Of a stretch of 64,000 bases of DNA, positions 1 to 64,000 are shown in pieces. Within the stretch, counting starts at the first letter, position 1. The number at the start of each line of letters is the position of its first letter. The position numbers and the translations under genes were made by a program. The stretch is taken from positions 1 to 64,000 of IMG/VR virus record IMGVR_UViG_3300028772_000011. The stretch is one strand, 5' to 3'. The notes beneath the pieces were generated by a model. That model was given only the letters and a program-made list of their open reading frames with translations. It was not told the DNA's origin and did no database searches. Source of the DNA: a virus.

Positions 1-1
1 A

Positions 2-469
2 TATGGGTCAGTAGGGCCAGACGGAGCAACAGGTATAGCTAATTCAACTTGTTTTTATACATATTATGAAACAAAGAACGAAAAAGACGCTAAAAAATGT
101 CGAAGATTAAATCCAGACGTTATTTTAACGCCAGACCAAGTACCTTTAAGTAAAATAGATTATTCGTTGCTTAACGACCCAACTAAAGTTTTAATTAGGC
201 AATTATTAGTTGCAGAAGCGAAACAAACAATAGGTAATATTTTTGGTAGATTTTCTGGTAATATGGGAGTTCCAGACGCAGCTGTTTCAATTGATTACAT
301 GATAATGCTTGAACAAGGTAAATCAGAAAAATTAATTGTAATCACAGAATTAACTGAAAGATTAACCAGAATGATGCCAAAGGCTCAAATGGAAACTATG
401 GCTGCAATCGCTGAATCAGCGTTGCAAATAAAAAGAACACAACCTATGTTAGGTTGGGTAATTGCATAA
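2..469 (+). CDS. Neck/head-completion protein (T4 gp13-like), 5'-truncated by the window edge
   Basis: The frame is open from position 2 (YGSVGPDG...) into ORF 167..469. The C-terminal AEAKQTIGNIFGRFSG...EQGKSEK resembles gp13-like neck proteins, and it lies next to the terminase. Confidence 0.55.
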   Translation, partial: YGSVGPDGATGIANSTCFYTYYETKNEKDAKKCRRLNPDVILTPDQVPLSKIDYSLLNDPTKVLIRQLLVAEAKQTIGNIFGRFSGNMGVPDAAVSIDYMIMLEQGKSEKLIVITELTERLTRMMPKAQMETMAAIAESALQIKRTQPMLGWVIA

Positions 470-483
470 TAATAAAAATATAA

Positions 484-2370
484 ATGATTTCAGATAAACA
501 AATAGTAGAAGAGTATCGGAAGTGTTGGCAGGATAAGTCTCGTATCTATATGATTGAGAATTATCTATCGACGTTTGATGCTACGCAAAATAACACAGTT
601 CCATTAAAATTATTTCCAAAACAACAAGAATATCTAATAAATCTAAGCGAAAACATAGAAAATATCTCAAATAAATATCGTCAGGCTGGTATTTCTACGG
701 TAACCTGTGCGAAATTTGCAGTTGAAATTGCGCTTGCCGATGATAAAATACCAGAAAATATTCTATTAATAGCAAATAACTTAGATTTATCCAAGGAAAA
801 TCTAATGAAAATCAAAGATTTTTTAGAACAAATACCTTGGTGGTTTTGGGGTGAAGAATATAAACCAACTGAACTCGGTGGTCCAAAAGATCCAAAAGCA
901 ATATTTAAAAAGGCAAATGAAAAATATTTAATATTAACTAAGGGGTCAAAGGTTTATGCCCGAAGTGCTGGACCAAATGCGAGTCGTGGGTGTTCGGCTA
1001 TTTCCAGAATTCTATTTGATGAAGCAAGTTTTATTGAAACACCTGGTACAATTACCAGTGCTATTAGTACTACTGCATCTTCCGCAAAAAGTGTAATTTA
1101 CTGTTCAACACCAAATGGATTCGATCAAATATTTTATAGTGTATATTCAAAAGCAATAAAAAAAGAAAATAACTTTAAGGTTACTGAATTTAGATGGTAT
1201 CAAGATCTTAGATATAATAAAAATTTATCTTGGTCAAAATACAATAAGGAAAATGGTAAAACTGATATAATCTTCGAACCAGTTTTAGATAGTAGCGGTA
1301 CGATTGAATATAATGAGGAACATTGGGAGTCAATGGTAAAGAAAGGCTACTCACCATCATCATCTTGGTACGCTGGTATGTGTAGCCGTTATAATAACGA
1401 CAAAAAGAAAATTTCTCAGGAACTTGATGTTTCGTTTTTAGGTTCAGGGGGTTCGGTTGTTGATTCAGAAATAACAGAATATCACAGAATAACAAATACT
1501 CGTGAACCACTTTATATAGATAATTTTTTTAAAGAAGCTTGGATTTTTAGAGAACCAATCGATGGGCATAGATATTTATTAACATCCGATGTTGCTACTG
1601 GATCTGGGGAAGACTCATCTGTTATACATATATTGGATGTTGATTATATTGATGAAAATGGTCACGCAAACATAGAACAGGTTTTCGAATATCAAGGTAA
1701 AATACAAGGCGATATACTTGGTGAATTAATTAATCAATATGGTATTTATTATGGAAATGCATTAGCAGTTGTTGATTGTATAGGCTCAAGTGGGGATGCT
1801 GCTATTTTGAAGTTACAAGAATTAAACTACCCAAATTTATATTACGATGATCCTAATTTGAAAAATGTAACAGTTGAAAATAATGGTAATAATTATAATG
1901 AGAGTGTAGATAAAAAAATGCCAGGGTTTAGAGCATCATCTGTACGTATGCAAATGCTAATGAATTTAGAAAAAATGCTTCGATTTAATGAAATAACTCC
2001 TCGATCTAAAAGGTTTACACAGGAATTAACAACATTTATTTGGAAAAACGGACGTCCAGACCATCAATCTGGTTACCATGATGATACCATTACATCGATG
2101 GCAATGGGTCTTTATATCCTCGAATTCTCGTTTAAAAAATTACAAGCGGCCAAGGAGAAGACGAAAGCTATATTAACATCAATGATATTAATTCAAAATA
2201 TTATGGCTAATAAAGTCGTGTTAGATTCAAAAACTAAAGCAAATAAAATACCACTACCATTTTATACTGGTAATACATTAAAAACGACGATTAATATTAA
2301 TTCAGCACAAAATGATCCAAATAAAATGATAAATATTATGGGAATGTCATTTTTTGGTCAGTTCAGATAA
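484..2370 (+). CDS. terL: Terminase large subunit (T4 gp17-like)
   Basis: LFPKQ adenine-binding motif, Walker A-like KYRQAGIST, Walker B ILFDEASF, coupling motif STPNG, nuclease motifs DVATGSGED and HDDTI; upstream of the portal. Confidence 0.95.
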   Translation: MISDKQIVEEYRKCWQDKSRIYMIENYLSTFDATQNNTVPLKLFPKQQEYLINLSENIENISNKYRQAGISTVTCAKFAVEIALADDKIPENILLIANNLDLSKENLMKIKDFLEQIPWWFWGEEYKPTELGGPKDPKAIFKKANEKYLILTKGSKVYARSAGPNASRGCSAISRILFDEASFIETPGTITSAISTTASSAKSVIYCSTPNGFDQIFYSVYSKAIKKENNFKVTEFRWYQDLRYNKNLSWSKYNKENGKTDIIFEPVLDSSGTIEYNEEHWESMVKKGYSPSSSWYAGMCSRYNNDKKKISQELDVSFLGSGGSVVDSEITEYHRITNTREPLYIDNFFKEAWIFREPIDGHRYLLTSDVATGSGEDSSVIHILDVDYIDENGHANIEQVFEYQGKIQGDILGELINQYGIYYGNALAVVDCIGSSGDAAILKLQELNYPNLYYDDPNLKNVTVENNGNNYNESVDKKMPGFRASSVRMQMLMNLEKMLRFNEITPRSKRFTQELTTFIWKNGRPDHQSGYHDDTITSMAMGLYILEFSFKKLQAAKEKTKAILTSMILIQNIMANKVVLDSKTKANKIPLPFYTGNTLKTTININSAQNDPNKMINIMGMSFFGQFR

Positions 2371-2400
2371 CTATTTAAAATGAAATAAATTAAACTATCA

Positions 2401-2408
2401 TATTTATA
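2401..2408 (+). promoter_or_regulatory. Putative late promoter TATTTATA upstream of portal
   Basis: Same orientation-specific motif recurs just upstream of many structural genes. Confidence 0.6.
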
Positions 2409-2422
2409 TAAATAAACATACA

Positions 2423-4543
2423 ATGGCAACTAAAACAACAATATTCCAAGATTTGAGTTCGGCACTTTTTACAGGTTTCGATAAAAACATTCAAACTCAA
2501 GTTAAGAAAATTAATTCTTATAATTTTCCAAATCAAGAACCACTCTATGTAGCAAAAGATCAAGTTGAATACGATCGAGTTAAAACCCAAATGAGTCAAG
2601 AAAAACTCCTGGCAGGTCAATGGCTAAAGGCAGGTACAAATATTGCTCAACAATCAACAATGGTAACATCAAATCTTAAATTGATGTATAGGGATTGTGA
2701 TTTAATGGATAACTATCCTGAGATTGGGGCCGCACTTGATTTAGTAGCTGAAGAATGTACTTGTTTAAATACTAAAGGTCAAATACTTAATATAACATCA
2801 AGTTCAAAGCGTATTAAAGGTATTTTAGAAGATTTATTTGTTAATAGATTAGATGGTCATATAAATATACCAATGTGGACACGTTCAATGGTTAAATATG
2901 GTAATTGTTTTGCAATGATGAATATTACAGCTGATAATGGAATTGTTGGTGCAAGACAGCTTCCAATTTATGAAGTAGAAAGGGTAGAAAATGGATATTC
3001 TTCTTCATTTATAAACCCCAGCGCAACCAATAAAGATGAAAGTACACAATTTGTATGGGCGGCTGCAAATGGTTCAATTCCTTTTCAAAATTGGCAAATA
3101 GCACACTTTAGGCTATTAACCGATTCAACTTTTATTCCATATGGTACGAGTTATCTAAATAAAGCACGTAGACATTGGAGAATTTTAACTATGATGGAAG
3201 ATCAAATGTTAATATACAGGCTTGAAAGGAGTATGGAACGTAGAGTTTTCAAGGTATTTGTTGGTGGTATTGACGATGCTGATGTTCCTGCATATTTGAA
3301 TGAAATAGCAAATACTATTAAAAGAATGCCGATTATTGACCCATTGACTGGTCAACTTGATTTAAGAAAAAACTTTCTTGATGTTTCACAGGATTTTGTA
3401 ATTCCAATTAGAACAGTAGGCGAGGCAAGTCCAATTGAAGTATTAGCAGGAGCATCAAACCTGGATAAAATTGAAGATTTAAAATATTTTCAAAATAAAT
3501 TAATGGTAGCTCTTCGCATACCAGGTGAGTTTTTAAATTATGAACAATCAGCAGGTAACGGCAAGAATCTTGCATTAAAAGATATTAGGTTTACTAGAAC
3601 CATTAATAGAATACAACAATCTATTATAATGGAATTAACAAAAATAGCTGTTATTCATTTATATTTAAACGGATTTAGGGATGATCTAAATAATTTTAAG
3701 ATTACCATGAATTCACCTTCAACTCAATCGGAGATTCTTAAATTAGAAGAGTTATCTAAAAAAGTTGCATTAGTAACTGACTCAGTAAGAGATGTTGGTA
3801 ATGGTATGCAAATTATGTCACTTACCAGAGCACAAAGGGAAATTATGGGTTGGTCCGATGAAGAAATTACTGATAATATGATGGAAATACGTATGGAACG
3901 AGCATTAGCATCTGAACTTACAAAAACCGACCAAATTATTAAACGTACTGGATTTTTTGATAAAATTGATAAATTATATGGAGATGCAAACGCTGAATAT
4001 GTTTCAGATGGTATGGGTGGAGAAGATGCTATGGGCGGAGGCGCTGGTGGAGGCGGAGGAATGAGTGGTGGAGATGATACCTTTGGCGGTGGAGAAGAAA
4101 TGAGTGATTCGGAAGCACCAGATATGAGCGGTGGAGATGGCGGTGGAATGCCACCTATTGGTGGAGATGCTCCAGCAGCAGAGGCGCCAGCACCAGAAGA
4201 AACCCCTGTAACAGACAAACCAATGGAATCATATAAACGTGATATTGATAAGTTATTAAACGAAGCGAAAACAAAACAATCACTAACTGAAATTCGACGC
4301 AAAAATGTTTATTTCGATGCATACGTTAAACACGTAAAAGAAAGTAGAAAGCCAGTCGAGGAGGAAGTTACGGTAACCCCTATATTTGATAGTGCATTTT
4401 TACTGAATGAAGACACGATGGAATTAGCAAACAAGCTTGAAAGTTATTTAATTAAAACAGCTGTAATTAACGAAGAAGCTGAAATCGTAATTGATGATAA
4501 GAAGTTACTAAAAGAAATCACTAAAAAGTCTCGTAAAAAATAA
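2423..4543 (+). CDS. Portal protein (T4 gp20-like) with Gly/acidic low-complexity C-terminal extension
   Basis: YPEIGAALD, HFRL...PYGTSYL, LIYRLERSMERRVFKVFVG, DFVIPIR, LALKDIRFTRTINRIQ motifs are typical of gp20-family portals. Confidence 0.93.
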   Translation: MATKTTIFQDLSSALFTGFDKNIQTQVKKINSYNFPNQEPLYVAKDQVEYDRVKTQMSQEKLLAGQWLKAGTNIAQQSTMVTSNLKLMYRDCDLMDNYPEIGAALDLVAEECTCLNTKGQILNITSSSKRIKGILEDLFVNRLDGHINIPMWTRSMVKYGNCFAMMNITADNGIVGARQLPIYEVERVENGYSSSFINPSATNKDESTQFVWAAANGSIPFQNWQIAHFRLLTDSTFIPYGTSYLNKARRHWRILTMMEDQMLIYRLERSMERRVFKVFVGGIDDADVPAYLNEIANTIKRMPIIDPLTGQLDLRKNFLDVSQDFVIPIRTVGEASPIEVLAGASNLDKIEDLKYFQNKLMVALRIPGEFLNYEQSAGNGKNLALKDIRFTRTINRIQQSIIMELTKIAVIHLYLNGFRDDLNNFKITMNSPSTQSEILKLEELSKKVALVTDSVRDVGNGMQIMSLTRAQREIMGWSDEEITDNMMEIRMERALASELTKTDQIIKRTGFFDKIDKLYGDANAEYVSDGMGGEDAMGGGAGGGGGMSGGDDTFGGGEEMSDSEAPDMSGGDGGGMPPIGGDAPAAEAPAPEETPVTDKPMESYKRDIDKLLNEAKTKQSLTEIRRKNVYFDAYVKHVKESRKPVEEEVTVTPIFDSAFLLNEDTMELANKLESYLIKTAVINEEAEIVIDDKKLLKEITKKSRKK

Positions 4544-4553
4544 GAATTTATAC

Positions 4554-4561
4554 TATTTATA
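4554..4561 (+). promoter_or_regulatory. Putative late promoter TATTTATA
   Basis: Motif 11 nt before the ATG at 4573. Confidence 0.55.
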
Positions 4562-4572
4562 ATAAAAATACG

Positions 4573-5355
4573 ATGGAACAAAATTTCGGATTAGCAAAAG
4601 CAATAATCTTTCAAAATTCTGAAAGCTTATTTAAGACAAATCAAGGTAAACGAATAATAAAAGAATATATGTCTATTATTAGAGATAGTAAAATTCTTTT
4701 AAAAGAAAATTCTGTTTATAATTATATTGAATCACAAATTTACTCTGAAACTACTAAAGACAAGGTTGTAGAGTCAATTGGTTATCTGAATAATATTAAT
4801 AAGAAGCAATTAAAAGAAGAACATAATAAAATATTTAACTTATTAAAGGAAAATAACATTGTAAAAATTTCAGATATAACTAATGAAAAACTTTATGAGG
4901 ATATTGATGATTTAATTTTCATGAAAAAATCGATTAAATTTATAAATGAAAAAGTTGATTTAGTTAATTCAGTTGTTGAAACAATTAAAAATAATAAGAT
5001 AGTAATAATTGAAGAGAAAGATATTGAAACAATACAGTTAGATGAGCAAGCAATAGCATATTTAGTTAATAATTTTAATGAGAAATACGCAGATGTTTTT
5101 AACGAAGAACAAAAGGCGCTGTTTGAAAGTATTTCTTCAACGAATGAATCAGATCAAATTGTAACATTTGAGAAAACTAAAAAAGAGTGTTTAGATATAA
5201 CAAATGAGTTTTTAAAGGAAGCTATTGATAATGAAACAAAAGCCAAGGTATTATCAGTAAAAGAGAAACTTTTAGAAGATAAATTTTCAAAACATACATT
5301 TATTGAAGATATGTTAAAATACATCACATTAAAAGAAGCATTAGGAGAAGAATAA
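4573..5355 (+). CDS. Hypothetical helical protein, probably head-associated
   Basis: Long ORF directly after the portal with a late motif upstream; Glu/Lys-rich. Confidence 0.6.
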   Translation: MEQNFGLAKAIIFQNSESLFKTNQGKRIIKEYMSIIRDSKILLKENSVYNYIESQIYSETTKDKVVESIGYLNNINKKQLKEEHNKIFNLLKENNIVKISDITNEKLYEDIDDLIFMKKSIKFINEKVDLVNSVVETIKNNKIVIIEEKDIETIQLDEQAIAYLVNNFNEKYADVFNEEQKALFESISSTNESDQIVTFEKTKKECLDITNEFLKEAIDNETKAKVLSVKEKLLEDKFSKHTFIEDMLKYITLKEALGEE

Positions 5356-5356
5356 T

Positions 5357-5899
5357 ATGAAAATTAAAATGAAAGAGAGCGAGTTAAAAGGACTTGTATT
5401 AGAAGCATTAAACAATGTGTTATTTCCAAAAAATGATAATGATAAAAAAACAGTTAATGAGGTTTTCGGACTATCTCAAAAAGAGAAAGATTTAAAACAA
5501 TTGAAAATCAAGATTCAACAAGCTTTTAATGAGATTAACGCTTTTAATTTTAAAAGCTTATTTTATCAACCAGGAAATGGAAACCAACAAGAATTAACTC
5601 AAAGAGGTTTAGAAATTAGGGTTAAACAAGCTGGTGATGATCTACCAACATTTAGAGAACTTATACCAGAACTTTTTGATAAACAAATAAGAGCGATTCG
5701 CGTAAAATGTGAAGTATCTGAATCCGAAATTATAGACGGGTTAATCCCAGATACCTTTGGATCTATATATGATAGTAATTATTTCATCATTAACGATACT
5801 GGTAAATATTATGCAAAATTAGAGCTACATAAAAAATTTCCAGATTTAGTTAAATATCACAATATGGAATTTATAATGGATAATAAATACTTAAATTAA
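5357..5899 (+). CDS. Hypothetical protein, putative internal head protein
   Basis: N-terminal MKIKMKESELKGLVLEAL leader resembles those of other putative head proteins here. Confidence 0.5.
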   Translation: MKIKMKESELKGLVLEALNNVLFPKNDNDKKTVNEVFGLSQKEKDLKQLKIKIQQAFNEINAFNFKSLFYQPGNGNQQELTQRGLEIRVKQAGDDLPTFRELIPELFDKQIRAIRVKCEVSESEIIDGLIPDTFGSIYDSNYFIINDTGKYYAKLELHKKFPDLVKYHNMEFIMDNKYLN

Positions 5900-5900
5900 A

Positions 5901-6257
5901 ATGCAGGAATTCTATATAAATAAAAATTCAACACTTCCACTTTTAAAAATGGAATTATTGTGTGATGGTAGGACAGACTTCAATAAGTTTTATCAAATGA
6001 TTCAGAATTCTATAATTACGTTTTCTATGGAAGATATTAACACTGGTGTCATTAAAGTTGCTAATGAACCAGCATTGGTATTACCAAAAGAAACTTCACA
6101 TAATGATGAGTATTTGGTTTGTTATAAATGGAGGCCAAGAGATACAAAGGTAAGTGGTAAATACATTGGTAAATTTAAAATAGAATTTGGTGAAGAATAC
6201 GGTGGAGGAACACTCATAGTTCCAATTCAAGAGCAATTAATAATTTACATTCAGTAA
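5901..6257 (+). CDS. Ig-like virion protein (BppU N-terminal-like)
   Basis: FYINKNSTLPLLKMEL...YKW...DT...GKYIGKFKIEF pattern resembles BppU_N-like beta-sandwiches. Confidence 0.5.
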   Translation: MQEFYINKNSTLPLLKMELLCDGRTDFNKFYQMIQNSIITFSMEDINTGVIKVANEPALVLPKETSHNDEYLVCYKWRPRDTKVSGKYIGKFKIEFGEEYGGGTLIVPIQEQLIIYIQ

Positions 6258-6264
6258 AATAAAT

Positions 6265-6294
6265 ACCCCATTATAATCTAAAATATAATGGGGT
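6265..6294. terminator. Bidirectional intrinsic terminator
   Basis: ACCCCATTATA-N8-TATAATGGGGT perfect stem between convergent genes, flanked by A/T tracts. Confidence 0.8.
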
Positions 6295-6303
6295 TTTTAT
6301 ATA

Positions 6304-6969
6304 TTATGCTTTTGTGAGATTATAAATAGCAGAATATTTTTCTTTGATAAACTCTTTTAATTTATCGAAAAAATCAGGAACAGGATCTGTATCGGATAAT
6401 GTATCCAGTAAATTTACCGCGTAACTAATAAAGGCATATTCAATCTTATCATCTAATAATATAGAAACTTCATTATCGATCTGTAAGAGTTTCATAAATT
6501 CATTTGGTTCTTTTGTTGAAGAACCAGTCTTTGGTGCGAATAATTTTTTAAAAACACTAACAGTATCTGCTGACACCCCTATAATATTTCCAACTACTGG
6601 TAACAAGCCAAGTCCAATTTTTAAAACATCCCCTCCAACCTCTTTTACCTTTGCTAATGCTTCTTCCTTATTTTTACTTTTTTGTAATATGTTTATAAAT
6701 GTTCTAAGTTCGCCAACACTTAACGTCCCATCATCAACAATAGAAGATCCATCTATTTGAATATTTTGTTGGTTACCAGTTATTGGTTGTGAAGTAGTAG
6801 TTTGTGTATTTGAAATGGGTTGTTGGGTAGCAGTTGATGTTGTAATTGATGAGTCAAATGTATCACTATTAAATGTATCGGTAAAGGTATCACTTTCATT
6901 TAATTTAATTTTAAAATCAGAGTTTAATTTACCAAACATTTCAAACATTTTAATTACATCTCTATTCAT
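6304..6969 (-). CDS. Hypothetical protein (putative head protein)
   Basis: Shares its N-terminal leader with 6979..7344; Thr/Gln-rich linker. Confidence 0.6.
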   Translation of the reverse strand: MNRDVIKMFEMFGKLNSDFKIKLNESDTFTDTFNSDTFDSSITTSTATQQPISNTQTTTSQPITGNQQNIQIDGSSIVDDGTLSVGELRTFINILQKSKNKEEALAKVKEVGGDVLKIGLGLLPVVGNIIGVSADTVSVFKKLFAPKTGSSTKEPNEFMKLLQIDNEVSILLDDKIEYAFISYAVNLLDTLSDTDPVPDFFDKLKEFIKEKYSAIYNLTKA

Positions 6970-6978
6970 ATCTAAATT

Positions 6979-7344
6979 TTATTTATATCCTAATTCAACC
7001 AAAGCTTGTTTTACAAAGGCCAAAACTCTACTTATAGAAACAACATTATTTTCTGGTGTATATCCAAGTGTTGAAAACCAATTTTTAAATGCACCTGAAA
7101 ATTCAGTAGATGTATTTATTTTAGTCCCAGCCTTTGTTACCTGAGTAGCCTTATTTTGTACGTTAGCTAAATATTTAACATCTGATGGTTGAGTCGCCTG
7201 GGTATTTTGCTCTGGTTTAGAATCAACTCCAAATGTAGCACTACTATTATCGTAGGTTGGGTTAAAAGTATCAAGTTCGTTTAAAGTAAAATCAGGGTTC
7301 AACATTTTCATGTTTTCAAATAATTTTTTAATATCGTTTTCCAT
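6979..7344 (-). CDS. Hypothetical protein (putative head protein)
   Basis: Late motif at 7369-7362; N-terminus paralogous to 6304..6969. Confidence 0.6.
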   Translation of the reverse strand: MENDIKKLFENMKMLNPDFTLNELDTFNPTYDNSSATFGVDSKPEQNTQATQPSDVKYLANVQNKATQVTKAGTKINTSTEFSGAFKNWFSTLGYTPENNVVSISRVLAFVKQALVELGYK

Positions 7345-7361
7345 TTTAGTGATGATTTTAT

Positions 7362-7369
7362 TATAAATA
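7362..7369 (-). promoter_or_regulatory. Putative late promoter TATTTATA
   Basis: Minus-strand motif 17 nt before the ATG at 7344. Confidence 0.55.
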
Positions 7370-7414
7370 GATTCAAAATTAAAAATAGTATATTTTTCAA
7401 CAATTTAATTCCAA

Positions 7415-7447
7415 ACTTGTTTTTCTTATATTTTATTGGTACATTTG
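7415..7447 (+). promoter_or_regulatory. Bacteroidota sigma-A-type (early) promoter for DNA polymerase
   Basis: ACTTG (-33), 20 nt spacer, TACATTTG (-7, TAnnTTTG). Confidence 0.75.
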
Positions 7448-7477
7448 CAAAAATCAAACGTAAACTTAAAGTAAAAA

Positions 7478-10400
7478 ATGCAAGAAATTTCAGAAGAACG
7501 TATTAATCAGTTCCTATCAGGCAGAGACCAAATGATGGGTATTATAGCAATGGAATGCGGATATCAAGACGAGCAAGTTTCGATCATATATAGGCATCCA
7601 ACAGCTGGTAAAAAACTTAAAAAGGTTGATTTCGAACCATTTGTGTGGGCAAAAATGGAAGGTGCAAGAAAATTATATATTGACCCTAAGACAGGTAAAC
7701 AAGATAAAATATTATTACAAAAAAAATTAACACAATTTGGAATTACGGTAAAGGGGTTAAATATTCACTCAGATGATGGTAATACAACCGAACGATTAGA
7801 AAATGGTTATCGAATATTGTTTGAGGCAAAAAATAAAATGTCTTTCAATAAGTTTCTTCAATTTTTCAAATATGGTGGATGTGATGTCTATGGACAGGAT
7901 AAATTATTTTTAGCAGTCCTTCCTGTAGAACAATATATGATGAAATCTGGAAAACGTATGTTTAAAGGTTTCGAAGATTACGACCAATTATTACGTCTGG
8001 AATTTGATTTAGAAACAACTGGATTAGATCCAACCACAGATTCGATTGAACAAATCGGTCTACGTTCAAATCACGGGTTTGAACAAATAATAAGTATTAC
8101 AGGTTATACCGAGGAAGAAAAAAGAGATACTGAACTTAGAGCTTTAGACCAATTCTTTCAAATAGTTCATAAATTAAAACCAGATGTTATAACAGGGCAT
8201 AATTCAGAGAATTTCGACTGGAATTTTATTATAGTTCGCTGTCAAATGTTAGGTACAGACATCGCCGAAATGAGTGATAAATATTTTGAGATACCAATTT
8301 ATAAGAAAAAGAGAAAAACAGCTTTAAAACTTGGTGGTGAGGTAGAATATTTTAACCAAACTATGATCTGGGGCCACAATACAACAGATTCAATTCACGC
8401 TGTTCGTAGGGCACAAGCTATTGATTCCAATATGAAAAAAGCTTCATTAAAATATGTAAGCGAATACTCAAAACTTAAAAAACCTAATAGAGTTTATGTT
8501 CCTGGGGACAAAATATCAACCATATGGAATGACACAGACAACGACTACGCATTTAATGATTCAAATGGTGATTGGTATTTAGTTGATGATTTAAATGCCT
8601 TAAAAGACGGCTATGTGATTGTGGACGGTCGTTATATCGTCGAACGTTACCTATTGGATGATTTATATGAAACCGACAAAGTAGAATTAAGATATAACCA
8701 AGCAAATTTTTTATTATGTAAAAACCTACCAACCACATTTACTAAGGTTTGTACAATGGGTACGGCTGGTACTTGGAAATTGGTTATGATGGCTTGGTCT
8801 TATGAAAATAATTTAGCTATTCCAGATTTTGCACCAGCTGGTAAATTTACTGGTGGGTTAAGTAGATTATTTAAAGTTGGTTTTGTTGAAAGTGTTGCTA
8901 AATTAGATGAAAATTCTTTATACCCAGCAATAACTTTAACTTGGGATATTAAACCATCATTAGATATAACTAACGTAATGATGTCTTTTTTAGGTTATTT
9001 TTTAGATAAACGTGAAATTTCTAAAGGACTCAAAAATGAGGCAAGTAATAAAATAGATGAACTAAAAGAAAAAATAGAATCAATCCAACCAGAAAGTGAT
9101 GAATATTCTGAAATAAAAAAAGAAATATATCAATGGGAAAGCGTCTATAATTTAAATGATAAGAAACAAATTGTCCAAAAAGTGTTTTGTAACAGCTTTT
9201 TTGGGAGTTTTGGAGCTCCAAATTTATTCCCTTGGGGTGATTTGCTATGTGCCGAGAAGATAACTTGCATTGGAAGACAGTCGTTACGATTAATGACTAA
9301 ATGGTTTGGTGATAGGGGTTACGAAGCAATTGTAATGGATACAGATGGTATAAATTTTTCACTACCTAAACATTATGATTTTTCAACTAAAGGTAAAAAT
9401 CAAAGAACATATATTGGTAAGGGTTTAAATAGAAATACAGTAGAAGGTGAAGTTTATTACGGAGTTGATGCGGATGTTGCAGAATTTGCAGATCTATTTC
9501 TCCGTGGAAAAATGGGTCTTGAGTCGGAGGACTTTTGTATTTCAACACTAAATTTCAGTCGTAAAAATTATGCAGACCAATTCAGCAACGGAAAAATCAA
9601 ATTAGTCGGTAATAGTATTAAATCAAAACGAATGCCATTATATATTGAAAAATTTTTAGATATTGGTATTAAACAATTACTCAATAATAATGGCAAAGAA
9701 TTTTTAACAGGTTATTATGATTATATTGATAGAATTTATAATTATAATATTCCTCTAATAGAAATTGCATCCAAAGGTCGAATTAAGAAATCAATCAAAG
9801 ATTATATAATAAATTGTAAGGGGGTTAATAAGAAAGGTACGCCAAATTCACGTCAAGCTTGGTATGAATTATGTATAAAGCATGATATTACTCCTGAAAT
9901 GGGTGAAATAATTTATTATATTAACATAGGTACTAAAAAAAATGATGGGGATGTAAAAAGAGAAAAGATATATAAAATTGGTGATGATGGAAAGTTTGAA
10001 ATGCAAGATTCAAAAGATAAAAATGGAGAATTATTATTAACACCAAAAGGAAAACAAAAAAGGGAAAAAATAGTTATTGGTGAAGAAATAAAATTAAATT
10101 GTATTATGATTCCTTCTTCGTTAATTGAAAGTGGGGCTAGTTTTACTGATTTAATTGGAACAGAATTTGAAGGTGTTGATTATAACGTGGTAAAATATTT
10201 GGACCAATTTAACAATAGAATTAACCCTTTATTAGTCTGCTTTCACCCAGATATAAGAAATAATATATTATCTGTTAATCCAAAAACTCGTCAATATTTT
10301 ACAGAAAAAGAAAGTAAATTAACATCTGGGATGCCAAATAAACCAGAAGACCAAGACACATATGAACAACTTATGAAAATGGAGGACAAAGAAATTAAAT

Positions 10401-10753
10401 ATTGGATTTCTGTAAATGAAATTCCACCATTTGTTAATGAAATTAATATGGATTGGGATTTAGTAGTTAAAGAATATACCGATAGGCAAGAATTATTAAA
10501 AACAGGATATTTAAAAATCGAATTTGAAACATATGTAAAAATAATTGATTCTTTAGATGAAGATGATATTAATAAGTTTATTGATGATGGTCAATTCCCA
10601 AAAGAACTATTAGAGTTTTTACTTTTTGATGGATCAACAATGGAATTTAAATCAAAAGAATATGGTGTTGTTATTGGTACTATATATGATATTATAGATA
10701 AAGACCTTTCAAAACAGGATATAGAAGATGATTTAAATTTAGTCGAATATTAA
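7478..10753 (+). CDS. polB: Family B DNA polymerase with 3'-5' exonuclease
   Basis: ExoI FDLETTG, ExoII HNSENFDW, motif A DENSLYP, motif B KVFCNSFFG, motif C DTDG, and RKNYA. Confidence 0.93.
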   Translation: MQEISEERINQFLSGRDQMMGIIAMECGYQDEQVSIIYRHPTAGKKLKKVDFEPFVWAKMEGARKLYIDPKTGKQDKILLQKKLTQFGITVKGLNIHSDDGNTTERLENGYRILFEAKNKMSFNKFLQFFKYGGCDVYGQDKLFLAVLPVEQYMMKSGKRMFKGFEDYDQLLRLEFDLETTGLDPTTDSIEQIGLRSNHGFEQIISITGYTEEEKRDTELRALDQFFQIVHKLKPDVITGHNSENFDWNFIIVRCQMLGTDIAEMSDKYFEIPIYKKKRKTALKLGGEVEYFNQTMIWGHNTTDSIHAVRRAQAIDSNMKKASLKYVSEYSKLKKPNRVYVPGDKISTIWNDTDNDYAFNDSNGDWYLVDDLNALKDGYVIVDGRYIVERYLLDDLYETDKVELRYNQANFLLCKNLPTTFTKVCTMGTAGTWKLVMMAWSYENNLAIPDFAPAGKFTGGLSRLFKVGFVESVAKLDENSLYPAITLTWDIKPSLDITNVMMSFLGYFLDKREISKGLKNEASNKIDELKEKIESIQPESDEYSEIKKEIYQWESVYNLNDKKQIVQKVFCNSFFGSFGAPNLFPWGDLLCAEKITCIGRQSLRLMTKWFGDRGYEAIVMDTDGINFSLPKHYDFSTKGKNQRTYIGKGLNRNTVEGEVYYGVDADVAEFADLFLRGKMGLESEDFCISTLNFSRKNYADQFSNGKIKLVGNSIKSKRMPLYIEKFLDIGIKQLLNNNGKEFLTGYYDYIDRIYNYNIPLIEIASKGRIKKSIKDYIINCKGVNKKGTPNSRQAWYELCIKHDITPEMGEIIYYINIGTKKNDGDVKREKIYKIGDDGKFEMQDSKDKNGELLLTPKGKQKREKIVIGEEIKLNCIMIPSSLIESGASFTDLIGTEFEGVDYNVVKYLDQFNNRINPLLVCFHPDIRNNILSVNPKTRQYFTEKESKLTSGMPNKPEDQDTYEQLMKMEDKEIKYWISVNEIPPFVNEINMDWDLVVKEYTDRQELLKTGYLKIEFETYVKIIDSLDEDDINKFIDDGQFPKELLEFLLFDGSTMEFKSKEYGVVIGTIYDIIDKDLSKQDIEDDLNLVEY

Positions 10754-10759
10754 TAATAT

Positions 10760-10786
10760 GGTTGTAACTTGATTTAAGTTACAACC
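10760..10786. terminator. Hairpin terminator between convergent genes
   Basis: GGTTGTAACTT-GATTT-AAGTTACAACC perfect inverted repeat. Confidence 0.7.
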
Positions 10787-10802
10787 TATGTTATTAATTT
10801 AT

Positions 10803-10892
10803 TTACACTCTTATCAAACGAAGAGGACAACCAAAAGTTTTTAATACTGCAATAGTAGCATTAGTATTAGAATTATAATTTAAATCCATAGC
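10803..10892 (-). pseudogene. Orphan alternative C-terminal tip of a Fib_succ_major domain (AMDLNYNSNTNATIAVLKTFGCPLRLIRV*)
   Basis: In frame with 10896..13559 after its TAA TAA stops. Ends GCPLRLIRV* versus the gene's own CRSLRLIKV*. Confidence 0.7.
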
Positions 10893-10895
10893 TTA

Positions 10896-13559
10896 TTATA
10901 CTTTTATGAGACGTAATGATCTACAAGCATTAACATATAGAGCCGCATTAACTGAACTTAAATTACCATTAGCATAATTACATTTAAATACATACTTATC
11001 TACAGTGTAGAAACCACAATCACCAGTTAATCCAGAAAAAGTTCCTACAACAGCATCCGTACCTCCACTACCCAATGCACTAAATCCACTACTATTATCA
11101 GCCCCTATATTAGGTGTATTCCAATAGCTTAACCCTTCTTTTTTTAATTTTCCACCACTGATATCATCTCCTCCTAGAGTTGTACTTAATGCAGTAAAAT
11201 CAGTTTGTGTGGGTACTTTCCAACCCCAAGGAGTTGTTGGGTTAGTATCATTATAATAGTCTATGTCCATTTGTAATAATTTAACAGCAAACCAATTGTA
11301 TAATTTACCATATACAGCTCCAATGGAAGCATCATTATTATAATAACACCACATAGCTGCTGCTTTTACTGCTTCGTAAGTTTTTTGTGTTATTGTTCCA
11401 GTTGTCTGGCCATAAATAGCATCATAAAGTTCTTTAGCCCCTGACCTCCCAATTTGCTGTACGGAAACTGAATCAAAAGAAATACCATGTCTGTCAGTAA
11501 TAGTATCTCGATTAGCATAAAAACTCAAGCCTAAATTAGCTGTAGGGGCTTTATACATCATAGTATATAATGTCCAATCTGTAGAAGATATAGTAAATAA
11601 TGTCAAACTTATACTGGAATCAGTTACAGCACCTCCAGTCCCTTTCGTGTTCTTAGCATAAAAAGATATTTTATACCATAATCCTATTGATGTAGCTGGA
11701 TATTGATAGATTACCCCAGTATTACCTGCTATGTTTGTTATAGTTTGTGACGAAGTACCTTCATATGGATCTATTATATTTGAACTTGTATTCCCTCTCG
11801 TAGAAAACCATCCAGGAGCTACACCATTTACATAAGCCCCTTCCATAGTTCCATTAACAATTTTCTCTGTATTACTATTAATAGTTACATTATTAATCAA
11901 ATTACCTTGTGGTGTACATGTCATCTCACAATTAGAAGATTGCCATTGTTGAGTACCTATTGTAACATTTGGTATATCAGGGTATAGATTCTTAATAAAA
12001 TTTGACTCTGTTAAAACTTGTACTGGTGTTAATGCTTGTGAACGTATAATATGAGCTGCTATAGAACCTTTAAATGGAGTTTGATTAGTAACAGCGGTCA
12101 TTAAACAACTTAAATTAATAGAAGTTATAATACTAATGGTTTCAAATAACACTCCATTTATAAAAATATCTAATGTATTATCTCCCTTAGCAATTATAGT
12201 AATTATTGCATTTTTACCTATTAAAAAGTCTACCTTTTTTGTTGTTGCTTTTACTGTAAATAGTGAATTTCTTATTTTTAAACTTGATGCATTATCAATT
12301 CCAAACAAACTTCCACCACTACTATTGTCACTAACATAAAAATTGGAAGTAACTCCTCTAAATGTCATAGCATTAACCAAGGTAGTTATACTCCAAGCAT
12401 CTGTATCAGTAAAATTAATAGTTGGATGTAACAGATAATTTAATCCTTCATTAGTATTCTTAATATAAGGATTTTCATTTGGAGCAATAGTTCCAAGATA
12501 ATAAGGATATGAAGAATTCCCAACACTCGACAAATCTAAAGGATCACCTGATAATACTTCTTTAATTGATACATTATCAAGACTTAACGAAGCAGCACCA
12601 GCAGTCATTATCCATAATGTTGTAGATGTAGCAACAAAAGTTTCTGAAAACATACCATTATTTTTCCTCGGTGTTGATACTCCAGTAGTTGGATTTAATA
12701 GAATGACCCCTGATGCATAATTAGAAATTTCAAACACTATCTTATATTGTTTTCCAACAGTTAATACATTAGGTTGATTTAAGTTTACTGCTGAGGATAC
12801 TAAATAATTTGCAGTTCCTCCACTAATAGTAATCCCAATTCCTTTAGACCAAATGGTATCAGTGTCAAATCCACCGTTAGCAACTTTTTCAATAGTATCT
12901 AAAACCTCTGTTCCTTGTGGAGTAATAGAGTAAAGTTTTTTGACATTATTAGTTCCAATTGCAAGATTACCCCCAACACCAAGCCAACCTAATTTAATAG
13001 AATTATACATGTTATTAAGTTTGCACAATTTAATGTAAGCAGTTATACTATTACCAAGAACTTCTACTACAGAACAATTATCTATTGATCCTATAAAAGT
13101 ACCACTATTACAAGATATAAAAACATGACCTACAGTAGTAGAGGTTAAAAAACATGTAAATGTGCCATCAGAAGAATAAGAATCTGAACGTACAGTTCCA
13201 CCTTCTAATAATACAGAACAAGTTCCACTAGTATAATTCGATATTGTTAATGTAACTTTATATTTTTTACCTACTCGAATAATTACCGAAGTTGGGTAAA
13301 TATATGTAATAGCTGTTAAACCTCCATTACAGTTTGCAGTTCCTCCTGATATATTCCAATTACTACCTTTTGTCCAGCCAGTATCAGTATCAAATCCACC
13401 ATTGGTTACTAACTCAGGTCCGAAATTAGTGTTATCCCCTAACACTCCACCATCCGCTACAACCCTATCTTTATAGGCATTAAATAGAGATAATGCAGAA
13501 TTATAAAAATTCAACATTACTTTACCTGCCATTGCTATTTGTTCTCTAAATAAACTCAT
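10896..13559 (-). CDS. Receptor-binding/adhesin-like virion protein: CBM-like repeats, LamG-like domain, C-terminal Fib_succ_major domain
   Basis: Two NGGFDTDTxWxKG..ISGGTAN repeats; IFINGV...FKGSI LamG-like region; IGTQQW, CYYNND, YGKLYNW, GWKVPT, GGKLK, SGFSAL, SLRLIK motifs. Confidence 0.75.
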   Translation of the reverse strand: MSLFREQIAMAGKVMLNFYNSALSLFNAYKDRVVADGGVLGDNTNFGPELVTNGGFDTDTGWTKGSNWNISGGTANCNGGLTAITYIYPTSVIIRVGKKYKVTLTISNYTSGTCSVLLEGGTVRSDSYSSDGTFTCFLTSTTVGHVFISCNSGTFIGSIDNCSVVEVLGNSITAYIKLCKLNNMYNSIKLGWLGVGGNLAIGTNNVKKLYSITPQGTEVLDTIEKVANGGFDTDTIWSKGIGITISGGTANYLVSSAVNLNQPNVLTVGKQYKIVFEISNYASGVILLNPTTGVSTPRKNNGMFSETFVATSTTLWIMTAGAASLSLDNVSIKEVLSGDPLDLSSVGNSSYPYYLGTIAPNENPYIKNTNEGLNYLLHPTINFTDTDAWSITTLVNAMTFRGVTSNFYVSDNSSGGSLFGIDNASSLKIRNSLFTVKATTKKVDFLIGKNAIITIIAKGDNTLDIFINGVLFETISIITSINLSCLMTAVTNQTPFKGSIAAHIIRSQALTPVQVLTESNFIKNLYPDIPNVTIGTQQWQSSNCEMTCTPQGNLINNVTINSNTEKIVNGTMEGAYVNGVAPGWFSTRGNTSSNIIDPYEGTSSQTITNIAGNTGVIYQYPATSIGLWYKISFYAKNTKGTGGAVTDSSISLTLFTISSTDWTLYTMMYKAPTANLGLSFYANRDTITDRHGISFDSVSVQQIGRSGAKELYDAIYGQTTGTITQKTYEAVKAAAMWCYYNNDASIGAVYGKLYNWFAVKLLQMDIDYYNDTNPTTPWGWKVPTQTDFTALSTTLGGDDISGGKLKKEGLSYWNTPNIGADNSSGFSALGSGGTDAVVGTFSGLTGDCGFYTVDKYVFKCNYANGNLSSVNAALYVNACRSLRLIKV

Positions 13560-13562
13560 AAA

Positions 13563-16040
13563 TTACATCCCCCACCATAAATAAATTTGTCCTGCACTAC
13601 GTATCTCACATTGTAAATAATTCGTACTTAATGGTATGTAGTCACTTTGCAATGCTCCATAAATCCAATTGCTAGTGTACCCACTAAATATAGAAGTTGC
13701 TAACGTTCCTCCTGTCATAATAACCTTAAAAGGTTTTTTGATAATTGGATTCATTATAGTAAGAGCTTGATTAGTTCCCATAGTAACAGAGAACTCCTCT
13801 CCTGTAGTCATATCTATATTGAAGCCTGGTAGAGCTACTGTTGTTATAGGTTGATTATATAATCCAACTATATTTCCATTGGCATCTACTTTAAACAAAG
13901 TTACCCATGTACCACTTCCTTTGGTGGCATTAGCTACAGTACACTTTTCAAACAATACAGTACTCATTTGATTAGAGTGTCGTATGTCTCCTACTGCATC
14001 ACCTACAGCTGTAGTTATTGATTGATATACATAACGGAGAGCTAAGTCGCGATAATTTCCTAATGTATTATTATTTATCTCTATAATTCCAGTTGTATTT
14101 TTTTGGAATGACTGAGTAGAATCGGTCATAGACAACTTCGAATATATCATAACATTATTAGAAGTATTTACATAAAAGGAGTTAATACCTGATGTAGGAG
14201 AAAAAAACATAGCGTTACCAGAACCATCAAATGAAAACCACTTGTTATATATCCCGAACCCAAATCCATTATAATTAATACTAAAAGGACTACCAACAGT
14301 GATTGAAGTTGCACTAATATAAGTAGCAATAATACGTTCCTCTGAATTGATTATAATTTTTGCTCCTATCATTGCAGCACTGAATGCCGTACCAATGCCA
14401 GTTATAGTAGTACCATTTGTTGAAATAGTTCCAGAAATAGTCCAAGGAGTAGTATGATAGATTATACCACCATTTTGAGAAACAAACTTAGTTATTTGAT
14501 CATTTGATACAGGTAATGTATTTGGATAAATTGTTTTGAATTTTAAACTAGCAGCATCCCAAACAGATACTCCTTTGTCGATAGGAACCTCTTCACGAGT
14601 AGCTAAAGGTTGAGTACTTCCAACGTCTCCAACTCTTGCTATACCATTATTATCAAATACTAATAATCCATCATTAACTCCATCATATAACTTAGCCCTT
14701 ATACCAACTAACTGTCCTGGAGAAAGTCCTGCAACTGCTAAATCACGAAGTATTATCTCATTTTTAGTTGTTAATACTTGTTCTGCATGAGTTTCGTAAG
14801 AAGCACCTAATTGAGATATGTTCTCTACATGTAAGGTTCCAGCAGCATCCAATAAAACAGAGTGAGTACCATTAACAAGACTTGTTGGGTCTATTGAAAT
14901 TAAGGTTGAATCTATTACTTTATTATCTCCATCAATACATAGATAGTGGTTTGTAAGGTCATCTGTTTGGAATACTCCGTCAGTCAGTCTACAATAATAA
15001 TAAGTGCTACCAAAATAAGCTAAAGCCCCAAAATCACCCACACAATAAGAATACTTACTATTAACTCCATTACAAGAATCTACTCCACCAATACAATTAA
15101 TATAAATACTATCAGGACCGTTAAAAACTTGACCAATACCTCTACAATTTATATGTATGTTATTTACCCCATTAAAGGCATTCTCAAGAGCTTCACAATT
15201 TATATAAGTACAATTACTACCCCTAAAACCAGATTGTCCTGCCTTACAATTAATAAATTTAGCACCTAAAGGAGAGATGGTAGTGAAAGTATTATTTAGT
15301 TTATTTCCACAATTTTCGAATGAACCAGTTAATGACCCACCGCCAGCAAACATCTCTCTGTCTAAACTATTTATATTCTTAAAAGTACCTGAATAAATTG
15401 AACTAGAATTAAATAGAGTACCGCCTATACTATTTATATTTTCAAAGATTCCAGAGAACTCCAAAGCACTATGAAAACTTTCAACACTAGTAACTTCAAT
15501 ATTTCTAAATACTCCAGACAATATAGCATCACTAGTGCCATATATTCTACCTTTACAATTCTCAACCAACAAGCCTGGATAATTACCAGATACAAGTAAT
15601 CCGTTGTGAACGAAATCAAGACCCCTTAATTTTATATTATCTGCCATTACTATACACCCACTGTGACCTATTTTAACATCAGCTTGTCCAGTATCTGATA
15701 CTAAATATATATAAGAAGTATCTAAAACTAATTGTGTGTCCATACCACAGAATCTAGCTTTTATTAAAATATAAATAGGACTATCAGAAGTAGGAGACAT
15801 GGTTTTTGCTATATTATATACTGATTCTAATTCCAGACCATTATCAGAATTACTTTGTCCTCCAAATACTGTTAGATATCTATCCTGATTAAATAAAGCT
15901 GCTGCAACTCCTACATTTTCCTTACCACTTAAATCTACAGCAGGAATAGCTGCTATTAACTGAGCAGCAACTCCTACATCTTCTTTTGAAGTATCATGAA
16001 CCTCAGTCCAAATTCCATTTATTTTTATTTTGTGTTTCAT
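13563..16040 (-). CDS. Tail fibre/spike-like protein with beta-helix repeats
   Basis: Repeating SGxFxNI and YINCxG units suggest a parallel beta-helix; shares KEDVGVAA linkers with the upstream fibre gene. Confidence 0.6.
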   Translation of the reverse strand: MKHKIKINGIWTEVHDTSKEDVGVAAQLIAAIPAVDLSGKENVGVAAALFNQDRYLTVFGGQSNSDNGLELESVYNIAKTMSPTSDSPIYILIKARFCGMDTQLVLDTSYIYLVSDTGQADVKIGHSGCIVMADNIKLRGLDFVHNGLLVSGNYPGLLVENCKGRIYGTSDAILSGVFRNIEVTSVESFHSALEFSGIFENINSIGGTLFNSSSIYSGTFKNINSLDREMFAGGGSLTGSFENCGNKLNNTFTTISPLGAKFINCKAGQSGFRGSNCTYINCEALENAFNGVNNIHINCRGIGQVFNGPDSIYINCIGGVDSCNGVNSKYSYCVGDFGALAYFGSTYYYCRLTDGVFQTDDLTNHYLCIDGDNKVIDSTLISIDPTSLVNGTHSVLLDAAGTLHVENISQLGASYETHAEQVLTTKNEIILRDLAVAGLSPGQLVGIRAKLYDGVNDGLLVFDNNGIARVGDVGSTQPLATREEVPIDKGVSVWDAASLKFKTIYPNTLPVSNDQITKFVSQNGGIIYHTTPWTISGTISTNGTTITGIGTAFSAAMIGAKIIINSEERIIATYISATSITVGSPFSINYNGFGFGIYNKWFSFDGSGNAMFFSPTSGINSFYVNTSNNVMIYSKLSMTDSTQSFQKNTTGIIEINNNTLGNYRDLALRYVYQSITTAVGDAVGDIRHSNQMSTVLFEKCTVANATKGSGTWVTLFKVDANGNIVGLYNQPITTVALPGFNIDMTTGEEFSVTMGTNQALTIMNPIIKKPFKVIMTGGTLATSIFSGYTSNWIYGALQSDYIPLSTNYLQCEIRSAGQIYLWWGM

Positions 16041-19000
16041 TATTCTGGTAGATTTTGTGGTAAAATGTTGTTGATATCAAATCCTAAAGCAACTAAACGG
16101 TCAATTTCAGGTTGAGGTAGATTATTGTATTGGAAACTAAATCCAGTATTATATATATTTTTTATTGAACTGATATTTATAGATTCAAGATTATTATTCT
16201 GTAAATAAATATAATTCAAATTATTCAGTGAATCTAAACCTATTATATCAATAGGATATACTGATTGATTAATGCTTAATGTTCTTAAATTTGGAGTTGA
16301 AGCCATGTTTATAGATTGTAATTCAGTATTTCCTATTTCCAAATAAAATAAATTATTCAATCCTAATAAATTTATTTCAGTTAATTTATTTCCTCCACAT
16401 GAAACATATTGTAATTCTTGTGATGAACTTAAATCTAAATATTCCAGTTTATTAAAACCACATAATAAGGCTTGTAAATTATTTAATCCTGTTAAATTTA
16501 AAACAGATACTAATAATCCATATTCCTGAGATACATTTAAAATATACACTTTATTTGAGTCTAAAACAGAAGGTAGAATAACCCCATACCCATTCGCCAT
16601 GTCTTGTAGACTAGGATTATCTCCAAATAAAGCACCTAATTGAATATCATTATCCCACCATTCAGTGTGAGGGTTTTTAGAATCATCAAATAACACTGCT
16701 AACTGTTCACTTTGTGGATTGGCATCACGAATAGCCCTTAATATGTCAACATCAGATAGCACAACTACAGGTTCACTAGTATCATACCACACTTTTATAT
16801 TTGGATTAACAGGTTCTTCCGTTCCTATATAAACTTCTTCAAATATTCCACTTGTGTATAATTCATCAATTTCCTGTTGAAGTGTATTAGTCTTATTATC
16901 ATACTCAGTATGTACCCCTTCCACAACAGCTGTAAACTCCTCTCTTGTTGTATACCCGCTTAAATCTACTATCGGTAAATCATCAATTATACTAGCCTGT
17001 ATTCTCTTATTTTCCTTTGGTTGAACATGTATATAATACGGTGTATTTATTTGTCTAGTTGATTTTAATAAATCCCCATTAAGAGCTACATAAGTTTGTA
17101 AAGTTAGAGCATCATCTTTAGATGGAATCTTCCAACCATTGGTTGTATCAACGATACCTTTTCCATTGGAAATAGTATATGCGTTATATAATCTGCCATA
17201 TGTTGATACAATTAATTCATCGGTTGTTAACTCATCGATATATGGTATTATAGAAGTACTCCCAGTATTATCTAATACCCATTGTTCATTGGTTAAATTA
17301 TTATTTATAAGAGACCCATCTTGATAATGAGTTACTTTTAAATTTGAAGTGATCCAAATTTGAGTTCCTATTTTACAAGTATCATATATATTATTATCAT
17401 AATCTTTATAAATTGCTGTAGTCTTACCATCAGGTAATGATAATTCTAAAGTAGTACAATCCCTAACAACTCTTAATGATTGTCCATTATTAGGATGTTT
17501 ATTATCAGTTACATATAAAGATGAATATCCAGCATACAAATTTATAGCTGTATATCCAATAAAACCAGGTGTTTGGGTTGAAGTCCAAATAGAACTAATT
17601 CCACCAACACCAGCGTTTAATGCGGTACCTGTAAATATGCCAGTAATTCCATTTCTAGTACCTCCTGGAATTAAATTAAATCCATATTTATCAATTCCAT
17701 ATATATCTATATTTTGAGAATCAATCCATCTTGGGTGTAATATAGTTGATAAAGGTAATTTTTCCCATTTACTTTGGTCAACTTCAGAAAATAAAGCTGC
17801 TGCCACTCCTACATCCTCCTTACTATCGTGAGCATGAGAAGTTATATTTCCAGTAAGTAAGTTTTCAATTTGTTGTTTGGTAAGAATGTAGTTAGAAAGT
17901 CCGTTTAATTTATTAAGTAAGTTATTAGTTAATACATTCGTGTCGGAATTACTCTCATAACTAAGTTTTATTTGGGCAGAACTCATTACTGCGTTTAACA
18001 TATCTGGGTCAGATGTTTTTACAAAAGAGGCATTAATCCCAACAGAAGTAGCTTGATATACTGCCCACTTTCCATCTCCATCATCTAATATGAAGACAGA
18101 AAATGGTAGTTTTGGTATGTTGTATTCGTTTCTCTCTGGAATCCCAGCTAATACAACTTGCTCTACAGCACCCTGTACTAAATTATATAATTTTTGTAGT
18201 GTATCTCCTGCTGAGGTTACTCCATCTCTAAGGTTTGAAATTAAAATAGCTGCTACACCTGCATCCTCTTTACCACTTAAATCAACTACTGGCAGCCCAT
18301 CGATTATACTAGCATGAATCTTAACTGGAAGTCCATTCCTCTGTTTTGGTTGAATATAATTGTGATCTTCAATTTGTATGATATTATAAACATTCAATTC
18401 ATCATTATTATAAGCACAAACTGCTCCATCAGTACCACTGAAATCTGAACCGATTAATGAGCCATCACGATATTTAGTTTCACATAAGTTTTCAGCTAAC
18501 CACCATTGAGTTCCTATTTTTACGCATTTATATATTTGACCATCATTACCAATATATTCAGCCGTATGTCCTGTAATATTTATTGGATTATCAATTATTG
18601 CTCTAATTGAACACCCTGCTTTTTTATTATCACTCGATGCTCCATTTGATAATGAATTTGTTTGAAAATAATAATCATAAACTCTCAGTGCATTGTTATC
18701 ATTAAAACTATCAGCCAACCACATATAAAAAGTAGAATAATCCCCTAATATAAAGTGAAATGTACCATCAGTCTCTCTATATCCACTAGCTCTTTCATTG
18801 AAACCATATTCATTAGTTGCTGTTGCATTTGGTGCATCCCAATACAAAGTACCTGTTTCTTTTAATTTTTGCCCACCATTACCATTTCCACCTAAAAATG
18901 CATATAAAATATTAAATTCATTTTTAGTTGAAATATGTGCACTAGATGTTGTAATACCTCTTGGATCTGTTGTAGCATACCAATTATAAAGCCTACCATA

Positions 19001-19273
19001 TTTGATAGATTGTACATCGGTAGTTGCATTTTCCCATTTACTCTGTTCAAAATTAACAAGGTCAGAATCATCCACACCATCTTTAAACCAATATTTAGTA
19101 TTTCCATTTATTTCATCCAATATTCGTACTTCCATTGTTGGAAACCTGACAGCTATAGGTATAGTATTTATTGCTTCAGCAATAGATGAATAAGGTCCTT
19201 CCCAAGTATTTACTGGGACAGGATTAACTGGTTGTATACCAAACGGTAATTGTAATCCTTCAGTTATCCCCAT
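16040..19273 (-). CDS. Multi-domain fibre/adhesin with two circularly permuted Fib_succ_major domains and C-terminal leucine-rich repeats
   Basis: YGRLYNWY/KIGTQWWLAENL and YGFNLIPGG/KIGTQIW/YGRLYN motif sets; LxxLxCxxNxLxxLDL repeats near the C-terminus. Confidence 0.75.
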   Translation of the reverse strand: MGITEGLQLPFGIQPVNPVPVNTWEGPYSSIAEAINTIPIAVRFPTMEVRILDEINGNTKYWFKDGVDDSDLVNFEQSKWENATTDVQSIKYGRLYNWYATTDPRGITTSSAHISTKNEFNILYAFLGGNGNGGQKLKETGTLYWDAPNATATNEYGFNERASGYRETDGTFHFILGDYSTFYMWLADSFNDNNALRVYDYYFQTNSLSNGASSDNKKAGCSIRAIIDNPINITGHTAEYIGNDGQIYKCVKIGTQWWLAENLCETKYRDGSLIGSDFSGTDGAVCAYNNDELNVYNIIQIEDHNYIQPKQRNGLPVKIHASIIDGLPVVDLSGKEDAGVAAILISNLRDGVTSAGDTLQKLYNLVQGAVEQVVLAGIPERNEYNIPKLPFSVFILDDGDGKWAVYQATSVGINASFVKTSDPDMLNAVMSSAQIKLSYESNSDTNVLTNNLLNKLNGLSNYILTKQQIENLLTGNITSHAHDSKEDVGVAAALFSEVDQSKWEKLPLSTILHPRWIDSQNIDIYGIDKYGFNLIPGGTRNGITGIFTGTALNAGVGGISSIWTSTQTPGFIGYTAINLYAGYSSLYVTDNKHPNNGQSLRVVRDCTTLELSLPDGKTTAIYKDYDNNIYDTCKIGTQIWITSNLKVTHYQDGSLINNNLTNEQWVLDNTGSTSIIPYIDELTTDELIVSTYGRLYNAYTISNGKGIVDTTNGWKIPSKDDALTLQTYVALNGDLLKSTRQINTPYYIHVQPKENKRIQASIIDDLPIVDLSGYTTREEFTAVVEGVHTEYDNKTNTLQQEIDELYTSGIFEEVYIGTEEPVNPNIKVWYDTSEPVVVLSDVDILRAIRDANPQSEQLAVLFDDSKNPHTEWWDNDIQLGALFGDNPSLQDMANGYGVILPSVLDSNKVYILNVSQEYGLLVSVLNLTGLNNLQALLCGFNKLEYLDLSSSQELQYVSCGGNKLTEINLLGLNNLFYLEIGNTELQSINMASTPNLRTLSINQSVYPIDIIGLDSLNNLNYIYLQNNNLESINISSIKNIYNTGFSFQYNNLPQPEIDRLVALGFDINNILPQNLPE

Positions 19274-21528
19274 TATATATTATTTATTTCTTTATTATTT
19301 AATGTTATTACGTGGTTGTGATTTTTATAATATGGGATTGCGTTTTTCATAATATAAACATTATAAGCAGTTTCAAATCCGCCAGCATCTTCAATATTCA
19401 TATCTATTACGTGATATGAATTTGTTAATTCGATATTCATTGCATTAATATCAAAAACACTAATAATATTTCTACTTTCTGGAATTGCCAATACAAATAC
19501 ACTATTATTACTCCCAGTTTGTAAATTAATTACTTTGGCATCTTCATTAAATATTCTACCACTTAAGCCTCTAATTTCGTTTGTGGTACTTGGTACATTT
19601 TCAGTACTTCCATAAAAAATCATATTATCAAATTTTATTTCTTTTATTTGCGTTGTTCCGTTTAAATTTCTATGTGTATCAAAAATCTCAATCATATATT
19701 TTATTGATTGTAAATTTTGTAATTTAAGACTTTCATTAGTATGGTTGAATTCACTAATAGCCCCACCTAATGGGTTAATTTGGAATAAATTATTTATTTG
19801 AATCCTTGGTGAATTGTCTACATAATAGTACAATTTATAACCAGTTAATGGTTTTACTAATTCATTAATATATTTATTTAATTTAATATATGCATTAATT
19901 AATGTGTCCGTATTACCTTTTTCTCGTCGATAAATAGTTTCTGGATATGTAATTGAATTAGAATTAAGAGTCATATCTATAGTTGGTTCAATATATTTAT
20001 CTGATGTAGTGACATTGAATTCATAATTATAGTTATTTTTTATTTTACTATAATCATGTTTACCATTGAAAATCCTAAATTTTGATATTTCACCAATAAA
20101 TGATCCACTAAAATATTTTTCTATTGGTAATAAATATTGAGTTGAATAATTATTATCGAATCCAATCAAATTTGAAAGACCCTGTGTACCTCCGCCAATT
20201 GACAAATTAAAAGGTACCAATTCTTGTTTTTGGTCTCTTTCGTCTAAACTTCTAAATAAAAGTTCTGGTAAATTTTTAGATATAAATATTAATTTTCCAT
20301 TAATATAAAATTGTAAAATATAAGTTCTATTTGCATCACCACATACTGAATAATTATTCATTATCATTCTTATTGATATAGAACTCCACTCATTATCATT
20401 AATCATTTTCGGATTTGAATATTCTTCCACAACATCAAATTCTTCATCACAAGAATATATAATAGTTCTATACCCTATACTTCCATCATCTTTTACTCTA
20501 AATCCTATTTGATTATTTACAATATCATTAATAATTTTTGCTTTTAATTTTTTCTCTGGTAACTCCTCGATATTATTTACAGTATTACCAGCTAATGTTC
20601 TATTCAGTAATAAATATAGATTTGGATTATGTTTTTCGATATCAGATATAGAATATTGCTTTGATTCATTAAATGTTTTTGTATTCAATCCATTTTTACC
20701 TCTATTGAGCAATAAGAATTTATTGTCTGTTAATATCTCATAGATACCCTGTTGATTGATATTAAAATTATCATCTGTTGTTATTGTTATCCCAGTTTCT
20801 AATATTATTTCATTATTTATTGATTTTATTTCAAAATTTTCTTCTAAATCTTTATTGTATCCATACCAAAATTTATTTTCAGCTCTTAGTCCCATATAGA
20901 AAAAAAATCCTTTATTATCTGGATATTTATAATTTAACGTATTCATTAAAGGAAATGTTATAAAATCTGGCTTTATTGTAAAGTTAAATGTTATTTCATC
21001 GTTAATAATATTTGGTAATATTTGGTATTCTTCTTTTGACTTATAAACTCCCTGATAAAATCCACCATTGAAACGTATAGAGTTACCATCTTCGGTTTCG
21101 ACTAACGTTGTTGGGTAAATATATTCCCCAGTGTTTCCACTAATAGCATTTAACGTTAATCTCATATCACCAACATCAATAACATGAGAAGAGTCAGTAA
21201 TTAACTGTAATAGTTCATTAGATGTAATAGTTTTTTTATCGAATAAAATTAACCCATTATCTATTCCAGTAAATCCAATATTTTTTAATTCCAAACCTTT
21301 ATTAATCGAGCTGCTCCATTTATAGTTACCCGACCCATATATTTTATTTACGCCTATACAAGAATTATCATTAATATCAATAAATGAAATTAGATTAGAA
21401 TCATAATACGTTGTATCATCTAAAAGAGTAGAAGGGTCAACATCTTTTGATAATGTTAAGTCCCAGTACTCTGAAAGTGATAATTTTAAGTCTATTTTAT
21501 TGTTATTGTTTTCAAAAATATTTGACAT
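19273..21528 (-). CDS. Virion structural protein with LamG/ConA-like domain
   Basis: NEWSSISIR...FYINGKL...IGGG...FIGEISKFRIFN LamG-like signature; first gene of the fibre operon with a late motif upstream. Confidence 0.6.
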   Translation of the reverse strand: MSNIFENNNNKIDLKLSLSEYWDLTLSKDVDPSTLLDDTTYYDSNLISFIDINDNSCIGVNKIYGSGNYKWSSSINKGLELKNIGFTGIDNGLILFDKKTITSNELLQLITDSSHVIDVGDMRLTLNAISGNTGEYIYPTTLVETEDGNSIRFNGGFYQGVYKSKEEYQILPNIINDEITFNFTIKPDFITFPLMNTLNYKYPDNKGFFFYMGLRAENKFWYGYNKDLEENFEIKSINNEIILETGITITTDDNFNINQQGIYEILTDNKFLLLNRGKNGLNTKTFNESKQYSISDIEKHNPNLYLLLNRTLAGNTVNNIEELPEKKLKAKIINDIVNNQIGFRVKDDGSIGYRTIIYSCDEEFDVVEEYSNPKMINDNEWSSISIRMIMNNYSVCGDANRTYILQFYINGKLIFISKNLPELLFRSLDERDQKQELVPFNLSIGGGTQGLSNLIGFDNNYSTQYLLPIEKYFSGSFIGEISKFRIFNGKHDYSKIKNNYNYEFNVTTSDKYIEPTIDMTLNSNSITYPETIYRREKGNTDTLINAYIKLNKYINELVKPLTGYKLYYYVDNSPRIQINNLFQINPLGGAISEFNHTNESLKLQNLQSIKYMIEIFDTHRNLNGTTQIKEIKFDNMIFYGSTENVPSTTNEIRGLSGRIFNEDAKVINLQTGSNNSVFVLAIPESRNIISVFDINAMNIELTNSYHVIDMNIEDAGGFETAYNVYIMKNAIPYYKNHNHVITLNNKEINNI

Positions 21529-21544
21529 TAATATCTGATTTATC

Positions 21545-21552
21545 TATAAATA
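21545..21552 (-). promoter_or_regulatory. Putative late promoter TATTTATA for the fibre operon
   Basis: Minus-strand motif 16 nt before the ATG at 21528. Confidence 0.6.
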
Positions 21553-21629
21553 CAATAAAAACGTAATTTATTCGCTAAATGTAAAACATTTTTAGAAAAT
21601 CTTTATATTTATTATTAAATGAAATTATA

Positions 21630-21869
21630 ATGCGAAAAATAAAAATAACAAAATCACAACTTAATGAACTTCTAAATTCAGATCTTATGTTTTCAACCGA
21701 TTCAACAAGTGAATATGTTGGATCAACAGTTTCAACAACAGAGCCTGTAGGCGATAATAATTTTGGTAATCCATTGACAACTGATAAAAAGGCGTCCGAA
21801 ATGTCACCTTCTCCGCTTTCCAGAATGGGAAATGGTGGTGGATCGTATAATGGACCAGTAATAACATAA
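21630..21869 (+). CDS. Small putative internal head protein
   Basis: MRKIKITKSQLNELL leader; TATTTATT at 21606. Confidence 0.55.
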   Translation: MRKIKITKSQLNELLNSDLMFSTDSTSEYVGSTVSTTEPVGDNNFGNPLTTDKKASEMSPSPLSRMGNGGGSYNGPVIT

Positions 21870-21953
21870 ATAAAAAACTAAAAACAAAACAATGGAAGCA
21901 GATATAACACTTTATAAAATAAAAGGTTACGCCATAAGTTCAGATATTTAATT

Positions 21954-22487
21954 ATGTTAATATTAAAAGAAGAAAATCACAAATTAAAAGGTACAAAACA
22001 TACTCTACCAAAAAAGATAGTTGATTTGTATCATAACATTATATTGAAGTATCCACAATTCTATGCCAGTGGTGGGTTCATAAAAGCAGAGAATGTGCTC
22101 GAAAATAAAGGTATTGTGACAATGGAGTGGCTGAAAGGTATGAAATCTTTTTTTAATAAACACGTTGATAGTAACGATATTGATTACACACTTGGCGGTG
22201 GAATAGTTGTTAAAACATTTGTAGATAATAAATTGGATCAGTTAACTGCTTCAACGCCAAAAACGCGCAAGCAGCACACTAATAACCCAGTAAAACCATT
22301 AGCACTAGCAGATAATTTATCTGGACACAGAGCACAAAAATCGTCTCAAGCTCTTTCAATGGTAAATTCATTAATGAGCGATGCAATACCAAATTTAAAA
22401 TGTTCAAACACTAAAGAAATTAAAGGAAATACTATTTATATTACAGAAGAACAATTTAAAGAACTAAAAAATTACATAAAAAAATAA
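21954..22487 (+). CDS. Hypothetical phage protein (putative head-associated)
   Basis: Operon position; C-terminal IYITEEQFKEL motif. Confidence 0.55.
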   Translation: MLILKEENHKLKGTKHTLPKKIVDLYHNIILKYPQFYASGGFIKAENVLENKGIVTMEWLKGMKSFFNKHVDSNDIDYTLGGGIVVKTFVDNKLDQLTASTPKTRKQHTNNPVKPLALADNLSGHRAQKSSQALSMVNSLMSDAIPNLKCSNTKEIKGNTIYITEEQFKELKNYIKK

Positions 22488-22492
22488 ATATT

Positions 22493-22804
22493 ATGCAAAG
22501 CAATTTAGAAAAAAAAGCAATTGTAAAAAGAAACGAATTAGAGGTTAAAAATAATTTTGACCAAACTAATGAGTATAGTGATAAAAACTCAAAAAAAGGG
22601 GGAACAGGAACTGGAAGTTTAGTAGATATAAATACGCCTTATTTTGATACGAGTAGCGGAGGTAGTTCGGTAGATCAATTAGAAAGAAACAAACAAAGTT
22701 TATATACTTCACAAGGACTTACCAGATACACTTCAGAACAAGGTTATGGAGAACAAATCACTATTGATACGTCATTAAACAAAGGGCAATACTTCGCCGA
22801 ATAA
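22493..22804 (+). CDS. Hypothetical protein
   Basis: Tightly packed ORF in the + strand operon. Confidence 0.6.
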   Translation: MQSNLEKKAIVKRNELEVKNNFDQTNEYSDKNSKKGGTGTGSLVDINTPYFDTSSGGSSVDQLERNKQSLYTSQGLTRYTSEQGYGEQITIDTSLNKGQYFAE

Positions 22805-22815
22805 TATATTTATAA

Positions 22816-23610
22816 ATGAATATTTTACTCGAAATATATAATAAAATTTTTTTAACTGAGGCAATTGCAAATGTCGCAAGTGTTACTGATGCAATAAAAG
22901 GTCGATATGGTGTTACTATTAATTATAAAGGTGACCCTAAACATGGTGTAGCTCCAGGTCCTCGCACAATTCAAGTTTATGTCTATGGATTAACCAAAGC
23001 TGGTAACCCTTGTATTAGAGCATATCAACCATATGGAGATACGGCATCAAAAGTACCATCTTGGAAAATGTTTAGACTTGATAGAATAATCGCCTGGAAA
23101 CCAACATTTGCTATATTTAATAAACCAGCGCCGCTTTTTAATCCAAACGGTGATAAATCAATGTCTGTTGTTTATACAATTATTAATTTTAATAAGAAAA
23201 CATCACCAAACGAGGTCGATGGTCCAAGACAAAGCTACAAGCCAGTAGGTAAACTACCAAATATAGATAAAATATTAGCGGATAGGGAAGCTGAAAAAAG
23301 AAAAGGGTCGCAATACAATAAATTGGTTAATACACCAAGACTAAAATCATCTGTTCCTCCTGAATACCAAGACACTATCGAACCGAATGTAGAAGAACCA
23401 AAACCTGAAGCTCAAAGTCCAATTCAGAATACAAATTTACCAGAACCTAGAATAGGTGATGAGGAAATTACAGATGTAGAGCCAGAAAAATCAGATGCTG
23501 ATACATTTAAAACAGATGGGGATATTGAACTACAAAAATTTAGAGATTTAAATAAAAGATTAGATAATTCACCTATTATGGATTTATCAAACAGACGTTT
23601 TAAAAAATAA
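22816..23610 (+). CDS. WYL-domain protein with low-complexity tail
   Basis: AIKGRYGVTINY...RTIQVYVYG...IRAY...WKMFRLDRI is a WYL-domain pattern. Confidence 0.7.
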   Translation: MNILLEIYNKIFLTEAIANVASVTDAIKGRYGVTINYKGDPKHGVAPGPRTIQVYVYGLTKAGNPCIRAYQPYGDTASKVPSWKMFRLDRIIAWKPTFAIFNKPAPLFNPNGDKSMSVVYTIINFNKKTSPNEVDGPRQSYKPVGKLPNIDKILADREAEKRKGSQYNKLVNTPRLKSSVPPEYQDTIEPNVEEPKPEAQSPIQNTNLPEPRIGDEEITDVEPEKSDADTFKTDGDIELQKFRDLNKRLDNSPIMDLSNRRFKK

Positions 23611-23682
23611 TAGTTTAAACACAAATAAAAATAACTACAATATTATTAAAAGAATAATAATATTTAATAAAAATAATAAATT

Positions 23683-24285
23683 ATGCCATTACCAGAAGGA
23701 ATATTTAATTCATTTAAAGAAAATCCAGGTTCGGATTTAGACGCAACAACAGGCCTTAGCGTATTAGATACATTAAATGAAAATTCACCATTATTTAAAG
23801 CGCTTGGAAAGTCACGAAAAATGATATCCAGCCAAGTTCTACCAGAACAAAGTTCATTTTCAGTAAAATCCAGTTATGAAACAAATGATTCAACATCAAA
23901 TGAAAATCATAATGATGGTGAAAAAGAAATACCAACAACTGAAGAATTACTTAGAAGAATACAAAGTGGGCGACCAACTTTAAATGAAGTAGCCCCAGTT
24001 AGAACACAGCCAATTCAACAATATACACAGCCACAACAAACATTTCCATCTATTCAACCATCAGCATCTCCAGTAATTGATTATAGTCTTATAAATTCAA
24101 TGCTTAAATCAATTATAGAAGAACAAATGAAAGGGTTAAAATCCCAAATACTAACCGAGAGTAAAAAGTCTACAACCAGTGAGGCCGCATATTTTACAGT
24201 CGGTGGTAATAGTATTAAATTTGTTGATAAAAAGGGTAACGTATTTGAAGGTAGGCTTAAATTAATTGGAAACGCTAACGATTAA
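23683..24285 (+). CDS. Hypothetical protein
   Basis: ORF followed by a terminator. Confidence 0.6.
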   Translation: MPLPEGIFNSFKENPGSDLDATTGLSVLDTLNENSPLFKALGKSRKMISSQVLPEQSSFSVKSSYETNDSTSNENHNDGEKEIPTTEELLRRIQSGRPTLNEVAPVRTQPIQQYTQPQQTFPSIQPSASPVIDYSLINSMLKSIIEEQMKGLKSQILTESKKSTTSEAAYFTVGGNSIKFVDKKGNVFEGRLKLIGNAND

Positions 24286-24305
24286 TAAATTTATTATAAA
24301 AATAT

Positions 24306-24339
24306 AAAAATCCGATTCATTAAATTGAATCGGATTTTT
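24306..24339 (+). terminator. Intrinsic terminator
   Basis: AAAAATCCGATTCA-TTAAAT-TGAATCGGATTTTT. Confidence 0.8.
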
Positions 24340-24398
24340 TGTTTAAATATATAAAAATTAATAATAAAATCTATACTATTATTAAAGATTATAATATT

Positions 24399-25637
24399 AT
24401 GTCAGAAAAAATTAAAGTACTTGTAGTTATACCAAACAGAGGAGGTGTTGGATTTTTCCGTTCAATTAGACCACATTCTTACTTAGATGAATTCTATTCA
24501 GATGAATTTGAATTGACAATGATTAATACATCCCAATTTGATTTTAAAGATGTTGATTTTGGATTGGACTTCGATATTGTACACTTCCATGTTACCGTAG
24601 GTCTAAATTATGAGATATGGAATGCAAAAATGAAGCAATTACAATTTGCTGGTGTTAAAATGATTTGTGATCTTGATGATATATGGGAATTACCAAAAGG
24701 ATTTCCAAATTATTATGAATATAAAAATGGAATAGCTGAAAAAATTAAAACAAATATCAAGTTGTCGGACCATATCATTACAACTACTGAAATTTTTGCG
24801 ACTGAAATTAGGAAATTAAATAAAAACGTTACGGTAATTCCAAATGCGATTGATATAAGAGAAAAACAATTTAAGGCTAGTGAGTCTAAATCTGACAGAT
24901 TGCGTATTGGTATAATTTGTGGTGCCAGTCATGAACAAGATGTAAATATATTATCTGGGGTGGTTAATATGCTAAAACCAGAGTTAGATAGAATACAATT
25001 TGTGCTTTGTGGTTTTGATTTAAATGGAAAAATTACTTATTTAGATAAAGAAGATGGTCAAATTAAAGAAAGGCAACGACTTCCACAAGAAACCGTATGG
25101 TATACATATGAACAAATATTAACTGATAATTATTCAGATGAAGTTCTCCCTAAAGAATATATAAAATACTTAATGGAATTCAACTCATTAAAACCATACC
25201 CAGATGAAGATAATATGCCATATAAACGGTGCTGGACAAAACCAGTATCAACATATGGATCTCATTACGATAATATTGATGTTTTATTAGTACCACTTGT
25301 TTCGAATAAATTTAATATTTGTAAATCACAATTAAAGGTTGTTGAGTCCGCATTCTGTGGTAAAAATATTATCGCATCTAATATTGGGCCATATACCATT
25401 GATTTAAAATCAGCATATTTGAAAGGTGGTATTTTTGATAAAACAGGTAATAGTCTTTTAATTGACGATGAAAAGCCAGCAAAAGACTGGGTTAAAGCTA
25501 TTAAATTCTTATTAAACAACCCAGAACACAGGGAAACAATGAAAAATAACTTAGTAAATGATATTACTACTAAATATAGCCTTAGTGAAGTTACAAAAAC
25601 CAGAGTGGAATTATATAAAAAATTAGGTAAAAAATGA
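24399..25637 (+). CDS. Glycosyltransferase, GT-B fold (GT4-like); start re-assigned to the ATG at 24399
   Basis: GGVGFFRSIRPH, DLDDIW, VIPNAID, DVLLVPL..NKFNICKSQLKVVE, IASNIGPY. The TTG start at 24339 lies in the terminator tail. Confidence 0.8.
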   Translation: MSEKIKVLVVIPNRGGVGFFRSIRPHSYLDEFYSDEFELTMINTSQFDFKDVDFGLDFDIVHFHVTVGLNYEIWNAKMKQLQFAGVKMICDLDDIWELPKGFPNYYEYKNGIAEKIKTNIKLSDHIITTTEIFATEIRKLNKNVTVIPNAIDIREKQFKASESKSDRLRIGIICGASHEQDVNILSGVVNMLKPELDRIQFVLCGFDLNGKITYLDKEDGQIKERQRLPQETVWYTYEQILTDNYSDEVLPKEYIKYLMEFNSLKPYPDEDNMPYKRCWTKPVSTYGSHYDNIDVLLVPLVSNKFNICKSQLKVVESAFCGKNIIASNIGPYTIDLKSAYLKGGIFDKTGNSLLIDDEKPAKDWVKAIKFLLNNPEHRETMKNNLVNDITTKYSLSEVTKTRVELYKKLGKK

Positions 25638-27127
25638 TAAGTATAGTAGTATCAACAAGAAAAATAGATGAAAATTTTAACCTAATGCTTTTAAAGAGTG
25701 TTGGTTTAAAAGATGTACAATTACTTGTATATACAAATAATGGTGAGAAAAGTTTAACAGAAATATACAATGAGGGATTAAAAGATTCCATATACGATAC
25801 GGTTTGTTTTTGTCATGATGATATAGTTTTAGATAATGGGTGGGGTAAAAAACTATTAAGTCATTATGAAAAGTCAGATTATGGTATTTTAGGTGTTGCT
25901 GGGAGTAGAGAATTAAATGATGGTCGTTGGTGGTCAAACAAATCTACAACCTATGGTGTGGTTAGACATACCGATGGTGAAAAAACCTGGACATCTGAAT
26001 TCAGTAGAAATCTTGGTAATAATATTCAGGAAGTATGTTGTGTTGATGGGGTATTTTTTAGTGTAATGAAATCAAGGATTAAAACAGGCTTCAATGAAGG
26101 GTATAAAGAATTTCATTTTTACGATATTTCATTTTGTGTTTCTAACTTCATACAAGGGATTAAAATTGGTGTTCATACAAATATATTACTAACACATAAA
26201 AGTGTCGGTAAAACGAACGAAACGTGGGAAATCAATAGATTAAAACTAATAGAGGAGTATAAAGAATACCTACCCTTAGAGGTAGAATTAGAAGTCCCTT
26301 ATTTAGATTTAAATATCAGGGTAAATGAAGAACCAAATCTTGCTATAATTATACCAACTAAAGATAATGTTGACGAACTACTTATTCCTTGTTTAAATAG
26401 TATTATTAAAACAACAAAATATACTAATTATACTATCTATGTAGCCGATACAGGAAGTAATGAAGAAGAATTAATAAAATTAAAAGATTATATTTCAAAA
26501 GTTAATGAAGAATATGAAATTATTAAATTAATTGAATATGACTTTTATAATTTTGCTAAAATCAATAACGACGTTATTAATTATAAAATTGAAGTAGATA
26601 CAGAGTTATTGTTATTTTGTAATAATGATATAGAAATTGTTAACGATGCAATTTCATTATTAGTTGAAACATATATAAGCAATAAAAAAGACTGTGGAAC
26701 TATTGGCTGTAGACTACATTATGAAATAGGTACAATTCAACATATGGGTATTATTATTCAAGAGAGTAAAGATAATAATATTAATATTACCCATAAATTT
26801 TTAGGATGGGATTATAAAAATGCTATGGTATTAAATCCTATTGTGAGGACGCATGGAAATACAGCAGCATTCATGCTTGTATCAAAATATCTATTTGATG
26901 AAGTTGGTGGTTTTAACGAGGCATATAAAGAATGCTTCGAAGATGTTGAATTTAATTTACAATGCTTTTTAAAGGGAAAAAGAAATTTAACGAATTCAAA
27001 TGGTGTTTGTTATCATTTTGAATCACAAACAAGAGGAAAAACTGTAGATCAAGAAGATGTAACTAAAATTCTTGAATTTATTAATAAACATGAATCAATC
27101 AAAAATACATTTTATAAATTAAATTAA
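25634..27127 (+). CDS. Two-domain GT-A (GT2-like) glycosyltransferase
   Basis: N-domain YNEG..FCHDDI..GVAG..VDGVF..FHFYD; C-domain IIIPTKD..LLFCNNDI..GGFNE..FEDVEF..HFESQTRG. Confidence 0.85.
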   Translation: MISIVVSTRKIDENFNLMLLKSVGLKDVQLLVYTNNGEKSLTEIYNEGLKDSIYDTVCFCHDDIVLDNGWGKKLLSHYEKSDYGILGVAGSRELNDGRWWSNKSTTYGVVRHTDGEKTWTSEFSRNLGNNIQEVCCVDGVFFSVMKSRIKTGFNEGYKEFHFYDISFCVSNFIQGIKIGVHTNILLTHKSVGKTNETWEINRLKLIEEYKEYLPLEVELEVPYLDLNIRVNEEPNLAIIIPTKDNVDELLIPCLNSIIKTTKYTNYTIYVADTGSNEEELIKLKDYISKVNEEYEIIKLIEYDFYNFAKINNDVINYKIEVDTELLLFCNNDIEIVNDAISLLVETYISNKKDCGTIGCRLHYEIGTIQHMGIIIQESKDNNINITHKFLGWDYKNAMVLNPIVRTHGNTAAFMLVSKYLFDEVGGFNEAYKECFEDVEFNLQCFLKGKRNLTNSNGVCYHFESQTRGKTVDQEDVTKILEFINKHESIKNTFYKLN

Positions 27128-27131
27128 AAAC

Positions 27132-27668
27132 ATGGAAAAAAAAATAAAAAAAGACACAAAAAAAGTGGTTAAAAAGATATCAGTACTGAAAGACATGAAT
27201 GCTGTTTCACCAATGGGAAAACCATCAGGTAAAATATTTTTTATTGAACCGATAGCTGCACCCTTAGAAAATATAGTACAACTTCCAGACGAAACAGACA
27301 TAATTAAATCAGAACCAATCAAAATAGAAGGTAAGTGGGGAAGAGAAGATGAGGATATTACTGGTATTAATTTACTAAATAATAAACTTGATAAAATTAT
27401 TGGGTTCTTAAATTCTATAGAATCAGAGTTAATTGAATTTAATACTATTTCAAAACATGACACATTATCAGTAGATGAAACCACAAGTTCAATAGAAGAT
27501 TTATCTTTAGAAACATTATTTTTATTACAAAAACATGCTGGTGACATAATTCAAAGAAACAATTATCCAGAAGGTAGATATTCTATTGAAATGATTGCAG
27601 CGCAACAACGATTTGAAAAACTCACATCAATGATTACTGAAAAATTAAATGGATATTCATGGGATTAA
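27132..27668 (+). CDS. Hypothetical protein
   Basis: Co-oriented, tightly packed ORF. Confidence 0.55.
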   Translation: MEKKIKKDTKKVVKKISVLKDMNAVSPMGKPSGKIFFIEPIAAPLENIVQLPDETDIIKSEPIKIEGKWGREDEDITGINLLNNKLDKIIGFLNSIESELIEFNTISKHDTLSVDETTSSIEDLSLETLFLLQKHAGDIIQRNNYPEGRYSIEMIAAQQRFEKLTSMITEKLNGYSWD

Positions 27669-28573
27669 TATCAAAACTAAAAATATTATTTAGAAATGCG
27701 ATAGTTTCATTTGCTTTCGGACTAAAAAATACCGAATCCAATATGTTTAGTCAAAAAACGGAATCATCGGAATCAAACTCCTTAGAACAGCAGCAAACAG
27801 CGAATACACTAGCTGAAGCTTTATTAAAAGGTGAAATAACAGAAGAAGTTGAGTTATTGAGAGACAGGATGTATTATGTTGCTGAAGAATCGAAAAAGTT
27901 TAAATTATCTTTATCTAATATCATTGTAGATCACACAACAGGTGAAGTTACGAGTGGTGATTTAAAAACAGAAAAGAAATCAATGATTGTTGGAAAACCA
28001 AAGGTATATGAAGATGATTATAAGTTAGTTATTGCAATGGAAACACCAATGATTATAAATAACTTACTGGATACTATGAATGCAATTAGTGGCTCAGAAT
28101 TAGAAAAAGTTGAGAGTGCATTACATTTTACCTATAATTGTATTGAAAAATATAGACTTCATCGATATATCAGAAGAACCGTAGTGCGAAAAAAAGATGA
28201 GGATTATCTTATTGATTTTTACATCCCAAAAATTTACGTTAAAGTTGAAAATTTTGAATCTGCATTCAATACTGAAATTAATAGAGTGAAGGAAAAAAAA
28301 TTAAAACATATTAATTTAGAATTTGAAACAATACAATTCATTTCCGATGATGCGTATGGTGTAGAGGACTTAAATGAATTTAAATTTGAAATGATTGAGT
28401 TTAAAGAAATCAATGACTTTAATGATTTTAATATTATAACATATAAGGTAAAACCAATCATTTACCAATTTAAAGTTACGGATAAATATATCAAACAAGA
28501 ACTTAGAGATAAATATGCAAGAAAAGAAAAAAGAGACCTAAAATTAACTGCCGACTTTTCAGAAGGTTTATGA
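27659..28573 (+). CDS. Hypothetical protein
   Basis: 304 aa ORF overlapping the previous stop and followed by a terminator. Confidence 0.6.
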   Translation: MGLISKLKILFRNAIVSFAFGLKNTESNMFSQKTESSESNSLEQQQTANTLAEALLKGEITEEVELLRDRMYYVAEESKKFKLSLSNIIVDHTTGEVTSGDLKTEKKSMIVGKPKVYEDDYKLVIAMETPMIINNLLDTMNAISGSELEKVESALHFTYNCIEKYRLHRYIRRTVVRKKDEDYLIDFYIPKIYVKVENFESAFNTEINRVKEKKLKHINLEFETIQFISDDAYGVEDLNEFKFEMIEFKEINDFNDFNIITYKVKPIIYQFKVTDKYIKQELRDKYARKEKRDLKLTADFSEGL

Positions 28574-28592
28574 TTTTAATTATTTAATTTTA

Positions 28593-28623
28593 AGAGCAGC
28601 CAAAACTAACGGTTGCTTTTTTT
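28593..28623 (+). terminator. Intrinsic terminator
   Basis: AGAGCAGCC-N9-GGTTGCTTT hairpin (with G-U pairs) followed by a T tract. Confidence 0.6.
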
Positions 28624-28690
28624 GTGTTATTAATATAATTATTTAAAAATTAATTAAAAAATCTATAATATTATTAAAAGAGTATAAATT

Positions 28691-29287
28691 ATGAAAATTG
28701 CAATTGATTTAAACGATGTATATAGAGCTTACACTTCACAATTTGCTATGTATTATAAAAAAGTAGTTGATCGTTCTTTTGATATTGATAACGTAGATAT
28801 TTGGACAAACGATTTAAAACAAATATTCCCATTTGAGTCAACTGATCAATATTTAGATTTTTTATATAATGACTGTCCTATCGAAATATTTGGAAGCGCA
28901 CAAGCAATGGAACGAAATTTATCAAATAGGTTTGTTAATTGGCTAAAAGAATTAAATGATCTCGATGAAATTCCAGAAGTATGTATTGTATCAACTAAAG
29001 AATATGATAAATCAATCGGTGCTTCATTATTTTTTATAGGTAAAAACGCTGTTCCAATTAGAGAAATACATTTAGTATTAGGTGAAGATTTAGTGTGGGA
29101 CAAATGCGATATTTTAATTACGGCAAATCCAATTTTATTAGATTACGTCCCAGAAGGGAAAATAGTCGTTAAAATAAATGCAAGTTATAATGAAGAAAAT
29201 AAGGCTTATTTCGTTTTTGATTCTTTTATGGAATTTTTAAACGATGGTGAAATTATTGAAAAATTAAATAAAAAATTAAATAATTAA
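28691..29287 (+). CDS. HAD-superfamily 5'-nucleotidase-like protein (NT5C-like), degenerate motif I
   Basis: MKIAIDLNDV start, CDILITANP, and VKINASYN at the C-terminus. Confidence 0.55.
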   Translation: MKIAIDLNDVYRAYTSQFAMYYKKVVDRSFDIDNVDIWTNDLKQIFPFESTDQYLDFLYNDCPIEIFGSAQAMERNLSNRFVNWLKELNDLDEIPEVCIVSTKEYDKSIGASLFFIGKNAVPIREIHLVLGEDLVWDKCDILITANPILLDYVPEGKIVVKINASYNEENKAYFVFDSFMEFLNDGEIIEKLNKKLNN

Positions 29288-29290
29288 AAA

Positions 29291-29665
29291 ATGATTGAAA
29301 TTGAATCAGGACATTATTATTATTTTGACCTAAATAAAATTAACGATTGGATTTTTAACAACCAATCAGATATAAATTTTATTGAAACTAAAGAATATAC
29401 TTACACAAAAGAAAATGGGGGCATTGGTACAGAAATAAGTCATAATGAAAATAATACATCAAAGCAGATGTATTCAAATACAAGGTTTGAGTTGTTGACT
29501 GACATGCTTAATTCACTATTTACCTTAACTTCAGAAAGCGACAACAATGGTGTTAAATTTATACAAAATACAGAAGATTTAGGTATTGGAAATAAAATTA
29601 TTTTTAATACACTAATAGAAAATGAATTTGTAGTTGATAAATTAGGCTCAAAAAAGAAAAAGTAA
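29291..29665 (+). CDS. Hypothetical protein
   Basis: Operon-packed ORF. Confidence 0.55.
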   Translation: MIEIESGHYYYFDLNKINDWIFNNQSDINFIETKEYTYTKENGGIGTEISHNENNTSKQMYSNTRFELLTDMLNSLFTLTSESDNNGVKFIQNTEDLGIGNKIIFNTLIENEFVVDKLGSKKKK

Positions 29666-29667
29666 AT

Positions 29668-30267
29668 ATGGAAGCAGAAGAAATTGAAAGAATATACGGA
29701 GAAAAAATATTCACTGAAGTCGAATTTAAGGATTGGAAATCGCCAGAGAATACCAGTTATGAAAATACAGTTGGAATTGTAAAAGCAGAGGCGTCTGACT
29801 CTTCACCAGCATTTAAATTTGGGTTTGTTGGTAAGACACCTGAATGGATTTTCAAAAATATTATTGATAATACGAACTCAGTACATAAAAAAATTAATGT
29901 TGGTACAGTACAATCAAATCACAAAGAAGACCACATTGATTGGCAAGATAAAAAAACTGGATTCAGCTATATGGATTTCAATGCTTCAACAAACACATTT
30001 ATAGTAGCACTTACCGTATGGTATGCATTTTATATTGAAACAGGTTATTCGTATAGAGAAATGCAAAAGTTTTTCGCTGAACAAATGAAATATCATTTTA
30101 ATATAGTACCAGATAATATTACAATGTTAAGTCATATTATGGATGAAAAGGTTAGGTCATATAAACCAGATAAAACTAAAGTACTCACAGAAATGGAGAA
30201 ATTAAGACAGGAACTAAATACAGTAACAGATAAACTAAATAAATTAAGTAATAAATATAATAAATAA
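29668..30267 (+). CDS. Hypothetical protein
   Basis: Operon-packed ORF with a C-terminal coiled coil. Confidence 0.55.
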   Translation: MEAEEIERIYGEKIFTEVEFKDWKSPENTSYENTVGIVKAEASDSSPAFKFGFVGKTPEWIFKNIIDNTNSVHKKINVGTVQSNHKEDHIDWQDKKTGFSYMDFNASTNTFIVALTVWYAFYIETGYSYREMQKFFAEQMKYHFNIVPDNITMLSHIMDEKVRSYKPDKTKVLTEMEKLRQELNTVTDKLNKLSNKYNK

Positions 30268-31535
30268 TGGATAATAAAGTAAAAGAAATCTCAGAAAAAA
30301 TAGAAGATGCGATTGGAAAGTTAAAAGATAAAAACTTTACGATCAATTTTTTTATTATTGACACAAAAGGAGTTCCAAATGGTAATACTCGATACATCTA
30401 CGAAACAGCAAAAAGTTTGATTGATAATGAATATAAATGTTTCATGCTATATCAACAAGAAAAAGAAACGGTTCAATTTACAGTCCTCGATGTAGTAGAA
30501 CCACCTCACAAGAGACAAAACGGTGATTGGGATGTTGTTATCAGAACAAAATTAAATGATGAATTTATTGACAAACAGAAAATAGGCAAAGAGATTGACA
30601 TTAAAAAACATAAAATCGGGTACGTTTGGGAAGAAGAAATTGAAGTACCTTTTATTGGTGTTCGCAGTTGGATGGGTGATGAATTTGCAGATATTGCTCA
30701 TGGAAGTATCGGTGGTGATACAATTAAAATTTCAACATCTGATTTTTTAATTATTCCAGAACTGTTTGCAAATGTAATGAGCCAGACAAGTAAACTACCT
30801 TGTAAACGAATTGTTTTGTGTCAAAATTTAAATTATATTACAGAATTTATTTCTCTTGGTAGTTCATGGATGAGCTATGGTATTAGTGATGTAATAACCA
30901 CAACTGAAACCCAAGCCGAAGAAATTAAGGGATTATTCCCATATATTAGCACAAAGGTTATTAATCCTTCCATACCAAGTTTTTTCAGGAATAATACTGA
31001 ACCTAAAAAAATTGTAATATCAACCGTAATTAAAGATGCTTCGTTATTAAAAAAATTAGTTAATCAATTTTATTGGAAATACCCACAATACAGTTGGGTT
31101 ACTTTCATGGATTTAAGAAGTCTAAGTAGAGAATCATTTGCTAATACACTTAGAGAATCTGCTATTACAGTTTGGGTAGATGATGAAACATATTTTGGCC
31201 ATGCGCCAGTAGAAGCAATTAAATCAGGTAGTATTGTTATTGGAAAAATACCAGATACAATACCAGAATGGATGTATTTGGATGATAAATCGGATATTTC
31301 AACAAATGGATTATGGTTTGATAATTTTAGGGATGTACATAAGCTTATTGCTCAAGCGATTAAACTTTGGCTTGATGATGAAATACCAGCAATTGTAACA
31401 GATGAAATGGTAAAAATGACAGATAAATATTCAGATGAAAGTAAGGAAGTTCAACTTTTAAACGCATTCAGAGAATATACTTTAGAACGAATTACAGAAT
31501 TAACTGAAATTAAAAATAAAATTGAAAATAAATAA
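30267..31535 (+). CDS. Glycosyltransferase, GT-B fold
   Basis: DFLIIPELF..RIVLCQN; VWVDDETYFGHAPVEAIKSGSIVIG matches the E-x7-E type signature. Confidence 0.7.
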   Translation: MDNKVKEISEKIEDAIGKLKDKNFTINFFIIDTKGVPNGNTRYIYETAKSLIDNEYKCFMLYQQEKETVQFTVLDVVEPPHKRQNGDWDVVIRTKLNDEFIDKQKIGKEIDIKKHKIGYVWEEEIEVPFIGVRSWMGDEFADIAHGSIGGDTIKISTSDFLIIPELFANVMSQTSKLPCKRIVLCQNLNYITEFISLGSSWMSYGISDVITTTETQAEEIKGLFPYISTKVINPSIPSFFRNNTEPKKIVISTVIKDASLLKKLVNQFYWKYPQYSWVTFMDLRSLSRESFANTLRESAITVWVDDETYFGHAPVEAIKSGSIVIGKIPDTIPEWMYLDDKSDISTNGLWFDNFRDVHKLIAQAIKLWLDDEIPAIVTDEMVKMTDKYSDESKEVQLLNAFREYTLERITELTEIKNKIENK

Positions 31536-31537
31536 AA

Positions 31538-32338
31538 ATGGAAGAACTTACGATTATAATCCCAATTCATGAATTTAACGAAACCATTGGGAACTATTTA
31601 GCAAGAGCAATTCAAAGTGTTGAAGCGCAAACAGAAAAACCAAGTAGTATCCTAATTGTCGGTCCAAAAGGGGTATTGGGTAATATTAAACAGTTGGACG
31701 ATAATTTGGTTAGTGTGAATTTAGTTGAGAATAAAGGAGAAACAGACTACTGTTCTCAAATAAATTTAGCTGTTAAATCCGTCGATACAAAGTATTTTTC
31801 AATTCTGGAATTTGATGATTATTATCAAAAAAATTGGATTAAGAATGTTAATATATATACAAAATATAAACCAGACTTTTCTATATTTTTACCAATTTCA
31901 AAATTTGTAGATGTTAAAGATAATGAAGTTTGTTTGTCGAACGAAATAATTTGGTCACTATCGTTTACAGACACACTTGGTGTTATAGAACCAGATATTT
32001 TACAGTCATATGGTGACTTTTCAGTACCAGGTGGTGTTTTACGAGTAGATGATTTCATTGAGGTAGGTGGGCTGAAACCATCAATCAAGTTATCTTTCTG
32101 GTATGAATTTTTATTAAGAGCATCAAACAATGGTGTTAAAATATTTGTAATTCCTAAGACTGGGTATGTACATACTATAGAACGTAAAAATTCTTTAATG
32201 AGTGAGTATATTGAAATGCCTGAAAAGGAAAAATTATTCTGGATTGAATTAGCAAAAAAAGAATATTACTTTGTTAATGAACGAGTAGACAAAGCAAAAT
32301 ATATCGAAAAGAAAAAACTAACTGAAATAATTAAATAA
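31538..32338 (+). CDS. Glycosyltransferase family 2-like
   Basis: LTIIIPIH..AIQSV..QINLAV..YFSILEFDD..VGGLK..EFLLR. Confidence 0.8.
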   Translation: MEELTIIIPIHEFNETIGNYLARAIQSVEAQTEKPSSILIVGPKGVLGNIKQLDDNLVSVNLVENKGETDYCSQINLAVKSVDTKYFSILEFDDYYQKNWIKNVNIYTKYKPDFSIFLPISKFVDVKDNEVCLSNEIIWSLSFTDTLGVIEPDILQSYGDFSVPGGVLRVDDFIEVGGLKPSIKLSFWYEFLLRASNNGVKIFVIPKTGYVHTIERKNSLMSEYIEMPEKEKLFWIELAKKEYYFVNERVDKAKYIEKKKLTEIIK

Positions 32339-32339
32339 T

Positions 32340-32765
32340 ATGAGTGAAATAGGTAAAATGTCACCAGAAGCTATTCGATCATTTAATAAAAAAGATATTA
32401 ATAAATGCATTAAAAATTGGGCACAACTCGGATTTAACAATGGTCTATCTGAACCACAATTAACAAATGTGTCTATTGCATTCGAAACAATGGACAGTAT
32501 TTTATTAAATTCATTTACTAATCAATACCAAACCGAAATTGGGTTACTTGTATTTCCAATAGCAAGACGCATTTTTCAAAAAGTAGACCATGAAATTACG
32601 ATTGGTGTTATAGTTGATAATTCAATTACTCTAATAGATGAACTCTCAAAATCTTACGTAGAAAGCATAACAGAAGATTTTATTGCTCAAAGTAAAAAAT
32701 TCAATATCGACTATGAAGCGGAGTTTTGTGCTGTGTTTTCGGAAAAATATAAATTAAACCTTTAA
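32340..32765 (+). CDS. Small paralogue of the major capsid protein N-terminus
   Basis: WAQLGFNNGL..VSIAFE..VFPIARRIFQK aligns with MCP WDALGFTEGL..ISTLFE..VFPMIRRVFSK. Confidence 0.7.
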   Translation: MSEIGKMSPEAIRSFNKKDINKCIKNWAQLGFNNGLSEPQLTNVSIAFETMDSILLNSFTNQYQTEIGLLVFPIARRIFQKVDHEITIGVIVDNSITLIDELSKSYVESITEDFIAQSKKFNIDYEAEFCAVFSEKYKLNL

Positions 32766-32930
32766 ATTATAAATGTCAAGTATTCGACACTGTTTACTTG
32801 ACATTTTATTTCTTATCAAACTAATAAAGCATCGGCATAAGATGTTCAAAGAACATAGCCAAATAAAGCGTAATAACCTTACGGAAATAGATGTTGCAAA
32901 AAAAATAATATTTTTTACAACAAGTATAAA

Positions 32931-33665
32931 ATGGCTAAACGAGGAAGACCCCCGAAACCGAAAGAAGAACGCACTGGATTCTACTTCTATACCGATGAAG
33001 AAAATGCTGTAGTAGCATATATAAAATCAAAGTCCAGAAAAGAAAAGAATGATATATTTAAAACAATATTAGAAGTTCCATTTACTAAAATGATTGAATC
33101 TATTATTAGGAGATACTTCAAAGATAATATAACTCAAGAAGATTTTCAAGTATATTTTAATGATACTATGGGTCATGTAATTGAAAAGATGGTATTATAT
33201 GATAAAAATAGATGTAAAAAAGCATATTCATATATTGGAACAATTGTTAGAAATTACGTATTAAGTAGATTAATTGACAATAGAAAGGCATTATTAAGAG
33301 ATGCTCAATTTGATGATTTATCAGATGAATTAAATGAGGATATTAATTATTCTTATAATATTAGTGATCACCATAATTCAGATATGACTGAAATTATAGA
33401 TTTAACAACTTCAAAGATAAATGAATTATTGATGGATGGTAAACAAAAATTAATTTATAATGAGATGTTAGTTGGCAAGGCGTTAGTCGAATTAATGTCA
33501 AACTGGGATGAGGTATTTACAGACTTAGGTTCAAATAAATTTAATAAAAGTTCCATTTTATTTTATTTAAAGGAAACGACTAATTTATCAACTAAAGAAG
33601 TTAGGAGTTCAATGAGAAAGTTTAAGACGATATATAATAAAACTAAAGAAATTGTTTATGCTTAA
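32931..33665 (+). CDS. Phage sigma factor (gp55-like late sigma) with N-terminal AT-hook-like motif
   Basis: FTKMIESIIRRY...KAYSYIGTIVRNY resembles sigma region 2 of gp55-like proteins; starts with KRGRPPK. Confidence 0.6.
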   Translation: MAKRGRPPKPKEERTGFYFYTDEENAVVAYIKSKSRKEKNDIFKTILEVPFTKMIESIIRRYFKDNITQEDFQVYFNDTMGHVIEKMVLYDKNRCKKAYSYIGTIVRNYVLSRLIDNRKALLRDAQFDDLSDELNEDINYSYNISDHHNSDMTEIIDLTTSKINELLMDGKQKLIYNEMLVGKALVELMSNWDEVFTDLGSNKFNKSSILFYLKETTNLSTKEVRSSMRKFKTIYNKTKEIVYA

Positions 33666-33702
33666 AAAAATATAAATATTATATTTATTATAAAAAAACA
33701 TT

Positions 33703-34131
33703 ATGGGGACCTTTAAATTAAAACTAAATTCCGTTGAAAAGACGGAATCGTTATTACAAGAAATATATGACGATTCTCTCAGGCAACAGAATCTACTTCA
33801 AACATTAATAAATGAACTTCGAGAATCTACAACTTTAATTGATGAACCACTTGATTCAAAAACTAAATTTGCAAAAGCTTTAAATGACTTCTCTGTAACA
33901 AAAGATAAAGCTATAGGTAGAAAATTGGATGTAGCAAAGGTTATGGCTGAGATATTAAAATATAGTGGTAACATTGAAAAAGTGCTTGTAGAAGCTGAAA
34001 TATTTAATAAATTGGACTTAGGTGACGAATTTAAGAAAGTTCGAGAGCAGGTAATTGAACCAATCTCCAATAATGAAAAACCAAAAGCAGAGGAATATAT
34101 TACGAATTCACAAAAACCAAGATTTCAATAA
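33703..34131 (+). CDS. Hypothetical protein (late)
   Basis: TATTTATT at 33682; helical sequence. Confidence 0.6.
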   Translation: MGTFKLKLNSVEKTESLLQEIYDDSLRQQNLLQTLINELRESTTLIDEPLDSKTKFAKALNDFSVTKDKAIGRKLDVAKVMAEILKYSGNIEKVLVEAEIFNKLDLGDEFKKVREQVIEPISNNEKPKAEEYITNSQKPRFQ

Positions 34132-34133
34132 TA

Positions 34134-35579
34134 ATGGTATCAATTTCTAAACAGAAAAATAGTATATTTGGTGGTATTGCAGCATTAAAAACGATATCGG
34201 AACAATCACTAATTAAGTTAAATGGTAAAAAAAATTCTACCATCGGGGAAGCAAATAATATTATGTCTTCTCTTTTAGAAATTTTTAATCAACTTGGTGG
34301 ATATAATGACTTAATACAAACAATTGAGAATATTTTAATTAAAAGACTTAGTGATATTGAAAACACAATTAAGGGGTCTATTAAAACTTCTATTAAACAA
34401 ATAATATCTTGTGGTATAGAACCCACAATCACACCAGAATTAGTTTCCACTGGTGTAACATTCAACTTAAAAAATATAGATCCACTTTCATTATTAACTA
34501 TAAATCCAAAATCTGATAATGGTGAATTAGTTTATTTTGATAATGATCAAGGTCTTAATTCAAGAGATTTTAATGTATTTTTATATTCTATTATTTCGGA
34601 TGGAATCAATAATCAATACAGTACTGGTCATACATGGTACTCATCTAATGCATTGGACAAACAACCACTGATAACAGTGTCATTTCAAGAGTTTGATCAA
34701 ACAAACCATAGTTTAAATAATCTAACAATAAAAATAGATAGTTTTTACCAGGGTAAGAAACTAAGTGCGTTTATAAGTGACTATTTAGATAGTATTAACT
34801 TATTTAATAATACTCAGCTACTGTCATCGATATTTGATGATATTATGGGTACAAAAATATTTTCTATTAATAAAACATCAGAGCAAATTGCCGCTGAAAA
34901 AATAATTGAGAATTTGTGTAATAATATATTAAATAATGTTGATGAATCAGATGTTATAGACGATAGTTTTTATATATTTTCAAATGATACATATAATAGC
35001 ATATTAGAAGAGGCCGAAAATAAAAAAAATGGTGTATTCACATATAACGGGGACACAAATTTAGTATTATCTGTTGACCAAACATCTTTAATGAACTCAC
35101 TATTAAATTTAAAAAATACAGATTCAAATAAGATAACCGACCAAACAAACATAATAAAAGAGGCTATTGATAATTTAACTACTGATATTCTAAAAAACTC
35201 AACTATTGCCGAGAAAGATAAGTTCTCATTAAAACTAAATTTAATTCAAAATATTATCAAAAAATTAATGTCAACTATAACAATGTTTATATTTTCACCT
35301 AAAATTATTTATTTATTTATAATGACAAGTAAGTTATTAGGTGTAGAAGATACGGGTGATATAGTACAATTTGTTAAAAAAAATATTAACGTATATAAAT
35401 TAATAATAATTGCAATTAGAGATATTATAGTCTCAGAAATAACAAAGGAAATTGAAAAACTATTAGCACCATTAATATCACAAGTTGTGGTTATACTTAC
35501 AAAAGAAAAATTTTCTATATATAAAACGCAAATTGATGGGATACTCGCGCTGGCGACATCGATTACATCTTTAATTTAA
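34134..35579 (+). CDS. Hypothetical putative structural protein
   Basis: 481 aa ORF in the baseplate-region operon. Confidence 0.55.
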   Translation: MVSISKQKNSIFGGIAALKTISEQSLIKLNGKKNSTIGEANNIMSSLLEIFNQLGGYNDLIQTIENILIKRLSDIENTIKGSIKTSIKQIISCGIEPTITPELVSTGVTFNLKNIDPLSLLTINPKSDNGELVYFDNDQGLNSRDFNVFLYSIISDGINNQYSTGHTWYSSNALDKQPLITVSFQEFDQTNHSLNNLTIKIDSFYQGKKLSAFISDYLDSINLFNNTQLLSSIFDDIMGTKIFSINKTSEQIAAEKIIENLCNNILNNVDESDVIDDSFYIFSNDTYNSILEEAENKKNGVFTYNGDTNLVLSVDQTSLMNSLLNLKNTDSNKITDQTNIIKEAIDNLTTDILKNSTIAEKDKFSLKLNLIQNIIKKLMSTITMFIFSPKIIYLFIMTSKLLGVEDTGDIVQFVKKNINVYKLIIIAIRDIIVSEITKEIEKLLAPLISQVVVILTKEKFSIYKTQIDGILALATSITSLI

Positions 35580-35587
35580 TAAAAACA

Positions 35588-35980
35588 ATGGCAAATATAA
35601 GTAATATTTTTAGTTTGATAACCAATATGTTAAATGCATATAGGACACCACCACCAGAAATACCATCGTTATTATTATTAACAGGTGCAAAACTTAGACC
35701 TGGACTATCCCCAACACTTATAGCCGCAAAAATAATAAGTAGACAACACGAAGCGGGAGCTCCTACAGGAGTATTACCATCTGGTGGAAAGAATATTATG
35801 GAAGCAATGGAAGTTATCCGTATTCAAGAAATAATAAGCGCTCTCCAAGTAGATGCAAGGATTGATGTAGCTATCAATATGGGAATACCTGTTCAAGCCA
35901 ATGGAGCTAATGGTGGAGGACCAGTGGTAGTAGCTGGTATGACAATAGGTATTGGTTCGGGAACTGGTATAATAAGATAA
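35588..35980 (+). CDS. Hypothetical putative baseplate/tip protein
   Basis: Gly-rich beta C-terminus; baseplate context. Confidence 0.5.
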   Translation: MANISNIFSLITNMLNAYRTPPPEIPSLLLLTGAKLRPGLSPTLIAAKIISRQHEAGAPTGVLPSGGKNIMEAMEVIRIQEIISALQVDARIDVAINMGIPVQANGANGGGPVVVAGMTIGIGSGTGIIR

Positions 35981-35999
35981 ATAAATAAATAAAAATATT

Positions 36000-36473
36000 A
36001 TGGAAAATAAAAAAAAATTAGAAATGGATTTATTAAATGCAACAGTTTATTTAAAAAGTTCAGAAGATTTAGTTGGAATTCACACTCAGCCACTTATTTA
36101 CGAACCAATTAGAAATAATAGATTTGTAGTTAAATTTCCAAGTGAAATTGGAATTCAAAGCTGGACAGTAGATTCTATTTCTACACCCAATATTATTAAC
36201 GGAAAATGGAATAATACAAATGTAAACATAATGAATTTAATAAGTGAAAATACACCAATACGCGTACTTGATAATTTATTAAAAAAGAAAAATTTTGATG
36301 TAACATTTGAATTTCTCGATCCGACAGGCGTTTCAATTCAAAAATGGATAATAAATATTAAAAAAGTTATATCAATTGATTTTGGAGGACTAATTGAGTA
36401 TGGAAATGATAAAATAAACATTATTAGTATTGTAATGGAAACCAAAAAGTGTAATTTATCCTTTGGTGTATGA
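36000..36473 (+). CDS. Tail tube protein-like (gp19 fold) paralogue
   Basis: YEPIRNNRF...W...LDPTGVSIQKW...DFG..EY...CNLSF matches T4-like tube proteins. Confidence 0.6.
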   Translation: MENKKKLEMDLLNATVYLKSSEDLVGIHTQPLIYEPIRNNRFVVKFPSEIGIQSWTVDSISTPNIINGKWNNTNVNIMNLISENTPIRVLDNLLKKKNFDVTFEFLDPTGVSIQKWIINIKKVISIDFGGLIEYGNDKINIISIVMETKKCNLSFGV

Positions 36474-36661
36474 AAATAGATTGGGAAGAATACTCTAATT
36501 CTGAAATAGAGACAAAATTAAAAACAATGAGTTTTGATTATGAAAAATTAACAAATGAAATAAATGAAAAGGGTTATTTATTAAGCGAGTTGAATAAAAG
36601 TTATAGAAAAGGTAAGAATATACTTGAAAAAAGATTAAACCCTGGAAAAAAAATTAATTAA
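36470..36661 (+). CDS. Small coiled-coil hypothetical protein
   Basis: ATGA overlap with the previous gene. Confidence 0.55.
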   Translation: MKIDWEEYSNSEIETKLKTMSFDYEKLTNEINEKGYLLSELNKSYRKGKNILEKRLNPGKKIN

Positions 36662-36663
36662 TT

Positions 36664-37482
36664 ATGGATTATGCATTTAAATTTGGTATAGTTGTATCCG
36701 TCACTGATATTGAAGATGGTGATAGGATACGTGTATACATTAAAGGGGAAGATCCAGCAAACTATAATATTAAAGATATACCATACGCTTTTCCTATGAT
36801 GCCTAAGCATTTATTCATTAAGCCACAGATAGGTGAAATGGTATTGGTGTTTAGACAAGGGGATCGTTCTTCAGATGATAGATTTTATATAGGCCCAATA
36901 ATATCCCAACCAGATAAATTAGGACGAGATACCGTAGCACCAGATGCTTTTTTAAGAAGTGGAATTATCGCTCCAAGTATCGCTCCATCAACTATACCAG
37001 AGAATAGGGGATTACAACCAGATAGTTCTGATATAGCAATATTCGGTAGGGGAAGTACCGATATAATACATAAAAAAGATGAAATACAAATACGAGCTGG
37101 TAAATCAGTAGACTTAAAAAAATTTAATAGAAATAATTTAACATATATACAAGTAAAAAATGACCCATCAAATGGAAAAGGCCAAATCAATATAGTTTCT
37201 GATAACATTAATTTTTTAAGTCATAGCAGTGCAACAAAATTTAATTTATGTGATCCAGAAAAACTTGTAACAGACGAAGAGTTTCAGAAAATATTAAATG
37301 AAGCTCAACAAATACCATTAGGTAATAAACTAATAGAATTTTTATTATTACAACAAAAAGCATTTGCATCACACGTACACGCATATCCAGGGTTACCACC
37401 AGATGCAACACAGGCTGAGGTAAAAAATTATTTAGACTTCGATTTAACGAAATTATTATCACAAAATTTTAGATGTAATTAA
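36664..37482 (+). CDS. Baseplate central spike (gp5/gpV-like)
   Basis: N-terminal OB fold GIVVSVTD..DRIRV..PQIGEMVLVF..FYIG; C-terminal HVH metal-binding motif. Confidence 0.75.
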   Translation: MDYAFKFGIVVSVTDIEDGDRIRVYIKGEDPANYNIKDIPYAFPMMPKHLFIKPQIGEMVLVFRQGDRSSDDRFYIGPIISQPDKLGRDTVAPDAFLRSGIIAPSIAPSTIPENRGLQPDSSDIAIFGRGSTDIIHKKDEIQIRAGKSVDLKKFNRNNLTYIQVKNDPSNGKGQINIVSDNINFLSHSSATKFNLCDPEKLVTDEEFQKILNEAQQIPLGNKLIEFLLLQQKAFASHVHAYPGLPPDATQAEVKNYLDFDLTKLLSQNFRCN

Positions 37483-37496
37483 ATATCGAAATAAAC

Positions 37497-37523
37497 AAAA
37501 GTCAATCTAAACCATTGACTTTT
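37497..37523 (+). terminator. Intrinsic terminator
   Basis: AAAAGTCAAT-N7-ATTGACTTTT followed by a T tract. Confidence 0.65.
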
Positions 37524-37535
37524 TATTTTTTAAAC

Positions 37536-37543
37536 TATTTATA
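37536..37543 (+). promoter_or_regulatory. Putative late promoter TATTTATA
   Basis: TATTTATAGTAAAATAA 15 nt before the ATG at 37559. Confidence 0.6.
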
Positions 37544-37558
37544 GTAAAATAAATCCAA

Positions 37559-38923
37559 ATGAATATAAAAACGTATTTAGATAAAACGAATACAATTGTC
37601 TATAACTCACTTGTAAACACTGGTCAAAACCCAGTATGTGAATTATATTATGGGGATGGATTCACTCGTGTATTACTACATTTTGATACCAGTAAAATTA
37701 GCGCATTAATAGACGATAAAACATTTGCTGATACAACCAAATTAAAACACATATTAAAATTAAAAAATTGTTGGGGTTTACAAACAATTGACAGTAGAAG
37801 CGTATTTAATTCTGGTAAAGACACAGTTAAAGAAAGAACATCATCTTTTGATTTATATTTAATTAGAATACCAGAGTTATGGGATGCAGGTGTTGGTAAT
37901 GAGTTTACCAAAGATGGATTTATTACAAAACAACCAAGTCTTTCGTATAATGCATCTAACTGGTTTAATTCTGGAACAGAGAAACCGTGGTATAATGGAA
38001 ATGGTGTATTATCTGAAATATCATCAACTGATATAATAGCAATTCAGCATTTTGATATTGGTAATGAGGACATAGAAATTGATTTAACAGATGAAATAAA
38101 TAATATTTTATCTGGAAACACAGATAATAATGGGTTTATGTTAAAATTTGTTGATCAACTCGAACAAACTACAATGAACAAAGCACAATACGTTGGGTTT
38201 TTTACACAAAATAGTAACACATTTTTCAAACCTTTTATTGAATCGACTTATGATGATGTTATTTCAGATGATAGAAATGACTTTTATCTGGATAAGGATA
38301 ATAAATTATATTTCTATTCTATCATAGGGGGTCATTTAACGAACTTAGACCAATTACCGACCTGTTCTATCAGCGAAGAAGAGAAAGTTGTTTATCAAGC
38401 CTCAAAAGGGGTTTATTACATTGAATTAAACTTATCATCACAAGCAGTCCAAGAAAATGAGATGATATATGATATTTGGTCAAATATAATATTCAATCAT
38501 ATTACGTTTAATGATGTTGAACTTGACTTTGTAACTAAAACCAGTTCTAATTATTTTGATTTTGGAAATTCAAAAATAGAAACAAAAAAATATACGACTA
38601 ATATATTCGGTATTAATAATGATCAAAAAGTTGATAGGGGTCAAAGAATTAAGATAGGGGTACAGGCTAGAGAAGAATTTACGATCAACAAATCGATAAA
38701 TTCAAATAATATGGAAATTAGAATATACGTAAAAGAAGTTGATAAACAATTTGATGTAATCTCATGGGATAAAATCGAAAAAGGCTCAACTGAAAATTAT
38801 TATATGTTAGATACAGATAGTTTACTACCAAACAAATATTATATAGATATTAAAATGAATGTGAATAACGAAATAAAAATACACAAGGAATTACTTGTTT
38901 TTAATATAGTTAATCAAATTTAA
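37559..38923 (+). CDS. Virion structural protein (beta-sandwich domains)
   Basis: NTGQNPVCEL..RVLLHFD..WDAGVG..SNW..NNGFML..KPFIE pattern; late motif upstream. Confidence 0.55.
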   Translation: MNIKTYLDKTNTIVYNSLVNTGQNPVCELYYGDGFTRVLLHFDTSKISALIDDKTFADTTKLKHILKLKNCWGLQTIDSRSVFNSGKDTVKERTSSFDLYLIRIPELWDAGVGNEFTKDGFITKQPSLSYNASNWFNSGTEKPWYNGNGVLSEISSTDIIAIQHFDIGNEDIEIDLTDEINNILSGNTDNNGFMLKFVDQLEQTTMNKAQYVGFFTQNSNTFFKPFIESTYDDVISDDRNDFYLDKDNKLYFYSIIGGHLTNLDQLPTCSISEEEKVVYQASKGVYYIELNLSSQAVQENEMIYDIWSNIIFNHITFNDVELDFVTKTSSNYFDFGNSKIETKKYTTNIFGINNDQKVDRGQRIKIGVQAREEFTINKSINSNNMEIRIYVKEVDKQFDVISWDKIEKGSTENYYMLDTDSLLPNKYYIDIKMNVNNEIKIHKELLVFNIVNQI

Positions 38924-39103
38924 AAATAAATATATAAGTCACTTGTTTATTAAATAAATTAATATAATTATAATAAAATACTTTAAAATAAAAACGACTT
39001 ATTGTGAAATATTTAATACTTATATTAAAATAATAGCACGAGTTGCTGGAAAACATTAAATATGGAGCTTAAACGAGCGAATAAATATTACAAAGATTGA
39101 TTG

Positions 39104-39136
39104 AATGGGTGTACATCTAAATGTACGCCCATTTTT
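39104..39136 (+). terminator. Intrinsic terminator
   Basis: AATGGGTGTACAT-CTAA-ATGTACGCCCATT followed by a T tract. Confidence 0.75.
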
Positions 39137-39181
39137 GTTTTATATAAGTAGCTAATAAATAACAAATTAAATAAAAACAGT

Positions 39182-40027
39182 ATGGGTATTAGAAAAGGTA
39201 GTGCTTCAATAAATGCGGGAACGACGAAGCAAGCAAGAGGCAACACTGGTGCCGAAAAGAAAACCAGAGAAAAGAAACCGAAGATGTCGACTCAGGATAT
39301 AGAGAATAAATATGGAGTTAGAAGTAAATCTTTAAATTATAAAATAAATTTCAAACCACTAACCGATACACAAGACATATATTATCGAATGCTCAAAGAA
39401 AAACAAATTACTTTTTGTACTGGAGTTCCTGGAAGTGGAAAATCATTCGTTTGTTTGTCTGCCGCATTAAAGTTACTTGCTGAAGATAATGAATATAAAA
39501 GAATATTAATAGTTAGCCCAACAGTAGAAGCTGGCAACATGGAACTCGGCTATTTAAAGGGATCAAAGGATGAAAAAATCGCTCCTTATTTAGAGGCCGA
39601 TTTCCAAACTATTACAGATATTTTACAATTAAATGGGAATATGTCTGAAACAATTTTAAAAGACTTAATTGAAACAAAACATATTCAAGGTGATTGCGTT
39701 AATTTTATGCGCGGAAAAACAATTAAAAATACTATTTGCATCATTACAGAAGCAGAAAATTTCAACAAACAAGAACTGTGGTTATTACTATCGCGCGTAT
39801 CACCATCTTCAAAATATTTTATTAATGGAGATAATAGACAGCAAGACAGAAAAGATATTAAAGGCAGCCAGCAAAATGGGCTAAAATTTGCTATGGATAC
39901 ATTAAAAAATAAAATTGATAAAATCGGGTTCTGTCACTTCACAAAAAAAGATATCGTTCGAGATCCGATAATTGAGGAGATAATGAATTTATGGTTTGAA
40001 GGTGAAAATTTAAATGATGAGTATTAA
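39182..40027 (+). CDS. phoH: PhoH-family ATPase
   Basis: GVPGSGKS, LGYLKGS..EKIAPY, FMRGKT, EAEN, GDNRQQD, DIVRDPI. Confidence 0.92.
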   Translation: MGIRKGSASINAGTTKQARGNTGAEKKTREKKPKMSTQDIENKYGVRSKSLNYKINFKPLTDTQDIYYRMLKEKQITFCTGVPGSGKSFVCLSAALKLLAEDNEYKRILIVSPTVEAGNMELGYLKGSKDEKIAPYLEADFQTITDILQLNGNMSETILKDLIETKHIQGDCVNFMRGKTIKNTICIITEAENFNKQELWLLLSRVSPSSKYFINGDNRQQDRKDIKGSQQNGLKFAMDTLKNKIDKIGFCHFTKKDIVRDPIIEEIMNLWFEGENLNDEY

Positions 40028-40033
40028 TATAAT

Positions 40034-40066
40034 AATAAATGGGGAACTAATTATTCCCCATTTATT
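40034..40066. terminator. Bidirectional terminator
   Basis: AATAAATGGGGAA-N7-TTCCCCATTTATT between convergent phoH and GT11. Confidence 0.8.
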
Positions 40067-40849
40067 TTACAATCGAATCATATTATTTGTATAAATATCC
40101 TCATAAGAGTCTACATATCCATCACAAAACCATTTTTTTGGTGCTACTACTATTTTATCTTTATTTTTATTTAGATAGCTACCCCACCACGAAAATGTTG
40201 AGTTAGAAATAATATTATGATTGCACATTGACATTAAATATAGTTGTTCATAATCCGCAAGATTAAAAGAATTATCAATAAAAATTATATCATTACTTTG
40301 GGGTATGTTTTCTTTACACCACACTATATCATCCGAAAAAACCAAAACAGTTTTACCGACAAATAGCTTTAAAGAGTTTACAATATAATCCAACCCAATA
40401 AATCTATGCGTGTCTTTGTTTTTTAAATAGTCCCCCCGCCGAACGTGTAATGAAACAACTTCCTTATTATTTCTTATTTTTTTCAAAACGCAATTAAGTT
40501 TATTAACCATCTTAATAGTCGGTGAAAATAGTCCAATAATATAGTCTTTATTATTAAAGAAATATTTTTCACTTTGGAAAAAACCAATTAATTTAATATC
40601 TTTTTGATAAGTTATCTCACTAAAACTAAAATTTGGCTCTATATATTTCCAAATACAATTTATTTTACGATCAAGAACACTTGATAAAATATTGTCTTTA
40701 TAAATATTTGATAAATAACCTTGCCCGCATTGCTGATGATCAGAAATATCAAAACAAGTCAAATCATTATTATCCAAAGCCAGAGATACAGCCGCTGCGA
40801 TTTGAAACATTAGATTACCAATACCGCATTTTAATTCCGAGGTTACCAT
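40067..40849 (-). CDS. Alpha-1,2-fucosyltransferase-like (GT11)
   Basis: GIGNLMFQ, GFFQSEKYF, SLHVRRGDY, VFSDD..WCKEN, LMSMCNHNIISNSTFSWWGSYL. Confidence 0.9.
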   Translation of the reverse strand: MVTSELKCGIGNLMFQIAAAVSLALDNNDLTCFDISDHQQCGQGYLSNIYKDNILSSVLDRKINCIWKYIEPNFSFSEITYQKDIKLIGFFQSEKYFFNNKDYIIGLFSPTIKMVNKLNCVLKKIRNNKEVVSLHVRRGDYLKNKDTHRFIGLDYIVNSLKLFVGKTVLVFSDDIVWCKENIPQSNDIIFIDNSFNLADYEQLYLMSMCNHNIISNSTFSWWGSYLNKNKDKIVVAPKKWFCDGYVDSYEDIYTNNMIRL

Positions 40850-40850
40850 A

Positions 40851-41612
40851 TTATTTAATTTCGTTATTTATTTTAATACAAGTTTTAATTGTTTCATTAA
40901 ATAATGTTATTGTTTTTTGATCCTCAAAACTATATTGAATCCCATGGCCCAATTTTTTATTTATAGAAGATAATCTTTCCCTATACATTTTATATCTTTC
41001 CAAGACATATTCGATTGATAGATGTTTGTAATGGAATAAGAATATCTTTTCACCATCGTAATATTTAACATACCCAACTGGATTACACGAATGAGCACCA
41101 GGAGTATAATTAATTTCACTTATTTTATTTGGATTAAAAATAATTCTTTTACCGAACGACCCATACTTAACCCCAGTAGTAATTATTTCATGTAATAACT
41201 TATTTTCTTCATATACTGGGAATTTTTCTGAATACATATCAAAAATAGTCGGAAAACATATTGTCTGTTCATTAGCCAACATATATTGAAGTTCTTCTGT
41301 GATTGAAACTGAAAATAAAGCTTCATCAAAATCGCATACAACAACAAAATCGCATTTACCAATGCTACGTTTCCAAGCATTATTTTTTAATTCTAAATAT
41401 ATTGAGTCGTTCAATTCGTTATTTGATTCATAAGATATAATTTCAACGTTAAATCTATTTTCCTGAGATAACATCTGTACACTGTTATCCGTGGAATTAT
41501 TATCAAGTACATAAACATTTGTTGCAAATTTAGCCCAATAATCAAGCATAAAAGGTACTAACATTTCCTCATTATAACACAACACATAAACGTCAACTTT
41601 AACTTTATCCAT
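40851..41612 (-). CDS. GT-A glycosyltransferase (GT2-like)
   Basis: CYNEE..YVLDNNSTDNS..VVCDFDE..FNP..GAH..LFHYK. Confidence 0.8.
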   Translation of the reverse strand: MDKVKVDVYVLCYNEEMLVPFMLDYWAKFATNVYVLDNNSTDNSVQMLSQENRFNVEIISYESNNELNDSIYLELKNNAWKRSIGKCDFVVVCDFDEALFSVSITEELQYMLANEQTICFPTIFDMYSEKFPVYEENKLLHEIITTGVKYGSFGKRIIFNPNKISEINYTPGAHSCNPVGYVKYYDGEKIFLFHYKHLSIEYVLERYKMYRERLSSINKKLGHGIQYSFEDQKTITLFNETIKTCIKINNEIK

Positions 41613-41722
41613 CCAATATTAATTTAATTCCAATTTATACATAAATAATCCTTTCTAAACCCAAATTTATGAAATATTTTATATCTATCTACTTACTATT
41701 AAATATTCTAATTATGTTTCAA

Positions 41723-41755
41723 CAAATATACTAATAAAATATTAAAAAAACAAGT
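41723..41755 (-). promoter_or_regulatory. Bacteroidota sigma-A-type promoter for the GT2/GT11 pair
   Basis: ACTTG, 20 nt spacer, TATATTTG on the minus strand. Confidence 0.7.
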
Positions 41756-41777
41756 TCAAATAAATTATTTAATAAAA

Positions 41778-41811
41778 ATAAGGTGTAACCTTTTTAAAGA
41801 TTACACCTTAT
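41778..41811 (-). terminator. Terminator after the major capsid gene
   Basis: ATAAGGTGTAA-N12-TTACACCTTAT stem with a T-rich run on the minus strand. Confidence 0.7.
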
Positions 41812-41832
41812 AAAATTATATTAAATCAACAA

Positions 41833-43638
41833 TTAACGGAATTCGTTAGTTGACCATTTTTGTAAACCATCAACATGAACCTGACCATAGAACTTGTTAT
41901 TAACCACTTTCTTAGCGTAACGAGTCATAATGTATTTAATCGGTGCTCCACCGTTAAATGGGTTGTACATCAGTGGAGAAAGTGTTAATGGAATATATGG
42001 TGCATAAATGTAACCAGTATCCATCAAACTCTTACCGTGGTGACCAATTATAATAGAATCAGAAGGAGAATATGGGTCAACATATACTTGGTAACGGTTT
42101 TGTAACGAACCGATACGTTCAATTCCTAAATTGTATTGATCAGATTCTGCAGAAGCATCAGATACGTGGAAATACTCCAAGTTATTGAATACGGCAGAAA
42201 TTTCAGTACTTACAACTACGAAGTTAGCTGCACCTTGAAGAGTTGATTTTTGGATTTGACCAGAAATCTGGTTAATCTTAGTAAACAATTCTTGGTTCCA
42301 GTCTTTTTGTGTATAGTTAGTTGAAAAACCAGTGATTTTTCTCCATCCGTTTACATCAAATTTCAATTGCCAAGGAGCAACAACACGAAGTTCACGAAGA
42401 ATTTCACGGTCAATTTCAGCAGCAACTTGTTGAGAAAGTACAGCTGTCAATTCAGCTTCAGCATCAATGTTCTGGAAAACAGCAACATCCTGAGCCATTT
42501 CTGGTGACCAAGTAGCGCGCAATTTACGTTCTTCAACAGAAATAGTCAAAGAATCTAAAGTTACACCAACTTCACCAATCTCAGTATCCAATTCAAGGGT
42601 GTCATAAGTAGCCCAACCAATTTTAAATGTGCTTGCATCAACAGTATTTCCAGAAGCAACTCCTGCATAACCATCAACTAAATTACTTGCACTTGGTTTA
42701 GTTAAATCAACTTCCAAATAAATAGCACCAGTAGCATCACAAACGTTGTTACGTTCAACAATACCCTTACCATATTTCTGAGTCATTACGCGATAAAGAA
42801 CAGGTTCACCAGCAGCAAACGAAGTTGCACCAGTCAAAGTTTTTCCGTCCCCCATTACAACTTTTAAAGAAGCCAAGAAGCTTTCAGTATCCATTTCATT
42901 ACCATCAGCACCAGTTAATTTACCAGCTCCGTAGCTATTAAATCCAGTTACTTTTAAAACAACGTGACGAAGAGTACCATCAGTTGCAAGAACGTTTGTA
43001 ACGTTAGTTGCACCAGTTACATAATTTCCATCAACATAAGAAACAGGAGCAGCAGTACCCATTTGTAAATGTACTTTACCCTTAGAGTTATCATACAAGA
43101 AATCATCATAGAACAAGTCATATAAAGATTTTGCATAATTAGTAGTAATACCAGAAGCATCAATCTGAACTCCAGGAACATAACCACGAACTAAATCAGC
43201 ACCAGAAGCATTACGGTCACGTAAATTTGCACCCATCATACCTTTATGAGATCCAGTCAAACCACTAAGAATTCCTTGTCCATCACCTTCCCAAGTTCTT
43301 TCGGAAGTAACAGGACGTAAGAAGAATACTTTACCAATTGACATATTCATTGCCTGTACAGATACGATATCATTAGCCAGCAATTTACTGAACACACGAC
43401 GTATCATAGGGAATACAACTGTTTCAAATGAACCACTATTACTAGAGTCAGTTGTTTCTTTCATTATTTGTCTAGCCGTGTTTTCAAACAGCGTCGAAAT
43501 GGTTTCTTTCTTATGTCCCTCAAGACCTTCTGTAAAACCAAGCGCATCCCAACGTTTCGATACTTCTTCACGTAAACGACGTTCTTTATCCAATTCGATA
43601 TTACCAACTTTACCGCTGGCCAAAAATTCTCTAATCAT
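41833..43638 (-). CDS. Major capsid protein (T4 gp23-like)
   Basis: VFPMIRRVFSKLLANDIVSVQAM, RKLRATWSPEMAQD, DAEAEL..EIDREI, GYIYAPYIPL, MTRYAK. Confidence 0.95.
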   Translation of the reverse strand: MIREFLASGKVGNIELDKERRLREEVSKRWDALGFTEGLEGHKKETISTLFENTARQIMKETTDSSNSGSFETVVFPMIRRVFSKLLANDIVSVQAMNMSIGKVFFLRPVTSERTWEGDGQGILSGLTGSHKGMMGANLRDRNASGADLVRGYVPGVQIDASGITTNYAKSLYDLFYDDFLYDNSKGKVHLQMGTAAPVSYVDGNYVTGATNVTNVLATDGTLRHVVLKVTGFNSYGAGKLTGADGNEMDTESFLASLKVVMGDGKTLTGATSFAAGEPVLYRVMTQKYGKGIVERNNVCDATGAIYLEVDLTKPSASNLVDGYAGVASGNTVDASTFKIGWATYDTLELDTEIGEVGVTLDSLTISVEERKLRATWSPEMAQDVAVFQNIDAEAELTAVLSQQVAAEIDREILRELRVVAPWQLKFDVNGWRKITGFSTNYTQKDWNQELFTKINQISGQIQKSTLQGAANFVVVSTEISAVFNNLEYFHVSDASAESDQYNLGIERIGSLQNRYQVYVDPYSPSDSIIIGHHGKSLMDTGYIYAPYIPLTLSPLMYNPFNGGAPIKYIMTRYAKKVVNNKFYGQVHVDGLQKWSTNEFR

Positions 43639-43684
43639 TTTGTTATTTTTTTATTTTTTATTTTTTTTATTTTCCGATAGGTTA

Positions 43685-44986
43685 TTAATATTTATCCATT
43701 TTTCGCATTAACTCTTGCATCTTAACCATATCAGCATTTTGATATATAACTTTTTCATTGATAACCTTACTACCTTCTGCGCTAAATTGCTTATCAATTG
43801 AACTATTACTAATAACTTTTCCATTTAATTCTCTTTGAATAGTTTCGAAAAGTAAGTTACCAGCTTCAATAGATTTAGCCTCACTTGCAAAACGATTTAA
43901 AATAACTGCTTTTTCATCTTTAGTTGTAGAATTTTCGAGAATTAACTTTACGAATTTTCCAAGACTATTATTTAGTACTGCATTTTCTTTTAATTGTCCA
44001 ACAAATTGACCAAGCGCACTTTTCAATTGAACCATTTCGTTTTCAGTTGATTTCTTAAACGACTCATGTTGTTCAGTCAAGCTATTAATTTTTTTAGTGT
44101 ATGCGATTTTAAGAGCTTTTACTTCTTTACTTTCACCAACTAATTGACCACCGTTTCTTTTATTAGCACCAGGAGCATTTGCAGCCCTTGTTTGCGATAA
44201 AACACCAGCACGTCTATTAACACTATATGATTGAGTTATATTTTTTTCATCAACTAATCCTTCGCCAGCGGCATCTGGACCAACCTCAGGTTCGTTTTCT
44301 TCCGATAATTCGGTTTCATTCCCCTCATAACTATGATGCATCCCTTCGGATACAACGGGTTCATCATCTAAGTCAATTTCAATTTCTGGGTCTAAATCAG
44401 CATCAATACTAGGATCTACATCCGCACCAGCCGATGGGGTAGTATCAATCATATATTCTGCGCCAGTCTCATTGTCATTGAGTTCGATCTTTCCATCACC
44501 CAAATCTGTAATGCTTACTGAATCATTTCCATCAATGCGTTTAAACACTTTGATTAATTGACTAGTATCTGCACCTGTAAGGTCATACTCACCATCATCC
44601 GATTTAAATTGATCAATGTCAAAATCTTCTTCTTCGCCTGATTCCAAATCTGAATCCACATCAGCGCCATCTACATCTACGTCAACATCTACGTCAGCGT
44701 TATCAGTTTCTGGTTCTTCTACTTCTACATTATCCAATCCGCTTTCGGTTGAATCGGTATCTTCCACACCTTCAATATCTATATTATCACCATTCACGTC
44801 ATCCGTTTCAGCATCCTTATCTGGATCTTCTTCTTCAAATGCTTCGGTCATATAATTTTTAAGTCCTTTTTTAACAGCGTTTTCAAAAATAGTATTCACT
44901 GTATCTTCACTTGTTTCTTTTAAAAAGGTTTTCATTTTTTGTAGATCCAGAAGTGCTTCTTTCACGCTATCATTTTTTTCACTCAT
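43685..44986 (-). CDS. Prohead core/scaffold protein (gp22-like)
   Basis: Highly acidic with a coiled-coil C-terminus; directly upstream of MCP. Confidence 0.7.
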   Translation of the reverse strand: MSEKNDSVKEALLDLQKMKTFLKETSEDTVNTIFENAVKKGLKNYMTEAFEEEDPDKDAETDDVNGDNIDIEGVEDTDSTESGLDNVEVEEPETDNADVDVDVDVDGADVDSDLESGEEEDFDIDQFKSDDGEYDLTGADTSQLIKVFKRIDGNDSVSITDLGDGKIELNDNETGAEYMIDTTPSAGADVDPSIDADLDPEIEIDLDDEPVVSEGMHHSYEGNETELSEENEPEVGPDAAGEGLVDEKNITQSYSVNRRAGVLSQTRAANAPGANKRNGGQLVGESKEVKALKIAYTKKINSLTEQHESFKKSTENEMVQLKSALGQFVGQLKENAVLNNSLGKFVKLILENSTTKDEKAVILNRFASEAKSIEAGNLLFETIQRELNGKVISNSSIDKQFSAEGSKVINEKVIYQNADMVKMQELMRKMDKY

Positions 44987-45006
44987 TGTAATTGATAATT
45001 AATTTA

Positions 45007-45135
45007 ATTATTTTAATATAAATATATATTATTTTGAAAAAAAACATTTATTTTTAAATTTATTTTTAATTATATTAAGTTATTTATATAATTTCAACTA
45101 TTTTAATAGTATTTTTGATTATTTTAATATAAATA
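45007..45135 (-). promoter_or_regulatory. Tandem late promoters for the scaffold-MCP operon
   Basis: The 18-mer TATTTATATTAAAATAAT occurs exactly twice (45024-45007 and 45135-45118). Confidence 0.65.
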
Positions 45136-45176
45136 CTTTTTATTTGTTAAAAATCAAACACTTTATTAAATTATTT

Positions 45177-45815
45177 TTATTTATTTATTAAATTATAGTA
45201 ATATTGTGTTTTTTTAATTCTATCTTCTAATCCATTTGGTATTACACTTGAATTAACATTACCTACATTTATAGCTTTTGATAATAACGTAATCGATTTT
45301 TCATCTACCCCTTTAGCATATTTCCAAAGGTTATTTGTATCAAAGAAAAATTTTGCTGATTCAAATGGATATTTTGTTGCTATTAAACTTGGATTGTTTT
45401 TTACTTCTGGGTCTTTAATGTATGTCGCAAATGCAACATGATTAATTTTTCCAGTTAATTGAATTGGGCCAACACCTTTGTGTAGCCAACCATCACCACT
45501 TGCTTCGTTACCATTACCCATTCTATTACAATAGACGTGGTTTGCTATCTTTTCTGGCTGCCTTTGAAATTCATTAGCAGATTGAGTTGTAAAATACTTA
45601 TGGAAGGTTGATAATAATGCGGCTGCTGAATAATTCAAGTTTTCATACAGTGATATAAATGAATTACTCTCGTGATCACATTGACCCATAAAATTAGCCA
45701 GCTCTTCATTCGACGATATTTTATTAATCTCTTTTATTTTTAATAGTGTTATTTTACCTATTATTCCATCAGCATCTAATCCATATTTTTTTTGAAAATC
45801 TAATATCATTCCCAT
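45177..45815 (-). CDS. Endolysin, GH19 family with N-terminal peptidoglycan-binding motif
   Basis: FQKKYGLDADGIIG; FMGQCDHES..ENLNYS..NRMGNG..GDGW..GPIQLTGK. Confidence 0.85.
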   Translation of the reverse strand: MGMILDFQKKYGLDADGIIGKITLLKIKEINKISSNEELANFMGQCDHESNSFISLYENLNYSAAALLSTFHKYFTTQSANEFQRQPEKIANHVYCNRMGNGNEASGDGWLHKGVGPIQLTGKINHVAFATYIKDPEVKNNPSLIATKYPFESAKFFFDTNNLWKYAKGVDEKSITLLSKAINVGNVNSSVIPNGLEDRIKKTQYYYNLINK

Positions 45816-45832
45816 AACTTTCTATGTGTTTT

Positions 45833-46837
45833 TTAAAATAAATTTATTGTATAATCTATATTATCTAAATCCTTTAATACCGAAGCTGCTTTTTCAACTT
45901 CGTTAACAAACAGATCAACATTCTTTGATAGCTCAGAAATACTATTTTCAACCTGAATAAAATGTTCATCATTCTGGTCGTATGCATATTCTGGTAGCCC
46001 CCAAATTGAATTAAGTGTTTTTCTTTTAATTAAATCAAAGCCTCTATTAGCCTCATCCGTTTCAACCATTATATTATAGAAATTAGGATAAGACAATGTT
46101 TGGGTGTTAAAAAAAGCATTATATTTATTCTGTAATTCCAAGAACTTTTTACTATACTGTTGTAAAAACAAAGTATTAATTTGAGGGACATCTTCATTGA
46201 TAACCCTTCTAACGACATTTTCAATCAATGATTTTATATTTATATTTTCCATAATGAGGTCATTTTCTATTGCTAATTCTTTAATTTCTGTTTTATCGCT
46301 AGAATCGATTGAATCAGATGATAATAATGCTGACACAACTTCTTTCGTTACCAAACCACTCCTAAGTATTTCTTTAAATTTTTCAATATTATTTTCCACT
46401 AATATTATATTGTCAGAATCTGACTTAGCTAATGTTGCATTTTTAAATTTCGGATAAAAATATGGTATGTTATTGGTTTTTTTAAAATCATATATTTGAC
46501 CGCATTTTATTTGAATAATATTTTCAATTGGAATTGATCTTGCAGCCCCTTGTATTCCATTAACATCGTATTGAGAATTATCTCTAATGAATAGTAAATC
46601 AAGATCACTCATTTTAACATCACGACTATTATTACTCTGACTTCTTTTGAGCATTGTATCAACATTCATTGTAGCATGAGTAATATTCCGCAATTCTCCT
46701 GTTGTTCTCTTCACAAACAATACAGAAAAATGTTGTTTTCCGTTAGCAATTTTATTCCATAATTCAACTGGGAATATATGCCTGGAAAATGCTTCCGTTA
46801 AAGGTAATATGTCATTATTTTTTGCTGCGAGGATCAT
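45833..46837 (-). CDS. Hypothetical protein with SH3/WYL-like N-terminal domain
   Basis: FSVLFVKRTTGELR...RSIPIENI pattern; internal IKSLIENVVRRVINE motif. Confidence 0.45.
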   Translation of the reverse strand: MILAAKNNDILPLTEAFSRHIFPVELWNKIANGKQHFSVLFVKRTTGELRNITHATMNVDTMLKRSQSNNSRDVKMSDLDLLFIRDNSQYDVNGIQGAARSIPIENIIQIKCGQIYDFKKTNNIPYFYPKFKNATLAKSDSDNIILVENNIEKFKEILRSGLVTKEVVSALLSSDSIDSSDKTEIKELAIENDLIMENINIKSLIENVVRRVINEDVPQINTLFLQQYSKKFLELQNKYNAFFNTQTLSYPNFYNIMVETDEANRGFDLIKRKTLNSIWGLPEYAYDQNDEHFIQVENSISELSKNVDLFVNEVEKAASVLKDLDNIDYTINLF

Positions 46838-47640
46838 TTAAGAATTTGTTTTAATAATAACTCTGGTATATTTTCATTAGTTGTACATATAGTATTCTTT
46901 TCATTATATATATTTTCAAACATTGGGGTTATCATCATATATTTTGTAAACTCAATTTTGTTTGTTACATATATTAAATCAACCTTATTATCTTTACATA
47001 GTTTATTCTTTTTAATATCTCTACCAACATTTTTTATAAATCCAGTTTTTCCACCAAAATGTTCCATATGTGATTCAAAATGTTGTTCTCCTTGGCACTC
47101 TATAGCTATTTTATAATCGGGTAAATAAAAATCTAAGGATTGTCGTCCAAGCCATCTAAATTTTTTCTGTTCAATATATTCAATTTTATTATCCGTTAAA
47201 ATTTTACCTATAAATACCTCTATTTTACTTTTTATTTTGCTACATTCTGGGCATCCGTGCTTCTCATTTGTATGCTTATTAGGCATTTGCCAGAATTCTC
47301 CGTGTATTGGACATATTATACATACAGGTAATTTGCTATGGGTATATTCAACTTTAGAATAATCATATTTATCTCCATGAACTAATATTGCATTTTCAAT
47401 AAATTTATCTCTGGTTAATCTAATTGTGTTACCTCTTCTTTCGTTATAACACATTTGACAATCATTTATTTCGTTTTTACAAACTAACCAATTTGGTTTT
47501 GACTCCCAAGTATAATTGTGTATTGTACATTTAGCTGTTATGTATTTTTTATTTCCATTATATTGAGAAAGTACTACCAAATGCGGCTTTATTATTTTAA
47601 GTTGTTCAACAAATTGTTCATGTGTAATTTTTGGCGGCAT
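46834..47640 (-). CDS. Free-standing endonuclease: 2 Zn-binding repeats plus PD-(D/E)xK (DUF559/Vsr-like) domain
   Basis: HGDKYDYSKVEY..CPIHGEFWQ..CPEC; LDFYLP..AIECQGEQH. Confidence 0.8.
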   Translation of the reverse strand: MPPKITHEQFVEQLKIIKPHLVVLSQYNGNKKYITAKCTIHNYTWESKPNWLVCKNEINDCQMCYNERRGNTIRLTRDKFIENAILVHGDKYDYSKVEYTHSKLPVCIICPIHGEFWQMPNKHTNEKHGCPECSKIKSKIEVFIGKILTDNKIEYIEQKKFRWLGRQSLDFYLPDYKIAIECQGEQHFESHMEHFGGKTGFIKNVGRDIKKNKLCKDNKVDLIYVTNKIEFTKYMMITPMFENIYNEKNTICTTNENIPELLLKQILK

Positions 47641-47675
47641 TAATTTAAATTTAAACTTTTATTTAGTAATATCAT

Positions 47676-48398
47676 TTATAAAATACTTTTAGTTCCAAGA
47701 AAATAATTTAAACCCTCCAATATTTTTCCTTTATTATTTTGTTTTGATTCTACGTATTGTTTTAAATCATCCTGATTATCAGCCAAATATGCACCTGGGG
47801 TCGATGGCGAACAAACAAAATCCCAACAGGTTATTTCAAAATCATCCTGTACAATATATTTACCAGTGAACTTATCTTGTTCCACTGAACCAAGGCCTCT
47901 TGAAGAAATACCAAGTTTCCACCCAAGTCTTAAATAATTAGCAATTTGATCACCTTTGCAGGAAATAATTCCATAGTTAATAAATCCTGGTGATAATATT
48001 AATTCAAGCTCACCAAATAATGTTTTATTTTCCCACCATAACTTATTGATACCGAATGCTAAACGGTCAAGATCTAAATTTATAGATTCTGGATGATTTG
48101 ATTCGCCATACGACATCCTTTCATCAATCATTTTTTGATAAAGTTCAACTTGCTTCATTAATACGGATTTCGGATATATCCTTCCGTTAGCATTTTCACA
48201 ATTATACTTCTGTAGAATTGCATATACTTTCAATCTATCAACGATTTTAACTCCAGGTTCTTTACTACCAATCTTATTCAATTCAGTCCTTGCGTCCGAA
48301 TTTCTTTCATCTCCTAAGTCGATGAAACCCCCATCTCTCTCGATTAAAATCCCGTATCCTTGATTGTTTTTCTTTATTTCGAATAGTTCTGAAGCCAT
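47676..48398 (-). CDS. Prohead core protease (T4 gp21-like)
   Basis: NANGRIYP, GESNHP, LGISSRGLGS, WDFVCSPSTPGA. Confidence 0.92.
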   Translation of the reverse strand: MASELFEIKKNNQGYGILIERDGGFIDLGDERNSDARTELNKIGSKEPGVKIVDRLKVYAILQKYNCENANGRIYPKSVLMKQVELYQKMIDERMSYGESNHPESINLDLDRLAFGINKLWWENKTLFGELELILSPGFINYGIISCKGDQIANYLRLGWKLGISSRGLGSVEQDKFTGKYIVQDDFEITCWDFVCSPSTPGAYLADNQDDLKQYVESKQNNKGKILEGLNYFLGTKSIL

Positions 48399-48414
48399 TT
48401 TAACTTATTTTTCA

Positions 48415-48422
48415 TATAAATA
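48415..48422 (-). promoter_or_regulatory. Putative late promoter TATTTATA
   Basis: 16 nt before the protease ATG. Confidence 0.6.
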
Positions 48423-48471
48423 GATTTAATTTGATAAATAACTGTATTTTTTAAAAATAATTTACTTAAGT

Positions 48472-48504
48472 ACTTGTTTTTTTAATATATTTTTAGTATA
48501 TTTG
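48472..48504 (+). promoter_or_regulatory. Bacteroidota sigma-A-type promoter
   Basis: ACTTG, 20 nt spacer, TATATTTG. Confidence 0.7.
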
Positions 48505-48519
48505 TATAAAATATTAGGG

Positions 48520-48978
48520 ATGGTTGAGATTAAAAACACTAAAACAAAAAGAAATTCTCGCGAAATCAAATTAGACTTAGAATCAGATAATTTCAAAGGA
48601 ATTTTTGGGTCTACAAATAAATATGAACCGAATGTTATTTACATAAAATTAACTACTTGGATGAACCACACGGAACCGATATATAATTATCCGTCGAATA
48701 TGGAACAACTAAATAAAAAAATAAAAATAAAATTTGGGGAATACGTTAAAGATACAAATTCATTTGTTAGTAAGGTATTTTATAATTTAGATACAAAAAC
48801 CGTATTAGTAAAAGAAGACGATTGTTTTCATGGGTCATTTGAATTTACAATAAAACAAGTTGAACCAACCGAAGTAGATATGGAAAAAATAAAACCAGTT
48901 ATTGAAAAACTTTGTAATAAAATTATTAACTCAATGGAAATATCGTCTAATTTCAGTTTTAGATTGACAAAAAAATAG
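48520..48978 (+). CDS. Hypothetical protein (start re-assigned to the ATG at 48520)
   Basis: The TTG at 48502 lies inside the -7 element; the next in-frame ATG gives MVEIKNTK. Confidence 0.6.
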   Translation: MVEIKNTKTKRNSREIKLDLESDNFKGIFGSTNKYEPNVIYIKLTTWMNHTEPIYNYPSNMEQLNKKIKIKFGEYVKDTNSFVSKVFYNLDTKTVLVKEDDCFHGSFEFTIKQVEPTEVDMEKIKPVIEKLCNKIINSMEISSNFSFRLTKK

Positions 48979-49003
48979 CAACCGTATTTATTTGATTGCT
49001 ATT
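48974..49003. terminator. Probable terminator between convergent genes
   Basis: AATAGCAA...TTGCTATT inverted repeat. Confidence 0.45.
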
Positions 49004-49013
49004 ATTTATTTAT

Positions 49014-51284
49014 TTATACTATTTCAAGAAATGAACCATCTGGTACAACCGCGGATACACTATCAAAATCTTCCCATATATTAGTATAATAATATCCTTG
49101 TTTTGCATTACCTTGTTTTAATTTACGACCCATCATTTCATTGGCCATTTCATCGCTACAAGGATCTTCGTATGTATTTGACATATCACCGATTATAACA
49201 ACCTGAAAAATAGTTGGAACTGAATCAAATGGGATTAAATCTTTACTTGAAAAATAAACAGCTCTTTTCTTTCTTTGTTCTGGGTAATAATCATCATCTG
49301 GAACATCTTCTGTTGCATTAAAATTCATTATTGGGTCATACCCTATTATGTAATTCTTCCTTTCAAGTGTTTTTTTTCCAGCTAATAATGTTTTACCATA
49401 TTCTCTTTTTCCATCCCATTCACCGACAGCTGGAACACCAATTTTTGCTTGTAATGCTTGTGTTGCAGCCATTTTTGTACCTATATGTATTCCACTTTTT
49501 CCGTTTAAAGATCTATCAGTAGTTCCGTGGTAAAACAAAGGGTGTCCATCTTTTAGTATAAGTTGTTCACGTAAGAAGTTTTTTTTTACTATATTTGATG
49601 TTTCTTCATTAATCACTAAACCTCTATCATCCAATTCTACAATATATAATTCATTTTCTTTTGCTAATGTTAATATATGATTTAATAATTTTTGTTTTGA
49701 ATCATCAAATATACCATTCTCTGGAGATGGACCATAACACAATTTAAATTCGTGATTATTTAAAGGGGTTGATCCATTAACTTTATAAATATTTGGAAAC
49801 CATTTAATAATATCTTTTTGTTTTTCCTTATCAAAATCAACTGATTGAGTACTAAAATTGATTTTATATATATTACCACCATATATTAAACTACCATTTC
49901 TCCAGTCAACCAATTTAGAATTGATATTATTTTCTCTAATATTCCATTTTGCCTGACCATTTTTAATCATATCCTTATGATTCAAGCTTTCCTTATCACC
50001 GAATGCTGGCATATCAAACGCAATATCACCAATATTTCCCAAGGCGACTGCTTCATCGTTAATGATTCCACCAAGTTCATCGATTGAAAAATAACCATCT
50101 CTATCAACACCTAAATTGAAATCCTCAGCCTCAAAATATTCATCATCTTTATTATTATTATTATTTCCACCATTTAGCATACTATCAATAGAAGAAAAAT
50201 CATTTTCTCTTTCAATTTGACGCTCTAAGCGATCTATAAACGACTTACCTTTTCTGGTACCAGCGAAAATTTCTTTTACTCTAACATTAAATTCATTTAC
50301 TTCCAACGATATTAATTCAACGAATATTTCAGGTATCAGTTTTTTATTCTTAACACCATTAATAATTAAATCATATAATCCAACACCAAATCTTTTATCC
50401 CAGTTTTCAGCCAATAAAAAATCGGCCTTACCAATTACATATTCTGCATCTCGTATATTTTTTGGTAGTCCGTGAGAAGACATTAATTCCATCACACCTT
50501 TAATAGTTTCAAACACGAGTACTGGAAATATGATTGCCTCTGATACTATAGATGGTTCGGTAGATGACAAATTAACTGAAACATACCCACCAAGGTTATT
50601 AGTTTCTGGTTTAATTTCCTTTACAAACGTTAGGTAATCATTTAACGCAATGATATTATAATATAATTCTGGTAGTTTAGGATTAAGTTCATAAATCTTG
50701 TTTAAAATAGTTGAGTAATCAGATGACAATCTCACAGACGCCCCTTGTATCAATGAATCTATTATTCGACGTTTATATATTTCTTTTCCCAAATCATCCA
50801 TTTCAGAAACCTCACCAAAATCCGTATCATCCAAAATAAGTGGTTCCAAATTCTGTTCCTTATCAGGTGTGATTATATCCTTTAAAGAACACTCAATATC
50901 CAATTCACCAGGTTCTAAATTAAATTGTTCACAAACATATTCATAACATATTTTTTCAAGATCTTCACGTATGTTAATTTCAATTGATTTTGCTTTTGAT
51001 ATATATTCCGTTAACTTAGTAATTAAATAATTTTTATCATATTGTTCTAAGTCGTTTATTTTACCAACAGCTCTACCAACTTCATTAAACCGTTTTAAAA
51101 GTAGTTTATATTCAAACGAACTCTCATCTCCTGGTGGGAAAGTAGGGTGATCACCTAACGAAGTCTTATGCTGTTTTATCGAATTACTTATGAATTTAGG
51201 TAAAGTAAGTTTATCCAACTGTTTTTCTTCAATTAGCTTCATTCTTAGTTCTTTCAATTGTGATTCCGTTATTAAAATATTCAT
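49014..51284 (-). CDS. Putative internal head protein with C-terminal ADP-ribosyltransferase-like domain
   Basis: MNILITESQL leader; C-terminal FYHGT..GIHIGT..YYYTNIWED..SAVV. Confidence 0.55.
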   Translation of the reverse strand: MNILITESQLKELRMKLIEEKQLDKLTLPKFISNSIKQHKTSLGDHPTFPPGDESSFEYKLLLKRFNEVGRAVGKINDLEQYDKNYLITKLTEYISKAKSIEINIREDLEKICYEYVCEQFNLEPGELDIECSLKDIITPDKEQNLEPLILDDTDFGEVSEMDDLGKEIYKRRIIDSLIQGASVRLSSDYSTILNKIYELNPKLPELYYNIIALNDYLTFVKEIKPETNNLGGYVSVNLSSTEPSIVSEAIIFPVLVFETIKGVMELMSSHGLPKNIRDAEYVIGKADFLLAENWDKRFGVGLYDLIINGVKNKKLIPEIFVELISLEVNEFNVRVKEIFAGTRKGKSFIDRLERQIERENDFSSIDSMLNGGNNNNNKDDEYFEAEDFNLGVDRDGYFSIDELGGIINDEAVALGNIGDIAFDMPAFGDKESLNHKDMIKNGQAKWNIRENNINSKLVDWRNGSLIYGGNIYKINFSTQSVDFDKEKQKDIIKWFPNIYKVNGSTPLNNHEFKLCYGPSPENGIFDDSKQKLLNHILTLAKENELYIVELDDRGLVINEETSNIVKKNFLREQLILKDGHPLFYHGTTDRSLNGKSGIHIGTKMAATQALQAKIGVPAVGEWDGKREYGKTLLAGKKTLERKNYIIGYDPIMNFNATEDVPDDDYYPEQRKKRAVYFSSKDLIPFDSVPTIFQVVIIGDMSNTYEDPCSDEMANEMMGRKLKQGNAKQGYYYTNIWEDFDSVSAVVPDGSFLEIV

Positions 51285-51286
51285 AA

Positions 51287-52576
51287 TTATTTTTTTGTTA
51301 ACATTTCAATCAATTCATTTTTTGTAAATGATTTCCTATCATATTTTTTATTGTTCTTATGCGCTTTATCTTTTGATTTGAAACCAGGTCCTTTATCATC
51401 CATCTCCATCTCCCTATCAGCCTTTTTAATTGCCTTTACATAATCACCATTCTTATCGCGAACAGCTTTTGCTTCGACCATCATACCAATAATTTGATTC
51501 TTTGTCACAATTATTTTTGATTCATTTGTATTACCAATTTCAATCTTATCAGTGTCTTTATTATATAATGTTGAATCATTTTGCAATTTAGCCGTCTTTG
51601 CTTGTAATTGAGGATCATTAGCATCTAATTCATAGGTTGATTCTTCAATTGGTTGTTCTTTAATCCTGTGTTTTGGGTTTATTTGGTCCGTATATATAAA
51701 AGGTTCATTATCTTCTTTAATTAATGTATTTGCTATTTTTTGAAGCATCTCTGTTAATTCTCCTTTAGTCAATTTCATTGTGTTTTCTTTTACTTTGTTG
51801 TTATTATTTTTTTCATCCCAAAACTTATATAATGCTTTTTGTAATCTATTTTTAACGTTATCCGATAAAAGATTGTACCCACTAAATGTTTGTTTAAAAG
51901 TTTTTAATATCTGGTCAAAACTTCCACCCATATATCTTTTTGTTGCGAATTCAGAAAATCTTGCCCAATATTCGTGTGGCAAGGTTAAATATATTTGACG
52001 TGTTTTATCATCCATCACCGCACCTGGACTAAGAGGCTTATAATTTAAATTTTTATAGTAGTTTTTTGATTTTTTGTCATTTGCATAATTACCATTACTT
52101 CTAAAATCATCATAAGCGTGTTGTAGTTCATGTATCAAGATATTACGAATAGCCGACCCAAGTGAAATTCGCAATAATTGAGCTGCTTTTTCTACCGACC
52201 AGTCAGTTTTTAATTTATAAAATTCAACACCATAACCTATTTCAGCAACAAATTCATTAAAATTTTCAATTTTTAACCATATTTCCCCACCGCTTTTCTT
52301 ACCGTTTGGTATAAATACACCTGAAGAACTAAAATTATTTATGAAACGTATATTAATATCAGTTTTATCAATAAAATCTTTTAATAATGGATATATTGAT
52401 TTATCATAGATTATATCACATAAAAACCCATATTCAAAATTAAAATATTCCTCAGAATCCAAACCGTTTATTATTCTTTTAATAAAATCCGTATTCTTAT
52501 CTGCGAAAAATTGAACTATCTGAATGGATAATTTTTCTATCTCAGTTATTTCAGCGTATCCTTCTTTTAATTCCAT
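51287..52576 (-). CDS. Putative internal head protein with zincin-like metallopeptidase domain
   Basis: ILIHELQHAYD (HExxH) and downstream Y..LPHEYWAR; the C-terminal half has repeated TKxEL/TKNQI motifs. Confidence 0.6.
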   Translation of the reverse strand: MELKEGYAEITEIEKLSIQIVQFFADKNTDFIKRIINGLDSEEYFNFEYGFLCDIIYDKSIYPLLKDFIDKTDINIRFINNFSSSGVFIPNGKKSGGEIWLKIENFNEFVAEIGYGVEFYKLKTDWSVEKAAQLLRISLGSAIRNILIHELQHAYDDFRSNGNYANDKKSKNYYKNLNYKPLSPGAVMDDKTRQIYLTLPHEYWARFSEFATKRYMGGSFDQILKTFKQTFSGYNLLSDNVKNRLQKALYKFWDEKNNNNKVKENTMKLTKGELTEMLQKIANTLIKEDNEPFIYTDQINPKHRIKEQPIEESTYELDANDPQLQAKTAKLQNDSTLYNKDTDKIEIGNTNESKIIVTKNQIIGMMVEAKAVRDKNGDYVKAIKKADREMEMDDKGPGFKSKDKAHKNNKKYDRKSFTKNELIEMLTKK

Positions 52577-53391
52577 TTTTTACCTGTTTTAATATCAGAT
52601 ATTACACTAGGTCCAACCCCATACAACACAGCGATATCTTTTTGCTTCATCGTATGTGATTTTAATAGTTCCTTTATTTCCATTACTATTTCAGGTTTTA
52701 ATTTAAAATGAAAGTTTCCAGAACTAAAATTCTTTTTTGAATTTATTTTATGAGTAACCCACTCAAGATTTTCCACTCTATTATCTGTTTTAACATTGTT
52801 AATATGATTAACTTCGCAACCTTTTTTATATTCACAAAATGCCATTGCAACTAATCTATGTACACGAAGCGTTTTTCTGACTCCCTTATCATTATTTAAT
52901 GCAATGAAACAATATTTATCACTCGATAGATTTTGTTTTAAAATAAATGAATCTACTTTCTTTATTCTACCTAAATTAGAAACAAGGTATTTTTTAAAAC
53001 CAATTATTTCTTTCCATTCCTCATCTTTTAAATCTTTAATTTCAATGTTTTTATAAATTTGCCTTGCTGAATTACGATAATCTTGTTCAATTCTCGCTTG
53101 TTTTATATCCTCATATTCAACATTAATCTCCATAATAGGAATAAATCCATCAATATTAACATTAATTACATCACCATAGTATTTAATGGTTTCAATATAT
53201 GGCTGAGTAAATTGGTAATTAATAAATATAAAATTATCTCCGTTCCATTGTGCAACTCTTGTATTTCTACATGTTCCAGTATAATAAAATCCTTTTTTTA
53301 ATTCACTTTTTAGTATCAAAATATGTAGGTTATAAATATATTTATTTTTATTAAATTTAGAATACAAAATCTTTCGAATCAGTTCCTTCAA
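52567..53391 (-). CDS. NUMOD4-HNH homing endonuclease with an extra N-terminal domain
   Basis: EEWKEIIGFKKYLVSNLGRIK; VHRLVAMAF..VNHINNVKTDNRVENLEWVT; C-terminal HTH QKDIAVLYGV. Confidence 0.85.
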   Translation of the reverse strand: MKELIRKILYSKFNKNKYIYNLHILILKSELKKGFYYTGTCRNTRVAQWNGDNFIFINYQFTQPYIETIKYYGDVINVNIDGFIPIMEINVEYEDIKQARIEQDYRNSARQIYKNIEIKDLKDEEWKEIIGFKKYLVSNLGRIKKVDSFILKQNLSSDKYCFIALNNDKGVRKTLRVHRLVAMAFCEYKKGCEVNHINNVKTDNRVENLEWVTHKINSKKNFSSGNFHFKLKPEIVMEIKELLKSHTMKQKDIAVLYGVGPSVISDIKTGKKWN

Positions 53392-53773
53392 ATACCATAT
53401 TTCTTTTTGCTAAAGTGATTTCTATTTCAGAAATAACCAAACCAAATGGAAACACTATTCTACCTTCCTCTGGATAACTTTCATACCCATCAATATTTTC
53501 CCACAGCAAACTGAGTATTAAATCCTTACAATCCATAAAACTGTGGCTGCTAGAATCTTTTGCTAAATCAAACTTTATTTTTGTTTTAAGTATTTTAATA
53601 GTATCATATACACTTTTTTCTGGAACTCCTAAATTACATATACTTGCAGGTTTCGTATCAGCATCGGTAATCCAAAAATATTCTGGGTCATCCGTAAAAT
53701 AAAATTCATAGGTATAATTGTCTTCGGAATTTTTGCCTAATTTATTAACGTATACTAATTTCTGGTCACTCAT
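53357..53773 (-). CDS. Hypothetical protein
   Basis: Operon-packed ORF. Confidence 0.6.
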   Translation of the reverse strand: MSDQKLVYVNKLGKNSEDNYTYEFYFTDDPEYFWITDADTKPASICNLGVPEKSVYDTIKILKTKIKFDLAKDSSSHSFMDCKDLILSLLWENIDGYESYPEEGRIVFPFGLVISEIEITLAKRNMVFEGTDSKDFVF

Positions 53774-53779
53774 AATTTT

Positions 53780-54070
53780 TTACATCATTGGTCTTATTTG
53801 ATCTTTTTCACTTGCTTTAATCGTGTTAATAATTTCATATCTAACTATGTTATTAAACTCTTTATCCAGCCTTTGTTTAATGAAGCTATCCATATTTTTA
53901 GCCGCATCATTCTCATCTTTAAACACAAGTGAAAACGATAAATCACATTCATCAAAACCAGCAAATAACACCCTAGTATGGATTTTATATGTAACCATTG
54001 ACCAAGGGTCTGTGTATTCTAATATAACTTTTTTAATTACATTTTTTAGGTTGCTTTCGTTTAAAACCAT
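53780..54070 (-). CDS. Small putative head protein
   Basis: MVLNESNLKNVIKKVILE leader; late motif at 54099-54083. Confidence 0.55.
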   Translation of the reverse strand: MVLNESNLKNVIKKVILEYTDPWSMVTYKIHTRVLFAGFDECDLSFSLVFKDENDAAKNMDSFIKQRLDKEFNNIVRYEIINTIKASEKDQIRPMM

Positions 54071-54082
54071 ATGATTGACATT

Positions 54083-54099
54083 TTATTTTAATATAAATA
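54083..54099 (-). promoter_or_regulatory. Putative late promoter TATTTATATTAAAATAA
   Basis: Identical over 17 nt to the scaffold/MCP promoters. Confidence 0.65.
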
Positions 54100-54128
54100 C
54101 TTCAAATAGACAAAAAAGTTAGTATTCA

Positions 54129-54161
54129 ACTTGTTTATTTCATATTTTAAACGTACATTTG
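54129..54161 (+). promoter_or_regulatory. Bacteroidota sigma-A-type promoter for primase
   Basis: ACTTG, 20 nt spacer, TACATTTG. Confidence 0.75.
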
Positions 54162-54188
54162 TGGAAACTAAATAAAAATTAAAAGAAA

Positions 54189-55211
54189 TTGCAAAGATTA
54201 ATTAACATATTATCTTCATTTTTAGGTGAACCAGACGATTCATCCAACACAAGCGGAGTTAATATTGGGTTTAATTGCCCTGTATGCGGGAATACTAACC
54301 ATAAGCTGATTGTCTCACCACGAATAAATGCGTATAAATGCTGGATTTGCTCAGAAACGAACCAAACCCACGGTCCAATTTCAAAATTAATTAAGGAATA
54401 TGGGACCCCTGAAATATTACAACAATATAAAAATGTAATAAAAGAAATAAAAGCCAGTCGCGAGTATGAGTTGGATTTATTTAGTGGTAATGGGATAGCT
54501 TTTAGTGAAGATGAGGATGATAAGATCAGGTTCGTGGATCATACGTATGATTTTCAATTTGGGGGGCTTAAACAAGAGGAAAATGCGTTAAACTATCTAC
54601 TTCAACGTGGGTTTGATGAAAATCAAATTAGAAAATATGGCTTAAAATATACTACTTACGATTGTAAGGATAAAAGATGGTGGAATAGAATTATAATTCC
54701 ATCATATAACAAATATAATGAACTTGATTATTACACTGGTCGAGATTACATTGGTAATTCTAAACAAAAATATTTAAATTGTGATTATGAAAGACGTGAT
54801 ATTATTTTTAACGAAAGTTTAATAAATTTTGATGGAGACATTTGTCTTTTAGAGGGGCCGCTTGATTCTACGAGTGTACCTAACTCAATTCCATTAATGG
54901 GTAAATCTTTAAATCCAGGTTGTTATCTTTTTGATTGTTTATTAAAATTTTCAACCGCTGATATAATCGTTTTTTTGGATAATGATGCAACTGAAGACTG
55001 TAAAAGTATATGTAGAAAATTATGTGATGCTGGATTAGGTGATAGACTAAAATTCGTACCAACAGAAGAATTAAGATTAAAGTTATATCCAATATATTTG
55101 AAAAAAGGGATTGATTTAAAGAAATTAGATCCAAGCAAACTTTTTGAACTGGGAGGTTATAAATCTATATGCTGGGCGTTACGCAACATCAAGAATTTCG
55201 AGTGTATTTAA
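54189..55211 (+). CDS. DNA primase (DnaG/gp61-like)
   Basis: Zn ribbon CPVC..CWIC, YLLQRG, RIIIP, KYLN, TOPRIM motifs EGPLD and FLDND. Confidence 0.9.
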   Translation: MQRLINILSSFLGEPDDSSNTSGVNIGFNCPVCGNTNHKLIVSPRINAYKCWICSETNQTHGPISKLIKEYGTPEILQQYKNVIKEIKASREYELDLFSGNGIAFSEDEDDKIRFVDHTYDFQFGGLKQEENALNYLLQRGFDENQIRKYGLKYTTYDCKDKRWWNRIIIPSYNKYNELDYYTGRDYIGNSKQKYLNCDYERRDIIFNESLINFDGDICLLEGPLDSTSVPNSIPLMGKSLNPGCYLFDCLLKFSTADIIVFLDNDATEDCKSICRKLCDAGLGDRLKFVPTEELRLKLYPIYLKKGIDLKKLDPSKLFELGGYKSICWALRNIKNFECI

Positions 55212-55220
55212 TTTACATTA

Positions 55221-55317
55221 TATCGGTAATTTTATGTTATCGGTAAAATAACCGATAAAAGCTATTTATCGGTAAAAAGACTTATAAACACCATTTATAA
55301 GCTAAAACGCTTATAAA
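55221..55317. repeat. Short direct and inverted repeat cluster (iteron-like)
   Basis: TATCGGTAA at 55221, 55238 and 55267 plus inverted ACCGATA at 55251; CTTATAAA at 55281 and 55310 with an inverted copy between. Confidence 0.7.
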
Positions 55318-55348
55318 AAATGCTGAGATTAATTTCCCAGCATTTTTT
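55315..55348. terminator. Bidirectional terminator
   Basis: AAAAAATGCTG-N12-CAGCATTTTTT. Confidence 0.7.
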
Positions 55349-55351
55349 TGT

Positions 55352-55606
55352 TTATCTTAAACCGTTAATCTTAAAACCTTGTAATGAACAAATAGATTTT
55401 CCAGAGTCACTTATATAAAAAATATCTTCTAAACTCCCAACTTCAATAGCAAAACCAGTAGATTTTTCTTTGATTAATTTTTTATCTTCCAGCCACTTCA
55501 TAATCCCATTACGCTTTAATTTAGCCGTGAAGCAAACTTCGAATGAGGAATATCCATCATCTATTAGTTTTTGTAAAACTGTCTTTTCAATTTTTTTCTT
55601 TTTCAT
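55352..55606 (-). CDS. Hypothetical protein
   Basis: Overlaps the methyltransferase stop and is followed by the terminator. Confidence 0.5.
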   Translation of the reverse strand: MKKKKIEKTVLQKLIDDGYSSFEVCFTAKLKRNGIMKWLEDKKLIKEKSTGFAIEVGSLEDIFYISDSGKSICSLQGFKINGLR

Positions 55607-56342
55607 TTTCTAATCTTTCTTTTATTCTTATAATTGATTTATCATAATATTCAGTTTCTTTCTCCATCATTATCCAATCCCTGCCCGTATTAATCGATGC
55701 AATGGCCGTAGTTGAACTTCCAGCACAGCTATCAAGAACTAAGTCACCCTCATTAGAGAATGTCTTAATAATCTCCTCAATCAATAATATAGGTTTCTGT
55801 GTTGGGTGTAGTGCAGATTTTTGTTTATCAGTTACAAATGTCCAAACACTTTTTGGATAACGTTCGGTACTATCATAAGATGTTAATCCATATTCACCAT
55901 AATTTGTAGTTTGTTTACTATTTCTTTTATGTTTAGCGGTTGATACTTTCCTTTCGTGTCCAAATGTTTTTTGAGGATTATAAGTTGGTGGTTTTTTATA
56001 AAATACACAAATATCCTCGTGTGACCTTAATGGCATTTTTTTAGCATTTAAATGACCAGTAGCTGTTGTTTTTTGCCAAATAATATTGTATCTCCACATC
56101 TTCTCATTGGATAACATCATTTTTGCGGTAAACATTCCATTTGCGAATAAAACTATAGCCCCATCATCCTTGATAATTCGTTCGTATTGTTCCCATAAAA
56201 GTTCAAATGGAATTATAATATCCCATTTGTTTCGAGTAGATCCGTAAGGGTGGTCTGTACATATTAAATCAATGCTTTTATCATCAATAGATTTCATCAA
56301 CTCAAGGCAATCACCTTGATATATATTATTTTTTTCTAACAT
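55587..56342 (-). CDS. DNA methyltransferase, beta class (N6-A/N4-C)
   Basis: GDCLELM..SIDLICTDHPY..HPTQKP..VLDSCAGSSTT. Confidence 0.9.
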   Translation of the reverse strand: MLEKNNIYQGDCLELMKSIDDKSIDLICTDHPYGSTRNKWDIIIPFELLWEQYERIIKDDGAIVLFANGMFTAKMMLSNEKMWRYNIIWQKTTATGHLNAKKMPLRSHEDICVFYKKPPTYNPQKTFGHERKVSTAKHKRNSKQTTNYGEYGLTSYDSTERYPKSVWTFVTDKQKSALHPTQKPILLIEEIIKTFSNEGDLVLDSCAGSSTTAIASINTGRDWIMMEKETEYYDKSIIRIKERLENEKEKN

Positions 56343-56343
56343 C

Positions 56344-57186
56344 TCAAAAATTTACAAATTCTTCAACATTTTCATTTAAATCTTCCAAAGAATTGATACG
56401 GAACTTATAATACCCATAATCTGAGGATATATCGTGTTCTTCATATGTAATGTCTGTTGTATCAAATAAATCCCAAATAAGAAACCCGTGCCCACTGTTA
56501 ACCGTTTCACCAAAATTTTGTTGAATTAGCGAACCAGGTTGAACGATTTTAATTCCATTATAATCTTGTTCTTGACGTAAATGTACATCTCCACATAATA
56601 CAGCATCTGAACCATCAAACATTTCAAGACTTTTGCCGTGTTCAAACATAAATCCACTTTCATTTTTAAGTCCAATTGTCATACCATGAAATAAGGATAG
56701 AAATATTTTATCTGAGTATTCTATTTTTTTTAATTTTATATCAATTGGTGTATGATTATCAAATACAGAAAATAAAGACCACATAATATTTTCATCTTCA
56801 TAAAATCCACCTTTATAACCCAATTCCATATCTAAATATATAATATTAGGTAACTCAAGCATTTGAACAATAGGAGTTAGGCTATCTACGCGATCTTTAT
56901 TATTTTCTAAAAAATCATGATTACCACTAATGATAATTGTTTTACATATTTTATCACACTCCCTAAGAAACCAACTAAGTAGTTGATTCTGTTCATTTGA
57001 CACGGTAATCTTAGAATGGACTAAATCTCCAACGATACAAATTCGAGTAGATTCTTTTCCGTTTTCATCAACAATTTCTTTTGCTTGTTTTAAAAATTCT
57101 GTTATTACTTCCTTATATTCTTGGTGACGTTGAAAATTTCTAATATGTATATCAGCCAAATGAATTACCTTAGTTATTTTTTGCAT
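56344..57186 (-). CDS. SbcD/Mre11-like nuclease (T4 gp47-like)
   Basis: HLADIH, GDLVH, GNHD, FHG, GDVH, PGSLIQQNFGE. Confidence 0.85.
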   Translation of the reverse strand: MQKITKVIHLADIHIRNFQRHQEYKEVITEFLKQAKEIVDENGKESTRICIVGDLVHSKITVSNEQNQLLSWFLRECDKICKTIIISGNHDFLENNKDRVDSLTPIVQMLELPNIIYLDMELGYKGGFYEDENIMWSLFSVFDNHTPIDIKLKKIEYSDKIFLSLFHGMTIGLKNESGFMFEHGKSLEMFDGSDAVLCGDVHLRQEQDYNGIKIVQPGSLIQQNFGETVNSGHGFLIWDLFDTTDITYEEHDISSDYGYYKFRINSLEDLNENVEEFVNF

Positions 57187-58888
57187 TTTCTTTTAATTTT
57201 ATTATATCGTTAATTTTATTAATTAATTCTTGTTCATCAATATATACTTTATCTATATAGTCAATTATATATTTTGGGTTTTCATATGTAAAATATAATA
57301 AATTGACATTATTCTTCTTACATAAATTATTTTTTCTAATATCTCTTTCTCTTACTTCTGAAAATCCTTTAGCTCCACCCCAACAATTATTTTCATCAAA
57401 ATGTTGCCTTCCATGATATTCAATAGCTATATCATATTCTGTTAAATACATATCAATACTTTGAGCCCTTAACCATTTATCTCTAAATTGGTATACTAAA
57501 TTATAGTTTTGAAAATTATCTCTAATAATAGATAATAATTTTTGTTCAGATATATCATTTTTTGAAGCACACTCTGGACAATTAGATCCTCTCAAATGAC
57601 TACTTGGTATTTGCCAGAATTCTCCGTGGATTTGGCATATAATACATATTTTAGTTGATGAGTTAACGTAATTTACTTTTGAATAATCATATTTTTCCCA
57701 ACGCGCATTTTTTAGCTTTTTAACGTATTCAGTAGTTTCCATTTTATTACACTCTGAACACCCACAGCCTTTAAGGTGAACTTCTGGTGTTTGTGTAAAA
57801 TCTCCGTGTTTTAAGCAAGTTATTATAACAGTGGTGTGTCTGTCAACATATTCTACTTTTGAATAGTCATATTTATTTCCATGAATCAATTTTGCTTTTG
57901 TTATAAATTTTTCATTTGTAAATCTTAAAGCATTTCCAACTATTTCACCTGCACATTTAGGGCAACCTCCACCTCGCAAATGGCTATTTGGTAGTTGCCA
58001 AAATTCACCATGAACTGGGCAAATAATATATACTTTTAAATTCCAATTAATATATTCTGTTTTTGAGTATATATATTTTTCACCATGAATTAATCTTGAT
58101 TGTTCTATAAACTCATCACTTGTCTTACTATTTTTACATTTTATACACCCCAAGCCATCTAAATGTTTCTTAGGCTTCTGTTTAAAATCACCATGTATAG
58201 GACAATTGATTATTACTGGCGTTTTGTTGTCAACATATATTACTTTAGAATAATCATATTTATTTCCATATATTATTTTGGATTTTAAAATGAATGATTC
58301 TGTTGTTAAAACCCCATTTGCGCATTTAGGGCAGCCATGTCCAAATGAATGATTTGCAGGTAATTGCCAAAATTCCCCATGTTCAGGACATATTATACAA
58401 ATTTCAGTAGTTGAATTAATATATGTAACTTTTGAATAGTCATATTTATTATTATGTATTTTAATTGATTTTTCTATAAATTCATTAAAATTTAAAGCTA
58501 AAGAATTTGTTTTAGTACAATTAGGACATCCGAAACCCTTTAAATGGTCTTCTGGTTTTTGCAAAAACTCACCGTGTTCTGAACATATTATAATTACAGG
58601 GGTATTTTTATCTACATATTTAACCTTTGAATAATCATATTTATTTTTATGTATCTCATTAGCTTTATCCGAAAACATTTCAGTAGTTGGTACATTGTGG
58701 CCGCATTTAGTACAATTATTACCGTTTAAATGATTGTTTGGTAATTGGTAAAATTCACCGTGTATTTTACATATAATACAAACATGTTTTTTACTATTAA
58801 CATAAACTACTTTTGAATAATCATATCTATCTCCATGAATCAGTATAGCTTTTTCGATAAATTCCTCTCTTGTTAATTTTTTAGGCAT
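57170..58888 (-). CDS. Free-standing endonuclease: 7 Zn-binding YDYS repeats plus PD-(D/E)xK domain
   Basis: Seven ~60-70 aa F..K...H..KYDYS..Y..I.C..HG.F.Q.P..H..G..CxxC repeats; IDMYL..IAIEYHGRQH. Confidence 0.85.
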   Translation of the reverse strand: MPKKLTREEFIEKAILIHGDRYDYSKVVYVNSKKHVCIICKIHGEFYQLPNNHLNGNNCTKCGHNVPTTEMFSDKANEIHKNKYDYSKVKYVDKNTPVIIICSEHGEFLQKPEDHLKGFGCPNCTKTNSLALNFNEFIEKSIKIHNNKYDYSKVTYINSTTEICIICPEHGEFWQLPANHSFGHGCPKCANGVLTTESFILKSKIIYGNKYDYSKVIYVDNKTPVIINCPIHGDFKQKPKKHLDGLGCIKCKNSKTSDEFIEQSRLIHGEKYIYSKTEYINWNLKVYIICPVHGEFWQLPNSHLRGGGCPKCAGEIVGNALRFTNEKFITKAKLIHGNKYDYSKVEYVDRHTTVIITCLKHGDFTQTPEVHLKGCGCSECNKMETTEYVKKLKNARWEKYDYSKVNYVNSSTKICIICQIHGEFWQIPSSHLRGSNCPECASKNDISEQKLLSIIRDNFQNYNLVYQFRDKWLRAQSIDMYLTEYDIAIEYHGRQHFDENNCWGGAKGFSEVRERDIRKNNLCKKNNVNLLYFTYENPKYIIDYIDKVYIDEQELINKINDIIKLKENAKNN

Positions 58889-59030
58889 TTTTAATATATT
58901 CCTTTAATAATTTATTTATCAAGGAAGAAGTATTAATACATTGACCCTTTAAATAATCAACCACTTCTGGTGATACAGAAATAGATATTTTTACTTTTCT
59001 TTCTTCGTCTCCGATCTTTGTTCTTCCCAT
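58881..59030 (-). CDS. 49-aa ribbon-helix-helix (CopG/antitoxin-like) protein, not in the ORF track
   Basis: MGRTKIGDEERKVKISISVSPEVVDYLKGQCINTSSLINKLLKEYIKNA*; its stop overlaps the endonuclease start (ATGCCTAA). Confidence 0.75.
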   Translation of the reverse strand: MGRTKIGDEERKVKISISVSPEVVDYLKGQCINTSSLINKLLKEYIKNA

Positions 59031-59087
59031 CCTATATAAATATTAAAAAAATTATTATTTTACTATAATTCATACTTTTATTTTTAA

Positions 59088-59276
59088 TTATTTTTGTTTT
59101 GCAATGTCCACATTACAATTATCGTTATTTTCTTTTAATTTTTTATTCATATTCATATAATTTCGAACAATGGTTTCAAATGCAATTATCTGCTTCCAAT
59201 CAGAAACAGGAAGTGATCTAAACATTTCACCCCTACGTTTAAGTGAAGCTTCAACTTCTTTTGAAAATGTTATCAT
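59088..59276 (-). CDS. Hypothetical protein
   Basis: Member of the early small-gene operon. Confidence 0.5.
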   Translation of the reverse strand: MITFSKEVEASLKRRGEMFRSLPVSDWKQIIAFETIVRNYMNMNKKLKENNDNCNVDIAKQK

Positions 59277-59282
59277 ATTTAT

Positions 59283-59642
59283 TTATTCAGTCTTAATATT
59301 AATAGGTTTAGCACTATATTTCATTAATTCTTCATTATCCTTTTGATATTTCTCAACCATATCAATCAACTGTTCAATAATTTCATATCTATTAGCCCCA
59401 GCCATTAACGATTGAAATATGTTATTAAACAAAGGTGAACGTAACATCTTTTTCTCAGCATCTTTTGAAAAATAGCTTAGTAATTCATCTGGCGAAATCA
59501 TTCTCGATTCCCTTTCAAATACTTCTTTTGAATATTTACTCAAACAACTAACATAACCTATTGGTTGATCCGATGAATGTAAAATACTATTAGTATTTTC
59601 CGCCATTATATGTGTGTAATTTTCTTCTGTTATTTTATTCAT
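59283..59642 (-). CDS. Hypothetical protein
   Basis: Member of the early small-gene operon; ATGA overlap. Confidence 0.55.
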   Translation of the reverse strand: MNKITEENYTHIMAENTNSILHSSDQPIGYVSCLSKYSKEVFERESRMISPDELLSYFSKDAEKKMLRSPLFNNIFQSLMAGANRYEIIEQLIDMVEKYQKDNEELMKYSAKPINIKTE

Positions 59643-59833
59643 TTTTTAGTTATTGTTATTTCAAATTTACTATCATACCACACACCATTTTTTGTAGTTA
59701 CAAATTTACCTTTATAATCATATTCTGATTCTTTTCCAAGAACGAATAAAATAGTGTCATTAGATATTTCACCAGCAAAGGTTATTATTTGTTCACCAGA
59801 TTTCATAGCCTTAATTTGTTCTTCTGTTACCAT
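59639..59833 (-). CDS. Hypothetical protein
   Basis: Member of the early small-gene operon. Confidence 0.55.
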   Translation of the reverse strand: MVTEEQIKAMKSGEQIITFAGEISNDTILFVLGKESEYDYKGKFVTTKNGVWYDSKFEITITKK

Positions 59834-60139
59834 TTAGTTTATAAATTTTAATTTATCTCTTAATTTAGCTGCCAATTCATAATTTTCAGATTCTAATGCT
59901 TGTTTTAACCTATATTCAAGTGTGTGTTTGGTATTATAATCAGTCAATACCTTATTGGTAAGTATTTTTATTTCGTCTTTATTTGATTTTATTTTTGATA
60001 TTATAATCTGAATATCAATAGGGTTATCAATTAGTTCATCAATTAAATCGTCTCTAAATGCATACAATGACCCTATCATATTACGATCTGTTTCACATAA
60101 TAATTTTATTCTATTCAAATCTGGTATTTCATTTTCCAT
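59834..60139 (-). CDS. UVR (UvrB/UvrC) motif protein
   Basis: C-terminal LKQALESENYELAAKLRDKL. Confidence 0.75.
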   Translation of the reverse strand: MENEIPDLNRIKLLCETDRNMIGSLYAFRDDLIDELIDNPIDIQIIISKIKSNKDEIKILTNKVLTDYNTKHTLEYRLKQALESENYELAAKLRDKLKFIN

Positions 60140-60151
60140 AATTTACAATTT

Positions 60152-60334
60152 TTAATTTATATTTGCAATCAACCGACCCATTAGTATATTAATCATTTCA
60201 TGAACTTCATCTCTAATTTTTAAAGTTTGTTCTTCTTCTGAAATTGGCTCCTTAGAAATATCACGACATTTATCAAAATGGTTTTTCATAATTTCATCAT
60301 CTTGATAATTACAAGTTAATTTTTCTTTTTTCAT
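60152..60334 (-). CDS. Hypothetical protein
   Basis: Member of the early operon; ATGA overlap. Confidence 0.5.
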   Translation of the reverse strand: MKKEKLTCNYQDDEIMKNHFDKCRDISKEPISEEEQTLKIRDEVHEMINILMGRLIANIN

Positions 60335-60735
60335 AAGTTTAATTTATCTCTTAAATTAGCAGCTAATTCATAATTTTCAGACTCTAATGCTTCACTAAGT
60401 TGTTCCTCAATAGATTTTTTTGTGAGATTTTCTTTGTCCTCAATATCTTTTGATGCATCAAGTAATAAACTTTTTAAATAATCTGGATCTTCTAATGATT
60501 TGTTAATATCTGATTTCATTTTTTCCCATTTTTCGTTGACTCTCGATACACTTTCTGGGTTAGACTTTTTTAAAACAGATATTCTATTTTCATTCAATTT
60601 TATTTTTTCGAGCAAACGGATGTTTAAAGTTTCCAATACATCTATTTCATTGTTAACAATAGAATCACAAGCCTCAATAATTAACTTATCGTTATCTTTT
60701 ATTAATTTAATTATTTCATTCATTTCCGTTTCCAT
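60331..60735 (-). CDS. UVR (UvrB/UvrC) motif protein (start re-assigned to the ATG at 60735)
   Basis: C-terminal LSEALESENYELAANLRDKL; the TTG at 60762 lies in the -7 element. Confidence 0.75.
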   Translation of the reverse strand: METEMNEIIKLIKDNDKLIIEACDSIVNNEIDVLETLNIRLLEKIKLNENRISVLKKSNPESVSRVNEKWEKMKSDINKSLEDPDYLKSLLLDASKDIEDKENLTKKSIEEQLSEALESENYELAANLRDKLNL

Positions 60736-60759
60736 ATAAATTTTAATTTTTATTTTAAA

Positions 60760-60792
60760 CAAATGTACGTATAATTTTTATATAAAACAAGT
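60760..60792 (-). promoter_or_regulatory. Bacteroidota sigma-A-type promoter for the early small-gene operon
   Basis: ACTTG, 20 nt spacer, TACATTTG on the minus strand. Confidence 0.75.
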
Positions 60793-61917
60793 TTAATTTT
60801 GAGAAATATTTAATTCTTTATTTAATATTTCTTCTATATTATAAAATTCCGTATATGGGATTCTAATTAATTTAATACCATTATCAAGACAATATTGTGT
60901 TTTAATTTCATCTCTTTTTTTATTAAGTATAAAAGATATTTCTCCTCCCCAATGATTAACTGGTTGAAAATGCTGTTTACCATCGAATTCTATACATATA
61001 TTAAGCGATGGTATGTAAAAATCAAAAGGTAATGGTTTTATATTCTTGCATTCATTAAATCTATGTTGGTTGATATTAATAATATTTTTCTTATTTAATA
61101 TTTTCATAATTAAGCTTTCGCCTTTACTTTCTATACAAATAGGACACCCTTTACCTTGTAAATGATTGGTAGGGCTACACGAAAATTGACCATGTTTTTT
61201 ACAAATAATATTAACCTTTTTATGTGCAGTTTCATATTTCACTAACGAATAATCAAATTTATCACCATGAATAAGTTTTGCGCTTAAAATAAACTCATTA
61301 GTTGTTGGTTTAATTTTATTACTACATTTAGCACATCCATCGCCTCGTAAATGATGCTCAACAGTTTGCTTGATAATATTACCACAATCCTTACAATAAA
61401 AAATAATATAATCGGTTAATTTAATAAAAACAACATCTGAATAATCAAATTTATTTTTATGTTTAATATTTGCCTTTTTTATAAATTCTTCTTTTGATAG
61501 ATAATAATTTCCTAAACATTTTTTACAACCATTACCTTTAGATATTAATAATGATCCAGCTTGAACATAAAAATTATTTCCACATTTTTTACATATTACG
61601 TTAACTTTTCCTTTATCGTTAATATAATTAATATTTGATAGGTCATAACTATCTCCGTGCTTTTTATATAACTCTAATAAATATTGCTCTTGCGTTTTTG
61701 TTCTTTTTAACGTACCCTTTTTTATACTGCATTTTGGGCATCCACTGCCTAATAAATGTGATCCAGCTTCTTGTTCAAAAAATTCTTTATGAATATTACA
61801 AAATATTTTTAATTTAGAGTGTCTTCCACTATATATTGTTTCAGAATAATTATATCTATCTCCGTGAATTAATCTTGCTTTAATTATAAATTCTTCTGTT
61901 GTAAGTTTTTTACTCAT
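60793..61917 (-). CDS. Free-standing endonuclease: 4 Zn-binding repeats plus PD-(D/E)xK domain
   Basis: HGDRYNYS/HGDKFDYS repeats with CxxC; SKGE..LPFDFYIP..IEFDGKQH..RDEIK..LIRIPY. Confidence 0.85.
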   Translation of the reverse strand: MSKKLTTEEFIIKARLIHGDRYNYSETIYSGRHSKLKIFCNIHKEFFEQEAGSHLLGSGCPKCSIKKGTLKRTKTQEQYLLELYKKHGDSYDLSNINYINDKGKVNVICKKCGNNFYVQAGSLLISKGNGCKKCLGNYYLSKEEFIKKANIKHKNKFDYSDVVFIKLTDYIIFYCKDCGNIIKQTVEHHLRGDGCAKCSNKIKPTTNEFILSAKLIHGDKFDYSLVKYETAHKKVNIICKKHGQFSCSPTNHLQGKGCPICIESKGESLIMKILNKKNIININQHRFNECKNIKPLPFDFYIPSLNICIEFDGKQHFQPVNHWGGEISFILNKKRDEIKTQYCLDNGIKLIRIPYTEFYNIEEILNKELNISQN

Positions 61918-62142
61918 TATTTTGTTTTAAAATTATTTTGTCAGCGGAAAGGTTGACATATAATATATAAATAACACTAACGTTATCTCATGTATTTATG
62001 AAAAATAAAAGTTTTTTACTAAGGAAAGAATTATTAACCATTCTTTCAAAACTGGTCTGGGCAATACTTACCCATTTAATATCTAAAATCGATATTAATT
62101 ATATTTTATTAACATTTTTTTGGAGTTAATTTGTGGGTGGAA

Positions 62143-62176
62143 AAATAAAAGGTGTGGATTAACGCACCTTTTATTT
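62143..62176 (-). terminator. Intrinsic terminator
   Basis: AAATAAAAGGTG...CACCTTTTATTT stem directly after the stop of 62179..62604. Confidence 0.7.
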
Positions 62177-62178
62177 GA

Positions 62179-62604
62179 TTATCCAATTGCGGATGTTATG
62201 CAAAAAATTACGCCACATAACAGTCCATATAGAGCAAGCGTTCCAGCAATTGAAAAATTACCAGTTATAAGTAATAAGAATGCAAGTAAGAAAAGAATCA
62301 ATGCAATTACAGCGGAAACAATTCCAATTTTCATAGAAATAGAAGACTCTTTATTAAAATCTATGGATGCATATAATTTTTCTTTTTTTGATAGTTCACC
62401 ATCTTTAAGGCCTTCACCAGGATTAAATTTATTACCACAATCTAAACAAGTAATTTTTACTTTACCACTACCAATAAATCCAGCTGCTAATCCTATTCCT
62501 CCAGTTAAAATTACTCCACTAATTCCCTTAGCAGCGCTATAACCATTTTTATTTGTAGTTAATTGAGTTGAACCACAATTAGGGCATTTAATTTCATTTT
62601 TCAT
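62179..62604 (-). CDS. Zn-ribbon membrane protein
   Basis: CPNCGS..Gly-rich hydrophobic segment..CLDCG, plus two C-terminal TM helices. Confidence 0.7.
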   Translation of the reverse strand: MKNEIKCPNCGSTQLTTNKNGYSAAKGISGVILTGGIGLAAGFIGSGKVKITCLDCGNKFNPGEGLKDGELSKKEKLYASIDFNKESSISMKIGIVSAVIALILFLLAFLLLITGNFSIAGTLALYGLLCGVIFCITSAIG

Positions 62605-62609
62605 CGTTT

Positions 62610-62801
62610 TTATTTATTTCGATAAATTCTAAATTCATATATTGGTCTCATTTTAGTTCGTTCAATTTCTATATATTTAGAGGTATATTTACCATCTGGA
62701 ACTAATAATAACCTTTTAGCTGCCTTAGTAAGCATAGCAGGAAGAAAATCACAAGCATAATCATCAATTTCTAATTTTTCGATTTCTTTTTTTGTAAACA
62801 T
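62610..62801 (-). CDS. Hypothetical protein
   Basis: Operon-packed ORF. Confidence 0.5.
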   Translation of the reverse strand: MFTKKEIEKLEIDDYACDFLPAMLTKAAKRLLLVPDGKYTSKYIEIERTKMRPIYEFRIYRNK

Positions 62802-62809
62802 ATTTTTAT

Positions 62810-63175
62810 TTAATAAGCTGCGTTTCTATTTGTGTCAAAATATTCTTTAACATCACTTGAAAGGTTGTCTTTGATTAAGTAGTTATATTTTACAATGATA
62901 TCAAGAATACAATCTCTTAACTCCTCAGTCATTTGAGGTAGATTATCCAATTTTTCAGCTAAAGTAGCTTTTCGATGTCTACGCATTTTATCGAATGTCC
63001 CAAATGATTCAATGATTTCTCTTGCTTTTTTCTTTGGGAGTCCGTTGATATTTTTATGTAAGTTTAAAATACCATAATTTTCTCCCATCATACAAATTTC
63101 TATTCCTCTTCTCATAATTTTAAATCTTTTTATTTCCCCTACTCTGTTGTATGTTGGTTTTTCAGGATGTACCAT
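62810..63175 (-). CDS. Hypothetical protein
   Basis: Operon-packed ORF. Confidence 0.55.
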   Translation of the reverse strand: MVHPEKPTYNRVGEIKRFKIMRRGIEICMMGENYGILNLHKNINGLPKKKAREIIESFGTFDKMRRHRKATLAEKLDNLPQMTEELRDCILDIIVKYNYLIKDNLSSDVKEYFDTNRNAAY

Positions 63176-63761
63176 CGCTATTATTTTTTTTATAAATATC
63201 TATATGTTCTTCGTATTCAATTAATGAACTTTCAGTAAAATATTTTGGATTTACATACGCAACTAAACTATTATTAAACCCATATGAAAGAATAGGATAT
63301 AGTATAAGGTTTTGTTCTTTATAATGATCCATTATTTCATAGCCACTAAGATATTTTTTCGTACTCCAAACATGAAGTTGTTTAATTATATTTTTATCAA
63401 TCAAATTTGATTTAAATAAATTTAAAATTAGATTAACATATTCGTTGGATGATTCTTCAGCACAGTATTGTATCTCTTGAAAATGTACTAAAGGGTTAAG
63501 ATCTCTCCAACTTCGTTCAAATTGTATGTAGTTATCTCTATTCCAAACAAACATTTTACCACAACCCAGATTTTCAAATTCATCAACTTCAATATCATAC
63601 CACAATTTAGGGTATTTTTCTTTATATTTATCTATATTATTAACCCATTTATCAAAATCTTCTCCGTATAGGATAACTTTTGTTCCCTCATCTGAATCGT
63701 ATTTGATTTCCCCCTCAACCCTAAATACATTCTCCGATACTTTAACTAATGTTGTGTTCAT
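63162..63761 (-). CDS. Hypothetical protein
   Basis: Operon-packed ORF. Confidence 0.6.
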   Translation of the reverse strand: MNTTLVKVSENVFRVEGEIKYDSDEGTKVILYGEDFDKWVNNIDKYKEKYPKLWYDIEVDEFENLGCGKMFVWNRDNYIQFERSWRDLNPLVHFQEIQYCAEESSNEYVNLILNLFKSNLIDKNIIKQLHVWSTKKYLSGYEIMDHYKEQNLILYPILSYGFNNSLVAYVNPKYFTESSLIEYEEHIDIYKKNNSDGTS

Positions 63762-63777
63762 AAAACTATTTTATTTT

Positions 63778-63984
63778 TTAAATTGATTCGAAGCAAATAT
63801 ACCAATAAAATTCAAGAAAAACAAGTTCCAAATAAAAACCGAGCATTTTTAAATACTCGACTCCTAATATTTTAAAATAATTTAATTTCGATAATTTGAA
63901 TTCCATTATTATTAATACAATTATCAGGATATTTAAATTCAAAATCATATCCAGACATATCCAATGCTGAAATTTGCTGCTCAT
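63778..63984 (-). CDS. Hypothetical hydrophobic protein (possibly 5'-truncated)
   Basis: Short hydrophobic ORF at the window edge. Confidence 0.3.
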   Translation of the reverse strand: MSSKFQHWICLDMILNLNILIIVLIIMEFKLSKLNYFKILGVEYLKMLGFYLELVFLEFYWYICFESI

Positions 63985-64000
63985 TTAAATTTTCCAATAC

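Follow-up and report, generated by a model that had tools for sequence, protein, structure and literature searches.

What does it mean when a phage gene is followed, beyond its stop codons and in its own reading frame, by what looks like a second version of its own C-terminal end? The question is raised by a distal tail-fibre-like gene (10896..13559, minus strand) in the window, by which we mean the whole 64,000-nucleotide stretch of viral DNA analysed here; the full record to which it belongs is 93,274 bp long, with a CheckV completeness of 27%. The answer that we favour, with a probability of roughly 0.85, is that the second end is a non-functional leftover of the gene's previous 3' end, left behind when a foreign tip was recombined onto the gene, and so the recent scar of a modular tip exchange.

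The fibre gene and its surroundings

The gene encodes 887 amino acids with a C-terminal FISUMP/Fib_succ_major domain, and it is a mosaic by comparison with its orthologue in L001, a related giant phage (330 kb). The Fib_succ_major model PF09603 matches residues 723-853 of the protein at 59.5 bits (cut-off 33.9) and the same gene at 63.8 bits in a six-frame search; the narrower model TIGR02145 scores 37.4 bits, below its cut-off of 41.65. The protein is probably a receptor-binding fibre. Identical proteins are recorded on 15 + 6 contigs. A nucleotide search with the gene against 50,697 GenBank phage records yielded no match, and a search with the whole protein against metagenomes yielded seven loci, none of them closer than L001.

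Immediately upstream lies a large structural gene (13563..16040, minus strand, 825 aa), the last 310 residues of whose product are 95% identical to those of the corresponding L001 neighbour. On sequence comparison, the end of this gene together with the first ~55 fibre codons is the conserved joint of the module. The phage has a T4-type capsid (Pfam Gp23 match, 229.5 bits). On the other side, between the fibre gene and a convergent family-B DNA polymerase gene (7478..10753), sits a bidirectional, terminator-like hairpin (10786-10760, both strands) with an 11-12 bp stem and a predicted RNA fold of -18.2 kcal/mol (z = -4.86). Because this hairpin comes after the second end, which we call the orphan, the latter lies within the 3' untranslated part of the fibre mRNA.

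Anatomy of the gene end

The ORF ends in ...NACRSLRLIKV, followed by TAA (10898-10896) and directly by another TAA (10895-10893). The same frame then continues with GCT ATG ... and reads AMDLNYNSNTNATIAVLKTFGCPLRLIRV (10892..10806) up to a third TAA (10805-10803). The preliminary description of this DNA had drawn attention to just this arrangement of a second C-terminal end in frame behind the gene and ahead of a terminator, and ORF, three TAA codons and hairpin are all present in the sequence. The frame itself is not informative: an in-frame position is expected by chance once in three times and carries no weight after two consecutive TAA codons. Stop-codon recoding or read-through was rejected, the record being dense in coding under table 11 and the two frames being separated by that tandem of stops.

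Several segments of the minus strand have to be distinguished. The live tip, A, comprises 55 codons (residues 833-887; 10899..11063), made up of an incoming hypervariable segment and the conserved ...SLRLIKV end. It is preceded by a conserved block, A-D-N-S-S-G-F-S-A-L-G-S-G (11065..11102), where homology to L001 ends ahead of the swapped tip and where the left crossover may have fallen. The tandem stops (10893..10898) came with tip A; L001 has GGT GGT in their place. The orphan, tip B (10803..10892), matches the end of the L001 gene and corresponds to the last 29 codons and TAA of the displaced ancestral gene end. Although it is a gene fragment with no start of its own, it holds an internal methionine codon that can be read as ATG, which opens an ORF of 28 codons (10803..10889).

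The orphan as the end of a Fib_succ_major domain

That the orphan is a diverged version of the terminal segment of this domain, as had been proposed, is borne out by a hidden Markov model of homologous C-termini (39 columns, built from 106 homologues, with the window's own protein and P0021, a protein identical to the product of the L001 gene, left out). The orphan peptide scores 23.4 bits against HMM positions 14-38, with E values from 2e-5 to 1e-4 depending on the six-frame set searched; none of 19,910 shuffled versions of the peptide attained that score, and the highest of them reached 10.3. Among short stop-to-stop segments in the 93-kb record, the orphan is the only one that matches. It also aligns, at 7.3 bits, to the final positions (159-183) of the 183-column HMM of the domain. 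The general Pfam model matched none of the isolated tips, whether orphan, live 55-aa tip or native L001 tip; as the last of these served as positive control, the missing match does not count against the orphan.

Tip A scores negative on the C-terminal HMM despite its SLRLIKV end. It has one extra residue ahead of this motif and lacks a near-invariant arginine.

Comparison with a relative

The relation of the orphan to L001 is much closer than family membership. Its 29-residue peptide is the exact end of the orthologous full-length gene (L001:4001-6634, 877 aa), and also of a further protein, P0122. Whether any relative carries this tip on a full gene had been named beforehand as a point on which the preliminary description could fail; L001/P0021 does carry it. 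At the DNA level, identity to L001 is 92/94 (97.9%) over 10892-10799, both differences being synonymous and the frame of the orphan intact, versus 23.8%, with 90 gap columns, over the 172 bases 11064-10893, which are in effect unalignable. Taken segment by segment, identity of the gene to L001 runs 97.5 / 44.8 / 82.4 / 41.4 / 84.7 / 72.2 / 23.8%, reflecting two further variable cassettes elsewhere in the mosaic fibre gene, and the fibre protein shares 62% amino acid identity with P0021 over residues 1-832. Where the window has 55 residues, L001 has a variable stretch of its own, of 27 residues, so that neither arrangement can have come from the other by deletion alone. Over the 20 kb compared, nucleotide similarity between the two phages is limited to the fibre module, which fits horizontal module exchange. 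An exact-pattern scan of IMG/VR for the orphan DNA returned the L001 contig only, and among proteins tip B is confined to the P0021 cluster.

The tip as a hypervariable, possibly lectin-like segment

The segment that differs so completely is the hypervariable part of the domain. Among 52 homologues, entropy is 2.8 bits over residues 126-171, against 1.25 in the core and 1.07 in the terminal motif, so that conserved blocks lie on both sides of the swapped segment. A structure model of the fibre's domain (pLDDT 92.7) found nothing in the pdb with Foldseek at E <= 0.001. The wide list from VIA-align, in which every Z is below 6, consists almost wholly of folds of the C-type-lectin-like (CTLD) type: InvE (5.4), TvpA (4.9), FGE-like (4.8), Lcl (4.0) and TaqVP (3.0), together with Link modules and selectins. 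When the native domain is modelled (pLDDT 92.0), the orphan, which covers the last ~29 of the ~55 tip residues, begins at the fourth residue of a beta-strand (149-156), so that it would represent an arbitrary fragment rather than a unit of folding.

Tip A occurs in no protein cluster other than the window's own. A search for its donor in viral contigs, GTDB genomes and a set of 5.8 billion proteins returned that cluster only; two weak Planctomycetes matches were judged not credible as donor.

How the exchange may have come about

These comparisons support the earlier suggestion of a tip swap by C-terminal displacement: the orphan peptide matches the L001 gene end at every residue, the DNA profile passes from 23.8% to 92/94, and what was exchanged is the hypervariable segment of a domain with a possible CTLD-type fold. 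The ancestral fibre gene would have ended as the L001/P0021 gene ends now. In a mixed infection, or some other encounter of DNAs, a different FISUMP-tipped gene may then have recombined with it. The left crossover would lie in the conserved core of the domain, at about 11240 to 11065, that is, up to the N-S-S-G-F-S-A-L-G block; it is placed so widely because identity to L001 already steps down near 11240, from about 85-93% to 72%. The right joint would have been illegitimate, falling directly after the stop codons of the donor. Such an event would have exchanged 81 nt of the old hypervariable region for 171 nt (foreign tip plus TAA TAA). The final 90 nt of the former gene and the adjoining 3' flank would have stayed where they were, as 3' UTR before the terminator. 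In the one assembly from which it is read, the right junction falls precisely between 10893 and 10892, and L001 identity starts at the next base. A remnant exists because this right breakpoint fell outside any conserved block.

The order of these events, and a mechanism of recombination with homology on one side, are what we infer from the profile. The exchange is probably recent, judging by a remnant that has no stop, frameshift or non-synonymous change; with two synonymous sites to go by, selection on the remnant rather than recency may account for this. The exchange partner has had to be postulated, since the donor of tip A was found in no collection searched. Nor is L001 the direct parent: with a scaffold at 72-85% and an orphan at 98%, several events of different age appear to be superimposed.

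Alternative explanations

The preliminary description had gone further and likened the orphan to those of Rhs/CDI systems (Koskiniemi et al. 2014, PMC3967940): the silent tip would be kept in store, and recombination could return it to the gene and so alter the host range. The likeness is real in that an incoming end has left a start-less alternative C-terminal fragment immediately behind the gene, undamaged and sharing its orientation and frame, and tip B is the working end of a gene in a relative. The substrate for recombination is what is missing. An Rhs orphan of Salmonella LT2 has 522 bp at 95% in common with the main gene (PMC3967940), whereas here orphan and live tip agree at 52/95 nt (55%) and the longest exact word that the orphan shares with the whole gene is 10 nt. 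Rhs/CDI orphans, moreover, are whole domains, often in arrays, and have a linked second gene; the fragment here is a single one of 29 codons that starts mid-strand, without the N-terminal half of the variable region, with no linked second gene and no evidence of re-fusion. It is present in one copy in the 93-kb record, and neither that record nor 99 related loci, with at least 82 such gene ends, yielded a further orphan. A weaker version makes the orphan a downstream anchor by which a co-infecting relative with tip B could restore its tip in a double crossover, the 94 nt at 98% and the conserved core upstream providing the homology for recombination with a phage like L001; that would apply to any conserved flank, and it requires no selection. 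In either version we regard storage for re-use as improbable, and the proposal of a reservoir is not upheld.

Explanations that dispense with a displaced end fare worse. The ORF at 10803..10889 might be a small gene in its own right, with ribosomes re-initiating past the fibre stops, for its ATG comes 4 nt past the second TAA and it is intact up to the terminator; but its peptide is the last strands of a ~180-residue domain, cut in mid-strand, the same ATG is an internal methionine codon in L001, and no family of short proteins of this kind emerged, all other matches to the C-terminal HMM being ends of long ORFs or gene ends cut by contig edges. This is very unlikely, and to the same degree so is a joining in tandem, by the metagenome assembler, of co-occurring variants with tips A and B. 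The record is indeed a metagenome-assembled contig and the junction is known from one assembly; graph assemblers, however, make false joins where k-mers are shared, and this junction appears to have none in common on its two sides (L001 reads ...AATGGTGGT before GCTATGG, the window ...AGTATAATAA). The protein with tip A is on 21 contigs, which establishes the live arrangement, and the only source of tip B in the collections searched is a different phage lineage, G001, that has no other nucleotide similarity to the region.

Least probable of all is an origin of the orphan in a diversity-generating retroelement (DGR), as its template repeat or as a relic of the element, or else a derivation of both tips from tandem duplication of the gene end and divergence. 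DGRs do target DUF1566/Fib_succ_major domains (their category 'd'), the variable region of which is C-terminal (Wu et al. 2018, PMC5758913), and a copy just downstream is in a frequent position for a template repeat. The fibre tip appears to belong to the same class as the CTLD-fold targets TvpA (2y3c) and TaqVP (5vf4), with its variability in the last ~50 residues before the conserved terminal strand. In contrast to DGRs, diversity here arises by exchange of a whole segment and not by adenine-directed mutagenesis: orphan and live tip, 55% identical, differ by all classes of substitution without adenine bias, no template repeat is present, and no RVT_1 (reverse transcriptase) match was found in the 93,274-bp partial record. 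Duplication, for its part, cannot account for one copy standing at 98% identity to L001 and the other at 55%, and leaves the unrelated first half of the tip unexplained. An invertible tail-fibre switch (Gin/Cin/Pin segments, shufflons) was considered and rejected, the orphan being in direct orientation and the neighbours being a DNA polymerase gene and genes of the fibre module; inverted repeats in 10400-13700 are short and at chance level.

Relation to known systems and significance

A displaced gene end finds its closest parallels in the mosaicism of tail fibres. For T4-type phages, Tetart and colleagues are reported to have described in 1998 how adhesin or tail-fibre tips are exchanged as modules. 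In lambda-type side tail fibres, a stranded 3' stub of tfa is a mosaic-junction remnant of a swap of receptor-binding modules. The orphan resembles such remnants of tailed phages in being a dead 3' stub that adjoins a swapped host-recognition module and is live as a gene in relatives; it differs from others in that stub and incoming tip share one domain type, in that it lies in frame after a double stop, and in its setting in a giant environmental phage. A search of the literature on fibre-gene remnants turned up nothing specific. The gp38 adhesins of T4-type phages exchange hypervariable segments with conserved motifs as crossover points (Trojet et al. 2011, PMC3157838). The fibre described here shares with such modular adhesins its conserved N-terminal and joint regions, its setting in a phage with a T4-type capsid and a hypervariable tip segment between conserved blocks, with the left breakpoint at or before the block 11102-11065. 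It departs from them in that gp38 is a separate protein with glycine-rich motifs, while the tip here is a FISUMP domain of putative C-type-lectin-like fold that forms part of the fibre protein itself, and in that the right joint lies outside a conserved motif, so that a remnant of the old end stays.

No new mechanism is revealed; that fibres are mosaic and that junctions can leave remnants is well established for phage evolution. It is conceivable, though we think it a little less probable even than the reservoir, that the stranded 94 nt have been retained as useful, as a landing pad that with the domain core brackets the hypervariable tip for the exchange of cassettes. If so, the FISUMP fibres of giant phages would trade lectin-fold tips in a counterpart of DGR diversification that is free of reverse transcriptase, and microhomology deletion at shared N-Y codons could also yield hybrid tips.

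What the leftover of a tip exchange provides is a clean molecular fossil, recorded in an uncultured T4-type giant phage. Because the end that was displaced has kept 98% identity to its live counterpart in a relative, the breakpoints in the exchange of what is probably a receptor-binding tip can be placed on the sequence, the right one to the exact base and the left one within a conserved zone of ~175 nt. In these phages the part of the FISUMP tip that varies is the C-terminal stretch targeted by DGRs elsewhere in this domain class, and here it changes by replacement of a segment.

The phage and its fibre gene

The window covers the first 64 kb of an IMG/VR virus record (93,274 bp, 27% complete according to CheckV). 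The window's genes include those for a terminase, a portal protein, a DNA polymerase of family B and a major capsid protein of the Gp23 type (PF07068, 229.5 bits), and the window is therefore assigned to a T4-type giant phage. Between 21528 and 10896 the minus strand carries four large genes in succession, one with a PHROG tail-fibre family match. The last of them, the fibre gene (10896..13559, minus strand), encodes 887 amino acids with a C-terminal Fib_succ_major/FISUMP domain (PF09603; 59.5 bits, cut-off 33.9). A 1077-aa neighbour (16040-19273) has three partial Fib_succ_major matches, none of them at its end. The putative receptor-binding role of the fibre, and likewise the host, are deduced from gene context, the mosaic pattern described below and the fold.

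When the C-terminal 180 residues of 52 phage homologues are aligned, the conserved domain core has a mean entropy of 1.25 bits, residues 126-171 are hypervariable (2.8 bits), and the terminal G-x-S-x-R-L-I-K motif that directly follows is again conserved (1.07 bits). AlphaFold models of this domain and of its counterpart in the relative L001 (see below) are confident (pLDDT 92.7 and 92.0). A Foldseek search with the domain model found no match, and an exhaustive VIA-align comparison listed nearly exclusively C-type-lectin-like folds: InvE (Z = 5.4), the DGR variable protein TvpA (4.9), Legionella Lcl (4.0) and TaqVP (3.0), along with FGE-like enzymes and Link modules. A C-type-lectin-like fold is thus predicted as likely rather than shown, since these Z values are modest; in keeping with it, Fib_succ_major is classed together with DUF1566 in the CLec-type DGR targets (PMC5758913). 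That the C-terminal segment is the variable part of such folds, as the preliminary description had it, is broadly right.

A second tip behind the stop

The fibre gene stops at TAA TAA (10898-10893). The same frame then stays open for 29 codons, AMDLNY...CPLRLIRV (10892-10806), until a third TAA, exactly as first described, and a stable hairpin follows at 10786-10760 (-18.2 kcal/mol, z = -4.9), between the fibre gene and the convergent polymerase gene. This hairpin, a single 11-12-bp stem with a terminator score on both strands, is shared by the fibre gene and the DNA polymerase gene that converges on it. The L001 fibre gene has a different, AT-rich hairpin downstream; between the 3' flanks of the two (window 10798-10700), 56% identity remains.

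The 29-codon orphan scores 23.4 bits (positions 14-38) on a 39-column HMM of the C-termini of 106 homologues, from which the window's own protein and its L001 orthologue P0021 were left out. None of 19,910 peptide shuffles reached that score (best, 10.3), and no other short stop-to-stop segment in the whole 93-kb record matches. Its supposed resemblance to a Fib_succ_major-type end is thereby borne out. Given tips alone, the general Pfam model matches neither the orphan, nor the live 55-residue tip, nor the relative's native tip, and its silence on the orphan therefore does not speak against the resemblance. The live tip itself scores negatively on the C-terminus HMM, though its protein is known from 21 contigs; it has one extra residue ahead of its terminal S-L-R-L-I-K motif, and a Thr where at least 90% of the 52 homologues have the Arg of the G-x-G-x-R motif (11060-11068, residues 125-127 of the 180-aa domain).

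The orphan's 29 residues are exactly the C-terminal end of P0021 (877 aa, recorded on 9 contigs of up to 711 kb) and of its variant P0122. The P0021 gene lies at L001:4001-6634; L001 is a viral contig of 330 kb (IMGVR_UViG_3300029983_000007), rated just 46% complete. The size of L001 at that completeness and the 711-kb contig place the orphan tip in a very large phage. P0021 is the orthologue of the fibre-gene protein, with 62% identity across residues 1-832. Since a relative thus bears the orphan tip on a full-length gene, displacement of an old tip at the C-terminus is strongly supported by sequence comparison.

The fibre gene as a mosaic

Aligned with L001, the fibre gene DNA is a mosaic: 97.5% identity at 13559-13400, 44.8% in a variable cassette at 13399-13080, 82.4% at 13079-11900, 41.4% in a second cassette at 11899-11450, 84.7% at 11449-11241, 72.2% at 11240-11065 and 23.8% in the live tip (11064-10893). 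Identity restarts exactly behind the second TAA, and the orphan with its stop codon and four further bases (10892-10799) is 97.9% identical (92/94). At the site of TAA TAA, L001 has GGT GGT. The incoming segment is precisely the hypervariable stretch plus the terminal motif (domain residues 126-180, protein residues 833-887). L001 has 27 variable residues of its own where the window has 55 and two stops, so that neither arrangement is derivable from the other by deletion; L001 is a cousin of the window's phage, not its parent.

Over the 20 kb compared (window 4001-23900), nucleotide similarity to L001 is confined to the fibre module (10799-14687), which takes in the C-terminal 310 residues of the upstream gene (13563-14495), 95% identical to the L001 neighbour (L001:569-3997). 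The module itself would thus move between otherwise dissimilar giant phages. The rest of the upstream gene is unrelated or weakly related to that neighbour, a protein of 1142 aa in which the same segment of ~210 residues occurs once more, internally and in diverged form (59%); nothing in the window's record matches the 588-aa neighbour downstream of the L001 fibre gene. The two cassettes (13080-13400 and 11450-11899) are unalignable with L001 (45% and 41%) between scaffolds that are 82-97% identical, and the fibre would accordingly comprise at least three independently exchangeable parts, the tip included. An N-G-G-F-D-T-D-T...I-S-G-G-T-A module opens both the first cassette and a conserved downstream copy (direct repeat 12841-12885/13366-13410).

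Scar or reservoir

The preliminary description went further, suggesting that the orphan could be a silent cassette for reuse. The analysis does not support that: the orphan lacks a homology arm, is a partial module in single copy and shows no switching machinery within the partial record. It shares 52 of 95 aligned bases with the live tip, and no word longer than 10 nt with the whole fibre gene; proven re-fusion of an Rhs orphan runs through 522 bp at 95% identity (PMC3967940). Limited to the final 29 of some 55 tip residues and starting at the fourth residue of a strand (149-156) of the native AlphaFold model, it is not a module. Neither a second copy nor a further orphan was found in the 93-kb record, and 99 related loci (at least 82 such gene ends) hold no orphan, their sole short match being a gene end truncated where its contig stops. 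The orphan lies in direct orientation to the fibre gene, with no meaningful inverted repeats around the two; no reverse transcriptase was found in the partial 93-kb record, and the mismatches between orphan and live tip show no adenine bias. The likeness to Rhs/CDI orphans is outward, without the features that make those reusable, and the orphan is very probably the scar of a tip swap. Read-through into it is implausible, with two consecutive TAA between the frames and dense coding under the standard code.

The swap may have been a recombination held by homology on one side alone. The left crossover would lie within the conserved core of the domain; identity to L001 falls at about 11240, in the W-G-W-K-V-P block, and is gone after the N-S-S-G-F-S-A-L-G block (11102-11065). 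The right joint would be illegitimate, directly behind the donor's stops. For the protein to end correctly, a joint would have to leave a stop in front of the old sequence, and this may be why the incoming DNA breaks off at TAA TAA. Searches for the donor of the live tip found none. The tip's protein occurs in identical copies on 20 other contigs; the junction itself is seen in one assembly and could in principle be a chimera, but its two sides have no k-mer in common, which makes this unlikely. The remnant has stayed intact and differs from L001 at two sites, both synonymous; this is consistent with a recent event, two sites proving nothing about selection.

T-even adhesins, with hypervariable segments set between conserved motifs, work in the same way, by modular tip exchange (PMC3157838). 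The orphan is a well-documented further example of this already known kind of event.

What the first reader, a model, noticed from the sequence alone, without database searches (positions are those of the whole stretch)
17055..19000. Two different circular permutations of the Fib_succ_major domain in one protein
The canonical motif order is A (DG.Y..VKIGTQ.W.AENL..CYYNND), B (YG.LYNW..GW..P..G.KLK), C (GF...GG.R..W...G.SVR), as in 10896..13559. Seen here: domain 1 (~19000-18390) runs B-C-A (YGRLYNWY..GQKLK..YGFNERASGYR..GCSIRAI..DGQIYKCVKIGTQWWLAENL..CAYNND). Domain 2 (~17695-17055) runs C-A-B (YGFNLIPGGTR..GQSLRVV..DNNIYDTCKIGTQIW..YGRLYN..GWKIPS..GDLLKS). All three permutants therefore occur within 8 kb. 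Inference: permutation lets a normally terminal lectin-like domain be displayed mid-fibre with its variable segment re-oriented.
Basis: partly seen in the sequence, partly recalled or inferred. Interest (0 to 1): 0.72.

Follow-up and report, generated by a model that had tools for sequence, protein, structure and literature searches.

The report
Two circularly permuted lectin-like fibre domains
One phage tail-fibre protein carries two copies of a known lectin-like binding domain whose three sequence segments are rotated in two different ways, and both rotated forms belong to larger subfamilies found mostly in viruses, which no paper in the searched library describes.

Summary
ORF 16040-19273 (minus strand, 1077 aa) lies in a phage structural gene block. 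It holds two Fib_succ_major (FISUMP, PF09603/TIGR02145) domains with rotated segment order: B-C-A at residues 89-295 and C-A-B at residues 527-738. The neighbouring fibre gene (10896-13559) has the canonical A-B-C order.

Profile hits are split and swapped. Re-ordering each domain in silico restores one full-length canonical match.

Neither form is unique to this window:
- About 100 stand-alone B-C-A proteins exist.
- About 25 C-A-B units exist, some of them stand-alone.
- Each form makes its own clade on an order-free tree.
- Three other proteins also combine both forms.

With the same query, the top 80 IMG/VR viral loci gave 70 B-C-A blocks and no A-B-C block. The top 80 cellular loci gave 103 A-B-C and 3 B-C-A.

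AlphaFold2 folds domain 1 as one closed unit (pLDDT 87.5, pTM 0.82) with a C-type-lectin-like core. Domain 2 is less certain (pLDDT 67.5, pTM 0.67).

The most likely origin is duplication and truncation of tandem arrays.

An earlier unchecked note of this scan saw a rotated FISUMP domain in another genome. I rate this a new variant of a known kind, of moderate interest.

The parts
16040..19273 (-). Tail-fibre-like protein P0001 (1077 aa). It is the second of four back-to-back large minus-strand genes (19273-21528, 16040-19273, 13563-16040, 10896-13559).
   Evidence: ORF list and translation. PHROG tail fiber hit phrog_32345 at residues 391-456. Terminase, portal and major head protein genes are in the same window.
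18389..19009 (-). Domain 1, a permuted FISUMP domain in order B-C-A (residues 89-295): B at 18857-19009, C at 18596-18856, A at 18389-18571.
   Evidence: Pfam profile 34-185 followed by 1-46. Segment HMM E-values 6e-22, 1e-22 and 1e-27. Re-permutation gives one full hit. AF2 pLDDT 87.5, pTM 0.82, with segment A at about pLDDT 97.
17060..17695 (-). Domain 2, a permuted FISUMP domain in order C-A-B (residues 527-738): C at 17462-17695, A at 17258-17419, B at 17060-17203.
   Evidence: TIGR02145 profile 100-176 followed by PF09603 profile 2-137. Segment HMM E-values 2e-7, 3e-13 and 6e-9. Re-permutation gives one full hit of 134 bits. AF2 pLDDT 67.5, pTM 0.67.
19031..19048 (-). Upstream junction motif EQSKWE before domain 1 (residues 76-81).
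   Evidence: Read directly from the sequence. SKWE precedes 8/24 C-A-B, 5/123 B-C-A and 0/471 A-B-C units.
18248..18358 (-). Downstream linker after domain 1 (residues 306-342): Y-I-Q-P-K ... ASIIDGLPVVDLSGKEDAGVAA.
   Evidence: Sequence. DNA repeat families D4 and D15 link it to the other junctions.
17906..18103 (-). Core of the middle module between the two lectin-like domains (residues 391-456).
   Evidence: phrog_32345 'tail fiber protein', E 3.8e-13. Homologous middle modules occur in P0008, P0011, P0015 and P0019.
17762..17824 (-). Upstream linker before domain 2 (residues 484-504): SKEDVGVAA ... DQSKWE.
   Evidence: Sequence. Repeat family D4.
16955..17038 (-). Downstream linker after domain 2 (residues 746-773): YYIHVQPKENKRIQASIIDDLPIVDLSG.
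   Evidence: Sequence. The same PK..RI.ASIID.LP cassette follows C-A-B units in P0005, P0006, P0012, P0228, P0242 and P0269, and a B-C-A unit in P0018. It follows none of 471 canonical units.
16079..16582 (-). C-terminal leucine-rich-repeat module (about residues 898-1065).
   Evidence: phmmer hit to Internalin-J 3bz5, E 6e-15, five stretches. Pfam LRR_4 E 1e-5 on the isolated piece.
10902..11972 (-). Canonical-order FISUMP domain at the C-terminus of the neighbouring fibre protein P0002: A at residues 530-569, an insertion of about 170 aa, then B-C at residues 750-886.
   Evidence: Pfam 723-853 = profile 24-153. Segment HMMs. Canonical HMM gives two collinear hits, 16-56 then 42-173.

Best explanation
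P0001 is a modular phage tail-fibre or receptor-binding protein. Between conserved shaft and linker cassettes it carries two self-contained lectin-like binding modules, then a C-terminal leucine-rich-repeat module.

Both lectin-like modules are true circular permutants of the FISUMP (Fib_succ_major) domain, which has a C-type-lectin-like fold.
- Domain 1 is cut between segments A and B, giving the order B-C-A.
- Domain 2 is cut in the loop between B and C, giving the order C-A-B.
- In both, the old C- and N-termini are joined by a short C-to-A linker.

Each module was recruited from an older permuted lineage found mainly in viruses. Neither was rearranged in place.

Those lineages most likely arose by the duplication-truncation route. 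A tandem array A-B-C-A-B-C loses its outer parts, leaving B-C-A or C-A-B.

Each module probably binds a host surface glycan or similar ligand through the hypervariable stretch inside segment C. The cut site decides which face of the module is tied to the fibre.

Shown here: the permutations, their spread, their clade structure, their bias towards viruses, and the closed fold of domain 1. Inferred: the duplication origin, ligand binding, and any effect of orientation.
For: 1. Split and swapped profile hits, and restoration of a single full-length hit on re-ordering.
2. Natural proteins made only of the permuted unit. There are 98 stand-alone B-C-A proteins that start 15-30 aa before YG.LYNWY and end at C.YNND..NV. 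Stand-alone C-A-B proteins P0167, P0272, P0270 and P0280 end just after GD.LKS.RQVNSP. As a Pfam control, canonical P0153 gives one 1-187 hit while the permutants give partial or split hits.
3. AF2 model of domain 1: pLDDT 87.5, pTM 0.82, with segment A at pLDDT about 97. BFVD holds collinear viral models with TMq 0.75 and 0.72.
4. Fold. Nearly all of the top 50 PDB representatives are C-type-lectin-like: Bd2740 C-terminal domain 8oks Z 5.2, Lcl C-terminal domain 8q4e Z 5.1, InvE, intimin, mannose-receptor CRD-4, TvpA, Mtd. All align to B+C only. For domain 2 the weak hits TaqVP, TvpA and PvdO align to A+B against the N-terminal halves of those chains. This is consistent with the A-B-C order of the parent fold.
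5. Order-free tree: 58/71 B-C-A units form one clade (support 0.97) with domain 1, and 23/24 C-A-B units form one clade (0.91) with domain 2. The two domains share 31.6% identity. Domain 1 is 48-49% identical to other B-C-A units and domain 2 is 40-79% identical to other C-A-B units.
6. The C-to-A joints inside permutants (7-16 aa, SIR..KD...DG..Y...IG.Q.W) look like the joints between units of tandem A-B-C arrays. Partial-tandem blocks (BCAB, ABCA, CABCA, BCABC) also exist.
7. Viral bias. With the same query, the top 80 IMG/VR loci gave 64 B-C-A plus 6 tandem B-C-A blocks and 0 A-B-C. The top 80 GTDB genome loci gave 103 A-B-C and 3 B-C-A. A PF09603 scan of 41 genomes of one phylum gave only canonical-order matches in all 40 genomes other than the seed genome G001. 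G001 was picked because it has B-C-A.
8. Hypervariable middle of segment C in both subfamily alignments (consensus lines). Fib_succ_major/DUF1566 motifs overlap the diversified regions of CLec2-class DGR targets (PMC5758913).
Against: - The domain 2 model is only moderate (pLDDT 67.5, pTM 0.67, 21-sequence alignment), and its PDB matches are weak (Z 3.3 or less).
- No coordinates or permutation-aware superposition were available, so the spatial equivalence of segment A in permuted and canonical forms is inferred, not shown.
- PDB Z-scores for domain 1 are about 5, below the level the tool calls safe. The fold call rests on how consistent the hit list is.
- Samples for the tree and the tallies were drawn with domain 1 or domain 2 as queries, so clade purity and counts are biased by ascertainment.
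- IMG/VR contigs and MAGs can be misclassified.
- No ligand, host or trimer state is known.
Confidence: 0.85

Rival explanations
1. The segments are leftovers of truncated tandem repeats and are incomplete on their own. A full domain forms only by complementation between chains of the trimeric fibre (a 3D domain swap), not within one chain.
For: Fibres are usually trimers. Tandem B-C-A-B-C-A arrays and partial blocks exist. The domain 2 monomer model is only of moderate confidence.
Against: Each unit holds exactly one full set of profile positions. Many stand-alone single-unit proteins exist. The domain 1 monomer model is closed, with pTM 0.82.
Confidence: 0.07
2. The permutation is adaptive. 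Moving the chain ends to a new surface point lets phages mount the lectin-like module in line within a fibre. The variable face then points in a different direction for each cut site.
For: Permutants are strongly enriched in viral contigs. All 10 viral C-A-B units are internal, against 15/17 viral canonical units that are C-terminal. Fibre-type linker cassettes flank permutants but none of 471 canonical units. Four proteins pair both cut types.
Against: About 40% of viral B-C-A units are terminal or stand-alone. Canonical units are commonly internal in large cellular proteins. Every cut of a loop gives adjacent termini, as in the parent. No structure, orientation or binding data exist.
Confidence: 0.3
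3. The permutation is a neutral by-product of recombination within tandem arrays. It became fixed in a few viral lineages and spread by module shuffling, with no functional difference from the canonical order.
For: There are few origin events (9 changes over 205 tips). The joints resemble tandem-array joints. Conserved linker cassettes suggest exchange of whole modules.
Against: The near-exclusive use of permutants in the closest viral relatives, and of canonical order in cells, is hard to reconcile with pure neutrality. It could still reflect shared descent alone.
Confidence: 0.4
4. The pattern is an artefact of where Pfam set its model boundaries, or of an assembly chimera.
For: In tandem arrays any reading frame of the repeat is possible.
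Against: Single-copy proteins of all three orders exist, with the protein ends at the unit ends. The arrangement recurs on many independent contigs. The ORF is intact, with no stops.
Confidence: 0.02

Closest known systems
Fib_succ_major / FISUMP domain (Pfam PF09603, NCBIfam TIGR02145)
   Same: Same sequence family. The whole protein scores 126.9 bits (cut-off 33.9) and 106.9 bits (cut-off 41.65). All conserved motifs are present once per unit.
   Different: The segment order is rotated: B-C-A and C-A-B instead of A-B-C. The curated models therefore give only split or partial hits. The permuted forms are found mainly in viral contigs, while the canonical form dominates in cellular genomes.
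C-type-lectin-like fold domains: Lcl C-terminal domain/DUF1566 (8q4e), Bdellovibrio Bd2740 fibre C-terminal domain (8oks), intimin/invasin/InvE tips, and DGR variable proteins TvpA (2y3c), Mtd (1yu0) and TaqVP (5vf4)
   Same: The B+C core of domain 1 aligns to these (Z 4.1-5.2, 81-112 residues). Several are tips of adhesins or fibres. Fib_succ_major motifs are grouped with DUF1566 as CLec2 DGR targets.
   Different: Only part of each permuted domain aligns sequentially. Sequence identity is 7-18%. No reverse transcriptase or template/variable repeat pair was found in this record, so there is no sign of DGR diversification here.
Circular permutation by duplication and truncation (the general model for natural permuted proteins; my own knowledge)
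   Same: Tandem arrays, joints that look like tandem-array joints, and partial-tandem blocks are all present in the family.
   Different: Two different cut sites of the same domain sit in one polypeptide, and this pairing recurs in three other proteins (P0006, P0012, P0190). The origin itself is inferred, not traced.

Membership tests
Fib_succ_major (PF09603 / TIGR02145) | Profile score above the curated cut-off | tested here: met
   126.9 bits against 33.9; 106.9 bits against 41.65.
Fib_succ_major (PF09603 / TIGR02145) | One collinear match across the whole profile (canonical A-B-C order) | tested here: not met
   Domain 1 matches profile 34-185 then 1-46. Domain 2 matches profile 100-176 then 2-137. 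Control protein P0153 gives a single 1-187 match.
Fib_succ_major (PF09603 / TIGR02145) | One full set of profile positions in each unit | tested here: met
   Re-ordered domains give single hits at 6-200/201 and 3-201/201.
Natural circular permutant | Homologous proteins exist whose chain ends coincide with the new termini | tested here: met
   98 stand-alone B-C-A proteins. Stand-alone C-A-B proteins P0167, P0272, P0270 and P0280.
Natural circular permutant | The permuted chain folds as one closed domain | tested here: met
   Domain 1: pLDDT 87.5, pTM 0.82; collinear BFVD models with TMq 0.72-0.75. Domain 2 is inconclusive: pLDDT 67.5, pTM 0.67.
Natural circular permutant | Permutation-aware 3D superposition on the canonical domain | not testable with these tools
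   Model coordinates are not returned and the aligners are sequential. The only indirect support is that B+C and A+B map to successive parts of TvpA.
C-type-lectin-like fold | Structural match of the domain core to solved CTLDs | tested here: inconclusive
   The top 50 VIA-align rows are almost all CTLD-type, but Z is only 3.2-5.2 and covers model residues 28-176. Best Foldseek PDB hit is 8q4e, E 0.43.
DGR variable protein | A nearby reverse transcriptase and a template/variable repeat pair | tested here: not met
   No PF00078 match in the 93-kb record and no suitable repeat in the window. The record is a fragment (CheckV estimate 27% complete), so absence from the whole phage is not shown.
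Phage tail fibre / receptor-binding protein | Structural-gene context and fibre-type modules | tested here: met
   PHROG tail fiber hit. Four consecutive large genes on one strand. Terminase, portal and major head protein genes in the window. Presence in the virion is not tested.

The most novel reading that the evidence does not exclude
Permuted FISUMP domains are phage-specific lineages, and the relocation of the chain termini is itself the adaptation. It would convert a bacterial surface lectin-like domain into an in-line or tip module of a trimeric fibre. The two cut sites would give two different display geometries, and phages would combine them in one fibre to present differently oriented binding faces. 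If so, circular permutation would be a general and so far overlooked route in the evolution of receptor-binding proteins.
Probability: 0.2. Interest if true: 0.7.

Novelty: new variant of a known kind. Interest (0 to 1): 0.55.

Why it matters
- **Protein evolution.** The FISUMP domain is a very large, poorly studied family: 16,606 cluster representatives matched domain 2 alone at E up to 0.001. Finding two distinct natural circular permutants adds a clear case of permutation by duplication in a C-type-lectin-like fold. Each forms its own clade and each is found mainly in viruses. The intermediates are still visible.
- **Annotation.** Current Pfam and NCBIfam models report these domains only as partial or split hits. 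Domain boundaries in phage receptor-binding proteins are therefore mis-drawn. Separate permuted profiles would fix this.
- **Phage biology.** The split between permuted units in phages and canonical units in cells, together with the shared linker cassettes, gives a testable handle on how fibre modules are mounted and exchanged.

Tried and rejected
- A sequence search of the whole protein against PDB found only LRR proteins and no solved FISUMP relative.
- Foldseek against PDB gave no significant match for domain 1; the best was Lcl C-terminal domain at E 0.43.
- The GenBank phage collection gave one hit only: Rhodobacteraceae phage LS06-2018-MD05 WBC28475.1, a 209-aa protein that aligns collinearly to residues 88-291.
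- I considered a DGR reading of the 'variable segment' and dropped it. There is no reverse transcriptase in the record and no template/variable repeat.
- I considered a reading across the two domains in canonical order (A1 ... C2) and rejected it, because no B segment lies between them.
- The insertion in the neighbouring canonical domain looked by eye like the N-terminal beta-sandwich modules of the same protein. phmmer gave no significant similarity.
- Literature: 11 papers mention the family at all, and none mentions a permutation. Searches for circular permutation with C-type lectin fold or tail fibre gave nothing relevant.
- Short-length relatives of domain 2 were few, so its alignment for folding stayed shallow.
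Full report
**Setting.** The window is part of an IMG/VR virus record of 93,274 bases. CheckV estimates it to be 27% complete. The window encodes a terminase large subunit, portal, DNA polymerase and major head protein.

The finding lies in ORF 16040..19273 on the minus strand. This ORF encodes P0001, 1077 aa. It is the second of four abutting large minus-strand genes: 19273-21528, 16040-19273, 13563-16040 and 10896-13559. P0001 has a PHROG 'tail fiber protein' hit at residues 391-456. Its C-terminal module is a leucine-rich repeat related to Internalin-J (E 6e-15).

**Checking the observation.** Pfam and NCBIfam both call Fib_succ_major well above their cut-offs, in three stretches. Scanning the protein in pieces gave these matches:
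- residues 76-225 = PF09603 profile 34-185/187
- residues 251-294 = profile 1-46
- residues 516-605 = TIGR02145 profile 100-176/176 (weak, E 0.034)
- residues 634-792 = PF09603 profile 2-137/187

The six-frame scan of the record gave the same pattern.

I built HMMs for the three segments from an alignment of relatives:
- Segment A runs roughly from DG..Y..V.IG.Q.W to C.YNND.
- Segment B runs from YG.LYNW to G.KLK.
- Segment C runs from W...N..GF to G.S.R.

These HMMs place B 89-139, C 140-226 and A 235-295 for domain 1. They place C 527-604, A 619-672 and B 691-729 for domain 2. All six are significant.

I also built a 201-position HMM from 150 canonical units.
- Native domain 1 gives two hits, positions 65-200 then 6-67. 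Re-ordered domain 1 gives one hit, 6-200, at 129 bits.
- Native domain 2 gives two hits, positions 122-201 then 3-108. Re-ordered domain 2 gives one hit, 3-201, at 134 bits.

So each unit holds exactly one full set of the profile. The cut is near profile position 66 in domain 1 and between positions 108 and 122 in domain 2.

The neighbouring protein P0002 has the canonical order. Its segment A is interrupted by an insertion of about 170 aa.

**Is it special to this window?** No.
- A search limited to short proteins, with domain 1 as query, returned 121 hits. Of these, 98 are single B-C-A units. They start 15-30 residues before YG.LYNWY and end at C.YNND..NV.
- An exhaustive HMMER search with domain 2 found 16,606 family members at E up to 0.001. 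Among the best 150 there are about two dozen isolated C-A-B units. Four are stand-alone proteins of 262-315 aa that end just after GD.LKS.RQVNSP.
- Over the 303 proteins gathered, isolated blocks number 392 A-B-C, 105 B-C-A and 24 C-A-B.
- Four proteins carry both permutants: this one, P0006, P0012 (in the reverse order) and P0190.
- As a control, Pfam gives canonical P0153 one 1-187 match. It gives the stand-alone permutants only partial or split matches.
- The GenBank phage protein WBC28475.1 (Rhodobacteraceae phage LS06-2018-MD05, 209 aa) aligns collinearly to residues 88-291 of P0001.

**Structure.** With a 70-sequence alignment of B-C-A proteins, AlphaFold2 folds residues 60-305 with mean pLDDT 87.5 and pTM 0.82. 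Segment A has pLDDT about 97. This fits one closed domain.
- Two BFVD viral models match it collinearly, with TMq 0.75 and 0.72.
- Against 48,161 PDB representatives, nearly all top rows are C-type-lectin-like domains. They include Bd2740 C-terminal domain (Z 5.2), Lcl C-terminal domain (Z 5.1), InvE, intimin, mannose-receptor CRD-4, TvpA and Mtd.
- All of these align to model residues about 28-176, which is B+C only. That is what a sequential aligner should do with a permutant.
- The Z-scores are modest. The fold call rests on how consistent the list is.

Domain 2 had only a 21-sequence alignment and folds less confidently, with pLDDT 67.5 and pTM 0.67.
- Its weak PDB matches include TaqVP, TvpA and PvdO. 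They align to its A+B part against the N-terminal halves of those chains.
- Domain 1's B+C aligned to TvpA residues 124-329.
- Together these mappings agree with an A-B-C order in the parent fold. This is indirect evidence only.
- Domain 2 matches the B-C-A-type BFVD models only partly (TMq 0.38-0.43). That is expected if only the C-A stretch is collinear.

**Origin.** I made a tree from concatenated segment columns, so that segment order plays no part.
- 58 of 71 B-C-A units fall in one clade (support 0.97), which includes domain 1.
- 23 of 24 C-A-B units fall in one clade (support 0.91), which includes domain 2.
- There are nine changes of arrangement over 205 tips.

Domain 1 and domain 2 share 31.6% identity. 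Each is closer to members of its own class elsewhere: 48-49% for domain 1 and 40-79% for domain 2. The two modules were therefore recruited from older permuted lineages.

Inside the permutants the C-to-A joint is 7-16 residues long. It reads like the joints between units of tandem canonical arrays. Partial-tandem blocks (BCAB, ABCA, CABCA, BCABC) also occur. This fits duplication followed by truncation, but the origin is inferred. The sampling was biased by my queries, which tempers the tree result.

**Distribution.** I used the same B-C-A profile as query against two collections.

| Collection | Top-80 loci |
|---|---|
| IMG/VR viral contigs | 64 B-C-A and 6 tandem B-C-A blocks, 0 A-B-C |
| One genome per prokaryote species | 103 A-B-C and 3 B-C-A |

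A viral scan with the C-A-B profile gave 42 B-C-A, 17 A-B-C and 10 C-A-B blocks.

An order-neutral PF09603 scan covered 41 genomes of one phylum. It gave only canonical-order matches in the 40 genomes other than the seed. The seed genome was picked because a 3659-aa ORF in it has two B-C-A units. Permutants are thus mainly viral, and the canonical form is mainly cellular.

**Position and linkers.**
- Canonical units end the ORF in 15/17 viral and 87/103 cellular cases.
- Viral B-C-A units end the ORF in 44/106 cases.
- All 10 viral C-A-B units are internal.
- Most canonical units in very large proteins are internal too.
- Both domains of P0001 are preceded by SKWE and followed by a PK...ASIID.LP.VDLSG cassette. 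This downstream cassette follows 7/24 C-A-B units and at least one other B-C-A unit (P0018). It follows none of 471 canonical units.
- The DNA repeat families D4 and D15 mark these junctions, and they extend into the next gene. An earlier first-reader note had also flagged these linker repeats.

**Function.** The middle of segment C has no consensus in either subfamily alignment. In DGR surveys, Fib_succ_major/DUF1566 motifs overlap the diversified regions of CLec2-type targets (PMC5758913). I infer that this stretch is the ligand-binding surface, and that the modules bind host surface glycans or similar ligands. No reverse transcriptase or template repeat is present in the record. The idea that the cut site re-orients the binding face is plausible but untested.

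**Novelty.** Only 11 papers in the library mention the family, and none describes a permutation. Another first-reader note of this scan recorded a rotated FISUMP domain at a tailspike C-terminus in another genome. That note is unchecked.

I classify this as a new variant of a known kind. It is a well-supported and, as far as I could find, undescribed pair of circularly permuted subfamilies, mostly viral, of a known domain. This protein is one of a few that combine both.

Noticed in passing
window 11376-11888 (-), P0002 residues ~558-728: The canonical FISUMP domain of the neighbouring fibre protein has an insertion of about 170 aa nested inside segment A, between ...NNVT and ...AAMWCYYNND. By eye it resembles the N-terminal GGFD..W beta-sandwich-like modules of the same protein, but phmmer found no significant similarity.
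   Followed up: partly
window 15891-16001, 16956-17002, 17789-17836, 18239-18319: Short conserved linker cassettes (VDLSGKE.VGVAA and ASIID.LP.VDLSG) recur at module junctions of P0001 and at the N-terminus of the next gene, P0003 (repeat families D4 and D15). They may be sites of module exchange.
   Followed up: partly
window 57595-58892, also 47267-47434 and 61234-61921: Seven to nine diverged copies of a unit of about 150-200 nt, spaced 183-204 nt apart, lie inside ORF 57170-58888 (-). Single copies lie in other minus-strand genes (families D1-D3). This looks like a family of small repeated protein modules.
   Followed up: no
window 7399-7453, 48456-48510, 54113-54167: A conserved intergenic motif of about 55 nt (family D6, 71-75% identity) sits before divergently placed genes. 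It may be a shared promoter or regulatory site.
   Followed up: no
whole record (G000, 93,274 bases): CheckV estimates the record at only 27% complete, which would imply a very large phage genome. Relatives P0005 (76% identical to domain 2) and P0037 are listed on a contig of 711,471 bases.
   Followed up: no
G001:C13:412039-413862 (locus L089): A rare cellular case: a 3659-aa ORF in a Bacteroidetes MAG (GWF2_33_16) carries two B-C-A units, alongside about eight canonical FISUMP genes in the same genome.
   Followed up: partly
window 16079-16582 (-): The same fibre protein ends in an Internalin-J-like leucine-rich-repeat module. One chain therefore carries three putative binding modules of two unrelated folds.
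   Followed up: partly
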